From an uncultured Verrucomicrobiae bacterium (lineage in GTDB: Bacteria; Verrucomicrobiota; Verrucomicrobiia; Chthoniobacterales; JAFAMB01): a stretch of DNA of 64,000 bases. A program made the translations under genes and the position numbers. The DNA is taken from positions 128,001 through 192,000 of the forward strand of contig CAWEXO010000001.1 of assembly GCA_963813025.1 (NCBI GenBank), written 5' to 3'. This document shows positions 1 through 64,000 of the stretch, piece by piece. Within the stretch, counting starts at the first letter, position 1. The number at the start of each line of letters is the position of its first letter. Under the pieces are notes generated by a model that saw only the letters and a program-made list of their open reading frames with translations, had not been told where the DNA came from and did not search any database.

Positions 1-10
1 TTTTCCCGTC

Positions 11-1282
11 TTGATCGAGGCCGGGACAAAGATTGACCAGGAGGTAATTCTACAGATACAGCCGACCAGCGCGATCGCCGATGTCCCGAACGCACCCGGC
101 GAGATTCGCCTGGACCAAATAAGAGCGAAGCTGGCGATGCCTGCCGTGGGACTAGGCATGGCGAGTCACGGGCAGCCCTTGAGCGACCTCCAACTCGATC
201 GGCTCCGGCGATTGTCGCTCGATCACCTGCGGGTGGATCTGCCGTTGGCCCGCGAAGATTGGCTGAACCGCTACGAGGAAGCGCGCGAGGCGGCGTCTGC
301 CCTGAACGCCGGACTGCAGACAGCGATCTTTCTCTCCGACCAGGCGGAGGCCGAGCTGATCCGATTTCGACAATCCGTTGACCTGTCCTCGATCCGTTCC
401 TGTTTGATCTTTCATGAAAAGGAAAGCGCGACTTCTCCGCGCTGGTTGGAGCTAGCGGAGCGAATGTTAGGAGATTTCCCACTGGTTGCCGGAACCAATG
501 CCTACTTCACTGAGTTGAACCGGCAGCATCCTCCAGAACGTTTCGCCGTCACTTTTTCCATCAATCCACAAGTACACGCTTTCGATGATCTCAGCCTGAT
601 GGAGAATCTCGAAGGCCAACCGGCGGTGGTGAACAGCGCGCGCCAATTTTGTACGGGCGGCGTTTTTGTGACCCCGATCACCTTGCGACCACGGTTTAAC
701 CCAAACGCCACCAGCGGAACGGTCGAACTTCCTGACCACCTTCCTTCCAGTGTGGACCCGCGACAGCGAACTCTGTTTGGGGCGTGCTGGACAGCGGGTT
801 CTCTGGCTGCCCTGCTTCCCTGCGATGGAGTGGCCAGCCTTACCTATTTTGAAACGACTGGCTGGCGCGGCCTGATGGAAACGAGCCAGGGCTCGCCGCT
901 GCAGGCCAAGTTCGGGTCGGCGCCGGACGAAGTTTTTCCGATCTATTACCTCTTCGAATTTTTAGCCGGAGCAACCACTGTGCTGCGCCTTGCCAGTCCA
1001 CCGTCCGAGGGAATTTCCGCTCTGGCCGTTGAACGTGCGGACGGCTCTACCCGATACATTGTGGCAAATCTTGAATCCCGCGACAAGCGGATCGTTTGCC
1101 ATTTGCCTGCCGAAAGCGCTGCCGCAGTTTACCTCGGTCTTGATCAAATCGATCTACTTCGTCGCGGATTATTGCCCGAAGCGGAGCGGCGTTCGTTCCC
1201 TGACGGAATCTTGAGCTTGGAGCTCCCGGCCCTATCGGTCGCGCTACTGCAAGCTGACCCGCGAGAACCACCCAAGAGCTGA
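11..1282 (+). CDS. apnL: D-apionate lactonase (ApnL)-like protein, C-terminal part; probably starts upstream of the window
   Basis: Motifs GTNAYFTELNR, SINPQVHAFDDLSLMENLEGQ, PITLRPRFNP, DPRQRTLFGACWT and TYFETTGWRG; lies near apnO/oiaC-like genes. Confidence 0.7.
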   Translation: MIEAGTKIDQEVILQIQPTSAIADVPNAPGEIRLDQIRAKLAMPAVGLGMASHGQPLSDLQLDRLRRLSLDHLRVDLPLAREDWLNRYEEAREAASALNAGLQTAIFLSDQAEAELIRFRQSVDLSSIRSCLIFHEKESATSPRWLELAERMLGDFPLVAGTNAYFTELNRQHPPERFAVTFSINPQVHAFDDLSLMENLEGQPAVVNSARQFCTGGVFVTPITLRPRFNPNATSGTVELPDHLPSSVDPRQRTLFGACWTAGSLAALLPCDGVASLTYFETTGWRGLMETSQGSPLQAKFGSAPDEVFPIYYLFEFLAGATTVLRLASPPSEGISALAVERADGSTRYIVANLESRDKRIVCHLPAESAAAVYLGLDQIDLLRRGLLPEAERRSFPDGILSLELPALSVALLQADPREPPKS

Positions 1283-1509
1283 AGCAACGAACTCGTTAGA
1301 AGCCAGAAGATTCCGAAACAGACATCGCGCCCCTACCTAAAGCATTTCTCAAAATGGATGGATTCCAACAAACTGTTTCGAAATCTTCTCGCAAAAAAAG
1401 TCAGCAGAATTCTCCGGCGCAGCCGGAAGATTCTGCTGCCGCAGCCTGCGTCGTTCGCAAACCGTTTACTATTTGCGAGCGACGCAGGCTATGGGATGTC
1501 GCGACCGGG

Positions 1510-2439
1510 ATGCGATTCGAGCCGCACCGAATCCGCTTGGATGCAACCGGCCGTTACGACGAGGCGCTTGATCGCGAGTTCCCGTTTGTCGTCCGCTTGT
1601 TTCACTTTCGGCACAAGGATTACACCCCAGGGTTGACTTGGCACGAGCGGCTCGAGCTTTTCCTCCCGCTGGATGGAATCACCCGGATGCGGATGGGAGA
1701 ACAAGTCGTCGAACTGGAGCCAGGCGAGTTACTGATCGTTGACAACCTCCGCCTCCACATGACACTCGATTATCCGGGGTTCGATTCGCGGGTTATAGTG
1801 GTCAGTTTCCTGCCCGAATTCGTCTACAGCTTGGGCTCGCCTTCCCACGATTATTTTTTCCTACTGCCCTTTTACTTTCGGGCCATCGACCGAGCACATG
1901 TTGTTCGCCGGAGTTCCCCTCTTTTGTCGCAGATGCACGATGCGATTGCCCAGCTGTTACAGTGTTATTTTCAGCGCCCGGTTTACTTTCAGGCCGGCTG
2001 CAAGGCGCACTTGCTCCAGCTGCTTTACCTGCTTGCCCAGCAGTTCCGATCCGCCGAGTACCTCCGTTCAGAACTCATTCGCCAACAGGAACGCTCCTCC
2101 CGGCTGCGGCCGATTTTTGAACATGTGTCGCACAATTTTACAGAAAACCTGACCCTCAAACAGGCCGCAACCATGGTCAACATGAGCCTGCCGCAATTCA
2201 TCAAACTGTTCAAACGAGTCGCCGGAATGACTTTTGTGAGCTACGTAACGCATGTCCGGCTCTCCCACGCACTCCGTTTGCTGAAAGAGAGTTCCTACAC
2301 CATCGCGGAGGTGGCAAGTCGCACCGGATTTTCGGATCAAAGCTATTTTGATCGCCGATTCAAAGCCGCCTTCGGCCAGGTGCCCAGTTCTTTTCGCCGC
2401 TCCGGACGTATCCGTCGAAGCTTTAGCGAACGCGCCTGA
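1510..2439 (+). CDS. AraC family transcriptional regulator (cupin + HTH); ORF is open from 1354, likely start ATG 1510
   Basis: WHERLELF cupin motif; C-terminal IAEVASRTGFSDQSYFDRRFKAAFGQVPSSFR. Confidence 0.9.
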   Translation: MRFEPHRIRLDATGRYDEALDREFPFVVRLFHFRHKDYTPGLTWHERLELFLPLDGITRMRMGEQVVELEPGELLIVDNLRLHMTLDYPGFDSRVIVVSFLPEFVYSLGSPSHDYFFLLPFYFRAIDRAHVVRRSSPLLSQMHDAIAQLLQCYFQRPVYFQAGCKAHLLQLLYLLAQQFRSAEYLRSELIRQQERSSRLRPIFEHVSHNFTENLTLKQAATMVNMSLPQFIKLFKRVAGMTFVSYVTHVRLSHALRLLKESSYTIAEVASRTGFSDQSYFDRRFKAAFGQVPSSFRRSGRIRRSFSERA

Positions 2440-2442
2440 GAG

Positions 2443-2766
2443 TCACTCCCACTTCCCGAGCAGGGAATTACGCGTGGGTTCGCTGAACCTGGCCAACTCT
2501 TCATCGGTGATTACTCCGAGGTTCATAATAATGCTTATCTGTAGTTCTGCGGTAGAACGTCGAAAGTCATTGAAAGCCGCACCCAATTCCTTGTCTTTAT
2601 CGTGCATGAACCGGTAAGCCTTCAGATAGCGCTCGTGAGAGCTCCATCCTGGCCGCGCTAGCAAGCGCTTCATCTCTTCATTCACGCTCGTGCAATACCG
2701 ATCGAGCCAAATCTTGTAGAATTGACGAAAGACTTTCCAGTCGGCTTCTGGAATCGGTTTCCACAT
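2443..2766 (-). CDS. Small conserved-looking hypothetical helical protein
   Basis: 107-aa protein-like ORF (IPEADWKVFR...HERYLKAY...DKELGAAFNDFRRS...ITDEELARFS) filling the gap between genes. Confidence 0.65.
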   Translation of the reverse strand: MWKPIPEADWKVFRQFYKIWLDRYCTSVNEEMKRLLARPGWSSHERYLKAYRFMHDKDKELGAAFNDFRRSTAELQISIIMNLGVITDEELARFSEPTRNSLLGKWE

Positions 2767-2932
2767 GATGCAAAGTGTTTCCCAAAATGGCCAAGGTGCA
2801 AACGAGTTCTTTTGTCGGATTGCACCAATGCACTGGTAGCAACGCATTTCTATAGGGGTAAAAATCGTCCAAAAGAAAGATCAAACCCTTCTAGCCGAAG
2901 TTTCTGGGCAACAGCTACGTTGCCAGCCGTCT

Positions 2933-3298
2933 GTGACCCCCCTGCGCATTGCTGTCGTCGGCTGCGGTTTCTGGAGTCGTTTCCAGATTCCGGCTTGGCG
3001 CGAGATTGCCGGAATCGAGTGCGCCGGAGAAGACGTCGCGACCGTTTTCCTGAAGATGAGGAATGGAACTACGGTGACCTGCAATCTAAGCTTCGCCAGC
3101 CGGCTCGAGCTCGAACGATTCCCGGAAACCGTTATCCTGGTTGAGTGCAACCGAGGTTCCGTGGAGTTGGCCCCGAGTGCTGGATTCGGACGACCGGCCG
3201 AGACAACGGGAGAAGATAACCTGCGAACGCTTCAGCTCGTGTTTGCGGCATACGCCAGCGCGCGGTTCGGCGAAGTAGTCAAACTGGCTGACGGATGA
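2933..3298 (+). pseudogene. Gfo/Idh/MocA oxidoreductase (D-apiose dehydrogenase ApsD-like) with in-frame internal deletions
   Basis: N-terminal Rossmann LRIAVVGCGFWSRFQIPAW joined directly to C-terminal GEDVATVFL...RFPETVILVE.GSVEL and ETTGEDNLRTLQLVFAAYASA; 121 aa versus ~340 expected; EKP motif missing. Confidence 0.75.
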
Positions 3299-3318
3299 TT
3301 TCAAAAGAAATGTAAACC

Positions 3319-4155
3319 ATGAATATCACCTTACTTGGCGCCGGGGGAAAGATGGGTGGACGGCTGACCGCTAATCTTCGGCCCAGACCGGAGTACAAAA
3401 TCGATTATGTTGAGATCAGCGAGATCGCAAGGAAACGGCTGGCGGAGCAACAGATCCAAGCCACCGAGCTCTCCGAGGCGGTCAGGCGGACCGAAGTTCT
3501 CATCCTGGCGATTCCTGATTCCGCGATTGGAAAGGTAACTCAGGAGCTCATCCCTCAGCTGCGCCCTGGTACCATGGTCTTTGGGCTGGACCCGGCCGCT
3601 GCCTACGCCGGAGTCATTCCGATTCGCGAAGATCTTTCCTACTTCGTTGCCCATCCGTGCCATCCGCCCTTGTTTACGGACCGAGACCCGGCTGGACCTG
3701 ACTCAGATTGGTTTGGCGGCCGAGGGACCCTTCCCCAAAGCGTTGTCTGTGCGCTGCATCACGGTCCGGAAAAGGATTACGCCATTGGGGAGAGGCTGGC
3801 GGCCCACATGTTCGCTCCCATCCTCCGACTTCACCGGATTACGGTCGAACAGATGGCAATCCTGGAGCCTGCGGTGGTGGAGTCCACTATGCTGACCTGT
3901 GTCACGATTATGAAACAGGCCATGGAAGAAGCCGTGCAATACGGAGTCCCCCGCGAGGCCGCCTGGGATTTCTGTCTCGGTCACATTCGCACCGAACTGG
4001 CAATCGTCTTCGGGTTCGCGGGTTTCCCAGTGTCAGATGGCGCTAAGCGCGCAGTTGAGCAAAACATGAAACGAATTTTTCGAGAGGATTGGCGCGACGT
4101 CATTTCGATTCCTGCCCTTCGCGAGAGCGTGCGGGATATCTGTAACGCGGCATGA
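3319..4155 (+). CDS. apnO: D-apionate oxidoisomerase
   Basis: GAGGKMG Rossmann motif; LDPAAAYAG, HPCHPPLF, Q-VVCAL-GPE, HRITVEQMAILEP, DFCLGH. Confidence 0.8.
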   Translation: MNITLLGAGGKMGGRLTANLRPRPEYKIDYVEISEIARKRLAEQQIQATELSEAVRRTEVLILAIPDSAIGKVTQELIPQLRPGTMVFGLDPAAAYAGVIPIREDLSYFVAHPCHPPLFTDRDPAGPDSDWFGGRGTLPQSVVCALHHGPEKDYAIGERLAAHMFAPILRLHRITVEQMAILEPAVVESTMLTCVTIMKQAMEEAVQYGVPREAAWDFCLGHIRTELAIVFGFAGFPVSDGAKRAVEQNMKRIFREDWRDVISIPALRESVRDICNAA

Positions 4156-5006
4156 CGACAATCGGACCCACCGGCGGAAAAATCGGCATTGGTTCATGGA
4201 CTTATCCATGGGCGGTCGGAACAATTCCGGAGCGCCGGCCGGAGACACCGCTCAAGCCTATCGATTTGGTCCACCGAGCACACGCGCTCGGTGTCGGGGT
4301 AGTCCAGATCCTCGACAACTTGCCGATGGACCGACTATCGCGGGCTGAACTGGATGAGCTACGTCGAGCCGCTGAGGATTGTTCGGTTGATCTGCAGATC
4401 GGCACTCGCGGCGTCGAACCAGATCATCTCCGTCGCTACCTGGAGATAGCTTGCCGGGTAGGGTCTCGCCTGGTTCGAACGATGGGAGGCTGGAACGGAA
4501 AACCGGCGCCGCTGCCGATCATGGAGCAAAGCCTGCGAGATGTACTCCCGGACTTTGGCGACGCTGCTGTGCTGTTGGCCTTGGAGAATTACGAAGCTTA
4601 TCGCACGAGCGATCTGGCCAATCTGGTTCGCGCGATCAATCATCCTTTTCTGGGTATTTGTTTTGACCTGACGAATTCGCTAGGCGCCCTGGAGAACATA
4701 GAGGAGATTCTGCAGAATTTGCTCCCTTTGGCCGTCAACGTGCATCTGAAAGAATTTACGATTGAACGGATGGCTCACCTGATGGGGTTCGCTTTTACGG
4801 GCCGGCCGACGGGGCAAGGCCGATTGCCGCTCGACCGTATTTTCGCCGAGTTGCGCCGTCTCGATCGCCGCCCCGATGTTATCATTGAGCTCTGGACACC
4901 ATTCTCGCAATCACTGTCCGAGACGCTCACTCTGGAAGAGAGCTGGGCGAAACAAAGTGTTACTTACCTAAAAGGTTTACCACGGTTCGAAGACATCGTT
5001 TCCTGA
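4152..5006 (+). CDS. Xylose-isomerase-like TIM barrel; probable 3-oxo-isoapionate decarboxylase (OiaC-like)
   Basis: GIGSWTYPWA, IGTRG, LALENYE, GICFDLTN, VHLKEF and IIELW motifs; ATGA overlap with apnO. Confidence 0.65.
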   Translation: MTTIGPTGGKIGIGSWTYPWAVGTIPERRPETPLKPIDLVHRAHALGVGVVQILDNLPMDRLSRAELDELRRAAEDCSVDLQIGTRGVEPDHLRRYLEIACRVGSRLVRTMGGWNGKPAPLPIMEQSLRDVLPDFGDAAVLLALENYEAYRTSDLANLVRAINHPFLGICFDLTNSLGALENIEEILQNLLPLAVNVHLKEFTIERMAHLMGFAFTGRPTGQGRLPLDRIFAELRRLDRRPDVIIELWTPFSQSLSETLTLEESWAKQSVTYLKGLPRFEDIVS

Positions 5007-5040
5007 GTTCCGATAGCCAATATCCGATGACTGATGACTG

Positions 5041-5112
5041 ACTCCTGCAACTCCTGTAACTCCTGTAACTCCTGTAACTCCTGTAACTCCTGTAACTCCT
5101 GTAACTCCTGCA
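5041..5112. repeat. 9-bp tandem repeat (ACTCCTGYA)x8, preceded by a short GATGACT heptamer run
   Basis: Read directly from the sequence. Confidence 0.95.
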
Positions 5113-5127
5113 ACTGCTCCCTCCCCC

Positions 5128-5970
5128 ATGTCTCCAACCAACACTCGTTCCCGCGTCCTCGCCATGCGCTGTCTCCGATCCGCGCCCGGCGCCTTTTGCG
5201 ATTATCATTCACATCCTTACCCGGAGTTCACGTTAGTAACTGACGATTCCACGTTAAACGGATGCGCCAGTGGAAAATTAACGTCGCTGCCAAACACGCT
5301 GTACCTTTTCTTGCCCGGAGAACCGCATGGGCACTGGAATTCAAGCCGCCAAACCCCGCGATTCTGGGTAATTCACTTCATTACACCGCTCTGCCAACAG
5401 CTCAGCTACTTGTCGGAACCGGATTCCGCCGCCCGCATTTGGCGCCTGACCGCCGAACAAGCTTCCACTTTCAAGTGGTTGTTCATCAAATTATTTAACG
5501 AGCATACCCAGGCTCTGGCCAACAATCATTTGGGCGCTGAAGCCTGGCTGCAACTCCTGCTGGTTAACCTGGGACGCTGGGTGAAAGGCGATCACAACCA
5601 GGAAATGTTGCCGCAACAACCCGATAATGACGTGCTCCACCTCTGGCACCTGGTGAATGAGTGCATCGGCCGCTCGAACGAATTTGTTCATCAGATCAGC
5701 CGGGTTCCTAACTACGACTCGGTCCGGCATCGGTTCAAAAACGTTTTCGGAGTGTCGCCCACGCAATTACTGGCTCGGTTACGCATACACCGAGCCAGCG
5801 ATCTGCTGCTCGATACGTCTATGAGCATCAAGGAGATCTCCGATCAGCTGGGTTATGAGCGACAGCATGAGTTCGCACGTGCCTTTCGGCGGCATACCGG
5901 GCGGAGTCCTACCGACTGGAGGACTGAACCATTTGCCGAGGACGTGTCCTTCAGTTCCAGGAATGGTTGA
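5128..5970 (+). CDS. AraC family transcriptional regulator
   Basis: HSHPYPEF and LPGEPHGH cupin motifs; SIKEISDQLGYERQHEFARAFRRHTGRSPTDWR. Confidence 0.9.
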   Translation: MSPTNTRSRVLAMRCLRSAPGAFCDYHSHPYPEFTLVTDDSTLNGCASGKLTSLPNTLYLFLPGEPHGHWNSSRQTPRFWVIHFITPLCQQLSYLSEPDSAARIWRLTAEQASTFKWLFIKLFNEHTQALANNHLGAEAWLQLLLVNLGRWVKGDHNQEMLPQQPDNDVLHLWHLVNECIGRSNEFVHQISRVPNYDSVRHRFKNVFGVSPTQLLARLRIHRASDLLLDTSMSIKEISDQLGYERQHEFARAFRRHTGRSPTDWRTEPFAEDVSFSSRNG

Positions 5971-6082
5971 CTTTTCCGACCCAGCGACATGATTTTCCGG
6001 ACCGGCTAAAGCCCAGTACTCTCAACGACTTTAATTTTTGCTGAACGCGGCAGTGCAAATAGCCAGCCGCGGTTCGAACATC

Positions 6083-7006
6083 ATGAGAACAGCTATTCTG
6101 GGGGCCGGAGCGATGGGCAGCGTCATTGGCGGACTTTTGGCGCAAGCGGGCGATGATGTCGTCTTAATCGATGTAGCCCAGCCGCTCGTCGACGCGATCC
6201 GGGCGAACGGGTTGACTCTCCAAAACAAAGACGGCCGGCAAACCACAGTGCGGATCTCTGCGACCACCGATCTTGCCGCGGTCGGTCCCGTTGATCTTCT
6301 GATCGTCTTTGTAAAATGTTACCACACGGAGGCCGCCGTCCGCAGCGCCGGGCCGCTCCTGAAAGCGGACACCATTGTTCTCTCGCTACAAAATGGTTGG
6401 GGAAATGCTCCCCGGATTGCGGCGATTGTCGGGGAAGAGCGGCTTCTGATCGGCGTTAGTTACCACAGCGCGACTGTGCTTGGTCCGGCAGCGGTGTTAC
6501 ATGGCGGTCACGGCCCAACATTCCTTGGAGAGATTAATGGATCAGTTAGTTCCCGGGCGGAAGCCGTTGCTCAATTTCTCTCTTCGGCCAGCATTAAAAC
6601 CCAGGCATCCGATGATGTGCTCAAAGAGATCTGGTCTAAACTGGCTTTGAATGTCGCCACTTTGCCGGCTTCGGCGCTGACCGGTCTGACCGCGGAAAAA
6701 TTGCTGGGGTCGCCGGAGATGCGCGAACTGATGCAGGTTCTTTTGCGTGAGGTAGTGGCGGTAGCAGGTTCGCAAAAAATTTCGCTCGGCTTCCAAGAAC
6801 GCTGGGAGGCGATCACCGGCTTACTCGGACGTTTGGCTCCAAATACAAAAGGCTCCATGTTTCAGGACGTCGAGCGCCGCCGCCGCACAGAAATTGATGT
6901 CATCAACGGCGCTGTGGTTGCCGTCGGCCAGGAGCAGAATATACCAACACCGGCCAACGAAGTGATGGTTCAGTTGATCAAAGCGTTGGAAACAACCTTC
7001 GGTTGA
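6083..7006 (+). CDS. Ketopantoate reductase (PanE/ApbA) family 2-oxoacid reductase
   Basis: ILGAGAMGS, VKCY, SLQNG, WSKLALN, SMFQD, RTEIDVING. Confidence 0.9.
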   Translation: MRTAILGAGAMGSVIGGLLAQAGDDVVLIDVAQPLVDAIRANGLTLQNKDGRQTTVRISATTDLAAVGPVDLLIVFVKCYHTEAAVRSAGPLLKADTIVLSLQNGWGNAPRIAAIVGEERLLIGVSYHSATVLGPAAVLHGGHGPTFLGEINGSVSSRAEAVAQFLSSASIKTQASDDVLKEIWSKLALNVATLPASALTGLTAEKLLGSPEMRELMQVLLREVVAVAGSQKISLGFQERWEAITGLLGRLAPNTKGSMFQDVERRRRTEIDVINGAVVAVGQEQNIPTPANEVMVQLIKALETTFG

Positions 7007-7047
7007 GCGATGACAAACGGGTTTAGTCACAAAGTCAATGCGTGTTC

Positions 7048-7205
7048 TGGAGTGCGTGCGACTTGTCGCCGCTTTGAGACCGCGCGGAGCGCGGCCCTTA
7101 ACCAAGGTAGTCTTTTGGTTAGCGAACTCGACACTTCGTGGTCCCGTCTTCGGCCTGACGCGCGCTCCGCGGATCCTAAAGCGGCGACAAGTCGCACGCA
7201 CTCCA
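7048..7205. repeat. REP-doublet-like palindrome with perfect 28-bp inverted arms
   Basis: TGGAGTGCGTGCGACTTGTCGCCGCTTT (7048-7075) and its exact reverse complement (7178-7205); inner arms CGCGGAGCGCG/CGCGCTCCGCG; a half copy occurs at 40090-40136. Confidence 0.9.
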
Positions 7206-7212
7206 TAACTCC

Positions 7213-7980
7213 ATGACTCCTACTATTCGTTTTTTCGGGGTAGCCGCTTACGAGTTGGTTAGTTCGACTGGCAAACGCATTCTGATTGACCCCTTTCTGG
7301 ACGATAATCCAGGCAGTCCGGTTGGCTCCACGGAGTTGGCAAACCCAGATCTCATCCTGGTCTCTCATGCCGCCTTCGATCACCTGGGAGATACCGAGCA
7401 GATCGCGCATCGGACGGGAGCGCCGGTCGTGTGTGGCGGCGAGGTCAAGGCATACCTGATGGCCAAGGGAATCGCACCGGAGCAGATCCGTGCCACGACC
7501 TGGGGAATTGCGGTTGAGGTGAATGGCATAAAGGTGCAACCGGTTGAATGCCACCACTGGTCGCAGATCAAAATGCCGGATGGAACTTTTGCCAGCGGCG
7601 TTCCGATGGCTTTCATCGTCGAACTCGCTCCGGACGTTCGGTTTTATCATTACGGCGATACCGCAATCTTTTCGGATCTGAAGCTTCAGGCCGAGCTTTA
7701 CCAGCCCACGATTGGTTGCATCGGGATCGCCAATCCGCTGGAGATTTTGCCGCGCAACCCGATGCCGGGTCGCATGATCAGCGCAGAGATGAATCCGCGA
7801 GAGGGGGCGCTAGCCGCCCAGTGGCTCGGCCTGCAGACAGTATTTCCCTGTCATTATGTCGATCCGAGTTGTCCCGAAATTAATGAGTTCCACGATCACC
7901 TTGCCCGGGCACAAGCCGGCGGAGCCACTGTTCCGGTCTCAGTCGTTCTCAAACCGGGGCAAACATTTGCGCTCAAATGA
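7213..7980 (+). CDS. Metallo-beta-lactamase-fold hydrolase (UPF0173/UlaG-like)
   Basis: ILIDPF, SHAAFDHLGD, YHYGDT, PCHY. Confidence 0.85.
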   Translation: MTPTIRFFGVAAYELVSSTGKRILIDPFLDDNPGSPVGSTELANPDLILVSHAAFDHLGDTEQIAHRTGAPVVCGGEVKAYLMAKGIAPEQIRATTWGIAVEVNGIKVQPVECHHWSQIKMPDGTFASGVPMAFIVELAPDVRFYHYGDTAIFSDLKLQAELYQPTIGCIGIANPLEILPRNPMPGRMISAEMNPREGALAAQWLGLQTVFPCHYVDPSCPEINEFHDHLARAQAGGATVPVSVVLKPGQTFALK

Positions 7981-9000
7981 AGGCCGCGATCTTCGATGCC
8001 CCTTTCCAAATGCATGTCGGATTCTGGGATAATCCGGAGCCGGGTCCTGGCGAGGTGGTTCTGGCCGTGGAAGCGGCCGGGATCTGCGCGGGCGATTTCT
8101 ATATCTACACCGGCAAGAACCCGTACACCCAGTATCCGTTGATCGGCGGTCACGAAGTTTGCGGCAGAGTAGTCAAATTCGGCTCCGCTGCGACCAGGTT
8201 TTCACACGGACAGCTGGTCGTGATCGAGCCATTTCTTGCCTGCGGGAAATGTTACCCCTGTCGCGTGGGTAAACCGAATTGCTGCGCGAACATGCGCATC
8301 ATCGGAGTGCATCAACCTGGCGGATACGCGGAGTTTGTCGTTGCACCAGAGACTCATCTGCACCCGGTGCCGACCGGCGTCTCCGCGCTCCGCGCTTCTT
8401 TTGCCGAGCCAATTACCATTGGGATCCATGCCTGCCGGCGGGGAGAGATTGCCAATCGCGACTATGTCCTGATTTTGGGCTGTGGACCTATCGGCCTGGC
8501 GATCATCGAGATAGCGCTGCTGCGAGGCGCGCGGGTCGTCGCCGCGGACGTGATCGAGTCGCGCCTAACGATGGCTGAAAGGCTGGGAGCGGAAACAATT
8601 TTTTCGGATGAGCACCTGCTGGAAAAAGCCCTGCAACAAACCAACGGAGAAGGCGCGTCGGTCGTGGTGGAAGCAACCGGGAATCTCAAGGTCATGGAAG
8701 CGACAGTCGATCTCGTCGCCGCCGGCGGGCGGATCGTGATCGTCGGGTTGGTGGCAAAAGGTTTGCAAGTCAGCTTCCCCGGACTCGATTTCACTCGCAA
8801 AGAACTGTCGATCCTGGGTTCCCGAACAGAAACAAATTGTTTTCCGGAAGCGCTCGCTTTGTTGGCCGGCCGCCGGATCAACTATCCGGATGTCGCCTCT
8901 GCCTTTGATCTCTGGTCCGCCCCCAGCGTGTTCGCGGAGATGTCCCAGGATCCCGGCAAAATCCACAAGGGAGTGCCTATGCGCTTCTACAGCTTCCTGA
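7977..9000 (+). CDS. Zinc-binding (MDR) sugar/polyol dehydrogenase; reads into the next gene unless a +1 base near 8976 is removed
   Basis: GICAGD, GHE, CGKCYPCRVGKPNCC, GCGPIG; removing one C at 8976-8977 gives the C-terminus KGVLCASTAS* ending at 9000. Confidence 0.85.
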
Positions 9001-9852
9001 TCAAGGAGACACCTCACTACGGGGTCGAACTTCCCGGCGGCAAACAGGTGCTGGATCTGACCGCGGCCCATGGTCTGCCGCGTACTCTGCTCGAATTTGT
9101 CGCGAACTCTCCGGATACAAGCCGCATGGCGGCTGAACTAATTCACCGGCGCCGGGCAAGTGACCATGCTCATTTTCTTGATGAAGTGGAGCTCCTTGGG
9201 CCAATTTCGCGACCAGGAAAAATCCTCTGTTCCGGAATCAACTACCGCTCCCATCAACAGGAAAATCCCGAGAGCGGTGTTGCCGGATGAGCCTTTCTTT
9301 TTTGCGAAGCTTCCGTCTACCGTGATTGGGTCCGGGCAACCGATTATCTTACCGCGGCGCTCACGGGAAGTGGACTACGAGATCGAGTTCGCGGTCGTGA
9401 TCGGGAAGACGATGGCCGCGGTACCTAAAACCGCGGTCATGGAGCATATCTTCGGCTATACGATCCTCGACGACGTCTCAGCCCGAGACGTTCAGTTTCG
9501 TAACAACCAGATCACGCTGGGTAAGAATTTCGACACGTTCTGTCCGCTTGGTCCGTGCATCGTTTCGGCAGACGAAATCATTCATCCTGACCAGATCGGG
9601 CTGCGGACATTGCTGAACGGGAAAGTGATGCAGGACGGCTCAACGGCAGATTGGTTGTTCAGTCTGCCGCAATTGCTCAGCTTTCTGTCCGAAACAATTA
9701 CCCTGGAACCTGGAGATATCGTTAGTACGGGTACCCCGGCCGGCGTCGGCGCATTTCGTCATCCGCCGGTTTTTTTGCGGCCCGGCGACGTTGTCCGGTT
9801 GGAAGCCGACCAGATCGGGGTTCTTGAGAATGCCGTGGAGCAGGCCCGATGA
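8979..9852 (+). CDS. Fumarylacetoacetate hydrolase family protein, +1 frameshift near 9268
   Basis: GGAG RBS before ATG 8979; PGKILCSGINYRSH, then in the next frame PFFFAK, VDYEIE, DDVSARD, GKNFDTFCPLGP, TGTPAGVG. Confidence 0.85.
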
Positions 9853-10039
9853 CGGCTAAGCCGATCGCAAATCACAAATCGCAAACTTAACCTCGTGAAT
9901 CTCCTGCTGGGATCCGAGCGCGTTAATTCCTGCGATTAGCAGCGCGATTGAAGCAGGCATCCCAGTGGTGTGTGTCGATGCGATGTCCCTAACAGTAAAC
10001 GCTTTTCCTGTTTGACGTGTCCGCCATAGCCGCAATCAA

Positions 10040-10115
10040 ATGGTCAAGCGGGAGCTTGCCCCTACCGACCTCGGGGGTTGCGGGACAAGCTTTAAATTCT
10101 CACCCTACCGGCACA
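10040..10115. repeat. Partial GTAG-type REP and MITE right end
   Basis: GGTCAAGCGGGAGCTTGCCCCTACC followed by TTGCGGGACA...TAAATTCTCACCCTACCGG, matching the other composite copies. Confidence 0.65.
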
Positions 10116-10149
10116 GAACCAGCGATACGACACGTTGTAAGGCAGCCTC

Positions 10150-10632
10150 TTATTCCTGGTCGTAGGCCCGCTGTAAGCCTTCGATGTTCAGTTTATCCAT
10201 CTTCAGCATCGCCTGCATGACGCGGTTGGCTTTCGCGGCGTCTTCGTCCTGCAACAACTTGCCGAGAATAGACGGGACCACTTGCCAGGTCACACCGTAT
10301 TTGTCTGTCAGCCAACCGCATTGTCGCTTTCTTCCGCCCTCGGAAAGCCTCTCCCACAGGTCGTCGACCTCGTCTTGAGTCTCACAGTTCACAAAGAAGG
10401 AGATGGCCTCCGAAAAGCTGAATTCAGGGCCGCCGTTCAGAGCAAAGAATTCCTGCCCATCGAGCTCGAAGATCACCGACATGACCGTGCCCGGTGTTCC
10501 GGGACCCGCATCGCCATAATGGCTAACGCTCACAATCTTCGAATTTTTGAAGACCGAAACATAAAAGGCGGCCGCCTCTTCGGCCTGGTCGTCGAACCAC
10601 AGGAACGGGGTGATTTTTTGTCGCTTATTCAT
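10150..10632 (-). CDS. VOC family protein (PhnB/3-demethylubiquinone-9 3-methyltransferase-like)
   Basis: QKITPFLWFDDQAEEAAAFY, LNGGPEF, CGWLTDKYGVTWQVVP. Confidence 0.9.
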   Translation of the reverse strand: MNKRQKITPFLWFDDQAEEAAAFYVSVFKNSKIVSVSHYGDAGPGTPGTVMSVIFELDGQEFFALNGGPEFSFSEAISFFVNCETQDEVDDLWERLSEGGRKRQCGWLTDKYGVTWQVVPSILGKLLQDEDAAKANRVMQAMLKMDKLNIEGLQRAYDQE

Positions 10633-10759
10633 CTTCATTTTCCGATTTGTTTCCAAACAAGTTCGTTGATCGTTTCTAAAGGCCAAATCGAGGTGACGAA
10701 GGTCAATAACCTGGGGGCCGGCGAAACCCGCCGGTTATCGGTGACAGGGCATAGGCGGT

Positions 10760-10934
10760 TGCGAGAAGCCCGGGCCAGAGCTCTTTCGGCATCGATGATG
10801 ACGACCGCGTTCAGCGCCTGATTGTGTTTTTCGATCTGGATCAAATGGGCCTGCAAAACCTCCACTGCCGAGATCTGCCTTGCCCGGATCGACGCCGCCA
10901 ACTCGATCGTACTGGAGACTACCGGATCCGTCAT
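10760..10934 (-). pseudogene. Amidase (amidase-signature family) N-terminal fragment
   Basis: STIELAASIRARQISAVEVLQAHLIQIEKHNQALNAVV...ALARA; similarity ends after ~56 aa. Confidence 0.75.
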
Positions 10935-11029
10935 CTTTGCTCTGCCCTGCCTTTTCCTTGTTTTCCACGTCCTCTGACAAGAAACCTTCTTGTTCTCTTT
11001 CGGAAGGACTGACAGAGGACCGGCTTACT

Positions 11030-11325
11030 GGGCCTGTCGGACTTTGAGTTATCTGTGGCCCACGCGATTGAGCTATGGTTCGGAAGGGAGGTTAGAGACT
11101 TGTTCCAACGCATCTTTGATCCTGTGTCGGTAGGGCGAAAACTTGTTTGAGCCGCCTGGAGCGGGTGGCTCACCCCAGCGTCCGGCTCAAACAAGTTCTC
11201 GCTAATGCTCGAATAAATTTTTGCCCTACCGGCACAGGACAGTACGGCACTCTGAGACCATCTCTAACTTTCGCGCGGGCAATCCCTCGATGGCGTACCG
11301 CAGATTCCCAAAGTCCGACACGCCC
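11030..11325. mobile_element. MITE-like palindromic element with GGGCSTGTCGGACT termini, a 5-bp TTACT duplication and an internal GTAG REP doublet
   Basis: GGGCCTGTCGGACTTTG ... CAAAGTCCGACACGCCC; TTACT at 11025-11029 and 11326-11330; internal CGGTAGGGCGAAAA...TTTTGCCCTACCG. Confidence 0.75.
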
Positions 11326-11483
11326 TTACTGGCGGGGTTCATTGTTTCGACGTATTGACACCGTCCGGTCAGGACATTGTTTGCCATCTTTTTTGCGGAA
11401 AAAAATCCTGACTTGACATGTCACGGAGCCGGCGAGATTCGCTCGGAGTCGTGGCGAAGCTCGCCGAAAAACGAGATGGAAAA

Positions 11484-12249
11484 ATGATCGCTGTGCAAAA
11501 CTTTCAAGCTGCACTGGCAGTGCTCCTTTTCGGAATGGCCGCCCCTGTCATCGGTCAGCAACCAGTCGACAAAAGCGCGCCGAACGATCGTAACACGGAC
11601 TTGCAGTTCGACTTTTCAGTCACGAATACCGGGAAACGAGGGACTTATCGGATTATCCGGCTGGATACTGGCGAGACTTTGGCGACGGGATTAGTTGGGC
11701 GAGACGTTTCGCCACATACGACCTTGCTGAACGAATTTAAGGCTGCGGGTCTGCCTGCGCGTACACCTGTGATCATTCAGGTCCGAGGTGCCGACGGGTC
11801 ATGGTCGACCGTGGACAGTATCGAAGTCCATTATCCTCCGGAGCCGAGCGACTCCCAACGGTATCTCAGATGACGCCGGCTATCGTGGGAACTTTAAAGT
11901 GCCCGATCTTTCCACACCATCCCCTACGCCTGCCGCCAGTCCAAGTCCGAATCCTAGCGCTACTCCCAGTCCAAGTCCGAATCCTAGCGCTACTCCCAAT
12001 CCAAGTCCGAATCCTAGCGCTACTCCTGTTCCAAAGCGTACCAGTGCCGCCTCACAACCCCGTGAATCGGCGATCCGAGCACAAAACGGGACAAATGCGA
12101 ACGCCAATACAGGTTCACATTTGGGCCCAGGCCCTGTTCGCTACGGCTCAGATGAAGAGGTTGTCTCGCAACATGGCCTCGACCCTGCTCCGGTAGGCGA
12201 AAATTTATCCGACGTGTTCGCCGAAGCTTTAGCGGAAGAGAAGCCTTAG
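11484..12249 (+). CDS. Putative secreted protein with a Pro/Ser/Thr linker; frameshift near 11845; C-terminus runs into a repeat
   Basis: Signal-like AALAVLLFGMAAPVIG, beta-rich domain, then (PSPNPSATPx)x3 in the next frame. Confidence 0.55.
11941..12026 (+). repeat. 30-bp tandem repeat x3 encoding PSPNPSATP(S/N)
   Basis: CCAAGTCCGAATCCTAGCGCTACTCC at 11941, 11971 and 12001. Confidence 0.9.
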
Positions 12250-12350
12250 CGAGGAGTCGTTTGAGCCGGATATACGGGATGTGCCACACCTCCAAGATGG
12301 CTCAAACAAGTTCTCGCTGACGCTTGTCCGCCAAGGCGGATCGCCCTACC
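12153..12350. repeat. Partial composite MITE/REP element
   Basis: TTGTCTCGCAACATGGCCTC, CCGGTAGGCGAAAATTTATCC ... GGCTCAAACAAGTTCTCGCT ... GGATCGCCCTACC. Confidence 0.8.
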
Positions 12351-12448
12351 AGCACAAAGCCAAAGAATGTTCCGAGACGCTCTTTGAATTCTTCGCCTGG
12401 CAATTCCCGCCGCAGAACCCGCTCCCTCCCGTTCCACCGCTCGCCTTC

Positions 12449-13453
12449 CTACTTCGCTCGTTTCAGTGCGAGCCGGCAGATTTCTTCGCAAAGCTGCGGG
12501 AAAGGAATTCCGACCGCCGCTGCTGACTTCGGGAGTAAGCTGGTCGCGGTCATACCAGGAAGCGTATTCGCTTCGAGACACCAGATTGCACCTTTGGGAT
12601 CGAGTCGAAAATCGATCCGACTATAGTCTCGCAGCTTCAGTGCCCGATGCGCCCGCAGCGCTATTTCCTGAAAACGGCTCGTGAGTTGTTCCGAAATATC
12701 TGCGGGGAAAATCTCAATAGCGCCGTCCGGTTGATATTTGCTCTCGTAATCGAAAATCTCGGATCTGGTTGGCACTATTTCGCCGACCGCCAAAGCGCGT
12801 TCACCCAGGATCCCAACCGTAAATTCGCGTCCCGGCACAAACGATTCCAGAATGACCTCGTTGTCGTGACGGTAGGCTTCGTCGATCGCGGGCAGACATT
12901 GATCAAGCGCCCGAACGATGGTGAGGCCCACCGTCGACCCCTGCTTGTTCGGCTTTACAACCAATGGCAAGTCCAGACAGGCGATCGCTTTGGCTGGATC
13001 GACCGGCGCCATCAGCCAGCGCGGTGTCGCGACATCGGCGGCAAGGAACAGCCTTTTCGCCAGGTCCTTGTCCATCGCAGCCGCGCTGCCGACCTGGTCG
13101 CTTCCGGTGTAGAGAACCCCGGCCGCGTTGAAGACGGCCTGGATCGTCCCATCCTCACCGGCCCCGCCGTGCAGGGCAAGGAACACGACGTCCGCGTCCA
13201 CAAAATAAGATGGTTGCACGATCGCGCCGGTCTTCGCCCGGATCACTTGCAACTCCCCTTCGGTCGGCGGTTCCGGAGCGACTCCCTGAGAAAGCAAAAT
13301 TTCCTGGGCTTTCTCATCGAGAACACCGCGGTAAGTGTCGACCGCCAGAACCTGGTGCCCACCTTCGCGCAAGGCCTTTGCCACCTGTCCCCCGCTGGCA
13401 ATCGAGACATCCCGTTCCGAACTGTTTCCGCCAAAAAGTACTGCGACTTTCAT
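12449..13453 (-). CDS. ddl: D-alanine--D-alanine ligase
   Basis: VLFGGNSSERDVS, ALHGGAGEDGTIQ, MDK, VKPNKQGST, FDYESKY, RIDF, EANTLPGMT. Confidence 0.95.
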   Translation of the reverse strand: MKVAVLFGGNSSERDVSIASGGQVAKALREGGHQVLAVDTYRGVLDEKAQEILLSQGVAPEPPTEGELQVIRAKTGAIVQPSYFVDADVVFLALHGGAGEDGTIQAVFNAAGVLYTGSDQVGSAAAMDKDLAKRLFLAADVATPRWLMAPVDPAKAIACLDLPLVVKPNKQGSTVGLTIVRALDQCLPAIDEAYRHDNEVILESFVPGREFTVGILGERALAVGEIVPTRSEIFDYESKYQPDGAIEIFPADISEQLTSRFQEIALRAHRALKLRDYSRIDFRLDPKGAIWCLEANTLPGMTATSLLPKSAAAVGIPFPQLCEEICRLALKRAK

Positions 13454-13499
13454 CGCGCGCAGTTTGAGTTACGATCGGCCGAGAGAAAGCAGAAAAGCG

Positions 13500-13670
13500 C
13501 CCCGAGTTGCGGGTCCCGAGTCCCGAGTGGCGAGTCCCGAGTCTCGGGTGGAGAGTCACGAGCAGCGAGCGGCGTGCTGTACCCTCCCGTCTTTTGTGGT
13601 TAGTTAGAAGGCATGCAGCATCGGATTGGCGACCCGGGACTCGGGACTAGAGACTCGAGACCCGGGACTC
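13500..13670. repeat. Heptamer runs (CGAGTCC-like and the complementary GGGACTC-like) flanking the divergent ddl/ADH intergenic region
   Basis: Runs at 13501-13558 and 13630-13670. Confidence 0.8.
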
Positions 13671-13674
13671 TTCC

Positions 13675-14793
13675 ATGAAAGCTGCCGTCCTCGCCAAAGC
13701 TGGAGCCGCTCGGCCTTACGCCGAGTCGAAACCCTTGTGCATAACCGACGTAACGCTCGATGCGCCCCGGTTCGGCGAATTGCTTGTCCGGATCGAAGCG
13801 GTTGGCCTTTGTCATTCCGATCTCTCGGTCATCAATGGTGATCGCCCGTGGCCATTGCCGCTCGTTCTGGGTCATGAAGCGGCTGGACGCGTGGTCGAGT
13901 GCGGCTCAGAAGTGACTGCGTTTCGTCCGGGCGATCACGTTGTCCTGACCTTTGTCCCCTCGTGTGGCGCCTGCCCGTCGTGCGCCGCCGGTCGACCTGG
14001 ACTCTGCGAACCAGCGTTGACCGCCAACCGCGCGGGAACACTGCTTTCGGGCGAACGGCGCTTGCATCTCGGTGAAACAACCTTGAATCATCATATCGGC
14101 GTTTCGGGTTTTGCCGAGTATGCCGTCGTCTCCCAGCATTCCGCGGTGAAAGTGGATGAGGATTTGCCCAGCGCCGAAGCGGCTCTTTTCGGATGCGCGG
14201 TTTTGACCGGTGTCGGCGCGGTCATCAATACCGCTAAGGTACCCGCCGGTTCCTCGGTCGCCGTAGTCGGCCTCGGGGGAGTGGGGTTGAATGCGATTCT
14301 CGCCGCGTCATTGGTTGGCGCACGCACGATTATTGCCGTGGACATCAACCCCCAAAAACTGGCACTGGCCGCACAACTTGGCGCAACCAAAACATGGGCC
14401 GCCGGTCAACCGGACACTATCGCCGAGATTCGCGAGTTTACCGGCGGCGGCGTCGAATATGCCTTTGAGATGGCTGGCAGCAGCGCTGCATTAGAACTCG
14501 CGTATGCGATCACGCGACGCGGAGGCATGACCGTAACGGCTGGCCTTCCCCACCCGGATCAACGGTTCGCGCTCTCGCCGGCGATGCTGGTTGGCGAGGA
14601 ACGAACTCTCCGCGGGAGTTACATCGGCTCGGCGGTTCCCCTGCGTGATATTCCCCGCTACATCGCGCTCTATCGTCAAGGCAAACTGCCGGTGAACCGC
14701 ATCGTGACACGGCAACTGTCTCTGGAAGAGCTCAATGAAGGGTTCGATCAACTCGCCGAGGGCAAGGTCGCGCGGCAGGTGGCGGTGCTGTGA
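13675..14793 (+). CDS. Zinc-dependent alcohol dehydrogenase (class III-like MDR)
   Basis: GLCHSD, GHE, CGACPSC...LC, FGCAVLTG, GLGGVG. Confidence 0.92.
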   Translation: MKAAVLAKAGAARPYAESKPLCITDVTLDAPRFGELLVRIEAVGLCHSDLSVINGDRPWPLPLVLGHEAAGRVVECGSEVTAFRPGDHVVLTFVPSCGACPSCAAGRPGLCEPALTANRAGTLLSGERRLHLGETTLNHHIGVSGFAEYAVVSQHSAVKVDEDLPSAEAALFGCAVLTGVGAVINTAKVPAGSSVAVVGLGGVGLNAILAASLVGARTIIAVDINPQKLALAAQLGATKTWAAGQPDTIAEIREFTGGGVEYAFEMAGSSAALELAYAITRRGGMTVTAGLPHPDQRFALSPAMLVGEERTLRGSYIGSAVPLRDIPRYIALYRQGKLPVNRIVTRQLSLEELNEGFDQLAEGKVARQVAVL

Positions 14794-14831
14794 GGCGGAG
14801 ACCAGTGCCGGTACCAGTTGGCAGCGAGAAG

Positions 14832-14900
14832 TGCAGGAGTTACAGGAGTTGCAGGAGTCGAAGGAGTCAGGAGGAGCCGGCCATCGGTCATCGGCCATCG
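14832..14900. repeat. 9-bp CAGGAGTTR-type tandem run plus a CGGCCAT/CGGTCAT heptamer run
   Basis: Reverse complement of the 5041 unit, between convergent genes. Confidence 0.8.
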
Positions 14901-14927
14901 CTCATTCCTTTTAGCGCGCTTTTGGCG

Positions 14928-15530
14928 CTAAAAGGCCAGGACCCCGCGAGCGATCGCTTCCGCAATCCGTTGGCGATAGGCCGGATTGAGCGCTCGCGCA
15001 GCTTCGGCGCGATTGGTTAGAAAACCACACTCGACCAGGACCGCCGGTAACCGGTTGCGCCGCAGCACCCAGAAACCGCGCCGCCGGATCCCGCGATCAA
15101 CGGTATTCATCGCACGGATGACCCTCGGATGAATCAGACCCGCCAGCCGATAAGATCGCGCGCTGTAATAGTAAGTCTCGATGCCGTAAGCGCTCTCCCG
15201 CGGCCCGGCGTTATAGTGAATCGACACAAACACACCACGCGGACCGCCATAAGCATTGGCGATGCCGGTGCGCTCGTCGAGCGTCACGAAGCGGTCAACC
15301 GAGCGAGTCATGATCGTCCGAACCTGGCCGGAGGCGCGCAAAATACGGTTCAGTCGAAGGGCGGTATCGAGCGTTAAATTTTTCTCGCCAATCCTCTGGC
15401 CGGGCATTCCGCCCCGATCGAATCCGCCATGACCCGGATCAATAACCACAACGCGTGGAATAGCCAGAGCCGCACCGTTGGTGAACAGCAGACAGAAGAA
15501 AACGGTGGACAACAAAACAGCTCGGACCAT
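14928..15530 (-). CDS. N-acetylmuramoyl-L-alanine amidase (Amidase_3) with signal peptide
   Basis: VVIDPGHGG, EKNLTL, FVSIHYNA, PAVLVECGFLTN. Confidence 0.92.
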   Translation of the reverse strand: MVRAVLLSTVFFCLLFTNGAALAIPRVVVIDPGHGGFDRGGMPGQRIGEKNLTLDTALRLNRILRASGQVRTIMTRSVDRFVTLDERTGIANAYGGPRGVFVSIHYNAGPRESAYGIETYYYSARSYRLAGLIHPRVIRAMNTVDRGIRRRGFWVLRRNRLPAVLVECGFLTNRAEAARALNPAYRQRIAEAIARGVLAF

Positions 15531-15539
15531 GCGCGGATA

Positions 15540-16208
15540 CTATATTGCGCAAGCAATCGAAATGTCCGTTTGCGAGACCTTCTTGTACCATTCCCGCGAT
15601 TTCCGAACAATCGCTGCTTCCATGCGCTGGTCCAGTGGCACACGATGTTTTCGGACACTGCAACCACACTGAAAAAGGGTGTCCTCAAGCGTCTTCGCTT
15701 CCTCGAGCAAGGCCTCCGGATCTTTTTCTCCCGTAAAGAGAAGTACAGGATAACACGGAAGGGCAGGGAGCGGTTTGGGCCGAAAAGGATTGCATGGACG
15801 AATCAGGATCGCGCCCCCAAGAAGCTCCGAATGGACAAACAGCAGGGCAGCAGCCAACGTGGCCCCTTCGCCCAGACCGAGACAAAGCAGGCGTTGCGGG
15901 TTGATCCCATACTCCGGCGCGGCCCAGTCCAGGAAACGCGAGATATGTGTGCCGCGATCCAGGAAAAGCGTCTCAGTCAGTTCGGGATCAGCGGAGAGGA
16001 ACGAAAATCCTCCGGGCCGCGGATACCATCCGCGGAGAGAGAGAATACCGTCGCCCGAATCCCCGACAATCCCCTGGGCCATGGACATGAGCTGGCTTTC
16101 GTCCGCGCCAGAATCGTGCAAAAGCAAAAGACCGGGCCGCGGCTCCGCGCCTCGTTCTCCAGCGAACAAATGTGCGCAGGTGTTGCCCTCTTTCTTTGTA
16201 AAGTCCAT
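15540..16208 (-). CDS. Alpha/beta hydrolase (YpfH/MhqD-like) with degenerate catalytic motifs
   Basis: LLLLHDSGADE, LSLRG, GLGEGATLAA, VLLFTGEKDP. Confidence 0.7.
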   Translation of the reverse strand: MDFTKKEGNTCAHLFAGERGAEPRPGLLLLHDSGADESQLMSMAQGIVGDSGDGILSLRGWYPRPGGFSFLSADPELTETLFLDRGTHISRFLDWAAPEYGINPQRLLCLGLGEGATLAAALLFVHSELLGGAILIRPCNPFRPKPLPALPCYPVLLFTGEKDPEALLEEAKTLEDTLFQCGCSVRKHRVPLDQRMEAAIVRKSREWYKKVSQTDISIACAI

Positions 16209-16346
16209 AGGCCGGAATGTAACCTGACCTGTAACACTTGCGGGATGCCAAAAGCAAATCGGGTGCTCCCAACTGCTCCCCCCTTCGCCCTCGCTTCGCT
16301 CGGAGCTACGGCGGGCAGGGAAGCCGCGTAAAGTACGGACGAGACT

Positions 16347-16665
16347 GGGCCTGTCGGACTTTGGAAATCTGTAAGTACGCCATTCAAGCGATTGGTCGCG
16401 CGAGGTTCTAGAGATCGTCCCAGAATGCCCCCTGTCCTGCGTCGGTAGGGCGAAAAATTATTCGAGCCCCAGGCGAGAACTTGTTTGAGCATCTGGAGCG
16501 GGTGGCTCACCCAAGCGTCCGGCTCAAACAAGTTCTCGCTAAGGCTCGAATAAATTTTCGCCCTACCGCCACAGGACCAAAGACGCCTTGGGACATCCCT
16601 CGAACCTCTCTTCCGAACCATAGCTCGATGGCGCGTGCTACAGATTTCCAAAGTCCGACAGACGC
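16347..16665. mobile_element. TGTCGGACT-terminal MITE-like palindrome containing a GTAG REP doublet
   Basis: TGTCGGACTTTGGAAATCTGTA ... TACAGATTTCCAAAGTCCGACA (22-bp inverted repeat); inner CGGTAGGGCGAAAA ... TTTTCGCCCTACCG. Confidence 0.8.
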
Positions 16666-16812
16666 GAGGTTGTCCAGCCTGCGCCGAAGCTTTTTGCTGG
16701 CGAAGCGCGCGCCGTAGCCTTGCGGAGGTAGCCTATTCATCCAGATCGAGACGTGATCCAACACGCAAGAGGTCAAGCAGCGCCGGCCAAGGTACGGACG
16801 AGGCCGTCCGCC

Positions 16813-17823
16813 CTACTTCTTTTCGCGCAAGGCTGTTGTTTCCGCCGGCCGAAGCAGTTTCCACGCGTCAGTGAACATGTTCTTCGGAAAACCCAGGGCT
16901 CTGGTCAGCTGGTATTTTTTCTGCAGCGGATTCTTCTGGCGCCTGATCGAGTGAAACTCATCGGCGGAAATCCAGCGGCACAACCATGCCCAGACCGCGG
17001 TAGCCAGGACCGGATAATCGCTGCCATAAAAAACGCGGCGCGGATCGTCCCGCAATCGAGCGAGAGTGTTCAAGTGGGTTGGTTGGGAGAGCGCTGAAAG
17101 ATCGCCGTAAAAATTTGGGTAGCGCTCTCGAAGTTGGGCAAACTCCGGCCAATAGTCACGATCCCAAGGCATTGCCGGACTGCCGCAATGCGCCGCGATA
17201 ACGTTCATGCCGGCTGCCAACGGACCAATTAGACAGGCGGGATTCTCGAGATCCCGCCGGTAGGTCGTCAGCGAAAATTCGCCTCCGGTGTGCGCCAGCA
17301 ACGGCAAACCCAGCTCGGCCGCGCGCTGCCAGAACCGGCAGGAGCGCGGCTCACCCGGATCAATCATTTGCACCGATGGCAGGATCTTCAGCAACACCGC
17401 TCCACCCTCCGCACAGCGCTCAAGCTCGTCCAGCGCATCGGGACGCGAGGGATGGATCGAGACCCCGGCAAGCAACTCCGGATTCTCGGCCGCAACCTTC
17501 AGCACGTAGTCATTGGGGACAAAAAGGGTGGACAAATCCGGGCGCGCCTTGCCCTGCTCATCGTGAACATCATCACACGCGAGAATCACAGCGGAAGACA
17601 GCGAAGAGTCGCGGATCCAATGCAGCAAAGCATCAACGTACGCCTGGTCGAACGCACGCGAGTCCAGGGCCATGTCCAACCCGATACTTCGCGCAATCAG
17701 ACCGGCGAACGGTTTGAACCACAAGCGCCCTTGGAAACGGCATCCCGACCCTTGCAAACCGTTGCCAACCAAATGCACATGCAGGTCAAGTATCCTTTGT
17801 TCCGCCACTGGTTCACCGGTCAT
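16813..17823 (-). CDS. Amidohydrolase family protein (Amidohydro_2)
   Basis: DLHVH, SIHP, LAHTGGE, IAAHCG, YGSDYP. Confidence 0.88.
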   Translation of the reverse strand: MTGEPVAEQRILDLHVHLVGNGLQGSGCRFQGRLWFKPFAGLIARSIGLDMALDSRAFDQAYVDALLHWIRDSSLSSAVILACDDVHDEQGKARPDLSTLFVPNDYVLKVAAENPELLAGVSIHPSRPDALDELERCAEGGAVLLKILPSVQMIDPGEPRSCRFWQRAAELGLPLLAHTGGEFSLTTYRRDLENPACLIGPLAAGMNVIAAHCGSPAMPWDRDYWPEFAQLRERYPNFYGDLSALSQPTHLNTLARLRDDPRRVFYGSDYPVLATAVWAWLCRWISADEFHSIRRQKNPLQKKYQLTRALGFPKNMFTDAWKLLRPAETTALREKK

Positions 17824-17983
17824 ATTTCACGCCCCGCCCGCGCGGTCCGAGCCGGACTGGCAGCAGGAGGAAGCATATCTGAAGCGATGCGTGACCGACG
17901 AGCAACGCCGCCGCTGGCCCATTTTCAACGCAACCTTTTGGACCGCGGCGACGTCATCCGTATGTGCGAGACGGTGCACTAGC

Positions 17984-18328
17984 TCAACGGTGTGATCCGC
18001 CGCGACCACCACCGCCACGCGGGCCGCCTCCGCCGAACCCGTGAAAGCTGCCGCGATTTCCTCCTTCGTGAGCCGCGAAATGGCGAACACCGAAGCTATG
18101 CGGATAGAAATGGTGGTACCCGAAATGACTCGGATAGCGATTGTTATTGATCACCAGATCCGCGCCATAGTAGGAACCGTAGTCAGGATAGTACGGACCG
18201 TACCCTCCCAGATAGGGGCCGGCGTAGGCGCCACCAACATACGCGCCGCCTACCGAGTAATCACCCTCGCACCCGGTAAAAAGCAAAGCTGCTGACGCAG
18301 CTGCCGCAAAGAGGAGCCTCGTTTTCAT
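17984..18328 (-). CDS. Small Gly/Tyr-rich putative lipoprotein
   Basis: MKTRLLFAAAASAALLFTGC lipobox; Gly-rich tail. Confidence 0.7.
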   Translation of the reverse strand: MKTRLLFAAAASAALLFTGCEGDYSVGGAYVGGAYAGPYLGGYGPYYPDYGSYYGADLVINNNRYPSHFGYHHFYPHSFGVRHFAAHEGGNRGSFHGFGGGGPRGGGGRGGSHR

Positions 18329-18355
18329 GAAATCTGTTAACTTGTGGGGAGGCTT

Positions 18356-18886
18356 CTATCGCCGGCTCATACGAAAATTAGTCGCTTGGTCAAAAGCCTG
18401 CTTCTCTTGGGGCGTTAGTTCGGTGTAATGCGCCCGGAGCGTGTAACCGCCGACTAAGACTCCATCTCGGACATACATCCAATCGGAGATTTCATTCGGA
18501 TTAACCGAAACGAGATCTCCCATTTTCAGCCGGGTTATCTTTCGCGGTTGGTTATCAAGCCGTCCCTGAAACCGATTGCCCACAAACCGCACATCGGTCA
18601 GCCAGATATGCTCGACCTGGCCGTTTTCATAGCATGGCTTTTTCACGGCAAAATCAGTGTCAGTCGCGGTCGGATGCTGCAGCGCGGCAATGAACTTCCC
18701 GACGCTTCGCCGTGCCCGAATCACGGCTTGATGCATTGCCGCGTGGTCTGCCGGGACCTGAAACATCGGTGTTGTTCCCTTTTCCGCCTCCGCGGATTCC
18801 CCGACTAGATTTGTGGCAGAAAGAGAGCCAGCACCGGCGAGCGTCAAGCCGATCGTCACGATCGACATATTAAAGAACCTTCTCAT
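18356..18886 (-). CDS. DUF2314 (YegJ-like) secreted protein
   Basis: AMHQAVIRAR, FAVK, EHIWL, GRLDNQP, ISDWMY..DGVLVGGYT. Confidence 0.85.
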   Translation of the reverse strand: MRRFFNMSIVTIGLTLAGAGSLSATNLVGESAEAEKGTTPMFQVPADHAAMHQAVIRARRSVGKFIAALQHPTATDTDFAVKKPCYENGQVEHIWLTDVRFVGNRFQGRLDNQPRKITRLKMGDLVSVNPNEISDWMYVRDGVLVGGYTLRAHYTELTPQEKQAFDQATNFRMSRR

Positions 18887-19026
18887 ATCAGAGAATAGTT
18901 CCATCCATGCCGCTCGCAATCGGGGATTCACCGCGTGATCGATACTATGGGCGACGAGTCTTCGCCGACGGGAGAGAAAGGAAGGGGAGTTCACCGCGTT
19001 GAGGCGCGGACATTGCTGTCGCACAT

Positions 19027-19986
19027 TCATTCGATTGGCACAGGTGGCCTCAGTCGCGTTTCGTCCAGAGATTCGACGTCCCAGTGAGCAAGGGCCGCTG
19101 CTGCGTCGTAAGCAGTCTGAGCGAACTGAAGGATCGCTTCGTCAGGTGACGGCGCCGCGCGCACCACCTCGTATGGAAGGAGAAACTCGCGGAGCTGAGT
19201 GGAGTAGAATGCGCCGTCAGGTCGGATCGTTTGTACACCAAAATCTTTCGGTTCCGGATACGCATACGAATAGAATGCTGCCGGATTTGCTGCGTCACCG
19301 GGCCAAAAGCCGACGCTGCTCAATTCCTGTGCGTAGCCTTCGCGCACAACCGCATCGGGCAGGTGCGGAACACCGCCGGGATGCGGAGGCGCTTGCCGCC
19401 CTGAGAACCGCGTCACCGCGAGATCGAAACTCCCCCAGAAGAAATGCACCGGACTGCATTTCCCACAGAAACGCGATCGGAAACGTTTGAACACGCGATC
19501 AGCCTGAACAAGCACCCGCCAGAAACGGTTTGAGTATTCGCGATCGTAGGAGTGATGTGTTTCGTCCTGGTCGAACGGAATCACCTCAGGAATCTCGTTC
19601 GGCACCCGGTTAATACTCACCGGGAGCCCGAGCGCATCGAGTTCGCGCATTAAGGAGTTGTAGAAGAAAGCGACTGAGTGAGGGCCCAGTTCGATCTCGC
19701 GGCGACTGCCGTCGCTGATTAAGATGCGCAATTGGTGATCGATGAAGTCGAATTCGATTTCGAACGTGCGCAAGCCATGCGGAATCGGCGAAGTCGTTAG
19801 TCCGCGCGACGTCACGTAAAGCGTGACACCCCAGGAATGATTAATCCACGACGAGAGGGCGAGTCGAACCTTGCCGACTATCTGTGTCCACAGGCGCAGT
19901 GTTTGCGCCGTGTCCTGCCAATCCTGATAAGGCAATGGCGGCCAGAAGCGATCGCGCTCGGCTGGTGTCAGTTCGCCAGTTTTCAT
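19027..19986 (-). CDS. DUF5996 family protein
   Basis: WPPLPYQDWQDT, WTQIVGKVRL, WINHSW, SPVHFFWGSFDLAVTRFSGR, AFYSYAYPEP. Confidence 0.9.
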   Translation of the reverse strand: MKTGELTPAERDRFWPPLPYQDWQDTAQTLRLWTQIVGKVRLALSSWINHSWGVTLYVTSRGLTTSPIPHGLRTFEIEFDFIDHQLRILISDGSRREIELGPHSVAFFYNSLMRELDALGLPVSINRVPNEIPEVIPFDQDETHHSYDREYSNRFWRVLVQADRVFKRFRSRFCGKCSPVHFFWGSFDLAVTRFSGRQAPPHPGGVPHLPDAVVREGYAQELSSVGFWPGDAANPAAFYSYAYPEPKDFGVQTIRPDGAFYSTQLREFLLPYEVVRAAPSPDEAILQFAQTAYDAAAALAHWDVESLDETRLRPPVPIE

Positions 19987-20278
19987 CGTTGCACCGCCTG
20001 CACCCCAGGACCGCGCTGTAAAAGGTAAGCGAAGGCGGAGCGGGTGAAACCGACCGCCACGATCAAGATACCAAAAAACCTTCTCATTTTGGAGAATAGT
20101 TCCATCCACGCCGCTCGCAATCGGGGGATTTAACGATTGTTAACAATATCTCTGGGGGTAAGATTCGAGCCGCTTTCTGAGCGGCGTTAAGGACGAGGAG
20201 CGACGGAGTGCAACAGTTGCGGTAGGATGAGCTCCTGTTAGGTGGGCATGGACTTCTCTCGGTAGGGATGAGCTCCCG

Positions 20279-21887
20279 TGTTCTGACCGGATAGATCGCT
20301 GACACCCGTTCGGATACATCGCTGACAGGTGGGTAACAGATTTATCGAATGCTGGGATAAGAAGTCAATGGCCTTGTTGGCTGCGGTTTTTGCGCGTTTG
20401 AGGTGACTAGCCGAGGGCGTCCAGACTTATCCATAATCGCCCCGGACCGGTGTGCTGCGAGAATGCCTGGTACAGGTCCACTACGTCGCAGCAGCGCACC
20501 GGTCCGGAAAAAGGCGATTGTGGATAAGTCGCATCTTGAAGCCGGACTTCTGCGAAGCCCAAGGGCTGTCTTTTTGCCTTTTTGGCTCATCTTTTTGCGG
20601 TGCCTGCCCCCCGGGCTGTCGCAGGATTCATTTGCCGGCAAAGCGGCCACCGATTGGAGTCGGTTTGGGAGAGTTCTTTTAGATCCAGCCGGCCAACTTT
20701 TTTCCAACCCAAAAATAGATCCCAACAATCCTCTTGCCCGCTGGGGCGAAAGGCGAGCTGCAGTCCGGCAAAAGCTTGGCCGGCATAGAGCAGATGGCCC
20801 TTGAACTTAATCTCTCCTTTCGTGCGCACTTTTCGCACCTGGTCCTGGCTGAGGGATTCCAGGGCGGGCAGCTCTTGAGGCATCCCTCGGCAGGCTGGGT
20901 TGATAGCGGCTGGCCGGTACGGCCAATTGCAGGGCTTCGTGGGGCCGTTGGGTGTTGTAACAATCCCGGAAGGCGCTGAAGCGCTTTTGACACTGTTCCA
21001 GCTCAGGCCAAGCGGTGCTTTGATTGAGCACCTCGGTTTGCAGAGTGCCGTGAAAACCTTCGGCTTTGCCTTGGGTCTGGGGGGTGATAGACCCGGCCAT
21101 GAATGACTTCGACCCCTAGCCGCAACAGCCAGACACTGAATTCCGTATAGGGACAGGCGCTCTCGGCGCTGCCCCAAGGCGAGCCGTTGTCGCACAAGAT
21201 CCGCTGGGGCAACCCATAACGGCCAAAAACCTCTCTCAGCCGCTCTTTGACCCTCTGGTTGCGCTGATTGGCACAGGCTTCGACCGCCAACCAGAAGCGG
21301 GAATGATCATCTAAAAGGGTCAACACCTCACAGCGTCCGGCATTGCTCAGCTGCAACGGGCCCTTAAAATCCATTTGCCACAGTTCATTGGGCGCCTCGT
21401 ACTCAAAACGCTGCCAGGGCCCTTTTTGCTCGGCTTGGCGCAGTTGTCCCGGCCGACGCAAAATCTCGGTGATGGTGCTAGCCGCCGGCGCCGCACCCAA
21501 GCCAAGGTTTTCCAGGCGCCGTTTGAGCTTGCGTTCCCCAGCTGGGCTGTCGGCCCCTCAGTTCCAGGATCCATTTTTCCATCTCTGGGCTGGTCTGCTC
21601 AGGATGATTGCGCGGACGGCGCGATTTTTCTTCCAACCCCAGCTCGCCCTGTTCTTGGTAGGCCCGCCACCATTTATAGCCGCATTCGGCGCTAATGCCA
21701 AAACGCCGGCATAAAGCTCTTCGATCGCTTCCGGCTTGCTCAAAAAGCAGCACAAATTCTTTTTTCATCGCGAACAATTCCTTGACCTGCCAGGGCATAA
21801 GCCTCCCTCCCTAGCAGACCCTTTTTCTTAGGCCAATGTGTCAGCGATGTTTCCGAACAGGTGTCAGCGATCTATCCGGTCTGCGCA
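20279..21887 (-). mobile_element. IS481-family insertion sequence with a 6-bp TSD (CTCCCG)
   Basis: Ends TGTTCTGACCGGATAGATCGCTGACA and TGTCAGCGATCTATCCGGTCTGCGCA, each with a repeated ATCGCTGACA; CTCCCG at 20273-20278 and 21888-21893. Confidence 0.9.
20587..21798 (-). pseudogene. IS481-family transposase, split by several frameshifts
   Basis: MPWQ...LCRRFGIS..GYKW; RFEYEAPNELWQMDFKG; DDHSRF; DNGSPWG; PQTQGK.E.FH; YNTQRPHEAL, spread over at least 4 frame segments. Confidence 0.85.
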
Positions 21888-22041
21888 CTCCCGTTCGGGG
21901 GCATGGACTTCTGCTCGGTAGGGATGAGCTCCTGCTCGTCCAGATCGACACGTGATCCACTAAGGAGGTCAAGCAGGAGCTTGTCCCTGCCGACCTTGAG
22001 TGTTACGAGGCAACTGTTCCGAGGTCCGTGCCAATTCGTTG

Positions 22042-23456
22042 GGAGTTATAACCGAATTTTGTGGATGAGGAGATAAAGAAAGGCGCATCCTTTCAGCAAG
22101 AAAAAGAAACGATGGCGGTCTCACTCGAGGGCGCCAAAAAAGAAAGGATGCACCAGTGCCAGAGAATAAAGTGGTCTCGCTCGATGAGCGAGCAAAAGAT
22201 GAAGAGAAGCCATTCCTGGAGCAGTTGCTGCAGGAAGGAGCCAGGAAGCTGTTACAGGCGGCAATCGAGAATGAGGTGATCGACTATATCCAATTCCACA
22301 AGGATCGACGGGATGAGAATGGACAGCGGTTGGTGGTACGCAATGGACACCTGCCGGAGCGGGAAGTGGTTAGTGGAGTCGGTCCGATCCGGGTTCGTCA
22401 GCCACGGATCCGGCATCGTGACAGGGGTCGCTTTTCCAGTGCGATTCTGCCCAAGTACATGCGTCGGGCTCGAGAGCGTCGATGCACTGATTCCAGCCCT
22501 TTACCTGAAAGGGATCTCGACTGGAGATTTCAGTGAAGCGTTGGCAGCGATTTTGGGCGAAGGAGCCAGTGGACTATCAGCAACCAATATCGTCCGGTTG
22601 AAGGCCGGGTGGGAAAGCGACTATAAGGCGTGGACTCAGCGCGACTTAAGTCAGAAGCGTTACGTTTACTGGTGGGCCGACGGAGTTTATTTCAACGTCC
22701 GGCTCGATGAGGAACGAACCTGCGTGCTGATCTTGATTGGAGCTACCGAGGATGGCACCAAGGAACTCTTAGCGGTTGTCGATGGGTATCGGGAAAGCAC
22801 CCAATCCTGGCGCGAACTGCTTGGGCAGCTCAAACGCTTGGGTCTGTCTAGCGCACCGAAGCTGGCCATCGGTGATGGTTCGCTTGGCTTTTGGATCGCT
22901 CTCCAGGAAGAATATGGCCAAATCGCCCAACAGCGCTGCTGGGTACACAAAACGGCTAACATCCTGGATAAAATGCCTAAGAGCGTTCAGGGCAAGGCCA
23001 AGCAACTGATCCATGAAATGTACCTGGCGGCGACCCGCAAAGCAGCTCTGGCCGCCTACGATCAGTTCATCTCCAGTTACCGGGCTAAATTCCCTCAAGC
23101 CTGCGAGTGCCTGCAGAAAGATCAAGAAGTCCTGTTTACCTTTTATGACTTTCCGGCTCAACATTGGCCGCATTTACGGACCACCAACCCCATCGAATCC
23201 ACCTTCGCTACCGTTCGGCTGCGAACTCATCGAACCAAGGGTTCCGGTTCACGAATCGCAACCCTGACCATGGTCTTTAAACTCGGCCTGGAAGCCCAAA
23301 AGCACTGGCGTCGGCTTCAGGGCTTCGAACTGATTCCAAAGGTAGTCACCGGTGTCCGATTCGTCGATGGCGAAGAACAAGCTCAACAGGCCGCCTAACC
23401 AAGTTATTTTAAAAGGATGCGCCCATCCCCGATACACAACTTTTGACAATATCTCG
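22042..23456 (+). mobile_element. IS256-family insertion sequence with an 8-9 bp TSD ATTCGTTG(G)
   Basis: Imperfect inverted repeats GAGTTATAACCGAATTTTGTG and CACAACTTTTGACAATATCTC; ATTCGTTGG at 22034-22042 and 23457-23465. Confidence 0.85.
22156..23398 (+). CDS. IS256-family transposase, +1 frameshift near 22472
   Basis: VVRNGHLPER, LYLKGISTGDF, WADGVYF, GDGSLGFW, QRCWVHK, RTTNPIESTF. Confidence 0.9.
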
Positions 23457-23476
23457 ATTCGTTGGGGCAGCACAGC

Positions 23477-25378
23477 CTAGGCAGATTTTCGAAACGCCTC
23501 GATCGCTTCGTACTCTGCCAAACCAAGCGCATCGTACATCTTGGCCGTGGCGCGATTGAGCATCTCCGCTTGCTGCCAGACCTCGCCCGACTGCTGTTCA
23601 GCAAACGGCGTTTGACTTCGTTGCGACCGATGATGGAAAAGGCAGTCAAGCTTGACCGTTAGCTCATCCGGGCTGAGCGGGACGGCCATATCGATCTCAT
23701 GCGGGGACCAGGGGCGCTCGGTCGAGGCGTAAAGCCAGAGCTGAGTTTCCCGTAACCAGGATTGCTTCCCCGCGCATTGCTGGAGCGCCTGGTTGATCAA
23801 ACCAAAAGAAAGCCCCGCCACGCTGTTGGGTTCAGCACCTGCGCCCGTGAGATAGATCTGGTGCGGCTGAATTTTCTGGCACAGCCCGGCAATAGCCGAC
23901 ACGTCCTCCGCTCCTGTACGAAACTGGCGATATCGACCCGTCTCATAGAATGGCAGGTCCAGAAAAAGCACTCTGGATAGTTGCAATCCAAGCAGCTGAC
24001 CAGAAGCGCGCGCCTCGGCTCGGCGAATCAGGCTTTTGAACTGCCTCAATTCGAAGCTGTCCTCGTCGTAGGCAGTCTTGTTCTCGATTTCATTCGCCAG
24101 CCGATCCAAGTGACTTTTCGTCGCTCCGGGTTGGCTGGGCTGAACGCCGGCTTCCGTGAAAAGGTTAATCGCCATCCTCGCTTCGTTATCCGGAACGCCC
24201 AGATTACCGGAGGTGAGGTAGGCAACGGTTACCTCATGACGATGCCGCACTAAACGATTCAACGTTCCGGCCATCCCCAGTTCGGCATCCAGCGGCTCCG
24301 GTCCAAAGACCAAGACTCGCTTTTGGGCCGGCTCCGCTGGTACGGGCCGGTTGGAGTCGTCGGCGTTTGGTTTCCCGCCAGGCCAGCCGGTAATCGTGTG
24401 CTGCAGCTCATTAAAGATCCGGATGTTTAAACTGTAGGCCGAGCCGGTCTCTACCAGCAGTGGCGCCAGGCCTGACTCCGTGAAATCCTCATCGCGCAGT
24501 CGCAGCACCGGTTTATGGCGATCCCCGGCCAGACCAACCACCGCGCGACGAATCAGGGGCGGGTTCCAATCAACCGGCCCCACTTTCCACGGCGCCCGAA
24601 AACGAGTAAGCTCCCCGGCCGCGACCCGATCGACAAAGCAAGCGCAATTCGGATGCCGCTGCAGATAGCTGGCGGGAACCGCATCGGTTTGCGGTCCCTC
24701 GATTGCCGTCCGCAGGATCCCGGCTTTCGATTCGCCCCACGCGAGCAGGATGATCCGGCGGGCGGTCAGGATAGTTCCGACGCCCATCGTAATCGCGTAG
24801 CTGGGCACATTCGCTTCACCGCGAAAATCGCGAGCCGCGTCTCGCCTGGTCAATCGATCCAGCGCCACCAGCCGGGTCCTGGAGTCCGCCCCTGAACCCG
24901 GCTCATTGAACCCGATATGACCAGTTCGTCCGATGCCAAGGATCTGCACATCAATGCCACCGGCCTCATGAATCTGCCGTTCGTACTCGGCGCAATACTC
25001 AAAGACGCGACTCCGATCAACCGTCCCATCAGGTACATGCGTGTTGTCCGGCGGCAGATCCACTTGTCCGAAGAGCTGTACCTCCATGAAATGCCGGTAG
25101 CTTTCCGGATGCGCCGCCGAAAGCCCGTAGTACTCATCCAAATTGAATGTAACGACGTTCCTGAAGGAAAGCCCCTCAGCGCGGTGGAGACGAATCAGTT
25201 CGCGATAAAGCTTAACGGGGGTAGACCCGGTGGCGAGACCTAGAACCGCCGTTCTGTTTTCCGATTGGCGTTGCCGGATCAATTGAGCGATTTCGCCGGC
25301 GACTTCGCGAACCGCGTCATCCGCACTTGGAAAAACGCGGGTATCGATTTTCTCGAATTGCTGAGCTTCAGCGGTCAT
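23477..25378 (-). CDS. nagB: Glucosamine-6-phosphate deaminase with a C-terminal PIG-L-like domain
   Basis: LGLATGSTP, FNLDEY, GIGRTGHIGFNEPGS, AITMGVGTI; linker LQHTITGWPGGKPNADDS. Confidence 0.92.
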   Translation of the reverse strand: MTAEAQQFEKIDTRVFPSADDAVREVAGEIAQLIRQRQSENRTAVLGLATGSTPVKLYRELIRLHRAEGLSFRNVVTFNLDEYYGLSAAHPESYRHFMEVQLFGQVDLPPDNTHVPDGTVDRSRVFEYCAEYERQIHEAGGIDVQILGIGRTGHIGFNEPGSGADSRTRLVALDRLTRRDAARDFRGEANVPSYAITMGVGTILTARRIILLAWGESKAGILRTAIEGPQTDAVPASYLQRHPNCACFVDRVAAGELTRFRAPWKVGPVDWNPPLIRRAVVGLAGDRHKPVLRLRDEDFTESGLAPLLVETGSAYSLNIRIFNELQHTITGWPGGKPNADDSNRPVPAEPAQKRVLVFGPEPLDAELGMAGTLNRLVRHRHEVTVAYLTSGNLGVPDNEARMAINLFTEAGVQPSQPGATKSHLDRLANEIENKTAYDEDSFELRQFKSLIRRAEARASGQLLGLQLSRVLFLDLPFYETGRYRQFRTGAEDVSAIAGLCQKIQPHQIYLTGAGAEPNSVAGLSFGLINQALQQCAGKQSWLRETQLWLYASTERPWSPHEIDMAVPLSPDELTVKLDCLFHHRSQRSQTPFAEQQSGEVWQQAEMLNRATAKMYDALGLAEYEAIEAFRKSA

Positions 25379-25665
25379 GAGTTGAGCATGGCCAGGGTGT
25401 TATGAAGAACTTGCGGCTCACGGGAATCGACCACCCCGAACATTTGAAAGGTTGCTGGATTCCGGCGCGTTCGACAAAGCAAATTTCAAGCACTGGTTTT
25501 TTGTAACGCGGCCGCCAGCTCACCCGCGCTATCGCCCGCAATGATGTGCCACGGATAGCTCGATCACACCCAAACCCATCAACAACGGCACGGCTATCGC
25601 TCATCGGTCATCGGCCATGCTGGTCGTGACCTGCTGTTTAGGCTAAGTTAGCGGTCTTCAGATCT

Positions 25666-26652
25666 ATGACGCGTCGCGGGTCTCGAATCAACTGGTCGTG
25701 GGTACGTTGGCTGATTGAATCCAATCTGCGGCAACAGCCGGGGTTTCAAAAGGATTTCCGGCTTGAAGAATACATTCACTCATTTGGGCAGGGTCTTTTT
25801 TACCAGAACTATTTGTTTAGAGTGGATGGCAAGCCTTTGGTGTTAAGGCTGTCGAAGATCGAGCGCGGTTTCCAGAGCCGTGAAGAGGCTGGCATTAGTT
25901 TACGGAAAGAAGCACGAACCCTCCAGGCGTTGGGAGCTTTCGATTTGCAATTCGAGGTTCCCAGACTCGTGTGCCTCGTGAGGGATGGTTCTAGTGAGCC
26001 TGTCGGTTTGATCGAGTCAGCAGTGAGCGGTCTACCACTCTCGTGGTCGAGTGGCGTCAACCTTGAGTTGCCGCTGGAGACAATCGCGAAGGTCGCGGGC
26101 GCCACTCACAATTTACCTAAAGCGGATTTTCCGCATCTCAAGGTGTGGGCTGATAGTCGCGCGCATGTGATGGAGCAACTGGACGCTTTCCCTTTATCGC
26201 TTTTTGATGAGTTTGCAGAGGCGCAAAATTCCCGCGATTGGATTTTGCATCATTCACCGAGTGACAGGCCCTCAGTAGTCCTGCATGGGGATTTGCTTCC
26301 GCAAAACCTGTTGTTGGATACCTCGAAGAACGCCAGGATAGCCGTCCTCGACTGGGAGTGCGCGCAAATCGGGGATCCAGCTTACGATCTGGCTATCGTA
26401 ACCCGCGGCGTTCGCAAACCACTTGGAATTTCTAGTGGACTACAGCGGTTGGTTAGTTTGTATAACGAAATCGCGGCGCACAAAATCGAGCCCGCCGCGG
26501 TGATAGTGCATGAGTTGTTCCTTCATCTGAACTGGCTCGCTGAAGCTGCAGAGAAAAAGAGAAACAAGAATGCGGGTGGGCACGGACCCGAGCATTACGC
26601 GGGTTTGCTCGGAAGCATCTTGAGACGAGCGGAGGCTGTGGCAGCACGATGA
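25666..26652 (+). CDS. Aminoglycoside phosphotransferase/choline kinase-like protein
   Basis: VLHGDLLPQNLL, VLDWECAQIGDPAYDL. Confidence 0.85.
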   Translation: MTRRGSRINWSWVRWLIESNLRQQPGFQKDFRLEEYIHSFGQGLFYQNYLFRVDGKPLVLRLSKIERGFQSREEAGISLRKEARTLQALGAFDLQFEVPRLVCLVRDGSSEPVGLIESAVSGLPLSWSSGVNLELPLETIAKVAGATHNLPKADFPHLKVWADSRAHVMEQLDAFPLSLFDEFAEAQNSRDWILHHSPSDRPSVVLHGDLLPQNLLLDTSKNARIAVLDWECAQIGDPAYDLAIVTRGVRKPLGISSGLQRLVSLYNEIAAHKIEPAAVIVHELFLHLNWLAEAAEKKRNKNAGGHGPEHYAGLLGSILRRAEAVAAR

Positions 26653-26667
26653 ACCGGTCCTGCGCCC

Positions 26668-27075
26668 TGGAGTTGCAGGAGTCGTAGGAGTTACAGGAGT
26701 TCAAGGAATTCAGGGACGCTTGGGTAGTTCGAGGAGCGTTCGTTTGCGATTTGCGATCTGCGATTTGCGATCGGTTTCGGCGGTATCGCCTCTGTCGGTA
26801 GGGCGAGAATTTCATTCGAGCCGCACCGAGGAGCGGTAGGGATGAGCTCCTCGGATGAGCTCCAGACTACGGACAAGCCTTCGTCGCGGTCGGGTACGGA
26901 ATGGCACAAACGCCTGACCGGAGGGCGCGCCGTAGCCTTGCGGAGGTGGCCCGCTCGTCCAGATCGAGACGAGGCTCACCACGGGGTTGCGAGACAGCCT
27001 CTAAATTTTCCCCTACCGATCCGGTCGCAAATAAATATCAAATCGCACCGGTGTGCTCCTAAGTCCGACATATCC
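26668..27075. repeat. Composite repeat: 9/10-bp runs, TTGCGAT heptamers, GTAG REPs, MITE right end and CTAAGTCCGACA end
   Basis: Same modules and order as at 37900, 41693 and 49697. Confidence 0.85.
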
Positions 27076-27100
27076 TCTGGAGGATCTCTCGGGGCGCATT

Positions 27101-28042
27101 TTAACTAGAACCGACCAGCCTGTCGACTTCATCGCGATAGGGCATGGACGGCGCGGTTCCTGGCCGGGTAACTGATATCCCGGCTACCGCGCACCCGTAT
27201 TTCGTCGCTTCGATAATAGATTTACCCTCGGCGAGAGCCACCGCAAAACCTCCGGCGAAAGCATCTCCCGCTCCGGTAGTTTCTACCACTTGGCCAGTAG
27301 AAAACGCCGGAACTATTTCGCGGACGCTCTGGTTTCTAACAAATGCGCCTTTTTCGCCTAATGTTAAGACCACATTCTCGACGCCCATCTGAAGCAATCG
27401 ATCGGAGAGGGTTTCAAAGTCGTGTGGATCGATCTCAGCGCCGTTTCCGATCAGGCCTGCCGCTTCCGTTTCGTTTGGTGTCAGATAGTTAACCATCGCG
27501 AGCGCGCTGAGCGGAACTGGCACAGCCGGGGCAGGATTCAAGATCACCGCAACACCGGCTTCATGAGCAATCTCAATACCGCGAATCGTCGGCGCAATCG
27601 GCAGTTCCAGTTGAGTGAGGAAAATGTCAGCCGACACAATCGCGCTGCGTGCCGCTTCGACTTCGGCAACACTTATGGTGCTACACGCGCCTGGGACAAC
27701 AACGATCGCGTTTTCGCTGGAAGCGTGATCGACCAGGATGGTCGCAGTCCCGCTGGACTCTTCCGGATGCTCAAAAATCTGGTCGAGACTCATCCCTTGT
27801 TCCTGATAGAACTTCCGAGCCATCTCGCCGAACGCGTCCCGACCGAGTTTTGTAATTAAATGAACGTCCGCGTTGAGCCGAGCGGCCGCGACCGCCTGAT
27901 TGGAACCCTTTCCGCCCGGACCCATCTTGAAGCCTGCGCCTAAAATGGTCTCACCCCAATTGGGCATTCGTACAGCCCGGCAAGTAAGATCGGCCACGAA
28001 CGCACCCAAAACGCAAATAGTTGGTCTTTTTGGGATGGCTAT
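27101..28042 (-). CDS. rbsK: Ribokinase/deoxyribokinase (PfkB family); start codon uncertain
   Basis: PGGKGSNQAVAAARL, QLE, ILNPAPA, TPNETEA, ETTGAGDAFAGG; only ATA lies at the expected start. Confidence 0.85.
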   Translation of the reverse strand: MAIPKRPTICVLGAFVADLTCRAVRMPNWGETILGAGFKMGPGGKGSNQAVAAARLNADVHLITKLGRDAFGEMARKFYQEQGMSLDQIFEHPEESSGTATILVDHASSENAIVVVPGACSTISVAEVEAARSAIVSADIFLTQLELPIAPTIRGIEIAHEAGVAVILNPAPAVPVPLSALAMVNYLTPNETEAAGLIGNGAEIDPHDFETLSDRLLQMGVENVVLTLGEKGAFVRNQSVREIVPAFSTGQVVETTGAGDAFAGGFAVALAEGKSIIEATKYGCAVAGISVTRPGTAPSMPYRDEVDRLVGSS

Positions 28043-28857
28043 TTGATCGCTCCCATCGTGAGACCGCGGGTTAAATATTTCTGGAGAAAAGTCGCCAGAA
28101 CCAGAGCCGGAACAATCGCGATGATTGCGGCAGCCGAGATCTGTCCCCACAGAATTTCGTGTCCGCCCGCGAACTGTGCGATTACGATCGGTAGCGGAAT
28201 CACCTTCGAGCCGCTGAAGATCACGGCGTAAGCAAAATCATTCCAAGCGAAGATGAAGGTAAAAAGCGCTACCACAACCAAACCGGGAGCCACCAACGGA
28301 ATCACAATGTTTCGGAAAATCTGAAGGCGTGAGGCTCCGTCCACTTTCGCTGCTTCTTCGATGTCGCGCGGGAGATCCTCAATAAAACCTCTGAGCATCC
28401 AGATGGCAAAAGGCAAGTTGAACACGGTATATGACAGAATAAGTCCGGAGTACGAGTCAACCAGTCCGGCAAAGCGAAATATGACAAAGAGGGGAAGAAT
28501 AGTAGCGATTGGCGGAAACATCCGGATCGAAAGAATCCAAAACGAAAGATTCGTCCGACCGACGTTAAATCGAGCAATCGCATAAGCCGCTGGCGCCCCG
28601 AGAAACAATGAAATCAACATTGATGAGAACGCGATCGTGAAGCTATCGAACAGTCCCTTCGCCGCTCCGCGTCCAAGCGAATCAGGATAATTTGACCACT
28701 CCGCATGCGCTGGGATCCAGATGGGTGGACGAGTAAAAAATTCCCCGCGCGCTTTAAGACTGCTTGAGACGATCCAAAACAATGGGAACAGAAAAACGAT
28801 CAACACTCCGATTAAGAGGATCCATTTCGCTGAGCCGACCAAAAAACGCCGGAGCAT
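28039..28857 (-). CDS. Carbohydrate ABC transporter permease (MalG-like)
   Basis: EAA motif IEEAAKVDGAS; FIFAWND. Confidence 0.92.
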   Translation of the reverse strand: MLRRFLVGSAKWILLIGVLIVFLFPLFWIVSSSLKARGEFFTRPPIWIPAHAEWSNYPDSLGRGAAKGLFDSFTIAFSSMLISLFLGAPAAYAIARFNVGRTNLSFWILSIRMFPPIATILPLFVIFRFAGLVDSYSGLILSYTVFNLPFAIWMLRGFIEDLPRDIEEAAKVDGASRLQIFRNIVIPLVAPGLVVVALFTFIFAWNDFAYAVIFSGSKVIPLPIVIAQFAGGHEILWGQISAAAIIAIVPALVLATFLQKYLTRGLTMGAIK

Positions 28858-28859
28858 GA

Positions 28860-29795
28860 CTAAAATCCCTCCTGCCTTAGCATGACCCCTAAAAAGATCT
28901 TTGCCGCCACCGTGACAACCAGCAGCTGGATAAATGACATCGCAGAGGCGTAGCTTGGATTGAAAAATTTGAAACCGACTAAGTAAGTAAAAAAGGTCAG
29001 CGTCTCGCTCGAATTACCTGGACCGCCCTGTGTGAGAATATAGACCAAATCGAAGGTTTTGAAGAGATCGACGCCACGCAACAGAATCCCGATTCCGGTA
29101 ACTGGCAGGATCAGCGGCAACGTAATTCGCCGAAACATGGACCATCCGTGTGCACCATCGAGTCGCGCGGCCTCGATCAATTCCTGCGGCTGGCTTTCGA
29201 TCGCAGCCAGGATTACCAAGGCGAGAAAGGGGGTCCATTGCCAGGTATCGGTCAAAAGAATCGAGACTAACGCCGTCTGGGGCGATGCAAGCCAGGCGGG
29301 CCCGTGAATGCCGAATCGCGCTAAGAGATCGTTCAGCGGACCATAAGACGCGTTGAAGATCATCCTGCCCTGCCACCCAGCTACCACCGGTGAAATAACG
29401 GCTGGTATCAGTATCGGACTTAAAAGCAGCGCTCGGTTCCTTCTTACCCGGGACAGTAATGAAGCAATGATGAATCCGAGCACCGTTTGGATGACGACTC
29501 CAGCGAACACCAGCAACAACGTCCGCACTAACGCGGTCTGGAAGCGAGTATCTTTCGTGACCAGGTTGAGGTAGTTGTCCAGGCCGATCCACCGCAGCGG
29601 TTGTGGACTACTGAATTGAAGATTCGTGAATGAAACCGCCAGAGAAAAGAGCAGCGGTGCGATCGTTACCAGGAAAAGTACGGCAACGGCGGGACCAACC
29701 ATCGACCAGGCAAACGTTTGATCATGCCTGCCCCCCGGAGCCCTCCGGCCCTCGCTCACCCTAACAGCCCGGACGTTGGAAGTAACGGTTTGCAA
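28860..29795 (-). CDS. Carbohydrate ABC transporter permease (MalF-like)
   Basis: DTWQWTPF, EAARLDGA, LTQGGPG. Confidence 0.92.
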   Translation of the reverse strand: MQTVTSNVRAVRVSEGRRAPGGRHDQTFAWSMVGPAVAVLFLVTIAPLLFSLAVSFTNLQFSSPQPLRWIGLDNYLNLVTKDTRFQTALVRTLLLVFAGVVIQTVLGFIIASLLSRVRRNRALLLSPILIPAVISPVVAGWQGRMIFNASYGPLNDLLARFGIHGPAWLASPQTALVSILLTDTWQWTPFLALVILAAIESQPQELIEAARLDGAHGWSMFRRITLPLILPVTGIGILLRGVDLFKTFDLVYILTQGGPGNSSETLTFFTYLVGFKFFNPSYASAMSFIQLLVVTVAAKIFLGVMLRQEGF

Positions 29796-29830
29796 GCTCC
29801 GGCTATCGACTATTGGCTATGGGCTATTTG

Positions 29831-31274
29831 CTACTGGCTAGTGGACTTGAGGAGTCCCGCCGCGCGATAGCTAGAAAGTGCGTCTTTCCAAAACTTTTTC
29901 TGGGTATCCGCCCCGAGTCGGTCAGTAATGCCTTTCCAATCTGCGGCCACTCCATCCAACGCGGTCTTCGGATCTGCTTCTCCGGAAAGGGCCTTGCCCA
30001 CCGCCAAATCCAGAGCGTCGATATATTGCGCGGCGCCGGGAATATTCAGGTCGGGGAACCCGTTTTCCAGATTGGCTTTCACCGCCGCGACATAGGCTCT
30101 TCGTTGAAGCTTCATCCGGAAATTTGTAGTGCGAGATATCGGTGAAATGGCTGATCCGGTAAGGATCTTGCCCACTCCAGTTGGCCGCGACTGTGATCGG
30201 GCTCTTGTCCAAAGAGAGATATTTCGCGACCCAATAGGCGGCTTCCTTGTTCTTCGACTTCGCCGGTACTGCCAGGACCCGGCCAACCGGCATCGGCGCC
30301 TTGTGCTGAATCTGACCGTTCACCTCGGTGCCCGGAACCTGGCCAAACCCTGCTTTGCCAACAATTTTACTGAGTTGCGGATCCGCGGTCTTTTTTCCGA
30401 CATCCGACCATTGCACCACCATGGCAATATCACCGTTCAAAAACGCATTTTTAAGCTCCTCGTACCCGTAGCTCAGCACATCTGGAGGACAGAATTTCAG
30501 GCTATCGACCATGTTTTGCAGCCCTTCGACCGCTGCGGCCGTGTTGATCTGCGGGTTCATATTTTCATCAAAATAAATTCCACCCGCGCTCGCGAAACGG
30601 GCTAAGAACCAGCCGTAACTAAATCCGCGCGCTCCGTACTCGCCGGCACCGTAGAACGCTCGATTGAGTTTTTGACCGGCCAACATGTCACCCGGTTTTC
30701 GGGTAAAGAATTCTGCGACTTCTAACCATTCTTTCCAGCTTGCCGGCGGAGCCAGCTCCCGATTGTACTTCTTTTTGAAGGCGGCTTTTTCCTCGGGATT
30801 CTCAAAAAGATCTTTGCGGTAGTAAAGCATCAGCACGTCTCCATCATAGGGCAAGGCATAAGTCTTCCCTGCCCATTTGCAGTAGATCTCCCGGTAGGGC
30901 GGTTCTACTTCGGCCATATTCGGATCCCAAACGGAAGCGGGCGTTTTCTTCATGTACTCGTCCAGCGGTTCCAGATAACCGTTGCCGGCGAAGTCACCAA
31001 TGTAGGAGGGATAAAAAATCACCATGTCATACTCGTCGGAACCAGCGACAAAACTGGTCTTCAGCTTATCGTAGAGGCCGGTGAAGGTTGCTCCGACTTG
31101 TTTGATGGTTACGCCGGCCTTGGTGAAATCATCCTCGTACTTGTTGAGCGATTCCATGTTCTGACCGGCATCGCCGATGACCGTGATGGTGACATTGTTG
31201 AAATGCGGCAGCTCAGCCGAGCCGGTGCTTGCGGCCATCAAAGCGAACCAAAGAGGGAGGAATTTGGGTTTCAT
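29831..31274 (-). CDS. Sugar ABC transporter substrate-binding protein, +1 frameshift near 30105
   Basis: Signal peptide; YALPYDGD, YYRKDLF; C-terminus YVAAVKANL...IPGAAQYIDAL lies in the next frame. Confidence 0.85.
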
Positions 31275-31384
31275 CGTAGGGGGCTTCCAGGGTGGAGGCG
31301 CCAGCAACCGTCGGCGATAATTCTCCGGGGCTCGCCAGTCGACTCTGCTCCATCATTAGAGCCCATCGCTCAACTGTTGTAAAA

Positions 31385-32011
31385 TATCCGCGTCCGAAAA
31401 CACTGGGTATTTCTTGGGGACGAACGATGGCGGCAATGGTCAGGTGGATGCCTCGTCAATGGAACCGCGGATTACATGTAGTGGTGCTGAACGGCGGTAT
31501 CGGTCGAACGAATTCTCCGAGCCAACCCGTCGATGTTGCGGTAAGAATGGCCGCTTCGGCGTCCGGCTTTGCCACCATTATGCCCGTCCCCGCGATCCTC
31601 GGGCTGGCCACCACCAAAGAAGCGCTAGAGAGAGATCCGACGATCTCTACGGTGCTCGCCGCGGCCGCCGAGACGCCCATTGCTTGCTTTACCGTGGGCG
31701 CTCTTTCCCATCATTCGGTTCATGTCGAGTCCGGCAATCTGACGAAAGCCGAAATAGCACAGCTTCGCCGGAAAGGGGCGGTCGGCGATATCTTGGGTCG
31801 ATTTATCAATCGCGAGGGCGACATTGCCGACGAAGAGATTGATGCCCGGACAATTGGCCTCGCCCCAAAAGCATTACGGGACAAGGAACGCTCAATCTGT
31901 GTGGCGGGCGGAAAAACTAAGCACGCTGCAGTCCGTGCCGGCTTAATCGCCCGCTATTACAACGTGTTGGTAACCGATGAACAAACGGCTAAGTTTCTTT
32001 TGAAAGAGTGA
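31385..32011 (+). pseudogene. SorC/DeoR-type regulator, sugar-binding domain only (HTH missing)
   Basis: LGISWGRTM, GAVGDILGRF, VAGGKTK, VLVTDE; no N-terminal HTH and no room for one. Confidence 0.75.
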
Positions 32012-32067
32012 ATGGCGAGCCGAGCTGATCGGCGGACGAGTTCTTTCCTTAACGGAGCCTGGATCTG

Positions 32068-33069
32068 ATGAAACGGTCGATTACCCTCCTTGAGCCGCAT
32101 CCACGGGCGCAGGTAACCCCGCCCGAGAGAAACCCCGGTATGCCACTGGATCTGGAATGGGTCCGCGATGCCAGGGTAAACCTCAGCGCAGTGGAACGCC
32201 GTTCAGCCAGTCTGCCCGCTCGCCGAACCGTAAAGAAGCAATGGCAGGCGGCGTGGCTGCTAAAAGCGGTGAGCTGTATGGATCTGACAACCCTCGCTGG
32301 AGACGACACCGCGGGAAAAGTTCGCCGGCTTTGTGCGAAAGGTCGGCAACCGGTTCGTCCGGATCTGTTGAAAGCCATGAACGCGGACGATCTTGGTCTG
32401 ACAGTCGGCGCGGTTTGTGTCTATCCGACCATGGTGCGCACGGCGGTCGAAGCGTTAGTTGGCTCGAGTATACCCGTGGCTTCGGTCGCTACAGGATTTC
32501 CGACCGGCCTGAGCCCAGCGCGGCTGCGGCTGGAGGAGATTCGCTACGCGATAAGCGAAGGTGCTCGGGAAATAGACATCGTTATTACGCGCGAACATGT
32601 GCTCACCGGCAATTGGCCAGCGCTGTACGAAGAGGTATTGCAATTCCGTGAGGCTTGCGGCGACGCTCACCTGAAAGCGATTCTCGCCACCGGCGAACTC
32701 GGGACGCTGCGGAATGTCTATCGCGCCAGCTTGGTCGCCATGATGGCCGGCGCTGACTTTATCAAAACGTCTACTGGAAAAGAGACCGAAAACGCAACTA
32801 TACCGGTGAGCCTGACCATGGTACGCGCGATCAGAGCGTATCTGGACCGCACCCGCTATCGGATAGGGTTCAAACCGGCGGGCGGGATTCGGACAGCCAA
32901 GGACGCGCTGACCTGGCTGATTCTGATGAAAGAAGAACTGGGCCGCGCGTGGCTTGAGCCAGATTTGTTTCGATTTGGCGTTTCGACATTGCTTACCGAT
33001 ATCGAACGCCAGCTCGAACACTTTGTAACTGGACGCTATTCGGCGGCCCACCGACATCCAATGGCTTAA
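32068..33069 (+). CDS. deoC: Deoxyribose-phosphate aldolase (long type)
   Basis: DLTTLAGDDT, AVCVYP, EIDIVI, ADFIKTSTGK, GFKPAGG. Confidence 0.95.
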   Translation: MKRSITLLEPHPRAQVTPPERNPGMPLDLEWVRDARVNLSAVERRSASLPARRTVKKQWQAAWLLKAVSCMDLTTLAGDDTAGKVRRLCAKGRQPVRPDLLKAMNADDLGLTVGAVCVYPTMVRTAVEALVGSSIPVASVATGFPTGLSPARLRLEEIRYAISEGAREIDIVITREHVLTGNWPALYEEVLQFREACGDAHLKAILATGELGTLRNVYRASLVAMMAGADFIKTSTGKETENATIPVSLTMVRAIRAYLDRTRYRIGFKPAGGIRTAKDALTWLILMKEELGRAWLEPDLFRFGVSTLLTDIERQLEHFVTGRYSAAHRHPMA

Positions 33070-33073
33070 TGGT

Positions 33074-35480
33074 ATGAGCACGGTTCGCGAAATTTTCCAA
33101 ACTATGGAGTACGGTCCGGCCCCGGAAGCGCCCGATCCGGCTCTGGAGTGGTTAGCAAGACATCAGCACAGTTTCCGCCCGTTTATTCGCGGCCATTTCC
33201 AGGACGTCCCAGATGCAAAAACCTTTGAAAGTATCAACCCGCGTAACGGGAAGCCAATCGCTAAACTGATACAATGCGGCAGAGCAGAAGTAGACGCGGC
33301 GGTTGAGGCCGCGGCGGCGGCATTTCCTGAATGGGCTGCTTTGACCGGCCATGTCCGCGCGCGTTATCTGTACGCCATCGCCCGACAGATCCAGAAGCAT
33401 TCCCGCCTGTTTGCGGTGCTGGAAACATTGGATAATGGCAAATCGATCCGCGAATCACGCGATATCGATATTCCTCTGGTTGCTCGCCACTTTTATCATC
33501 ACGCCGGTTGGGCACAGCTTTTGCCGGAAGAGTTTTCCGGTTATGGGCCAATCGGTGTCTGCGGCCAGATCATTCCATGGAATTTTCCTTTGCTGATGTT
33601 GGCCTGGAAAATAGCACCGGCGTTGGCCGCCGGAAACACGGTGGTATTAAAACCAGCGGAATTTACATCACTTACCGCGCTGCTGTTTGCCGAACTGCTT
33701 GAGCAGATCGGTCTGCCGCCCGGAGTGGTAAATATTATCACCGGCGACGGTTCGACCGGCGAACTTCTAGTGAAGCATCCAGGAATTCACAAGCTGGCGT
33801 TTACCGGATCGACCGAGGTCGGCCGAATCATTCGCCAGGCGACCGCGGGTACTGGTAAGAAGCTATCACTGGAGTTAGGAGGCAAGTCGCCGTTCGTCGT
33901 GTTTGAAGATGCCGATCTGGATAGTGTCGTTGAAGGCGTGGTCGATGCAATCTGGTTTAACCAAGGCCAGGTGTGTTGTGCCGGCAGCCGTTTGTTGGTG
34001 CAGGAAGGGATTGCCCACTACCTTGAAGAGAAGCTTCGTGCGCGGATGGAGAGTCTGCGCGTCGGCGATCCCCTCGATAAAGCGATCGATCTTGGCGCGA
34101 TCGTCGCTCCGGTCCAGTTGCAGAGAATTGAGCAACTGGTTGAGCAAGGCAAAGCTGATGGAGCGACCTGTTGGCAACCGAGTTGGGCCGTCCCGCAGGA
34201 GGGCTATTTCTATCCGCCGACATTGTTCACTAACGTCGAACCGGCGTCCCGGATCGCTCAGGTCGAAATTTTTGGTCCCGTGTTGGTCGAGCATGACTTT
34301 TCGGACACCCGCCGAGGCGGTGGCATTGGCAAACAACACGGCCTACGGCTTGGCAGCGTCGGTCTGGACTGAGAACGTGAACTTGGCCTTGGACATAGCG
34401 CCCAAGCTCAAGGCCGGTGTTGTCTGGGTGAACTCGACCAACCTGTTCGATGCTGCAGCCGGGTTCGGAGGATATCGGGAAAGCGGATTCGGCCGCGAGG
34501 GAGGTAAAGAAGGGATGTACGAGTATTTGATGCCTTGCTGGGAGCGACTGGCGAAGCCGACAGAGGAGGTGAGCTCGGAACTCAGCATAGGGCCAGCAGC
34601 GGAATCAATGCTCCGCCGCCGTCCATCCGAGCCGGACATCGACCGAAGTCCGAAGTTATATATCGGAGGAAAGCAGGTAAGACCCGACAGCGGTTATAGT
34701 TTCGCCGTTAAAGACGGGGCCGGAAAATATCTCGGCGAAGTCGGCCTCGGAAATCGGAAAGATATCCGGAATGCGGTGGAAGCTGCGCACAAAGCCGGCG
34801 GTTGGTCGCGAGCGACGGCTCATCTCCGTGCTCAAATTCTCTATTATCTCGCAGAAAATCTGGCGGTGCGGGCGGCAGAATTTAGGAATCAGCTAACACG
34901 CAGTGCTGGACATTCACGCGAACTGGCGGAGCGGGAGGTTAGTCGTTCAATCGAGCGACTGTTTTATTATGGTGCCTGGGCGGATAAGTACGAAGGGCAA
35001 GTGCATGCGGTGCCATTTCGAAACGTGACTCTGGCGATGCCCGAACCTTGGGGCGTACTTGGCATCGTCTGTCCACCGGAGCAGCCGCTGCTGAGCTTTA
35101 TCTCGCTGGTAGCGCCGGCACTCGCGGTAGGAAATCGAGTCGTGGTGGTTCCCTCTTCGCGTTACCCGCTTATCTCGACCGATTTTTATCAAGTACTGGA
35201 TACGAGTGACGTGCCCGCTGGCGTCCTCAATCTGGTCACGGGAGATCCCAATGAACTCGGACGAGTCCTTGCCCAGCACGATGACGTTGGCGCAATCTGG
35301 TGTTTTGGTTCGAAAGCGCTTAGCGCAACGATCGAAAAAGAGTCTTCTGGTAACCTGAAACCTACTTGGGTCAGCTTTGGCAAGACCCGTGATTGGTTTG
35401 ATGATCAACAGGCACACGGAAAGGAATACCTCCGGCACGCCACCCAAATCAAAAATATCTGGGTCCCCTACGGCGAGTAG
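33074..35480 (+). CDS. Two-domain aldehyde dehydrogenase (ALDH16-like), +1 frameshift near 34290
   Basis: IPWNFP, FTGSTEVG, LELGGKSP, QVCCAGS, EIFGPV; the next frame continues with FGGYRESGFGREGG and a second domain ending KNIWVPYGE. Confidence 0.9.
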
Positions 35481-35519
35481 GCTTGTGTTCGGGAAAGCCG
35501 TTGCGTTTGGAAGCACAGA

Positions 35520-35760
35520 TTTCACTGCTTCCAGCTTGTCAGGTCTTAGGACCGGCAGAATGCCGAAGTGACACAGGCCAGCCTGTCTGTGGAAGATCTA
35601 TTAAGTAGAGTAGAGAGGGTCCATGAGGAGCCCTCTCTACTCTACTGCTACTAAGTCCGACACGCTGGAAGCCTGTATCACTATTTCCGCTGTGGCACCG
35701 GCATCCTGCCGGTCTTTGGGATTTGACACAGAAGATCCCAAAGGTCGCAAAGATTCGCCT
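35520..35760. repeat. Mosaic of short REP-like palindromes
   Basis: CTTCCAGCTTGTCAGG, ACCGGCAGAATGCCG, CTAAGTCCGACA, CACCGGCATCCTGCCGGT; these recur at 39769, 40005, 40275, 40315 and 62693. Confidence 0.7.
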
Positions 35761-35768
35761 TATGTCGG

Positions 35769-35996
35769 TCGACCTGCGTAAAACCACTCGTAAATACCGA
35801 AAGCTGCGAGGCGAGTCACCTGCAATACCATATCTCCGGGCGCCTCAGGGTGCGCATGGATGACGGGAGTGAGGATGAGTTTGGACCAGGTGAAGTATCG
35901 CTGCTGCCTCCGGGACACGACGCATGGGTCGTGGGCAACGAACCGGTCGTTGTAATCGATGTTTCAGGAATGGCGAACTACGCGAAGCAAGTTTAA
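35769..35996 (+). pseudogene. Cupin-domain protein, C-terminal half (absent from the ORF track)
   Basis: Hand translation: STCVKPLVNTESCEASHLQYHISGRLRVRMDDGSEDEFGPGEVSLLPPGHDAWVVGNEPVVVIDVSGMANYAKQV*; no start codon. Confidence 0.8.
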
Positions 35997-36179
35997 GAGC
36001 TTTGTCTGAACGCTGATCCCGCGTTTCTCCAAAAACCGCTCGCAATATTCCGCTGTATATGAGCGGAGGCTCACACACTTCCCCCCTCTTGATAATCGTC
36101 CATACCGCCGGATTTTGAGCATGAAAAGTATATATTCTGTTGGTTGGCGGAAGATCTCGACCTGACCCTCATTGCCTCC

Positions 36180-36784
36180 CTAGGGGATAAAACGCTCTTT
36201 TTGAAACTCTGCGAACAGGCGCAGCAACATTTCCTCGGTGTCAACCCATTCGTGGAAACCGAACCGACGCGCCTTCGTAGTGTCGGAGATGACATCGTAC
36301 TCGAGATTAAAGATGGCTTCTCCAAACGGCCAGGAAACGGCTTTCTGGTAGGAGTAATTCCGCAAACCATACTTCTTCACCATACGGTTCCAGATCGGCT
36401 CCTTGTCGGACATGAATGATGTCAGCGGCAGGTGCTGGGGGGATCCGCAGGGAAGTCGACCTTGCGCAAACGCGATGACGCCTGGATCACCGCCTCCAGG
36501 GTGTTGGCCAGCATTGTCAGGTTCGGAGCGACTTCGGCGGCAAAGGTGGCGGCCGGCTGAAGCGCAGCCTAGAAGACGTGCGTGACGTCACGAAAGTCGT
36601 TGAGTTTACTTTCCACCTCCGATCGGTTCAGCAAATCTACCGAGATGAACTTCGCTGACGTGGCAAATTCGGGGCTTCTGCGCGACAGCCCGATCACCTC
36701 CCAATTGCCAATCTCAACCAGGTGGTTTAAAAGGCTGCGACCTGTCACCCCAAGCGCGCCGGCAACGAGAGCTTTCTGGCCCAT
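36180..36784 (-). pseudogene. PRISE/progesterone-5beta-reductase-like SDR with its centre deleted
   Basis: N-terminal ALVAGALGVTG...GLSRR...VTHVF and C-terminal WNRMVKKYGL...DTTKARRFGF remain; the middle is missing. Confidence 0.8.
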
Positions 36785-36873
36785 AACGGATGGCTTCCAA
36801 CGTTTATCGCAGCAGCGCGCTGGTCGCAAGGTCCCTATATTGACATAGGATAGCGGAAAAGCCAGTTTGCAGC

Positions 36874-37848
36874 ATGAAAGCGGGACGCTCCCGCCGGGAT
36901 TTCATTCGTCGCACACTCGTCGGCGGTGCCATCGCAGCTTTGTTTTCACGCCTCGGCTTAACTTCGGCCAGGGCTGCGTCTGACCCGGTCGACCGCAGAA
37001 AACTTGGTCGTATCGGTGCGGATGTTTCCATTCTGGGTCTCGGGCTGGGCGGTGCATTCATGGACGCCTATGAACGCAACTTGGAGGCTGGACATGCACT
37101 GCTGGAAGCCGCTCTCGCCAAAGGTATAAATTACTGGGACACCGCACGCGGCTATGGTCCAAGCGAAGGCATGATTGCTCCCGTCCTCGCGCGCAATCGG
37201 GATAAGGTCTTTCTGGCCAGCAAGAGCGACGCGCGGGATTATGAAGGCTTCAAACGGGACCTTGACCGCAGTCTTCAGGTTCTACGGACTGACCGCATTG
37301 ATCTCTATCTACTGCACGACATGCGGCCTCACGAGTCGGGCGATCTGGGCGCCATCGAGTCCGGGGCGGTGCGTGCCGCCCGCGAGGCAAAAAACCAGAA
37401 AATCATCCGCGGCTTCGGAGTAACCGGACATTCCAGCGCCGGGATTCTGATCGAATGCATGAAGCGATTTGATCCCGATGCCGTGCTGACAATCTTTCCA
37501 GCTACACGGCCGGACAAGGGTCGGTATGAAGACGAGCTGCTACCGTTAGCGCGCAAGCGGGAGATAGGTGTGATCGCAATGAAGACAATCCGATTCGGCC
37601 GGCAAGCCAGGCTGCCTGCGACGGAACTTCTTCGTTATGCACTGAGCCTGGATGGAGTTCACGCTGCCATCGTTGGTCTGGATACGCGAAGTCGGCTGAA
37701 TGAAAACGCCGCCGTGGCAATTAACTTTAAACGAATGCAAGCGGCCGAAGGGCTTGAACTTCATCGGATTGCCAGCAGCACTTTGGCTGGTGTCCTGGCG
37801 CCATGGGAACGTGGCGGTTATATCGACGATGGACGATTTGCGCGATGA
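36874..37848 (+). CDS. Aldo/keto reductase with a Tat signal peptide
   Basis: SRRDFIRR; GINYWDTARGYG, FLASK, IDLYLLH, IAMK. Confidence 0.9.
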   Translation: MKAGRSRRDFIRRTLVGGAIAALFSRLGLTSARAASDPVDRRKLGRIGADVSILGLGLGGAFMDAYERNLEAGHALLEAALAKGINYWDTARGYGPSEGMIAPVLARNRDKVFLASKSDARDYEGFKRDLDRSLQVLRTDRIDLYLLHDMRPHESGDLGAIESGAVRAAREAKNQKIIRGFGVTGHSSAGILIECMKRFDPDAVLTIFPATRPDKGRYEDELLPLARKREIGVIAMKTIRFGRQARLPATELLRYALSLDGVHAAIVGLDTRSRLNENAAVAINFKRMQAAEGLELHRIASSTLAGVLAPWERGGYIDDGRFAR

Positions 37849-37899
37849 TGCTCTCGTTCAGCAACTTCTTCACAAGGTTTCACGAAGGAAAGGATGGAG

Positions 37900-38560
37900 G
37901 AGTCGCGGGAGTTCAAGGAGTTCAAGGAGTTCAAGGAAGTTCAGGGAAGTTCAGGGAAGTTTGGAGGATATCGCCTCTGTCGGTAGGGCGATCCGCCTTT
38001 GGCGGATGAGCCCGGCGGCGCCGGGCGAAGACTCGTTCGAGCCGGGACTTTGTGGGTCGCCGCACACCCAAGACGACTCCGCCTTTGCCAAGGCTATGCC
38101 GGACACGTCAAACAAGTTCTCGCTGGGCCGCCGCCCCGGCTCAAATAAAGAGAATGTCTCGCAAACATCCGCTGATCCACGACCGGTAGGGCGAAAATTC
38201 ATTCGAGCGCCAGCGAGAACTTGTTTGAGCCGTCTTGGAGGGGTGGCACACCCCTTATGTCCGGCTTAAACGAGTCCTCGCTAAGGCTTGGATAAATTTT
38301 CGCCCTACCGGACCAGGGCCGAGGCCATGTTGCGAGACACTCTCTAAATTTTCGCCCTACCGATCTTGTCCGGTCGCAAACAAAATATCAAAGCGCACCG
38401 GCGTGCTCCTAAGTTCGACAGATCCTTCCAGCCATTGAGCGATGATCCTGCCTCGTCAGTTCTTCTCTGTAGCATCCGTGCCGAATCATCTTCGCGATCT
38501 TGCGCGCTTCTGTGTCATTCTTCTGCGATTTGCAATCGGGCATCGGCGATCGGTCATCGG
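37900..38560. repeat. Full composite nested repeat (REP doublet containing a MITE containing a REP doublet)
   Basis: (GGAGTTCAA)n and (GGAAGTTCAG)n lead-in; outer CGGTAGGGCG...; MITE 38150-38344 with TAAA duplication; inner REP doublet 38183-38311. Confidence 0.9.
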
Positions 38561-39604
38561 CTCAGCCGGATACTCGATGAGCACCTGCATAACCTCAAGC
38601 GACCCTTGGTCGAGCAAGCGATAGGCGCGCTCCGCTTCCGCAAGCGGAACGAGACGGGTAATCATTCGGCGGAGGTCCGAAGCAAACAAGGTAAGATATT
38701 CTTGCGCGATTCTCGAACGCCGCTCGATCGACCACAGCGGACCTAACATTGGATTAACAAAGCCGACCTGTGAAGAAATAATGCGCGGTCGATTGTGATG
38801 AAATTCTCCGGCAAGGCTCAACGTTTCAAACGTGCCGCCATACCAGGACATGGCGATCACTGTTCCGTTAAAGCCGGTTGTTCGGATTGCTTCGTTGAGA
38901 GCCGGAGCGGCTCCGGAAACCTCAATGACCGCATCGGCACCGCGCCCATCGGTCAGTTCCCTCACCGTCTCCGCCACTTTATCTGAAGGCAGCAGCAAAT
39001 GGTTAGCGCCCCCGTCACGCGCAAGTTGTCGTCGCAATTCGATTCCATCGACGCCAATGATCCGGCGCGCTCCGCCAAGTTTAAGGAGGCGGACGACGAT
39101 TTGACCGATCACGCCAAGCCCCATCACGACGACATCAGCGCCAAGCGGCAGATTGGCATCCAGAACACCATTATAAGCCGTGTTGAGATTCGCCAGAAAA
39201 ACGCCGGTCTCTTCCTCCTCGAGGTCGCCCAGGCTGACCACCCGATCTTCGGCAACGACGGCATGGCCGCCAGGCGGCGCATAGGCGAAAACAAGATCGC
39301 CCACTTTACGCACCGCAACCGAGCAACCAATGTCAGAGATCCGTCCGACCATGGCATAGCCATAGCGGGCCGGCCATTTCCAATCAGATCCTTGCTCCTT
39401 TGTGAACAAACGCGTGGAAGGATCCATGCGCTCACGCCACTGTGGCGCCAATCCTCGAAAGACGTTGAGCTCCGTTCCAGCGCTGATTCCAGAGACAATG
39501 GCTTCTAACAAGACTTCGTTCGGCTTCAGTGCGGGGAGCGGTTCACTGATTACGGCGAGCTGGCGCGGTCCAGTAAAGTAGAGTGATTGTGTCATTAAAC
39601 TCAT
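38486..39604 (-). CDS. MDR-family (Zn-ADH-like) dehydrogenase
   Basis: SGISAGTE, YGYAMVG, GLGVIG, GRGADAVIEVSG, FHHNR; the last ~25 aa read into the repeat. Confidence 0.85.
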   Translation of the reverse strand: MSLMTQSLYFTGPRQLAVISEPLPALKPNEVLLEAIVSGISAGTELNVFRGLAPQWRERMDPSTRLFTKEQGSDWKWPARYGYAMVGRISDIGCSVAVRKVGDLVFAYAPPGGHAVVAEDRVVSLGDLEEEETGVFLANLNTAYNGVLDANLPLGADVVVMGLGVIGQIVVRLLKLGGARRIIGVDGIELRRQLARDGGANHLLLPSDKVAETVRELTDGRGADAVIEVSGAAPALNEAIRTTGFNGTVIAMSWYGGTFETLSLAGEFHHNRPRIISSQVGFVNPMLGPLWSIERRSRIAQEYLTLFASDLRRMITRLVPLAEAERAYRLLDQGSLEVMQVLIEYPAEPMTDRRCPIANRRRMTQKRARSRR

Positions 39605-39644
39605 AAATCATCCTTTAACGCCGCCGGTTTCAACCGGTGTTCAC

Positions 39645-40580
39645 AGGAGTCGGGAGTTCAAGAAGTTCAAGGAAGTTCAAGAAGTTCAGGGAAGTTCAGG
39701 GAAGTTCAGGGAAGCTTGAGAAGTTCGAGGAGCGTTCGTTTGCGATTTGCGATCTGCGATTTGCCGTGGCACCGGCATCCCGCCGGCCTTCGTAATCTGA
39801 CAAGCTGAAAGTCTATCACCGAGAAACAGTTCTGGGCATTTTCCGATGTAGCACTGATCCTCATCCGACCAGTACACAATGTGTTCTTAGCGATCAGCGA
39901 TCTTCTGAACCTTGCGTGGCATGCCGGTTCATCTTTTAAGCTAGGATGCTCACTTTTTTTTGAAGCCGAAATATCCTGGCTGACCCGAGAAGGATCAGCT
40001 TTCGAGCTTGTCAGGTTTCACGAAGGGCAGGGATGCAGGAGTCGCAGGAGTCGGGAGTTCAATGAGTTCGCCCGAGGGCCGGAGCGTTGTGGAGTGCGTA
40101 CGACTTGTCGCCGCTTTTAGACCGCCCGGAGCGCGGCTCTCAAAAGGCTTCCAGCCCGTGAGCGAGATTTTTTTACAGAAGACCGCAGTAGATCGCGAAG
40201 AAGGAGAAAGCCGAAACTGAGCGAATCCCTGAGACCTTTATGGCCTTCCGTGGCAACTCTGACTCACTGCGCTGCCGTAGGATCAGTTAAATGTTCCAGC
40301 TTGTCAGGTTTCACCACCGGCAGGACGCCGATGTTACGGCGGAAAACTAATCCAGGCTTCAGCTTGTGAGCGCTGATCCTGGCCCGTGAGTTCTTCTCTA
40401 TAGGAAGAGATGGTGAATCATTTTCGCGACCTTTGTGTCCTTCTGTGTGAATCTTCTGTGTGAATCTTCTGTGTGAATCTTCTGCGATTTGCGATCGTTC
40501 ATCGGCTGTTGGCTATTGGCTACGGTTATTTTGCCACAGCCGCATTTGCGATCTGCTATTTGCGATTTGCGATTATTTTT
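39645..40580. repeat. Repeat mosaic: 9/10-bp runs, TTGCGAT/GGCTATT heptamers, 13-bp (CTTCTGTGTGAAT)x3 and REP halves
   Basis: 39700-39765 matches 26708-26770; 40090-40136 matches the 7048 arm; 40358-40500 matches 50155-50270. Confidence 0.8.
39815..39905 (-). pseudogene. HicB-like antitoxin N-terminal remnant
   Basis: KIADR*EHIVYWSDEDQCYIGKCPELFLG: in-frame TAA, truncated after LG. Confidence 0.6.
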
Positions 40581-40624
40581 GACCTGGCCTCCTGCACGAC
40601 GGAAGCGGCATGCTCGCCAGTCTA

Positions 40625-40990
40625 TCAGCTTTTCCGTTTGTGAATGATAATTGTGTTACCATCGGGATCGAAAATGCCGGCCATGTGGCAGACGCGGCTT
40701 TCCGTTGGTTCAAACATGAATCTGGTTCCTCGGTCTTTTAGTTCCTCCACTGATTTTGAGAAATCTTCTACTTCGAGCGCTACGGTCGCGCCATCGACCG
40801 ATGCTTTGAATTGTTCCGCACCCGAACCAAGTGCGAGAACCCCGGAGCCGATTTCGTACTCAACCCAGCCCAAAGCTTCACCTTCATGGACCATGCTTGG
40901 CTGCAGACCAAGAACGCCCTCGTAGAACTGCCGGGCGCGCTTCAGATCAGTTACTGGGTTTACGGTGAAGGCGATTTCAGAGACTTTCAT
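40625..40990 (-). CDS. VOC/glyoxalase family protein
   Basis: PVTDLKRARQFYEGVLGL, ALEVED, DPDGNTIIIH. Confidence 0.9.
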   Translation of the reverse strand: MKVSEIAFTVNPVTDLKRARQFYEGVLGLQPSMVHEGEALGWVEYEIGSGVLALGSGAEQFKASVDGATVALEVEDFSKSVEELKDRGTRFMFEPTESRVCHMAGIFDPDGNTIIIHKRKS

Positions 40991-41097
40991 ATGCTCCGCA
41001 TGCAGTAAGTTCTGTTTCCGCGCAAATTAAGTCCTTAAAAAGACCGCTCCAAGAAGCACGTCAGACTTTTCACTCCAGCCAAAGTGGAAGAAAGAAG

Positions 41098-41690
41098 TCA
41101 GGCCGGGATAAAGCGCTCTTTTTGAAACTCGGCAAACAGGCGCAGCAACATTTCCTCGGTGTCAACGCATTCGTGGAAACCGAACCGACACGCCTTCGTA
41201 GTGTCGGAGATGACATCGTACTCGAGATTAAAAATAGCTTCTCCGAAGGCCAGGAAACAGCTTCCTGATAGGAGTAATTCCGCAAACCATACTTCTTGAC
41301 CATACGGTTCCAGATCGGCTCCTTGTCAGACACGAATGATGCCAACGGCAGGTGTTGAAAAGAACCGCAGGGAAGTTTAAAAAAATCTGCCAATCGCGGC
41401 CAAAGGTTCTCCCAACGGTTGATGTCCCCATTGGTGATATTAAATGCTTGGCCGTCGCACGCTTCGTTCTGACCAGCCCACACCATTGCTTTGGCCAAAA
41501 GATTTGCATCGGTTATCTCCATCAAAGCTTGGTAAGCCGCCGTCGAACCAGGGAACCGCAGCGCGAGGCCAAGTTCTTTGCACAGCGCCGCGTAGACCGC
41601 GATCACGGTCGCCATGTTCATCGGATTACCGACGGCAAACCCGCGGATGCAGGAGGGACGGAGGGCCGTCCAGGACCACGCGGTCCTTGT
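41098..41690 (-). pseudogene. PRISE-like SDR, C-terminal half (second copy), cut at its 5' side by a composite repeat
   Basis: WSWTALRP...GNPMN...AVYAALCKELG.LRFPG...GQAFNITNGD; the 3' ~270 bp closely match 36180-36455. Confidence 0.8.
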
Positions 41691-41692
41691 GC

Positions 41693-42315
41693 AAGGAAGT
41701 TCAGGGAAGTTTGGGAGGTATCGCCTCTGTCGGGAGGGCGATCCGCCTTGAGCGGACGAGCCCGGCGGCGCCGGGCGAAGACTCGTTCGAGCCGGGACTT
41801 TGTGGGTCGCCGCACACCCAAGACACGTGAAACAAGTTCTCGCTGGGGCCGCCGCTCGGCTCAAATAAAGAGAATGTCTCGCAACATCCGCTGACCCACG
41901 ACCGGTAGGGCGAAAATTCATTCGAGCGCCAGCGAGAACTTGTTTGAGCCGTCTTGGAGGGGTGGCACACCCCTTATGTCCGGCTCAAACGAGTCCTCGC
42001 TAAGGCTCGGACAAATTTCGCCCTACCGGACCAGGGCCGAGGCACATGTTGCGAGACACTCTCTTTATTTTCACCCTACCGATCTTGTCCGGTCGCAAAC
42101 AAAATATCAAAGCGCACCGGCGTGCTCCTAAGTTCGACAGATCCTTCCAGCCAGTGAGCGATGATCCTGCCTCGTCAGTTCTTCTCTGTAGCATCCGTGC
42201 TGAATCATCTTCGCGATCTTTGCGCGCTTCTGTGTCATTCTTCTGCGATCTGCGATTTGCGATCAGCCATCGGCTATCGGCTATCGGCACAGCCGCATAT
42301 GCTATTTGCGATTGC
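41693..42315. repeat. Full composite nested repeat, a close direct copy of 37930-38560
   Basis: Direct sequence comparison. Confidence 0.9.
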
Positions 42316-42339
42316 GAGCAAAGCGAGCCGAGTTCCTTG

Positions 42340-43161
42340 TCAATCGGCTACAACGATCTCAACCCCGGATTCGTTCAAGGCGGCAACAAGGCGCGGCGAG
42401 GGCATAGCATCCGTGACGAGAACATCGATCTGGTCAAGAGAGACTACGTGCGCGAAGACTGAGCGATCCAGCTTTGTAGCATCAGCCAACACGATCACGC
42501 GCCGCGCGGCTTCTATCATCGCGGCCATCATCGAAGCCTCTTCGAATATTGTTGTGGATAATCCGCGCTCTGATATCCCGCCGACTCCAAGAACGGCCGT
42601 GTCGGCACTGATAGGTCCTGCTTGCGGAAAGCCCACCGTGCCGATGGTGATCTGGGCGTGCACAAGGACCTGGCCACCCAGTAGATAGACCGCCCGGGCG
42701 GTCTCCGGCGTCAATGCCGACGCTATCCCGAGATCATTCGTAACGATCGTGAGATTTCTGCGGGAACCCAACTGACCGACAAAAGCCCGGGTGGTCGATC
42801 CGCCATAGATGAGTAATGTCTCGCCATCGGCGATCAAGCTCGACGTCTGGCGTGCGATGCGACTCTTCTCCGCTGCCTGTGAGACCAAGCGCTGTGTGAC
42901 CGGTACATCCGGCACGATCACGTCGTCCAAGGGAACCGCGCCGCCGTGAGTCCGCTTAAGTAAGCCTCGCTCGGCCAGGTAGTCCAAGTCACGTCGGATA
43001 GTGTCCAGCGAGACGGCAAACTGAGCCGCGCTTTCCGCAACGGTGATGGCGCCGCGTATTTTTGCAGTTTTTAGCAGTTCGCCGCGACGTTGTGCAGGTA
43101 TTGCATAGTCGGGGAGAAGGCCTTGATCCCCTTGGGCTTCTGATTTCGAATCAATGTCCAT
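42340..43161 (-). CDS. DeoR/GlpR family transcriptional regulator
   Basis: VSLDTIRRDLDYL...RTHGGA; EKSRIA; VLADATK. Confidence 0.92.
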   Translation of the reverse strand: MDIDSKSEAQGDQGLLPDYAIPAQRRGELLKTAKIRGAITVAESAAQFAVSLDTIRRDLDYLAERGLLKRTHGGAVPLDDVIVPDVPVTQRLVSQAAEKSRIARQTSSLIADGETLLIYGGSTTRAFVGQLGSRRNLTIVTNDLGIASALTPETARAVYLLGGQVLVHAQITIGTVGFPQAGPISADTAVLGVGGISERGLSTTIFEEASMMAAMIEAARRVIVLADATKLDRSVFAHVVSLDQIDVLVTDAMPSPRLVAALNESGVEIVVAD

Positions 43162-43311
43162 GCCGGTTTCTCGTCTTTTTGCGTGGCAACCTATCGAAAA
43201 GGCGTGTTCATCCAACCGTTGCTTGACATTGCGTTTAATGCTGATATCCGATAATACACTTAAAAACAAGAGGATTCATGCAGGCAGGATGCTGGATCTA
43301 GGAGAAAGTAA

Positions 43312-44643
43312 ATGCGTAAGAAACTGATCCAAGGTGCCGACGCTCAGGACAGTACTGATATGCGGCGTCGTGATTTCATTCGGGTTTCCGGGGGCGCGGT
43401 CGTAACCGCGACCATGGGCGCCCTTGGTATGCCGTCCCAGCTCTTCGCCCAGGGCAACCGAACGGAGATCACGTTCGCCAGTGCTCGGTTTTTTTCAACT
43501 GACACAATGCAGCAGGTGATCGAATCCTACAATAAGTCGCAGAATTCCGTACACGTCAGCTATATCGAACTGCCGCCGCCGAGTAGCTCCACAGAAGTTC
43601 ATCAGCAACTGGTCCAACAACTTGCCCGCAAAAACGGCTCACCTGATGTTTTTACACAGGATATTATTTGGATTGCCGAATTCGCACAGGCTGGCTGGAC
43701 ACTACCGCTCGACCACTATTTTGGTGCCGACGAGATGAAGGCTTTCTTTCCAGGTATTGTCCAGGGCTGCACTTGGAAAGGTCAGCTCGTTGGGATGCCC
43801 TGGTTCCTGGACTCCGGCAAGCTCTATTATCGAACCGACGTGTTACAGAAGCTCGGTGCCGGCGTTCCAGAGACCTGGGATCAGCTGATCGAGACGGCCC
43901 AGAAAGGTATGAGCGGAGACGTGCGTTTTGGTTTTATCTGGCAAGCCAAACAAGCCGAGATCCTGACTTGCACTCTGGTCTCATTCGTTGGGTCTAATGG
44001 CGGTTCTATTCTCGGTTCGGACGGAAAAACGGTAAAGATTGCCGAGCCCGAGGCCAAAGCCGCAGTGCAACTGATGCATGACACTATTCACAAGTACAAG
44101 GTCACGCCGTCTGACGTACTAACCTGGGACGAGGAACCATCGCGCAGGCCATTCACCGCCGGGCAATCGGTTTTTCTTAGAAACTGGAGCTATGTATGGT
44201 CGATCGCTCAGGACAAGACGCAGTCGGATGTTGTCGGCAAGGTTGAGGTCGCGCCACTCCCTCATTTTCCTGGTAAGAAGAGCGCGGCGTGCCTCGGCGG
44301 TTATCAGTATGGTGTTAACGCCTCGACGAAAAACAAGGAAGCGGCGATCGACTTCCTGCGCTGGCTATCCACTCCCGCGACCCAGTTGCACTTCGCGACG
44401 ACGGAGGGATTTGTGCCGACGCGTCTGGCCGTTTTTGATGAGCCAGAACTCGCGAAGACTCAGCCCTTTATCCAGAAGCTAAAGACCGTCTCCCTCGGCG
44501 CGATACCACGTCCGGTCACCCCGAAATACCCGCAGGTCACCCTTGTGCTCCAGTCAGAGGTCTCACGCGCCCTGGTCAGCGGTGACGTTGATGGCGCACT
44601 GAACAGAGCCAAGACGCAAATCCAAAGGATCGTCGGGGCATAA
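43312..44643 (+). CDS. Sugar ABC transporter substrate-binding protein with a Tat signal
   Basis: MRRRDFIR; DIIWIAEFA, YYRTD, FLRNWSY, PRPVTPKYPQV. Confidence 0.9.
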   Translation: MRKKLIQGADAQDSTDMRRRDFIRVSGGAVVTATMGALGMPSQLFAQGNRTEITFASARFFSTDTMQQVIESYNKSQNSVHVSYIELPPPSSSTEVHQQLVQQLARKNGSPDVFTQDIIWIAEFAQAGWTLPLDHYFGADEMKAFFPGIVQGCTWKGQLVGMPWFLDSGKLYYRTDVLQKLGAGVPETWDQLIETAQKGMSGDVRFGFIWQAKQAEILTCTLVSFVGSNGGSILGSDGKTVKIAEPEAKAAVQLMHDTIHKYKVTPSDVLTWDEEPSRRPFTAGQSVFLRNWSYVWSIAQDKTQSDVVGKVEVAPLPHFPGKKSAACLGGYQYGVNASTKNKEAAIDFLRWLSTPATQLHFATTEGFVPTRLAVFDEPELAKTQPFIQKLKTVSLGAIPRPVTPKYPQVTLVLQSEVSRALVSGDVDGALNRAKTQIQRIVGA

Positions 44644-44696
44644 TAAGTGGTCTTCCGGGTAGCTGTCGGACCTCATAGCAGGATCTGCGGCTACAC

Positions 44697-45644
44697 ATGC
44701 GGCTTATGGCGATCGCTAAAACACTGAGTCAGCAAGCGAGTCTGCGTCCGCCGTACGGTCGGTCCAAGGTTTGGGCGCCCGCGCCGGCACTATTGCTGGC
44801 GCCGGCGTTAGCGGCCATCGCAGCGATCTCGATTTATCCGGTGGTTCTTGGTCTCTGGCTCTCGCTCCGAGACACCACGCTATCATCTCCAACGGATTCA
44901 TTTGTCGGCCTGGCGAATTTCCAACAGCTTCTCTCGGATGGCCAGTTCTGGAACGCATGGGTACATACGATGGAATTTATGAGTGCGTCGACGCTGCTGG
45001 AAACTTTGATCGGATTGTTAATTGCGCTAAATCTGACGGAACGATTTCTGGGCCGCGGACTTGTCCGAGCAGCGATGTTAGTACCATGGGCGATTCCCAC
45101 GGTGGTAACCTCAAAGATGTTCGGCTGGTTGTTCGACGGACAGAACGGCGTCGTTAATTATCTTCTGCGAAGTGCCGGCTTCATCCAGCACAACATCAGT
45201 TGGTATGGATCGCCTGATCTTGCCTTAGGGACGATTGTCATTGCCGATGTCTGGAAGACTACTCCTTTTATGGCCCTGCTTCTTCTAGCCGGGCTGCAGA
45301 CTATTCCCCGTTCTCTTTCCGAAGCTGCCTTAATTGACGGCGCTAAGCCCTGGCAACGTTTCTGGTGCGTCAGGCTGCCATTACTGGCCCCCACCCTCCT
45401 GATCGCTGCGATGTTTCGCGCCTTGGATGCTTTCCGGATCTTCGATCTTGTCTACGTCTTGACTGGCGGCGGCCCGGCGGACTCTACCGAGGTCCTTTCA
45501 ACGTTAACCTACAAAAATCTCTTCTCGGCGCTCCAGCTCGGATATGGATCCGCACTCTCCACTGCGATGTTCATCACCGAAATTTTCATCGCTCTGGGCT
45601 TCGGGATCTTCATTTTGCGCAAACTGAAGGAGGTCGGCCAATGA
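44697..45644 (+). CDS. Sugar ABC transporter permease
   Basis: PWAIPTVV, DVWKTTPF, EAALIDGA, TGGGP. Confidence 0.92.
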   Translation: MRLMAIAKTLSQQASLRPPYGRSKVWAPAPALLLAPALAAIAAISIYPVVLGLWLSLRDTTLSSPTDSFVGLANFQQLLSDGQFWNAWVHTMEFMSASTLLETLIGLLIALNLTERFLGRGLVRAAMLVPWAIPTVVTSKMFGWLFDGQNGVVNYLLRSAGFIQHNISWYGSPDLALGTIVIADVWKTTPFMALLLLAGLQTIPRSLSEAALIDGAKPWQRFWCVRLPLLAPTLLIAAMFRALDAFRIFDLVYVLTGGGPADSTEVLSTLTYKNLFSALQLGYGSALSTAMFITEIFIALGFGIFILRKLKEVGQ

Positions 45645-46513
45645 AGGCTGCACCGGTCACTGAACAGATATCACCGCGAGGCTTTTCCTTGTTTCCTTGG
45701 AACCGAGTCGCGATCTACGCCTGTGCCCTGTTTGTTGTGTGTTGGTCAGTCGGACCATTCCTGTGGCAGATGTCTACCTCGCTACAGTTAGACAAGCGGC
45801 TAGTTAGCGGTAATCCGACGCTGATACCTGATCCGATAACCTTCGATCATTTTATTAACATCTTCGTGGGCAAAAACCTTCACCGGTACCTTCTTAATTC
45901 AGTAATTGTGGCCGGTACAACGACGTTTTTTTGTTTACTCTTCGGAGCCGTCGGAGCGTTTGCGCTCGCGCGACTCGATATCCGTGGCCGTTTTGGGATT
46001 CTGGGCTTCATTCTGGCGGTCTCGATGTTCCCGCAGATTGCGATCGTCGCTCCGCTCTACGTGTTAGCTTCGCAGTTCGGCTGGTTGGACACGTACAGAA
46101 TTCTGATTGTTGTTTACCTTGCGCTAGGCTTGCCATTGGTGATCTGGGTACTCTTCGGCTATTTCCGGACGATTCCACAGTCCATCGACGAGGCCGCACG
46201 AATCGACGGCGCAAGACCCCTGGCCATCTTTTTCTTGATCACACTCCCGATGTCTCTCCCCGGTGTCGTCACGACTGGGCTACTCTCCTTCATCGCTGCC
46301 TGGAATGAATTTATGTTCGCGCTAGCGTTCACCTCGGATATCAACCATCAAACCGTCCCCGTGGGCATCGCGAACTTTACGGACGTTCACTATATTCCGT
46401 GGGGTGATATCGCGGCGGCTTCTGTGGTTGTAACCCTTCCGCTTGTGGTGCTGGTACTCGTCTTCGAACGTAACATCATTGCTGGCCTCACAGGAGGAGC
46501 GATCAAGGAATGA
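45641..46513 (+). CDS. Carbohydrate ABC transporter permease
   Basis: ATG 45641 overlaps the upstream stop; EAARIDGA, FIAAWNEF. Confidence 0.92.
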   Translation: MKAAPVTEQISPRGFSLFPWNRVAIYACALFVVCWSVGPFLWQMSTSLQLDKRLVSGNPTLIPDPITFDHFINIFVGKNLHRYLLNSVIVAGTTTFFCLLFGAVGAFALARLDIRGRFGILGFILAVSMFPQIAIVAPLYVLASQFGWLDTYRILIVVYLALGLPLVIWVLFGYFRTIPQSIDEAARIDGARPLAIFFLITLPMSLPGVVTTGLLSFIAAWNEFMFALAFTSDINHQTVPVGIANFTDVHYIPWGDIAAASVVVTLPLVVLVLVFERNIIAGLTGGAIKE

Positions 46514-47814
46514 CTACCGGCCGATGGCAAGAGGTTTATTCTGATCTTATCAAGCGATTGCCCGATTTTGTCAGCGGTGCCCGGCTGGCGATGTGCGGCT
46601 TAGCCACGTGCGTCGATGCTTACGTGCGCTTAGATGCGGCAGAGAAACTGCTGAACGCGAAGAAAGGGACACCGCAAGCTGAGCTCGCGAAGGAACTGCT
46701 TCGAAGGGCAGCGGCCGGCATCGGCGGGGAGTTTCGGATGAATTGGCCGGCCGGAGGGACCTGGGTCGAAGAAAACCTTCAGGTCTCAAATTGGGGTATC
46801 GGTGGAACAGGAGCTCAAGCAGCACAAACGCTCGCTACACTCGGGGCACCGGCGCTGATGAGCTTGGAAGACCGGGGCGCGCGCCAGCTATCGGTTACTC
46901 ATCCGGACATCCAGGTAGGATCCAGTTCCGGTCTGGTTCGGTGCAGGGATCTTCCCGTCCTCAAAACCCAGAAACCCGCCCACTATATTTTCGAATTTAC
47001 CGAAGGAGTCAGGGTTGGATCTATCATTCCGAAACGTTCGACGCGAATAATCGTTCTATTCGCCCCTGATTCACTCGACAGAGATCCTGACTTCGCTCGT
47101 GAGAGTATCGCGGCCGCTCCTGGAGCGGGCGCGGGAATTTTGTGTGGCTTTAACGGAGTCGCTGACCGGGAATTGGATACGGCGGTCGGCGAGGCGCTGA
47201 GCCTGGCTAAGGCTTGGAGCGATCAAGGCCTCAAAACTATTCATTTGGAGCTAGGCGGCTATTCGCGCGACAACAACAGGGACGCCGTCTTGAACGGTCT
47301 CATTCGGGTTATCACCTCCCTTGGAATGAGCGAATCAGAGTTTCGCGGCTTGTTTGGGGAATCCCAAGATCCAGTCGCGGGAGCTCACGAACTCGCCGAA
47401 AGGTCCGGGCTCTCTCGCTTGTGCGTCCATGCTGACACTTGGGCAATGGCGATAACCCGGAACGATCCAGAACGCGAGCTCGAAGCGCTGCTGATGGGTT
47501 GTCTCCTGGCATCCACCCGCGCCGCGGTTGGGCGGGTCACGGTGCCACAGGGACTGCCGGACGGTTCACGATTCTTCGAGCCTCCTCTTCCGGTCTCGAA
47601 ACGCTGTGACGGTTGGTGTGCCGTCTGCTGTCCGGTGCCCTATCTCGCGACTCCGGTCGCCACGATAGGCCTTGGCGATACGTTCCTCGCCGGCACTTTG
47701 CTTGTTCTCAGCGCGGAGTTCGCGATGCCCCGGCCACGGCAGACGCATCGGCTTCCCGAAACGATAAGACGATTGACTAAATATTATGAATACACGTTTA
47801 AAAAACCACATTAG
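46510..47814 (+). CDS. ADP-dependent glucokinase/phosphofructokinase family sugar kinase
   Basis: CVDAY, GIGGE, GGTGAQAA, HYIFEF, IHLELG, SLGMSESE, CVHAD, TIGLGDTF (catalytic Asp). Confidence 0.8.
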   Translation: MTTGRWQEVYSDLIKRLPDFVSGARLAMCGLATCVDAYVRLDAAEKLLNAKKGTPQAELAKELLRRAAAGIGGEFRMNWPAGGTWVEENLQVSNWGIGGTGAQAAQTLATLGAPALMSLEDRGARQLSVTHPDIQVGSSSGLVRCRDLPVLKTQKPAHYIFEFTEGVRVGSIIPKRSTRIIVLFAPDSLDRDPDFARESIAAAPGAGAGILCGFNGVADRELDTAVGEALSLAKAWSDQGLKTIHLELGGYSRDNNRDAVLNGLIRVITSLGMSESEFRGLFGESQDPVAGAHELAERSGLSRLCVHADTWAMAITRNDPERELEALLMGCLLASTRAAVGRVTVPQGLPDGSRFFEPPLPVSKRCDGWCAVCCPVPYLATPVATIGLGDTFLAGTLLVLSAEFAMPRPRQTHRLPETIRRLTKYYEYTFKKPH

Positions 47815-48808
47815 CACGCGCGTTCCTGGCATTGATCCCGGGAAAATGCGCAGCTTTCAACGGGTTATTTCTCATGACGGATTCTTTCTGATCTGCGCGC
47901 TCGACCATCTTTCGGATTTCCAGGAGCTGCTGGATCCTGATCCAAAAACTGTCGATTACGCCCGCACAATGGATGCAAAGCTCGATCTAATTCGCGCCAT
48001 TTCCGGTGAGGTCAGCGCCTTCTTGCTCGATCCCCGCTTTGCCTTAGCGCAAGCCATTGCCTCGAGGGCCCTACCTGCGTCGATGGGCTTTATGTCATCC
48101 ATTGAGGACGAAGGTTACCACGGTTCTGAGTCCCGGATGACCAAGCTGCGACTGGGTTGGGGTACCCGCAAAATTAAACTGATCGGCGCCGACGTGTGTA
48201 AGCTGCTCTGGTTTTTCCGACCAGACAGTGGGACTGCCGACTTCCAGCGCGGCGTTCTAAAGCGCCTCGTGGCCGAGTGCGCGGCTCTTTCCCTGCCGCT
48301 CGTCGTCGAGCCGATCTGGTATTCGCTACCAGACGAACAACCGACGAGTACGGCATGGAAGGTCCGGCGCGTCGAGGGCATCATTGAATCCGCTCACGAA
48401 GCTAGTCGTTTCGGCGTTGACATGCTCAAAGTCGAGTTTCCTGGTGACGTCAGTTCCGAGGAAAGTCAAGACGAGGCTCTCGACGCGTGCCAACGCCTGG
48501 AAAAGGGCGTAAATGTGCCGTGGGTGATCCTCTCGGCAGGCGTTTCCTACGATAGCTTTAAGAAGCAAGTCGAGATTTCCTGCAAGGCGGGTGCATCCGG
48601 ATATCTCGCGGGGCGCTCGATTTGGCGCGATGCTGTGTCGACGCACGATCCCGGTGCGAAAAAGGGCGCGATTGCCGACGCGGTTGCGCGGCTTTCCGAG
48701 TTGAATGCGATTACTCGCGCTCACGGCAGGCCCTACCTCCCGGCATTCAGCGGAACGGCTCTCCAGGAGGCTTTGCCGGAATTCTGGTATGAAGGCTGGC
48801 ATCCCTGA
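47786..48808 (+). CDS. LacD/YihT-type class I ketose-phosphate aldolase (tagatose-1,6-bisphosphate aldolase family)
   Basis: CALDH, FLLDP, KLL, VVEP, DMLKVEFP, WVILSAGV, GYLAGRSIW. Confidence 0.85.
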   Translation: MNTRLKNHISTRVPGIDPGKMRSFQRVISHDGFFLICALDHLSDFQELLDPDPKTVDYARTMDAKLDLIRAISGEVSAFLLDPRFALAQAIASRALPASMGFMSSIEDEGYHGSESRMTKLRLGWGTRKIKLIGADVCKLLWFFRPDSGTADFQRGVLKRLVAECAALSLPLVVEPIWYSLPDEQPTSTAWKVRRVEGIIESAHEASRFGVDMLKVEFPGDVSSEESQDEALDACQRLEKGVNVPWVILSAGVSYDSFKKQVEISCKAGASGYLAGRSIWRDAVSTHDPGAKKGAIADAVARLSELNAITRAHGRPYLPAFSGTALQEALPEFWYEGWHP

Positions 48809-48816
48809 GAAATGTC

Positions 48817-49674
48817 ATGCCGCAAAAATTGAACTTTCTGAGCCAGATGACCGGGTCATTTGGCCTGTCCGCAGCCGGCAACCCGACCGTCGCCATGATT
48901 GAGGCGGCCTTTAATCATCATGGACTCGACTGGCGTTATATGAATTGTGAGGTTAAACCGGAAAAGCTGGGCGACGCTGTTCGCGGCGCTCGGGCAATGG
49001 GGTGGGCCGGTTTTAACTGCTCTCTGCCACACAAGGTTTCGGTCATCGAGCATCTCGACGGCCTCGGCGAGTCCGCAGCGATCATGCGCGCGGTTAATTG
49101 CGCAGTCCGACACGGGGACACGTTCATCGGCGAGAACACTGATGGAAAAGGGTTTATGATGTCTCTGCAAGGTATCGTAGATCCGCGCGGCAAGAATATT
49201 GTCCTATTCGGTGCGGGTGGAGCGGCCCGAGCGTTGGCGGTCGAACTCGCTTTGGCCGGCGCGCACTCGATATCTGTGGTGAACCGCAGTCGAGAGCGCG
49301 GCGCGGAATTGATCAGGGTCATAAATGACAAGACGCCTGCTAAGGGAGAGCTGGTTGTTTGGGACAAGACATATCAGGTGCGTCCGGATGCAGCCATCGT
49401 GATTAACGCCACCTCGATCGGTTTGTATCCAGATGTCGATGGTCGACTCGATATTGATACCGAATCACTCAAACCGGAGATGGTGGTTGCGGATGTCGTT
49501 CCGAGCCCACCCCGCACCAATCTCATTAAGGATGCCGAAGCGCGTGGCTGCACGATCGTCGACGGCCTTGGTATGCTGGTAAATCAAGGTGTCATCAGCA
49601 TAAAGTATTGGACCGGATTCGATGTTGACGCAGCGGTTATGAGGGGAAAGCTCGAGCATATTTATCGCTTATAG
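48817..49674 (+). CDS. Shikimate dehydrogenase (AroE/YdiB) family oxidoreductase, atypical
   Basis: NCSLPHK, AVN, ENTDGKG, GAGGAARA, VNRS, INATSIG, GLGMLVNQG. Confidence 0.85.
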   Translation: MPQKLNFLSQMTGSFGLSAAGNPTVAMIEAAFNHHGLDWRYMNCEVKPEKLGDAVRGARAMGWAGFNCSLPHKVSVIEHLDGLGESAAIMRAVNCAVRHGDTFIGENTDGKGFMMSLQGIVDPRGKNIVLFGAGGAARALAVELALAGAHSISVVNRSRERGAELIRVINDKTPAKGELVVWDKTYQVRPDAAIVINATSIGLYPDVDGRLDIDTESLKPEMVVADVVPSPPRTNLIKDAEARGCTIVDGLGMLVNQGVISIKYWTGFDVDAAVMRGKLEHIYRL

Positions 49675-49696
49675 GGGGCCGAGGAAACTTCGGCAG

Positions 49697-50280
49697 AGAA
49701 GTTCAGGGAAGTTCAGGGAAGTTCAGGGAAGTTTGAGCGGTATCGCCTCTGTCGGTAGGGCGAGAATTTATTCGAGCCCGGCGGAGCCGGGCGAAGACTC
49801 GTTCGAGCCGGAACTTTGCTGGTCGCCACACCCAAGGGCTGAAACAGGTTCTCGCCGGGCCGCCGCCCCGGCTCGAATAAGAGATTGTCTCGCAACATGG
49901 CCTTGGCCTGCTTCGGTAGGGCGAAAATTCATTCGAGCGTCAGCGAGAACTTGTTTGAGCCGTCTTGGAGGAGGTGGCACACCCTTATGTCCGGCTGAAA
50001 CGAGTCCTCGCTAAGGCTCGGATAAATTTTCGCCCTACCGGACCAGGGCCGAGGCCATGTTGCGAGACTCTCTAAATTGTCGCCCTACCGATCCTGTCCG
50101 GCCGCAAACAAAATATCAAATCGCACCGGCGTGCTCCTAAGTCCGACATACCCTTTCAGCTTGTGAGAGCTGATCCTGGCTGGCCCGTGGGTTCTTCTCT
50201 ATAGCGATCCGTGGTGAACCGTCTTGGCGATCTTTGCGCGCTTCTGTGTGAATCTTCTTCGATTTGCGATCTGCTCAGCC
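49697..50280. repeat. Composite nested repeat copy
   Basis: (GAAGTTCAGG)x3 lead-in, outer REP, GAGATTGTCTCGCAA...TTGCGAGACTCTC MITE, inner REP doublet, CTAAGTCCGACA. Confidence 0.9.
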
Positions 50281-50282
50281 GT

Positions 50283-50725
50283 CTACCCCCATTCCGGAAC
50301 CTGCTGATCGTAATGTATTCGGAGCCGTTGCAGCTCCACTCCCTCAAAGACGTGATCGAGTTCTGGGTCGCTCGAAACGGTGGGCAGCGAAACCTGTGCC
50401 TCTGTCACAAACCGTTTCCTGATTTCCCGGTTACCACCTGAGAAATAGCCGTCGCTCCACCAGTTCAAGATCCTCTCCCTAGCCTGACCTAACCGCGCCG
50501 CCGATGGCAGCTTTGCCGATTTTTCATGTTGATTGATCGACCGATGCGCCGGCATCAGGTTCCAGAGATCGTCACATGGCCAGGCTGTCCATGGAAAACA
50601 ATGATCGACATCCATCAAGTCGGGCTTAAGGGCTTTACCGGACCAGACGCAGACAAGCGGCTGCCTCACCATGATCTGCAGCGCAATCTCTCGGGCCAAA
50701 CCCGACATCACGCTCCGGATCCGAG
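50283..50725 (-). pseudogene. HNH endonuclease C-terminal fragment
   Basis: CVWSGKAL, DVDHCFPW, DLWNLMPA, INQHEKSAKLPS; the 5' part is missing where the ECF gene begins. Confidence 0.75.
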
Positions 50726-50789
50726 TTTCAGCAATTTTGTTCCAAAACGTGATTTCATCCGCTACTGTTGGTGAAATACGGAGTCTCTC

Positions 50790-51557
50790 TTGGAACGCGA
50801 CCATGGTCCGCCAGCGGAGGCGGCGAGCTTTCACACCACGCGCTGGACGATCGTTATGAAGGCGGCGCAAAGTCAGGCGCAAGGGGGGCAGTCCGCCTTA
50901 GCTCAGTTGTGCCGCACTTATTGGTATCCACTCTACATGTTCGCTCGCCGCCGCGGGCACTCCCCGGATGACGCCCAGGACTTGACCCAAGGTTTTTTCC
51001 TGCACCTGCTGGAACAACGGGCGCTGGCGGGAGTTGACCGGCTCAAAGGCAAGTTCCGGTCGTTTTTGCTCGCCTCTTTCCAGAACCATCTCTCGGATGA
51101 GGCCGATCGCACGCGCCGTCTTAAAAGAGGAGGAGACAAAGAATTCGTTGAGCTGAATACGGAAGAGGCCGAAGAACGCTATCGACTGGAGCCGGTCGAG
51201 TGTTTAACAGCAGAGAAAATGTTCGATGCTCGGTGGGCAATGACGCTCCTGGCCGAAGCTTTGGCCAAACTGCGCCAGGAGTATGCCACCGAGGGAAAAA
51301 CGTCCACGTTCGCATCGTTGAAAGTTTTCCTGGACCCAATTAACAGCAGAGCTCCACCCTCCTATGAAGAGGTCGCGAATCGGCTTCAGGTCAGCACGGG
51401 CGCGGTCAAAACACTTATCCACCGGTTGCGAAAGCGATACACCGCTCTGTTGCGCGAGGAGGTCGGCCGTACGGTGTCAGATCCGGCAGAAATCGACGAG
51501 GAAATCCATGCGCTCTGCGAAGCCTTAATCGCATCCGAAGGACGGTTAGGTCCATGA
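50790..51557 (+). CDS. ECF-type RNA polymerase sigma factor (kinase-associated type)
   Basis: FHTTRWTIV, LCRTYWYPLY.FARRRG, DAQDLTQGFF, KGKFRSFL, AVKTLIHRLRKRY. Confidence 0.9.
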   Translation: MERDHGPPAEAASFHTTRWTIVMKAAQSQAQGGQSALAQLCRTYWYPLYMFARRRGHSPDDAQDLTQGFFLHLLEQRALAGVDRLKGKFRSFLLASFQNHLSDEADRTRRLKRGGDKEFVELNTEEAEERYRLEPVECLTAEKMFDARWAMTLLAEALAKLRQEYATEGKTSTFASLKVFLDPINSRAPPSYEEVANRLQVSTGAVKTLIHRLRKRYTALLREEVGRTVSDPAEIDEEIHALCEALIASEGRLGP

Positions 51558-53761
51558 AAACGGAGCTTCGACGCACCTGCCCAAGCTGTGGCAATGAGTT
51601 TTCCGAAGCGATGGAATTCTGTCCGGTTTGCATACTACGCGGAGCTGCACGGGGAGAATCCGCAGCGGCCCCGGCGGTGAATCCGACAGGTGAGCCAGAA
51701 CAAGGCTCCGAGGAGGGAGAGCCGGCGTCCCCGGTCAACCGGTTTGAGCATTATGAACTGATGTTGGATGAAGAGGGTAGACCGATCGAGCTGGGGCGTG
51801 GCTCGATGGGCGTCACGTACAAGGCGCTTGATGTCGATCTGCGGTGCCCGGTGACATTGAAGGTCATCAACGAAAAATATCTCGGTGACGAGTCAGCGCG
51901 GCTTCGTTTCTTGCGCGAGGCGCGCGCAGCAGCCAGCGTACGTCACCCGAATGTTGCCTCGGTCTTCCATCTGGGAAGAACCCGAAAGAGCTATTTCTAT
52001 GCGATGGAGTTTGTAGAGGGGGAAACGCTCGCGAGTCTCATGAACCGTACCGGCCGGATTGAGGTAAAGCTGGCGCTCGAAATTGCTACTCAGGTTGCAG
52101 CTGGTTTGGCTGCGGTGCACAAGCAGAGACTCGTGCACCGAGATATCAAAGCAAGCAACATCATGGTGAATATGGCGGATGGAGACGCTGTGACCGCAAA
52201 GATCGTCGACCTGGGGCTGGCCAAGACGGTGAACGAACCAGATTCCGAAGCGGCTATTTCTATACCCGGATGGTTTGCGGGGACACCAGAGTTTGCTAGT
52301 CCCGAGCAATTCGCGGGCGTCGGTGTTGATATTCGCTCGGATCTTTACTCGCTGGGTGCGATGCTTTGGGTGGCGGTCACCGGCCACCGTCTGTTCAGGG
52401 GCTCCCCTGCTGAGGTGATGTATCAGCATCAGCATGCACCGTTACCCCTCAAACAACTCAAAGACGTTCCGCAGCCGGTCGTCACTCTACTTGAGGTGCT
52501 TTTAGAGAAAGATCCGGCGCGGCGCTTCCAGAGCCCGACCGAACTCCTGAAGGCGATGCCGACGATAACGGGCGCTATCGACGCGGGGCGTACAATCTCT
52601 CGTGGGAGCTTGCGGCCAGCCGCTACCCGACCGGGCGAGTTCTGCGATACGCTGTCTGGGATCGCGACAGCGAAATTGGAGTCCATGGCCCCTGCTCCCA
52701 AAGCGCCAGAGTTGGACCAATCAACTCCGCCGCGCCTGCAATCGTCACCAGAGGTGCTTTCACAGGCAGCGCCGATGCGAAAAGAACTCCATTCTCGTCC
52801 GTTGCCTACACGGCGGCACAATCTGTTCCTATTCGCGGCGGCGCTAGGCGCCATCATGCTGGTTACCGGCTTGGTTTGGTTTCTCGGACCGAAATTCCGG
52901 AATCCAACGGTGCCGGCTCTTCGCGGAACGATTTCACCAAAGCCGACGGCGGTCTTCGTTTTTCATTCCCCGCCCACGCCCGGTAAACCATGGTCGAACA
53001 GCCTCGGAATGCGCTTCGTGCCGCTGGGTGAAATCCACCTCGCTGTGTGGCAGACCCGGGTCCGAGATTTCGAGGTATTCGTTCACGCAACCGGCTACGA
53101 TGCCGTCGGCGGCATGTCGTCTGCCATTACGCGGAACGGATTTAAGCTCAGCACGATGAGCTGGATGGCGCCGGGTTTCCAGCAAACACCGGAGCAACCC
53201 GTCGTCGGCGTCAGCTGGGAAGACGCGAATCAATTCTGTGCATGGCTGACGAAAAAGGAACGAAGCGAAGGGGCGCTCGCAACCTTTCAAAGCTATCGGC
53301 TACCAACCGATCGCGAATGGAGCCGGGCTGTCGGGCTTGAGCACGAGCAGGGCGCTACGCCAGCAGATCGCAGCGGAAAGATTAAGAGCATCTATCCTTG
53401 GGGTACAGTATTTCCGCCGCCGAACGACGTAGCAAACTATGCGGGCGAGGAATCGCGCGAAGGCGCACCGGATACATGGATGGTCATTGCAGGTTTTCAC
53501 GATGCTTTCCCCCGGACAGCTCCGGTTTCGGCTTTCAAGGCAAACGCGAAAGGTCTCTACTGCTTGGGAGGGAACGTCTGGGAATGGTGTATGGATACGT
53601 TCGAAAACGGAATGGACTGGCGCACACTCCGCGGTGGCTCGTGGGCAACATCGAGTCCCGAAGAGTTACTCTCCTCCCATCGCCGGGGCTACGGACCATT
53701 GTTCCGTTCCGATGACATCGGGTTCCGCTGCGTTATCGCCATAGATGGAGCGCACGAATGA
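51554..53761 (+). CDS. Ser/Thr protein kinase with an N-terminal Zn-ribbon, TM helix and C-terminal FGE-sulfatase (SUMF1) domain
   Basis: CPSC/CPVC; HRDIKASN, DLGLA, GTPEFASPEQ; PVVGVSWEDA, RLPTDREW, GNVWEW, RGGSW, GFRC. Confidence 0.92.
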   Translation: MKTELRRTCPSCGNEFSEAMEFCPVCILRGAARGESAAAPAVNPTGEPEQGSEEGEPASPVNRFEHYELMLDEEGRPIELGRGSMGVTYKALDVDLRCPVTLKVINEKYLGDESARLRFLREARAAASVRHPNVASVFHLGRTRKSYFYAMEFVEGETLASLMNRTGRIEVKLALEIATQVAAGLAAVHKQRLVHRDIKASNIMVNMADGDAVTAKIVDLGLAKTVNEPDSEAAISIPGWFAGTPEFASPEQFAGVGVDIRSDLYSLGAMLWVAVTGHRLFRGSPAEVMYQHQHAPLPLKQLKDVPQPVVTLLEVLLEKDPARRFQSPTELLKAMPTITGAIDAGRTISRGSLRPAATRPGEFCDTLSGIATAKLESMAPAPKAPELDQSTPPRLQSSPEVLSQAAPMRKELHSRPLPTRRHNLFLFAAALGAIMLVTGLVWFLGPKFRNPTVPALRGTISPKPTAVFVFHSPPTPGKPWSNSLGMRFVPLGEIHLAVWQTRVRDFEVFVHATGYDAVGGMSSAITRNGFKLSTMSWMAPGFQQTPEQPVVGVSWEDANQFCAWLTKKERSEGALATFQSYRLPTDREWSRAVGLEHEQGATPADRSGKIKSIYPWGTVFPPPNDVANYAGEESREGAPDTWMVIAGFHDAFPRTAPVSAFKANAKGLYCLGGNVWEWCMDTFENGMDWRTLRGGSWATSSPEELLSSHRRGYGPLFRSDDIGFRCVIAIDGAHE

Positions 53762-54681
53762 AATTGCTTAAATTCAATCTTATTTTCATTCCTTTACTCG
53801 CGCTTTGCTTGGGCGTGGTCGGCTACATTGCGAGAAACTTATTGCTTGAGGACACGCGCGAACACGTCATCCAGAACGCGCGGATAATCATGGAGACGAT
53901 GCTGTCGAGCCGCACCTATACGACGAAACAGGTTGCCCCTCTGCTTCAACAAAAGAATTTCAAGCTGCAAACCGCAATTTCGGAATTTCGAAAGACGATC
54001 GAGGAGATGCCGAAGGTTTTAGATCCGGCAGCTCCGAAAGACATTCGGGGTAACGCAAAGAAAAGCTATATTCTCGGTCAGCAGCGCGCCCTGGACGTTC
54101 AGCAGCAGTTTCTGGAGTCGGTAAAAGGCAGACCGGAAGAGCTCCTCGACACCGAGTTCCATCCTCAGTCGGTTCCCGCGTTCGCCGCGACGGAGATCTT
54201 CTCTTATCTGCGTGAAAAATTTCCTGACTATTTCTATAAGGAAGCTACTCTGAATCCGAGCAACCCGCGAAACCGCGCCACGGATTGGGAAAGCGACGTG
54301 ATCAACCAATTCCGCACCCACTTGGAACAGACCGAATTCATCAATACGCGCGAATCTGCCACCGGGACAGCGCTTGTCCTGGCGCGACCGATCAAAGTAA
54401 ACAATGTCAGCTGTCTGGAGTGCCACAGCACACCAGATAAGGCGCCGGCAGAGATGATCAAGCTTTATGGCACAGCCAACGGCTTTGGTTGGAAGCTGGA
54501 CGACATTATCGGTGCCCAAATCGTTTCTGTGCCGGTCTCGGTAGCCGTGCGCATTGCCGAAGACGCGTTCCGCGTGATCGTCATGTGGCTTGCTGGTGCG
54601 TTCGGCGGTATCATTCTTGTCGCTAACATCGCTGTCGCGATCGTGGCGCGTCCGCCGCCGAAAGCTCAGAACGGGAGTTAG
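53758..54681 (+). CDS. DUF3365 (Tll0287-like) membrane-anchored c-type heme protein
   Basis: Two TM segments; YKEATLNPSNPRNRA, CLECH, YGTANGFGWK. Confidence 0.88.
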   Translation: MKLLKFNLIFIPLLALCLGVVGYIARNLLLEDTREHVIQNARIIMETMLSSRTYTTKQVAPLLQQKNFKLQTAISEFRKTIEEMPKVLDPAAPKDIRGNAKKSYILGQQRALDVQQQFLESVKGRPEELLDTEFHPQSVPAFAATEIFSYLREKFPDYFYKEATLNPSNPRNRATDWESDVINQFRTHLEQTEFINTRESATGTALVLARPIKVNNVSCLECHSTPDKAPAEMIKLYGTANGFGWKLDDIIGAQIVSVPVSVAVRIAEDAFRVIVMWLAGAFGGIILVANIAVAIVARPPPKAQNGS

Positions 54682-54794
54682 TCGAACCACCATGAGCCGC
54701 CGCTGCGGCACCGGGGAATGGTTTCAGGCTCGCATCTAAAGATTCAGGCAACATTTTGAGACGCAGAGGATAGGAACGGCTATGATGACTAGAC

Positions 54795-54992
54795 ATAGCG
54801 CGTTTGCTCCGAGTTCTTGTGTCGGGTCTATGGTATCATGTGATCAATCGCGGTATCGAACGGCGTATCATCTACCCGGGCGAGCCTTGTTTTTCAGATT
54901 GAAGAGCTCTTGGAGCGGATGGTGCAGCAGTTTTGGGGTCCGGTCCACAGTTACGTTCTGATTGCGCAACCACTATCATCTGCACGTGGAAA
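54795..54992 (+). pseudogene. RAYT/IS200-like Y1 HUH transposase N-terminal remnant (absent from the ORF track)
   Basis: Hand translation: (ATA)ARLLRVLVSGLWYHVINRGIERRIIY ... VHSYVL/MRNHYHLHVE, with a stop and frameshifts. Confidence 0.75.
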
Positions 54993-55542
54993 GGCAGCGC
55001 GACAACCTTACTCAAACGAGTTCGGGAAGGTGATCGTAAAGAGCAAAAAGCGGTGGGCGAACTGGAGAAGCTAGCCTTGGCTTGGCCGCAGATTACCCAA
55101 ACGGTGGCCAGAGTTCGGCAGGAACCCTGGGAAATGATCAGTCAGCGGAAGGGCGATCCTGCCCGGGAGATTGTCTTCAACCCGCAGGAACCACGTGGGA
55201 GAGCCGACAGAGCAGGATTCCCTGCGGCTTTCAGCCCTCCCTCATCGCTCTCGATGGACCGCTGCTTCCGCGAGGTACTGACAAGCTGATTCGTCGCCCT
55301 TGTGAATCCATTTTCGTTTAGGCGCCTTTTCATGGCGAACCCACCGGCGGATGGTTCTGGCTGCCGCCTTGGTCCCTGTGGCAACCGTGGGCGAGACAGG
55401 GATTTGATCGTACTGCCAGAGCGATGACCTTAAAAGGTCGGCCTGTTGATAAAGCTCTCGGCGGCTAAGCGGCTGCGGCCGCTGGCGGATCGAACGATGT
55501 GACAGTGCCAGTGATCGTTGATATACAACTTGGGGGGGAACC

Positions 55543-55779
55543 ATGTCGCCAATGACATTTGCAGCATCCATGCCGGAGCCACTGACGCCGCAAGAGACAA
55601 TGGGGCGAAACGACCTTTGCTGGTGCCGGTCTGGTCGAAAGGGGAAAATTAAGCAGATCTCTATACGCGACAGCATGCCAGCAATTCTTAGCAGTCCTGT
55701 CATTGCCAAAGCGAATACGAAGTTGCTGCATTTTACTGACCGTGACCAACTTATCCCCAAGGTGGTTGCCGAGCCTTGA
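55543..55779 (+). pseudogene. SEC-C motif-containing fragment
   Basis: MGRNDLCWCRSGRK; the motif is cut before its final CH. Confidence 0.4.
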
Positions 55780-55831
55780 CAGCCGCGCATGCAGGTTGCA
55801 GTACCAAATAGGAAAGCAGGAGTGGCGCTAA

Positions 55832-56347
55832 TCAACCCGCTTTCTGCAGAAATAAATAGATGGCGCGGTATTTAACCCTCGCAGTTTCGCGCTCGGTCTT
55901 CGGTAGTTCATTGGGAGGAACTCCGCCCTCAGTCGAGATCCGGACCACATAGTCGACTTTGTCTAAAAGTCCAGAGCCAGATCTTGACTTAACGGCCACT
56001 AGCAACCATGCGATGTTTTTTGCGCCGTGCGAAGTCCACGTTTTCAGCGGCGGCAGGGCACCCACGACCTCGCTTCCATCGTTGGCAGACCAACCCGGCC
56101 CAGCAAAATGCTTCCCGACAAGCTGGCCAGACAAATCCTTTAGCTCAGCCTCTGGCATCTTGAGCGTCCATTGATAACCACCCGCCGGGTTCGCCTTAAC
56201 TTCGTAGATTTGAACCCCTTCTCCAACAACCGCCCATACGAGACGACTATTTTCCGGTAAGGAAATCCCTTGCGGTTCCTGCGCTAGTGATGAACCGCAC
56301 AGGGCAAAGCAGGTGAATCCGAGCAGTAAGACCCAGAGTTTGTTCAT
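55832..56347 (-). CDS. DUF3455 domain secreted protein
   Basis: Signal peptide; GEGVQIY, PEAEL, GKHFAGP.W, IAWLL, R..TEGGVPP, Y.A.Y.F. Confidence 0.85.
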   Translation of the reverse strand: MNKLWVLLLGFTCFALCGSSLAQEPQGISLPENSRLVWAVVGEGVQIYEVKANPAGGYQWTLKMPEAELKDLSGQLVGKHFAGPGWSANDGSEVVGALPPLKTWTSHGAKNIAWLLVAVKSRSGSGLLDKVDYVVRISTEGGVPPNELPKTERETARVKYRAIYLFLQKAG

Positions 56348-56429
56348 TTTCATTTTCCGTCTGAAGCTTGCATAGCCAATTAGATTGAACAGCAAATCCA
56401 GGGTGGCTCAACAATTGCTAGGCCCACCT

Positions 56430-56493
56430 GTCGGACTGTACTTAAATTGTAGATTACCTGGGAGCATAGTCCACGATTTAAGTACAGTCCGAC
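56430..56493. repeat. Short palindrome with TGTCGGACT termini
   Basis: TGTCGGACTGTACTTAAAT ... ATTTAAGTACAGTCCGACA (19-bp perfect inverted repeat). Confidence 0.85.
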
Positions 56494-56739
56494 ACCCCGC
56501 GTGAGGTTCAACCCGCTATCCTTGAACGTGATCCTGGCTCTCAACATTGCCGTGATGTCCTCAAGAGCCCGGGAATTGATGGGTTGAAGCCCGAATTCTT
56601 GGTGCTTTTTTGATAGGGCCTTTCCTCGCAGACCAAAAGTATTTAGCCGACTTATGGCTTTGGAAATAAGTGCCTTGCTAAACTCAAACGTCGCTTTTCG
56701 TACCTTTAATGGAGGTTTAACCGTTAATAGAGTCTGCGC

Positions 56740-58197
56740 ATGATCGCAACGCTCCACCACTCGCTGCTTGCTGTCGCATTCATTACTCTACTCGAACTGA
56801 TGGTCATGGTGCGGATCCTGCTTCGACCCCATCGCGACCCTGCTTCCCGAATTGCATGGGTAGTGGTCGTTGCCGCGCTGCCTCTAATCGGCATGTTCGC
56901 CTATCTGCTTCTAGGCGAGGTGAACATCGGCCGCGACCGTGTGAACCGGTTGCGCGCAGTCCTCAAGCGCATGCAGCAGATTCCGTGTTACGCAGCCGAT
57001 GATGAGGCGGACTTCGCAGCCGCCGTCCCCGAGCGTTACCGTCATCTTTTTTTGCTCGGCCACTCTGTTAGTGGGTTCCATCCAGTGGGTGGCAACACCG
57101 CGCGTCTTCTGCCGAACTCCAACGCCACGATCGATGCGATGGTGGCAGACATCGATTCCGCAACGGATCACGTCCATGTGCTTTTCTACATCTGGCTACC
57201 TGACCACAACGGCACCAAGGTCGTCGAGGCCTTGAAGCGCGCGGCTCGCCGCGGCGTGACTTGCCGGGTCATGGCCGATGATCTCGGCTCGCGCGGGATC
57301 ATCCGCTCCGAGCATTGGCAAGCGATGCGTGCAGCCGGCGTGCGCGTGGCTGCTGGCCTGCCCATAGGCAACCCCTTGCTGTGGCTGTTCGAAGGCCGCA
57401 TCGACCTTCGGAACCATCGCAAGATCGTGATCATCGACGATCGCATTACCTACTGTGGCAGCCAAAACTGTGCCGATGCCGAGTTCCGAGTGAAGGCGAA
57501 GTACGCACCCTGGGTGGACGCTGTAATGCGCTTCGAGGGTCCCATAGCGCGCCAGAACCAGTTCCTGTTCGCGAGTGACTGGATGACGTACGTTGATGAG
57601 AATCTAGACCAACTATTGAGCAAACCGTTGCCTTTACCGATGCCGGGAGGGCTACCTGCGCAGGTGATCGGAACGGGCCCGACGGTGCGCTACTCGGCCA
57701 TGCCTGAAATGTTTGAATCCCTGATGTTCGCAGCGCGGCGCGAGATCGTCGCCACTACTCCCTACTACGTGCCCGACGAGTCCCTGCACAACGCGCTGTG
57801 CACGACCGCTTACCGAGGCGTGGACACGACGATCGTCTTTCCTGCCAGAAACGACTCGTGGTTTGTCGGAGCGGCCAGTCGCAGCTACTACGCGGATCTG
57901 CTCAACGCGGGGGTCAAGATCTACGAGTTCAAGGACGGCTTGTTGCACACGAAATCGCTGACGCTGGATGGTGAGGTCACCTTGATCGGCTCGGCGAACA
58001 TGGACCGCCGCAGTTTCGAGCTCAACTACGAGAACAACATCCTCTTCCACGATTCCGCGCTTACCGGTGCTGTGCGCGGGCGCCAGCAGGAATACATTGC
58101 GCGGTCGAATCGGATTACTAAGGAGGCCGTGGCGGCGTGGCCGATTTCACGCCAGCTGTGGAACAACCTCGTTGCCACGCTCGGGCCTGTGCTCTGA
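56740..58197 (+). CDS. cls: Cardiolipin synthase
   Basis: PLDc_N TM region; two HKD motifs, NHRKIVIID and LHTKSLTLD; GSANMDRRS. Confidence 0.95.
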   Translation: MIATLHHSLLAVAFITLLELMVMVRILLRPHRDPASRIAWVVVVAALPLIGMFAYLLLGEVNIGRDRVNRLRAVLKRMQQIPCYAADDEADFAAAVPERYRHLFLLGHSVSGFHPVGGNTARLLPNSNATIDAMVADIDSATDHVHVLFYIWLPDHNGTKVVEALKRAARRGVTCRVMADDLGSRGIIRSEHWQAMRAAGVRVAAGLPIGNPLLWLFEGRIDLRNHRKIVIIDDRITYCGSQNCADAEFRVKAKYAPWVDAVMRFEGPIARQNQFLFASDWMTYVDENLDQLLSKPLPLPMPGGLPAQVIGTGPTVRYSAMPEMFESLMFAARREIVATTPYYVPDESLHNALCTTAYRGVDTTIVFPARNDSWFVGAASRSYYADLLNAGVKIYEFKDGLLHTKSLTLDGEVTLIGSANMDRRSFELNYENNILFHDSALTGAVRGRQQEYIARSNRITKEAVAAWPISRQLWNNLVATLGPVL

Positions 58198-58894
58198 GCG
58201 CCTACATAAAGAGCCGCGCCAATGTCGTCTGAAAATTTGTCGAGCGCATCAGATTGGATGACGTCCAGGTAGCAGACCAGGGTTGAAGTTGAACGTTCCG
58301 CTTTCTATTTTTGCTTGGCTTCCCGTTATAGGCTCACAAAAATTGGCGCATTTGCGTGGCTAAATCCCATTAAATCAATCAAACCCGACGCAAACTTGTG
58401 AATATCGAGCAGGCGTGTTAACAGCTGGCCGAACGAACGTTCGATTTAGATTGTCGGAAGATCCGCTTCGAGAGGGAAGGGGGAAATCCCCTGTCGTTTG
58501 GCGGACCCGGAAGCATATGGCGGAGCGAGGACGGATCGCTACAATTCAAGGCGCATTTGAATGAATCAGACTTTCTGGCCGGGAGGCAGGATAAGCTTCC
58601 TTTGTCTTGACCGAATCCCGCAATTCTCATATTGCACTCTCAGGCGCTTTACTTGGTAGCATCGGAGTAAATTCCATGGTGCGACCGGGTGCGAACCGGG
58701 TGGTTCGTAAGGGATGGTTAGGCGCATCCTATCCCCCAGCACAGTATGCCCCTCTACAAATTTTTTGCCTTCTCCCTTAACGAGTTCCGGGCCCAATACC
58801 GGCGAATGATCTTAGTGTCACTGTCGGGTATTTTTTTCAAACTGCGTGAGTTTTATTTTTTGGGATTAACGGTTAACACATCGGAGGCACGATC

Positions 58895-60273
58895 ATGAGC
58901 GATGACCCCCCCGCCTCGCCGTCGGTCGCCGATCCGGCGCTGCCACAATTCCGCAGTCATGGGAGGAGATTCACGATCGGCCGCACCGCAACCAATGTGG
59001 GCGTCGCGCAGACAGCCGCCGTATCGCTCGTGGTCGGTATGATGACCTTAGTTATGCCACTCGCCGCTTGGGCGGCCGGCCCGGCAACCTATGGCGTCGA
59101 TGACGGCACGCACATCACGCTGTGGTCACGAGCCGCCACACAAGCCCGAGCAGATGCGCTGGTCAAAGCTTACAACGCGACGCACAAGAACCACATCGAC
59201 GCCACATACGTCCCCACCGACGACTACCAGACCAAGGTCGGCGCCGCGGCGGCCGCTGGAGGGCTGCCGGACCTGTTCTCGGCCGACGTCGTGTTCATGC
59301 CGAACTGGACCTCGGCGGGGCTGTTCACTGACATGACGGACAAGATCGCAACGCTGCCATTTGCTGCAAACATCGCCCAAGGCGCGATCAATGTGTCGAC
59401 CTGGAAGGGCAAGAAATACGGTCTACCATTCGTCATCGATCTTTCCGTCTGGATGTACAACAAAAAGCTATTCAAGGCAGCCGGCCTCGATCCCAACAAG
59501 CCGCCAGAATACGCTGGCGGAGTTCGCGGCTGACGCCCGTGCAGTCGCAGAAGCTGGGAGGAAATGTCCACGGCACCTTCTTCGGCGGCGACTGCGGTGG
59601 CTGCGAAGTGTTCACCTGGTTCCCGATCGCATGGGCCGATGGCGAAACGGTGATGAACCCTGAAGGGACCGAGTCGCACCTCAACAGCGAAGAAAACAAA
59701 CGCATCTACGCGACCTTCCGCAGCCTTGTTGAGGATGGCACCGCGCTGATGCCCGACACCAAGACCGAGACCGGACCTACATGGACCGGTTATTTCCCAA
59801 AGGGCAATATCGGCATCATGCCGATGCCGGCCAGTCTTCAGGGCATGGCTAACTCCTCGCTTGCGGATGCAGATATCGGGGTGACCCCCATCGCCGGCCT
59901 TAAGGGTGGGCAAGCCACACTAGTCGGCGGCGACGCCATCGGGATTTCCAGAGATAGCAAAAAGGCCAACGCGGCCTGGAACTTCCTGGCCTGGATGGTC
60001 AGTGACGAGGCGCAGATCGAGGTTGTGGCCAAGGACGGCAACGTCCTCGCGCGTCCGGACCTCGCCAACAACAAGTACAGCGCGGCTGACCCGCGCCTTG
60101 TGACCTTCAACACGATCGCGGCAAAGGGTCAGACGCCCTTCGCGAAGGCCTTTGGGGCGACGTTTAACGATCCTCAGGGACCATGGCTCGTGCTGCTCCG
60201 TGATGCGGTGTTCGGCGACGCGAGCAAAATCGACGCGGACAACGCAGCCATAAACGCCTCTCTGAACCCGTAG
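58895..60273 (+). CDS. Sugar ABC transporter substrate-binding protein, two +1 frameshifts near 59507 and 59547
   Basis: LPDLFSAD, YGLPF, YNKKLFKAAGLDP; the frames join as KPP-TLAEFAADARAV-QKLGG. Confidence 0.85.
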
Positions 60274-60350
60274 CTGATCGGCGGCGTGGTGCGGTTCCAT
60301 CCTCGCGACCCTCACCACGTTGACGACCCTCGAAAGACAAGGCGCCTTCA

Positions 60351-61298
60351 GTGGCCATGACTCCGGCGACACCTGACCACCGAGCGGCGCCAGCCGCTTG
60401 GTGGCGGCTTACCCGGTGGCGATACCGTCGGCTGATGGGCGTCGCCTATGCGGCGCCGACCGTCGTTTTCGTGGCCGTCTTTTTCATAACGCCCCTGCTG
60501 CTCGTCGCCCGGATGTCCCTGAGCAGCTGGCCCCTTTTGACGGGAAATGGCGGTCTGAATTTCCCCAAGAACTACCTCTCCATCTGGAAGAACGCTCTGT
60601 TCGGGCCGGCCGTCGTCTTCACAATCGAATATACGCTCATCGTCACGGTCCTGCTTATCGGACTGGGCCTCGGTCTGGCCCTTCTGGTCCAGGAGCGCGG
60701 GCGATGGGTGGACATGCTGCGCACAGTAATCCTGCTGCCCGTATCACTTGGTCTGGCTGCGGCATCGCTGCTGTTCTGGGGTTTCTATTCGCCCTCAATC
60801 GGGCCGATCAATCCAATCCTCGAGCAGCTGGGACTAATCCACGACCCCATCTCATTTCTTGGAACGTCCCTGAGCGCGCTGCTGTCCACGAGCTTCTTGA
60901 TCGTCTGGAAATACTCTGGGCTGTACATGCTTATCTTCCTTGTCGGGCTGCAGGCCATTCCGGACGATCTCTTTGAGGCGGCCGCCCTTGACGGCGCCAG
61001 CCGTATTCAAGTTTTCCGACACATAACGTTGCCGCTGCTCCGGCCGTCGCTTGCACTGGCGCTCATCCTGTGCGTGACCGGTTCTCTCCTCGCGTTTGAC
61101 CAGTTCTACATCTTGACCAAGGGCGCGCCGGACAACAGCACAGTCACGGTCGTCCAACTGATCTACCGCGAGGCGTTCCAGAAACAGAACCTGGGCACTT
61201 CCGCGGCCATCTCGATCATGGTCCTGGTGGCGCTCCTTGTGCTTAACGCGGTCCAGTTCCGCTACCTCCGCAGCTCAGAATCGGGTCTGAAGCGATGA
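60351..61298 (+). CDS. Sugar ABC transporter permease
   Basis: WKYSG, LQAIP, EAAALDGA, FDQFYILTKG. Confidence 0.92.
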   Translation: MAMTPATPDHRAAPAAWWRLTRWRYRRLMGVAYAAPTVVFVAVFFITPLLLVARMSLSSWPLLTGNGGLNFPKNYLSIWKNALFGPAVVFTIEYTLIVTVLLIGLGLGLALLVQERGRWVDMLRTVILLPVSLGLAAASLLFWGFYSPSIGPINPILEQLGLIHDPISFLGTSLSALLSTSFLIVWKYSGLYMLIFLVGLQAIPDDLFEAAALDGASRIQVFRHITLPLLRPSLALALILCVTGSLLAFDQFYILTKGAPDNSTVTVVQLIYREAFQKQNLGTSAAISIMVLVALLVLNAVQFRYLRSSESGLKR

Positions 61299-62125
61299 CC
61301 ACGACGCGCACGGGAACGCTAGGCCGCACCCCGTACTATGTGCTGACGGGGGGGGTGGCGATCATCTTCCTGTTCCCCCTGCTGTGGAGTCTGGCGGCCT
61401 CCGTAAGCCCGCAGGCCTCCACCGGACAGGTGAACGGCTTCGGTCTGGGGAACTACACCACGCTCTTCAACTACGGTGCAGGGCTGGTCCAGTTTCTGAT
61501 CAACAGCACCTACGTAGCGCTCCTTACGGTCGCGATCACTCTGGCGGTGTCGACCCTTGGCGGGTATGCCTTCGCCAGGTTCAGGTTTCCGGGTCGAGAG
61601 GCGTTGTTCCTGTTGACGCTGTCCATCTTGATGGTCCCGTACGCGACGCTGCTCATCCCGCTATATGTGCTCCTCAATCGCCTTGGGCTGCAGAATTCCC
61701 TGATTGGCCTCAGCTTGGTGCTGGCGATGTTCCAGCTCCCGTTTGCCACGTACATGATGCGTATCTCGTTTGAAGCGGTGCCGCGCGAGCTGGAGGAATC
61801 CGCACTGGTGGACGGCTGCGGCACGTTCAGCGTCCTGTGGCGAATCCTCCTTCCCTCGGTGCGCCCCGGGCTCATCACAGTGGGCCTGTTCGCCTTCCTG
61901 GCGGCATGGAGCGACTTCTTAGCTCCCCTCATCCTGCTAACCGACAGCGCAAAGCAGACCCTGCCGCTCGCGGTGGCCAACCTGCGGCAGCAGACGATGG
62001 GCGCCATCGACTACGGTGCCACGGAGGCTGGGGTCGTGGTGATGGCCGTCCCTTGCCTGATCCTGTTCCTGCTGCTGCAACGGTACTACGTGCGTGGTTT
62101 CATGTCCGGAGCCGTCAAGGGTTAA
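61295..62125 (+). CDS. Carbohydrate ABC transporter permease
   Basis: LEESALVDG, FLAAWSDF, GAVKG. Confidence 0.92.
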   Translation: MTTTRTGTLGRTPYYVLTGGVAIIFLFPLLWSLAASVSPQASTGQVNGFGLGNYTTLFNYGAGLVQFLINSTYVALLTVAITLAVSTLGGYAFARFRFPGREALFLLTLSILMVPYATLLIPLYVLLNRLGLQNSLIGLSLVLAMFQLPFATYMMRISFEAVPRELEESALVDGCGTFSVLWRILLPSVRPGLITVGLFAFLAAWSDFLAPLILLTDSAKQTLPLAVANLRQQTMGAIDYGATEAGVVVMAVPCLILFLLLQRYYVRGFMSGAVKG

Positions 62126-62257
62126 CCCCGGCGCGGGGCTGCGGCGAGCGAAAATCCGGGCCAGGATTGCCTGATTGGCCCGATTGCTGCGAGAATTTCA
62201 AGAGCGCAGTGGATCTGGCATGCGCCCGACACAGACTACAGCGAAGCTAGAATCTTC

Positions 62258-62712
62258 CCCCCTTCAGGGCGAGACGGCGAGGGCACGTTTTTCCCGGGGT
62301 TAAAACCCGCGGGCTGAGTCCTGCAGTCCCTTCGGGACCAAAGTCCGACACCGGCATCTTGGATCTGTCGGACTTTGGGTAATCTGTAGGCGCGCAATCG
62401 AGGTACCGTTCGGAAGGGAGGTTAGAAACGTGTCCCAACGCGTCTTGGCTCCGTGTTGGTAGGGCGAAAATTCATTCGAGCGCCAGGCGAGAACTTGTTT
62501 GAGCCGTCTGGAGTGGGTGGCTCATCCCAGCGTCCGGCTCGAATAAAGAGATTGTCTCGCAAACACCAACGTCGGTAGGGTCAAGCTCCCGCTTGACCTC
62601 CTTGGTGTTGGATCAATCTGGATCCGGACGAGCTGGAGCTCGTCCCTACCGCCAATCGCTTGATGGCGCGCTACGAATTACCCCAAAGTCCGACACCGGC
62701 ATCTTGCCGGTG
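62258..62712. repeat. Composite repeat: CCCTTCRGG-type REP plus a TGTCGGACT MITE with nested REPs
   Basis: TGTCGGACTTTGGGTAAT ... ATTACCCCAAAGTCCGACA; CCAAAGTCCGACACCGGCATCTTG is duplicated at ~62338 and ~62683. Confidence 0.85.
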
Positions 62713-62716
62713 AATC

Positions 62717-64000
62717 TCAAACGTTTCCGATCACCTTGGCGCATTCCAGGAACCGGCAAAACGCATTGGCCAACATCATTTGCCTTGGCGTCTTGCATTC
62801 CACATCGAATAAAGCCGGGCTGGCGACCAGGACGACAATACATCGCGCGCGCGAGATGGCGACGTTCAGCCGGTTGGAACTGTACAAGAATTCCATGCCG
62901 CGCGCAGCATCCTTGGGCGTAGAGGTAGCCATGGAATAGAAGACCACCGGAGCTTCTTGTCCCTGAAACTTGTCGACGGTGCCAACCCTTGACCCGGCGG
63001 CCAATCGCGCCCGGAGCTTGGCTACCTGGACGTTGTAAGGCGCCACGATCAGGATGTCTTCCGAGGTGAGCGAGCGGATCGCGCCGTTCTTGTCGGTGTA
63101 GGTCGGGCCGGCCCCGAGTAGACCGTCGATCAGCGCTGCGATGCGATCCACTTCCTCCGGTGATTCGCTCCGGTTTCCCTCATGCACAACCGGAACGAAC
63201 CGGAGGCCGGTGCCGTCCAGCGGCCCATGGACGTTAATCCGTTGCCGTTCGTTTTCCGGCCGCGGCTGTAGCCGACCCTCGTAAAACGTTTGTGAGGTAA
63301 AGACACAAACATCCGGGTGCAACCGGTAGGTTTCAGCGAGGAATAAGCCTTGTTCCGGGCTGATTGTTTCGTGACCCTGCAGCAGGTGACTGAACGCGGT
63401 GCCGTCCGCGCCCAACGGATGGACCCCTTTCTGCGGCTGCTCAAGCTGTTGCGGGTCACCCAGCAAGACCAGGCTCGTCGCAGCCGGTGACACCGCCAAA
63501 ACGTTGGCCAACGACATCTGGGCGGCTTCGTCCACGAAAAGGACGTCGATCGATTCGATCATTTCTTCCGCTGCCCAAAGCCACGCCGTGCCTGCGCCGA
63601 TCTGCGCTTTGCCATTCCGAAAAAGCTCGAGCACCCGGGCGTTGCTCGTTGCCTGCGAAACAGCGGGATGTTGACACTGATCTTTCCCGTCCGCTTTCTG
63701 CACAACCCGGAGCGACACGCTCGTTTTTTCTCCAACCCGACAAATTTCTTCCAAGAGGTTACTGATCACCTTGTGGCTGTTGGCCGTGACGCCGACCCGA
63801 AAGCCGTTTTTGACCAGCTCAAGAATCATGCGTGCACCCACGAAGGTCTTGCCCGCACCCGGCGGTCCTTGGACCGGCAAAACTGTCGGCTGTCTGGCAA
63901 GAGACAACACGAGGCTCCTGGCAGCGGAGGTGAGCTGCCCGTTTTCGTCACAAAAGGAGCCCAGCCGGCCTCCAAGCAATTGAGGCGGGCGCCCAAGCAG
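62717..64000 (-). CDS. Upf1/DNA2-like SF1 helicase C-terminus (probably a TM0106-family RecB-like nuclease-helicase), 5'-partial
   Basis: QGPPGAGKT, VDEAAQ, GDPQQL, TYRLHP, APYNVQV, GTVDKFQGQE, RLNVAISRA. Confidence 0.88.
   Translation of the reverse strand: MLGRPPQLLGGRLGSFCDENGQLTSAARSLVLSLARQPTVLPVQGPPGAGKTFVGARMILELVKNGFRVGVTANSHKVISNLLEEICRVGEKTSVSLRVVQKADGKDQCQHPAVSQATSNARVLELFRNGKAQIGAGTAWLWAAEEMIESIDVLFVDEAAQMSLANVLAVSPAATSLVLLGDPQQLEQPQKGVHPLGADGTAFSHLLQGHETISPEQGLFLAETYRLHPDVCVFTSQTFYEGRLQPRPENERQRINVHGPLDGTGLRFVPVVHEGNRSESPEEVDRIAALIDGLLGAGPTYTDKNGAIRSLTSEDILIVAPYNVQVAKLRARLAAGSRVGTVDKFQGQEAPVVFYSMATSTPKDAARGMEFLYSSNRLNVAISRARCIVVLVASPALFDVECKTPRQMMLANAFCRFLECAKVIGNV

Follow-up and report, generated by a model that had tools for sequence, protein, structure and literature searches.

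Sugar kinases of the ADP-dependent family are best known from archaea and animals. Ketose-1-phosphate routes, in turn, include the liver and haloarchaeal ketohexokinases with fructose-1-phosphate (F1P) aldolase, FucK/FucA, and RhaB/RhaD. The available text of PMC7948494 describes only three specificities for ADP-dependent kinases (glucokinase [GK], phosphofructokinase [PFK], and bifunctional) and mentions bacterial members without a function. In the LacC-LacD and YihV-YihT pathways (PMC8006165, available text), as in the locus analyzed here, a ribokinase-superfamily kinase is followed by a DHAP-releasing Schiff-base aldolase of PF01791. However, the kinase is an ATP-dependent PfkB enzyme in those pathways and an ADP-family enzyme in this locus, which also lacks PTS, isomerase, and sulfoquinovosidase genes and has ABC import, the imported sugar presumably being unphosphorylated.

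The window, a 64,000-nucleotide stretch of DNA from an uncultured Verrucomicrobiae bacterium, contains a cluster of seven intact open reading frames (ORFs). A gene for a DeoR/GlpR-family regulator (42340..43161, minus strand; 273 amino acids from the ATG at 43161; PF00455 and PF08220) diverges from six plus-strand genes encoding a twin-arginine CUT1 sugar-binding protein (SBP; 43312..44643; PF01547), a MalF/UgpA-type permease (44697..45644; PF00528; relatives 74 to 86% identical), a MalG-type permease (45641..46513; PF00528; relatives 72 to 85% identical), an ADP-dependent-family sugar kinase (46510..47814; PF04587, 69.4 bits against a cutoff of 27), a class I (Schiff-base) aldolase of the LacD/YihT superfamily (47786..48808; PF01791; NCBIfam PRK12858, 219 bits against a cutoff of 184), and an AroE-like member of the shikimate dehydrogenase family of the 5-ketofructose reductase (KFR) type (48817..49674; PF08501, PF01488, and PF18317). 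The junctions from the SBP to the AroE-like gene are, in order, a 53-nucleotide gap, two 4-nucleotide overlaps, a 29-nucleotide overlap, and an 8-nucleotide gap. These ORFs and profile matches confirmed the tightly packed operon with a divergent DeoR gene that a first-pass annotation had described. Since the order permease-kinase-aldolase was the same in 13 of 13 fetched loci of relatives, and since DeoR held the same position in 10 of them (the missing cases being contig ends), the linkage is not due to chance; across 88 loci, the window included, the DeoR cluster was found in 75. No ABC ATPase gene was found in the cluster, and MalK-like genes sit on other contigs.

The kinase is a true member of the ADP_PFK_GK family that falls in a separate bacterial clade. 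Its assignment to the ADP-dependent family in the first-pass annotation was borne out by the PF04587 profile, which matched residues 28 to 398 above its cutoff, and by the fold. In a Foldseek search with the AlphaFold model (pLDDT 93.7), ADP-GK/PFK structures matched at an E value of 5e-28 with TM scores of 0.70 to 0.77, while others reached 4e-9 at best; by VIA, the model aligned with Thermococcus litoralis ADP-GK over 401 residues (Z 41.1, rmsd 2.3), whereas other ribokinases scored Z values of ≤22.5. Although it is just 17 to 20% identical to the archaeal and animal enzymes (PF04587; PDB 1UA4, 4B8S, 6XIO, and 5CCF), the window kinase shares their large-lid fold (Z 32 to 41), GxGD and HxE motifs, ADP-contacting Arg, sugar-binding Asp/Glu/His, and domain-closure Glu (E162), the full set of retained residues being D36, E74, G98-G99, H158, E162, R176, R179, H245-x-E247, E277, and G387-x-G389-D390. 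GxGD (G387-L-G-D390) and HxE (H245-L-E247) are present in 83 of 83 locus kinases, and R179, the counterpart of the ADP beta-phosphate-contacting R206 of AncMsPFK, is present in 82. Within the N/DxxE Mg-ADP motif, Glu277 is invariant and the first position is Ser (105 Ser and 15 Asn; n = 120), the window kinase reading S-x-x-E. In contrast to the archaeal and animal enzymes, members of the bacterial clade carry Ala/Ser and Thr at the Asn32 and Gln116 positions and an invariant Asp309 in place of the lid tyrosine that partners TlGK R202, and they are encoded in accessory catabolic operons with an aldolase, not in glycolysis. ADP is the predicted phosphoryl donor.

The sugar site is of the glucokinase type. 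The glucose-binding residues D36, E74, and H158 are present in 120 of 120 close homologues, and the GK-type D36/E90/His positions of PMC7948494 are retained. The specific ADP-glucokinase equivalogs were nevertheless rejected (PRK14039, 62 against 387 bits; PRK14038, 28 against 554; Asn32 and the GGQ Gln are A32 and T100), as was the ADP-phosphofructokinase type, specific or bifunctional, given that K179/N181/R212 of AncMsPFK correspond to P156/H158/A185 and that TIGR02045 scored 33.7 against a cutoff of 408. The mapped pocket positions A32, C34, P156, L183, and A185 of the window kinase carry no basic residue. An Arg beside the sugar site, R183, is shared by 82 of the 83 locus kinases and lost only in the window's own subclade (13 Leu and 1 Val of 120).

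The aldolase likewise proved to be of the class I LacD/YihT type proposed earlier, with PRK12858 above its cutoff and the Schiff-base Lys retained. It keeps D40, K139, E175, K215 (Schiff base), S250, and G276-R277; of these, D40, E175, K215, S250, and R277 do not vary across the 15 orthologues aligned. Its PDB matches were 8TNF, YihT, and LacD, and its DHAP/P1 site (S250 and R277) resembles YihT S226/R253 (PMC8006165, available text). The distal-anion loop reads D-H-L-S-D where D-Q-R-x-A stands in the LacD/YihT type. Two specific identities were rejected: LacD tagatose-bisphosphate aldolase (TIGR01232, 70 against 432 bits; D-H-L rather than D-Q-R) and YihT sulfofructose-1-phosphate aldolase (the Arg is present, but the Ala26 position is Asp44, and no sulfoquinovose [SQ] isomerase, SQase, or SLA reductase was found among the neighbors scanned). 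Because 38 of 42 other genomes of the family carry a class II fructose-bisphosphate (FBP) aldolase-family gene, the operon aldolase is generally dispensable for housekeeping glycolysis. No class II Fba was detectable in the source genome (G000) or in G001.

Loci with the DeoR-ABC-kinase-aldolase core are found repeatedly in soil Chthoniobacterales and in Alphaproteobacteria; the kinase is encoded in 25 of 43 genomes of the soil verrucomicrobial family and in cultured strains of Inquilinus, Aureimonas, Kaistia, Mesorhizobium, and Agrobacterium. A class I aldolase lies within 10 kb of the kinase in 84 of 87 loci, which are not independent samples (21 LacD-type, 59 of an unnamed family, and 4 with both), and one further locus has a class II aldolase. 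The modeled structure of the unnamed partner is likewise a class I aldolase barrel. Since unrelated aldolases occupy the same slot, the kinase product appears to be the aldolase substrate, and in one genome kinase and aldolase read as a single frame. The LacD-type core normally includes one kinase, and neither an isomerase nor PfkA was found among 45 neighbor proteins scanned. In the other subtype, the SBP is of the sorbitol type and is joined by a polyol SDR (galactitol-dehydrogenase-like), so a scheme in which a polyol is oxidized first fits that subtype, not the window. FGGY kinases in six of its loci, and PfkB plus GatZ near several Aureimonas loci, fit a two-kinase bisphosphate route. A characterized example of the operon was not found in the literature searched, in agreement with its earlier description as new.

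KFR, the subject of a 2021 J Bacteriol paper, reportedly carries, in its substrate loop, an Asn where AroE has Ser, together with a Lys/Asp dyad. The AroE-like protein matched PDB 7COK, a 5-ketofructose reductase, at an E value of 8e-95 (320 bits; ~55% identity, 153 of 278 residues counted from the alignment), compared with 3e-49 (171 bits) for the best AroE. Its N22, K73, and D109 align with N21, K72, and D108 of 7COK, and the two share the GNPT Asn, NCSLPHK Lys, NTDG Asp, and NR NADP(H) motif. An automated label would be AroE, given a marginal pass of TIGR00507 (204.8 against 200.2). Orthology to the housekeeping AroE was rejected, as the family has a separate class of 30 to 37% identity in nearly all genomes and a class of 63 to 82% identity in 12 of 42 others; in the 80% complete source genome, this gene is the sole PF08501 match. 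The available text of PMC7954740 describes the Tatumella enzyme (TM-KFR) as reducing only 5-ketofructose, to D-fructose, with NADPH, with no activity on 5-ketogluconate. The window gene differs in being part of an operon with a kinase and an aldolase, in a soil verrucomicrobium, and its KFR activity is predicted.

The first-pass annotation had cast this gene as catalyzing an initial oxidation, which the comparisons do not support: none of the 13 relatives' loci fetched first has it (two of these end at the aldolase), only 2 of the 87 wider kinase loci do, and its closest solved relative is a reductase. Kinase and aldolase co-occur across phyla. Since the AroE-like gene is confined to one subtype and resembles KFR, its product is an accessory enzyme, probably a reductive one. 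KFR-type genes stand beside the aldolase in 3 family genomes and in 6 of 10 close loci from metagenomes. Homologues of KFR are also found outside the operon, an observation that weighs against the pathway proposed below.

From gene content, conservation, family membership, folds, and residue patterns, we infer the donor, the C1 regiochemistry, the sugar, and the reductase role of a pathway to which we assign a probability of about 50%. The ABC importer would bring in a free neutral ketohexose of the D-fructose/L-sorbose/5-keto-D-fructose group, the kinase would phosphorylate it once, at the C1 hydroxyl and probably with ADP, and the aldolase would split the ketose-1-phosphate into DHAP and glyceraldehyde. 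As an add-on, the KFR-type enzyme would salvage co-imported 5-ketofructose to D-fructose with NADPH and keep an aldolase-inhibiting phosphate from forming; according to the title of one study, liver fructokinase phosphorylates 5-ketofructose and the resulting ester inhibits liver aldolase. DeoR, likely a repressor with a sugar phosphate as its signal, would hold the operon off until that phosphate is present. The reductase product favors D-fructose as the substrate, whereas the glucose-type kinase pocket favors L-sorbose, whose pyranose is isosteric with glucose, C1 replacing C6. The predicted single C1 phosphorylation and split to DHAP and a free aldehyde match the known ketose-1-phosphate routes; the kinase family and predicted donor differ, and the cluster has no dedicated aldehyde-processing gene. 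Several observations count against this ketohexose pathway: searches of the 80% complete source genome found neither Dak1 nor a DUF4147 glycerate kinase that would account for the fate of the glyceraldehyde, and no other FBP aldolase; the solved proteins most similar to the SBP are alpha-glucoside binders; a GH13 glucosidase adjoins DeoR in 2 of the 13 relatives' loci; FGGY or PfkB kinases lie near some loci; the N/DxxE motif of the window kinase reads S-x-x-E; and R183 of the clade, Leu in the window, could hold an anion, for example a 6-phosphate or a carboxylate.

The SBP itself belongs to the trehalose/maltose-binding (TMBP/MalE3) clade, with PDB matches to 1EU8 (E value, 3e-80) and 6DTQ (5e-79) and only 1e-46 to SmoF. 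An RRRDF twin-arginine motif, read from the sequence, precedes its hydrophobic stretch, and the twin Arg is found in 23 of 23 orthologues, across which the binding-site motifs are near-invariant. This orthologous group occurs only in loci with a LacD-type aldolase and in none where the unnamed aldolase stands alone.

An unlikely variant leaves the route unchanged and substitutes a different ketose, also neutral (D-tagatose, L-psicose, a deoxy-ketose, a pentulose, or a heptulose), the KFR-like substrate being different or its link to the pathway loose. Tagatose is what LacD-family aldolases are annotated with, the kinase-aldolase link is independent of KFR, and position 158 differs between subtypes (His in 22 of 22 versus Ile in 40 of 54), which shows that the kinase family takes more than one sugar. 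The position of KFR-type genes directly 3' of the aldolase, in the window as elsewhere, and the strict 5-ketofructose specificity of the characterized KFR argue against it.

We consider it improbable that the kinase acts second, in the manner of a PFK, on fructose-, tagatose-, or sorbose-6-phosphate made by a first kinase encoded elsewhere, with the LacD-type enzyme splitting the 1,6-bisphosphate into DHAP and glyceraldehyde-3-phosphate. Such a route would follow canonical LacC-LacD logic; R183 lies near the AncMsPFK S210/R212 position, FGGY or PfkB kinases adjoin some loci, and the source genome yielded 11 PfkB matches but neither a triokinase nor another FBP aldolase, at 80% completeness. 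Nevertheless, the K179/N181/R212 triad is missing and the glucose-binding Glu retained, position 183 of the window kinase is Leu, the D-Q-R arginine is missing from the aldolase, in which an Asp stands two residues further on, and most LacD-type loci lack a second kinase.

That the substrate ketose is anionic (5-keto-D-gluconate, fructuronate/tagaturonate, or sulfofructose), as for IolC/IolJ or YihV/YihT, is decidedly improbable. The best PDB match of the aldolase is labeled DUF2090, with YihT second, the SBP N-terminal loop has a conserved Lys/Arg, SmoF is among the SBP matches, and most of the kinases have R183. However, the sulfoquinovose genes are missing from the recurrent neighbors scanned, Asp replaces YihT Ala26, the sister subtype combines R183 with a sorbitol-type SBP and polyol SDR, and TM-KFR did not reduce 5-ketogluconate (PMC7954740, available text). 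A plain ADP-glucokinase with an alpha-glucoside importer and a spare FBP aldolase would suit the complete D36/E74/H158 signature, the ADP-GKs as best structural matches, the TMBP-like SBP, the GH13 genes, and the undetectable class II Fba in G000 and G001, but is very improbable, given that aldolases do not take glucose-6-phosphate, that PGI and PFK do not travel with the module, and that an aldolase partner, though swapped among unrelated families, is nearly always present and in one genome reads in one frame with the kinase.

The operon offers a compact, clonable test of the function of the bacterial clade. If the ketohexose pathway is correct, an ADP-driven ketose-1-kinase would be a fourth specificity for ADP-dependent kinases, a substrate would be known for a large, still unnamed family of aldolases, a carbon source would be named for soil bacteria that are poorly represented in culture, and the labels "AroE," "glucokinase," and "tagatose bisphosphate aldolase," now in wide use, would be corrected. 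More tentatively, the whole clade may consist of bacterial ADP-dependent ketohexokinases, in which a repurposed glucokinase-type pocket directs phosphorylation to C1 of a ketopyranose and interchangeable aldolases set the stereochemistry; the window's LacD-type module might then be an undescribed L-sorbose/5-ketofructose route in Chthoniobacterales that are abundant in soil. In rhizobia, the sister module, with the unnamed aldolase, might likewise serve the use of an L-ketose, for example L-tagatose.

The cluster is flanked by two copies of a noncoding repeat (41689..42282, ~590 bp, on the left and 49711..50283, 85% identical to it, on the right; no strand assigned), which had no match among 12 related loci and is genome specific and outside the pathway. 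An alternative TTG start of DeoR at 43269 is probably too long, as homologues have 265 to 283 amino acids. Between DeoR and the SBP, a candidate promoter/operator (43223..43242, plus strand) has a conserved -35-like TTGACA with a TGC-N-TGC element after it. A generic sigma-70 scan made no call there; all 24 DeoR-SBP intergenic regions nonetheless contain TTGAC, in most cases with TGC/GC following it.

The seven-gene cluster proposed in the first-pass annotation was found in full. All seven genes lie close-packed in the window, with the DeoR gene (most likely starting at 43161) divergent from the genes for the substrate-binding protein (SBP; 43312-44643), two permeases, the ADP-family kinase (46510-47814), the LacD-type aldolase (47786-48808), and an AroE-like protein (48817-49674). 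The closest relatives of the window are Chthoniobacterales, and its genome is 80% complete. No ABC ATPase gene lies within the cluster; MalK-like genes occur in the same genome on other contigs. The expectation that kinase and aldolase would co-occur elsewhere was borne out in related loci and in a wider set of 87 loci, which consists of the best 80 of 194 relatives from a genome scan plus 7 of 9 plasmid records (two duplicates were skipped), contains near-duplicates, and overlaps the 13 relatives' loci fetched first. In those 13 loci the permease-kinase-aldolase order was kept without exception. Our literature search, which covered subscription journals poorly, found no characterised bacterial operon that pairs an ADP-family kinase with an aldolase, and the available portions of PMC12696579 and PMC13267639 state nothing on the bacterial function of ADP-family kinases. 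The cluster is real, conserved, and uncharacterised.

The assignment of the kinase to the ADP-dependent family held up. It scored 69.4 bits against the PF04587 profile (cut-off, 27) and far under the GK and PFK equivalog profiles, and its AlphaFold model (pLDDT 93.7) matched archaeal and mouse ADP-kinases with Z scores of 32 to 41, versus at most 22.5 for other ribokinases. When residues were mapped onto the positions defined in the available text of PMC7948494, the catalytic GxGD, the HxE motif, the Arg that contacts ADP, and the Asp, Glu, and His that bind glucose were all kept, whereas the fructose 6-phosphate (F6P) triad K179/N181/R212 was replaced by P/H/A and the N/DxxE motif of the family by SxxE. 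Given that the catalytic and glucose-site residues are retained and the F6P triad is lost, the kinase belongs to the family, has a glucokinase-like pocket, and falls outside the ADP-PFKs. From family membership we infer that ADP is its phosphoryl donor. R183, which maps to AncMsPFK S210 close to the sugar, is conserved in 82/83 locus kinases (loci from the best 80 of 194 relatives plus 7 plasmid records). Position 183 is Leu in the window kinase and its nearest homologues (13 Leu and 1 Val among 120); since these share the residue, we rejected a sequencing error. The kinase belongs to a distinct bacterial clade, with 474 homologues at 90% clustering and 79 representatives at 50% clustering (E up to 1e-30), and is found in 25 of the 43 genomes of the window's family. 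A quick kinase tree grouped the kinases by aldolase partner type and required at least 2 changes between types.

The window aldolase scored above the PRK12858 cut-off and below that of the LacD equivalog, and it retains the Schiff-base lysine and the P1 phosphate site. Where LacD, YihT, and the 8TNF structure have D-Q-R, it reads D-H-L-S-D. On the role that we presume for the D-Q-R arginine, the loss of this residue and the gain of an Asp suggest, at the level of sequence, a substrate that is uncharged at its far end. Asp44 occupies the position of YihT Ala26, which belongs to the sulfonate pocket according to the available text of PMC8006165. Sulfoglycolysis was considered because of the likeness to YihT and 8TNF, and was rejected; the cluster falls outside the YihT/sulfo-EMP group. 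The 8TNF structure, for which a literature search under '8TNF' found no paper, presumably comes from the strain of the sulfofucose study. In the portion of that study available, sulfofucose did not induce its PF01791 gene (PMC12421959). Class II fructose bisphosphate (FBP)-aldolase-family genes are present in 38/42 other family genomes; neither class II FBP aldolase nor FBP aldolase/phosphatase was found in the window's genome or its congener, both about 80% complete, and the only other class I enzyme found in the former is DeoC. Since no other FBP-type aldolase was thus found in the window's genome, the window enzyme may have a side role on FBP.

In the 87-locus set (best 80 of 194 relatives plus 7 plasmid records), the LacD-type aldolase stood alone in 21 loci, an unannotated 335-aa protein alone in 59, both in 4, all from Kaistia, and neither in 3, of which one has a class II aldolase and the other two lie on short or truncated contigs. 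Sequence searches of Pfam, NCBIfam, and the PDB with the 335-aa protein were blank; it could be placed only through a model and fold search. It models as a class I aldolase barrel (pLDDT 90), with LsrF, ADH synthase, archaeal FBP aldolase, YihT, and LacD as fold neighbours and an Atlas lead of 0.81; profile-profile comparison gave no significant match to the LacD-type alignment (E 0.87). This unnamed aldolase-fold protein, encoded at L056:8639-9655 and in 62 other loci, lacks a Pfam or NCBIfam model. It partners the ADP-family kinase in most Alphaproteobacteria of the set, and in another genome (locus L181) it stands after a PfkB kinase.

The two kinds of loci also differ in other genes. Those with the unnamed aldolase often carry a sorbitol-type SBP (PDB 4RYA, E 9e-179) and an SDR whose nearest matches are a polyol dehydrogenase and galactitol dehydrogenase, and their kinases mostly have Ile at position 158. 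LacD-type loci have a separate, highly conserved SBP of the TMBP clade, and position 158 is His in 22/22 (same 80 of 194 relatives plus 7 plasmid records). Since SBP, SDR, position-158 residue, and aldolase vary by subtype, the family looks like a set of kinase-aldolase cassettes serving more than one ketose. In the Kaistia loci L105, L106, L109, and L111, LacD-type and unnamed-aldolase modules stand in tandem around a group of two SDRs, one PF01261 isomerase/epimerase-like gene, and one Gfo/Idh/MocA gene; three of the four have two kinases within the fetched stretch. These tandem modules are a possible lead on two epimeric ketoses. At one related locus (L017:6172-8430), kinase and aldolase share a single 753-aa frame that retains the aldolase Met. 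We rejected this frame as proof of channelling; a search for longer proteins, a weak test, gave no second case, and it is therefore treated as a possible one-off stop loss.

The first-pass annotation had the AroE-like gene perform the first oxidation of the pathway. This did not stand as a general step: the gene is absent from all 13 relatives' loci fetched first (two of these contigs stop at the aldolase), and the known chemistry of its closest solved relative is a reduction. That relative is 5-ketofructose reductase (KFR; 7COK, 320 bits, about 55% identity, versus 171 bits for AroE), whose Asn and Lys/Asp dyad align in the window protein. In the available text of PMC7954740, Tatumella KFR reduces only 5-keto-D-fructose (5-KF), yielding D-fructose, and has no activity with 5-ketogluconate or sorbose. 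KFR-type genes of 63 to 82% identity occur in 12/42 other family genomes, in 3 of them directly behind the aldolase. The same placement was seen in 6/10 close metagenome loci, and four of the six look like one lineage; in the remaining four, the contig stops at most about 1 kb past the aldolase. All loci with this placement and an SBP on the contig have the window's SBP subtype (at least 78% identity), and the gene is therefore a stable accessory of one subtype with reductive known chemistry. Genome-wide co-occurrence of KFR and kinase (11/13 versus 14/30, p 0.04) is confounded by kinship and completeness and was therefore given no weight. Another uncharacterised sugar cluster (L166:1446-9385) has a second KFR-type gene close to genes for a split transketolase, an SDR, and an ABC transporter of the ribose type.

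We propose that the ABC transporter would import a free ketohexose, the kinase would add one phosphate at C1, and the aldolase would split the ketose-1-phosphate into DHAP and glyceraldehyde, while the KFR-type enzyme would return 5-KF to fructose. To a substrate from the D-fructose/L-sorbose/5-KF group we give about an even chance (roughly 0.5). L-Sorbopyranose can be superimposed on glucopyranose, its C1 taking the place of C6; this would account for the pairing of a glucokinase-type pocket with an aldolase. D-Fructose, the commoner of the two sugars, is what KFR produces, and 5-KF is the oxidation product common to both. According to the title of a work cited in PMC9253636, 5-KF phosphate inhibits liver aldolase, which would give a reason for recruiting a reductase. 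The R183 conserved in most of the kinases and the alpha-glucoside ancestry of the SBP count against this reading, and neither Dak1 nor a DUF4147 glycerate kinase for glyceraldehyde was matched in the window's genome (80% complete). Another neutral ketose taken through the same route is a distinctly weaker candidate. A bisphosphate route is improbable, an anionic ketose slightly more so, and a plain glucokinase the least probable. The proposed system would work like LacC-LacD, YihV-YihT, or the ketose-1-phosphate routes, but it falls outside LacD, YihT/sulfo-EMP, and ADP-PFK. The separate SBP of this LacD-type variant and its KFR link narrow the substrate to a few testable candidates.

In 24/24 DeoR-SBP intergenic regions there is a TTGAC element with TGC-type repeats after it; a scan for a regulon with a promoter matrix was rejected, since its control, the window's own site, ranked outside the top 20. 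A 590-bp non-coding repeat has three window copies, 85 to 89% identical, at 37939-38562, 41689-42282, and 49711-50283, and the latter two closely flank the DeoR-to-KFR cluster. Its 200-bp core is partly palindromic and is repeated genome-wide (193 blastn pieces, 19 of at least 200 bp). The repeat had no match in 12 related loci and is possibly a MITE/REP-like element. At 41073-41700, a PRISE-like Rossmann protein fragment (PF22917) has its 5' part replaced by the repeat and looks like an interrupted gene. A Zn-binding-family dehydrogenase (38486-39604) lies between repeat copies, 2.7 kb from DeoR; it had no match in 13 plus 23 related loci, and we therefore rejected it as a pathway member and regard it as probably unrelated.

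Three further groups of genes were observed in the window. At 50790-54681, an ECF-sigma-like gene (no Pfam match at 1e-5) precedes genes for a Ser/Thr kinase-FGE-sulfatase fusion and for a Tll0287-like protein. The cluster at 3319-9287 may encode a pathway for a branched-sugar acid: it holds a PGDH_C gene, which we take to be apionate-oxidoisomerase-like, along with genes for a PF01261 TIM barrel and for a Zn dehydrogenase. At 27104-35477, a separate cluster probably serves (deoxy)nucleosides; its CUT1 ABC transporter and PfkB kinase genes run divergently from those for a DeoC-like aldolase and for an aldehyde dehydrogenase.
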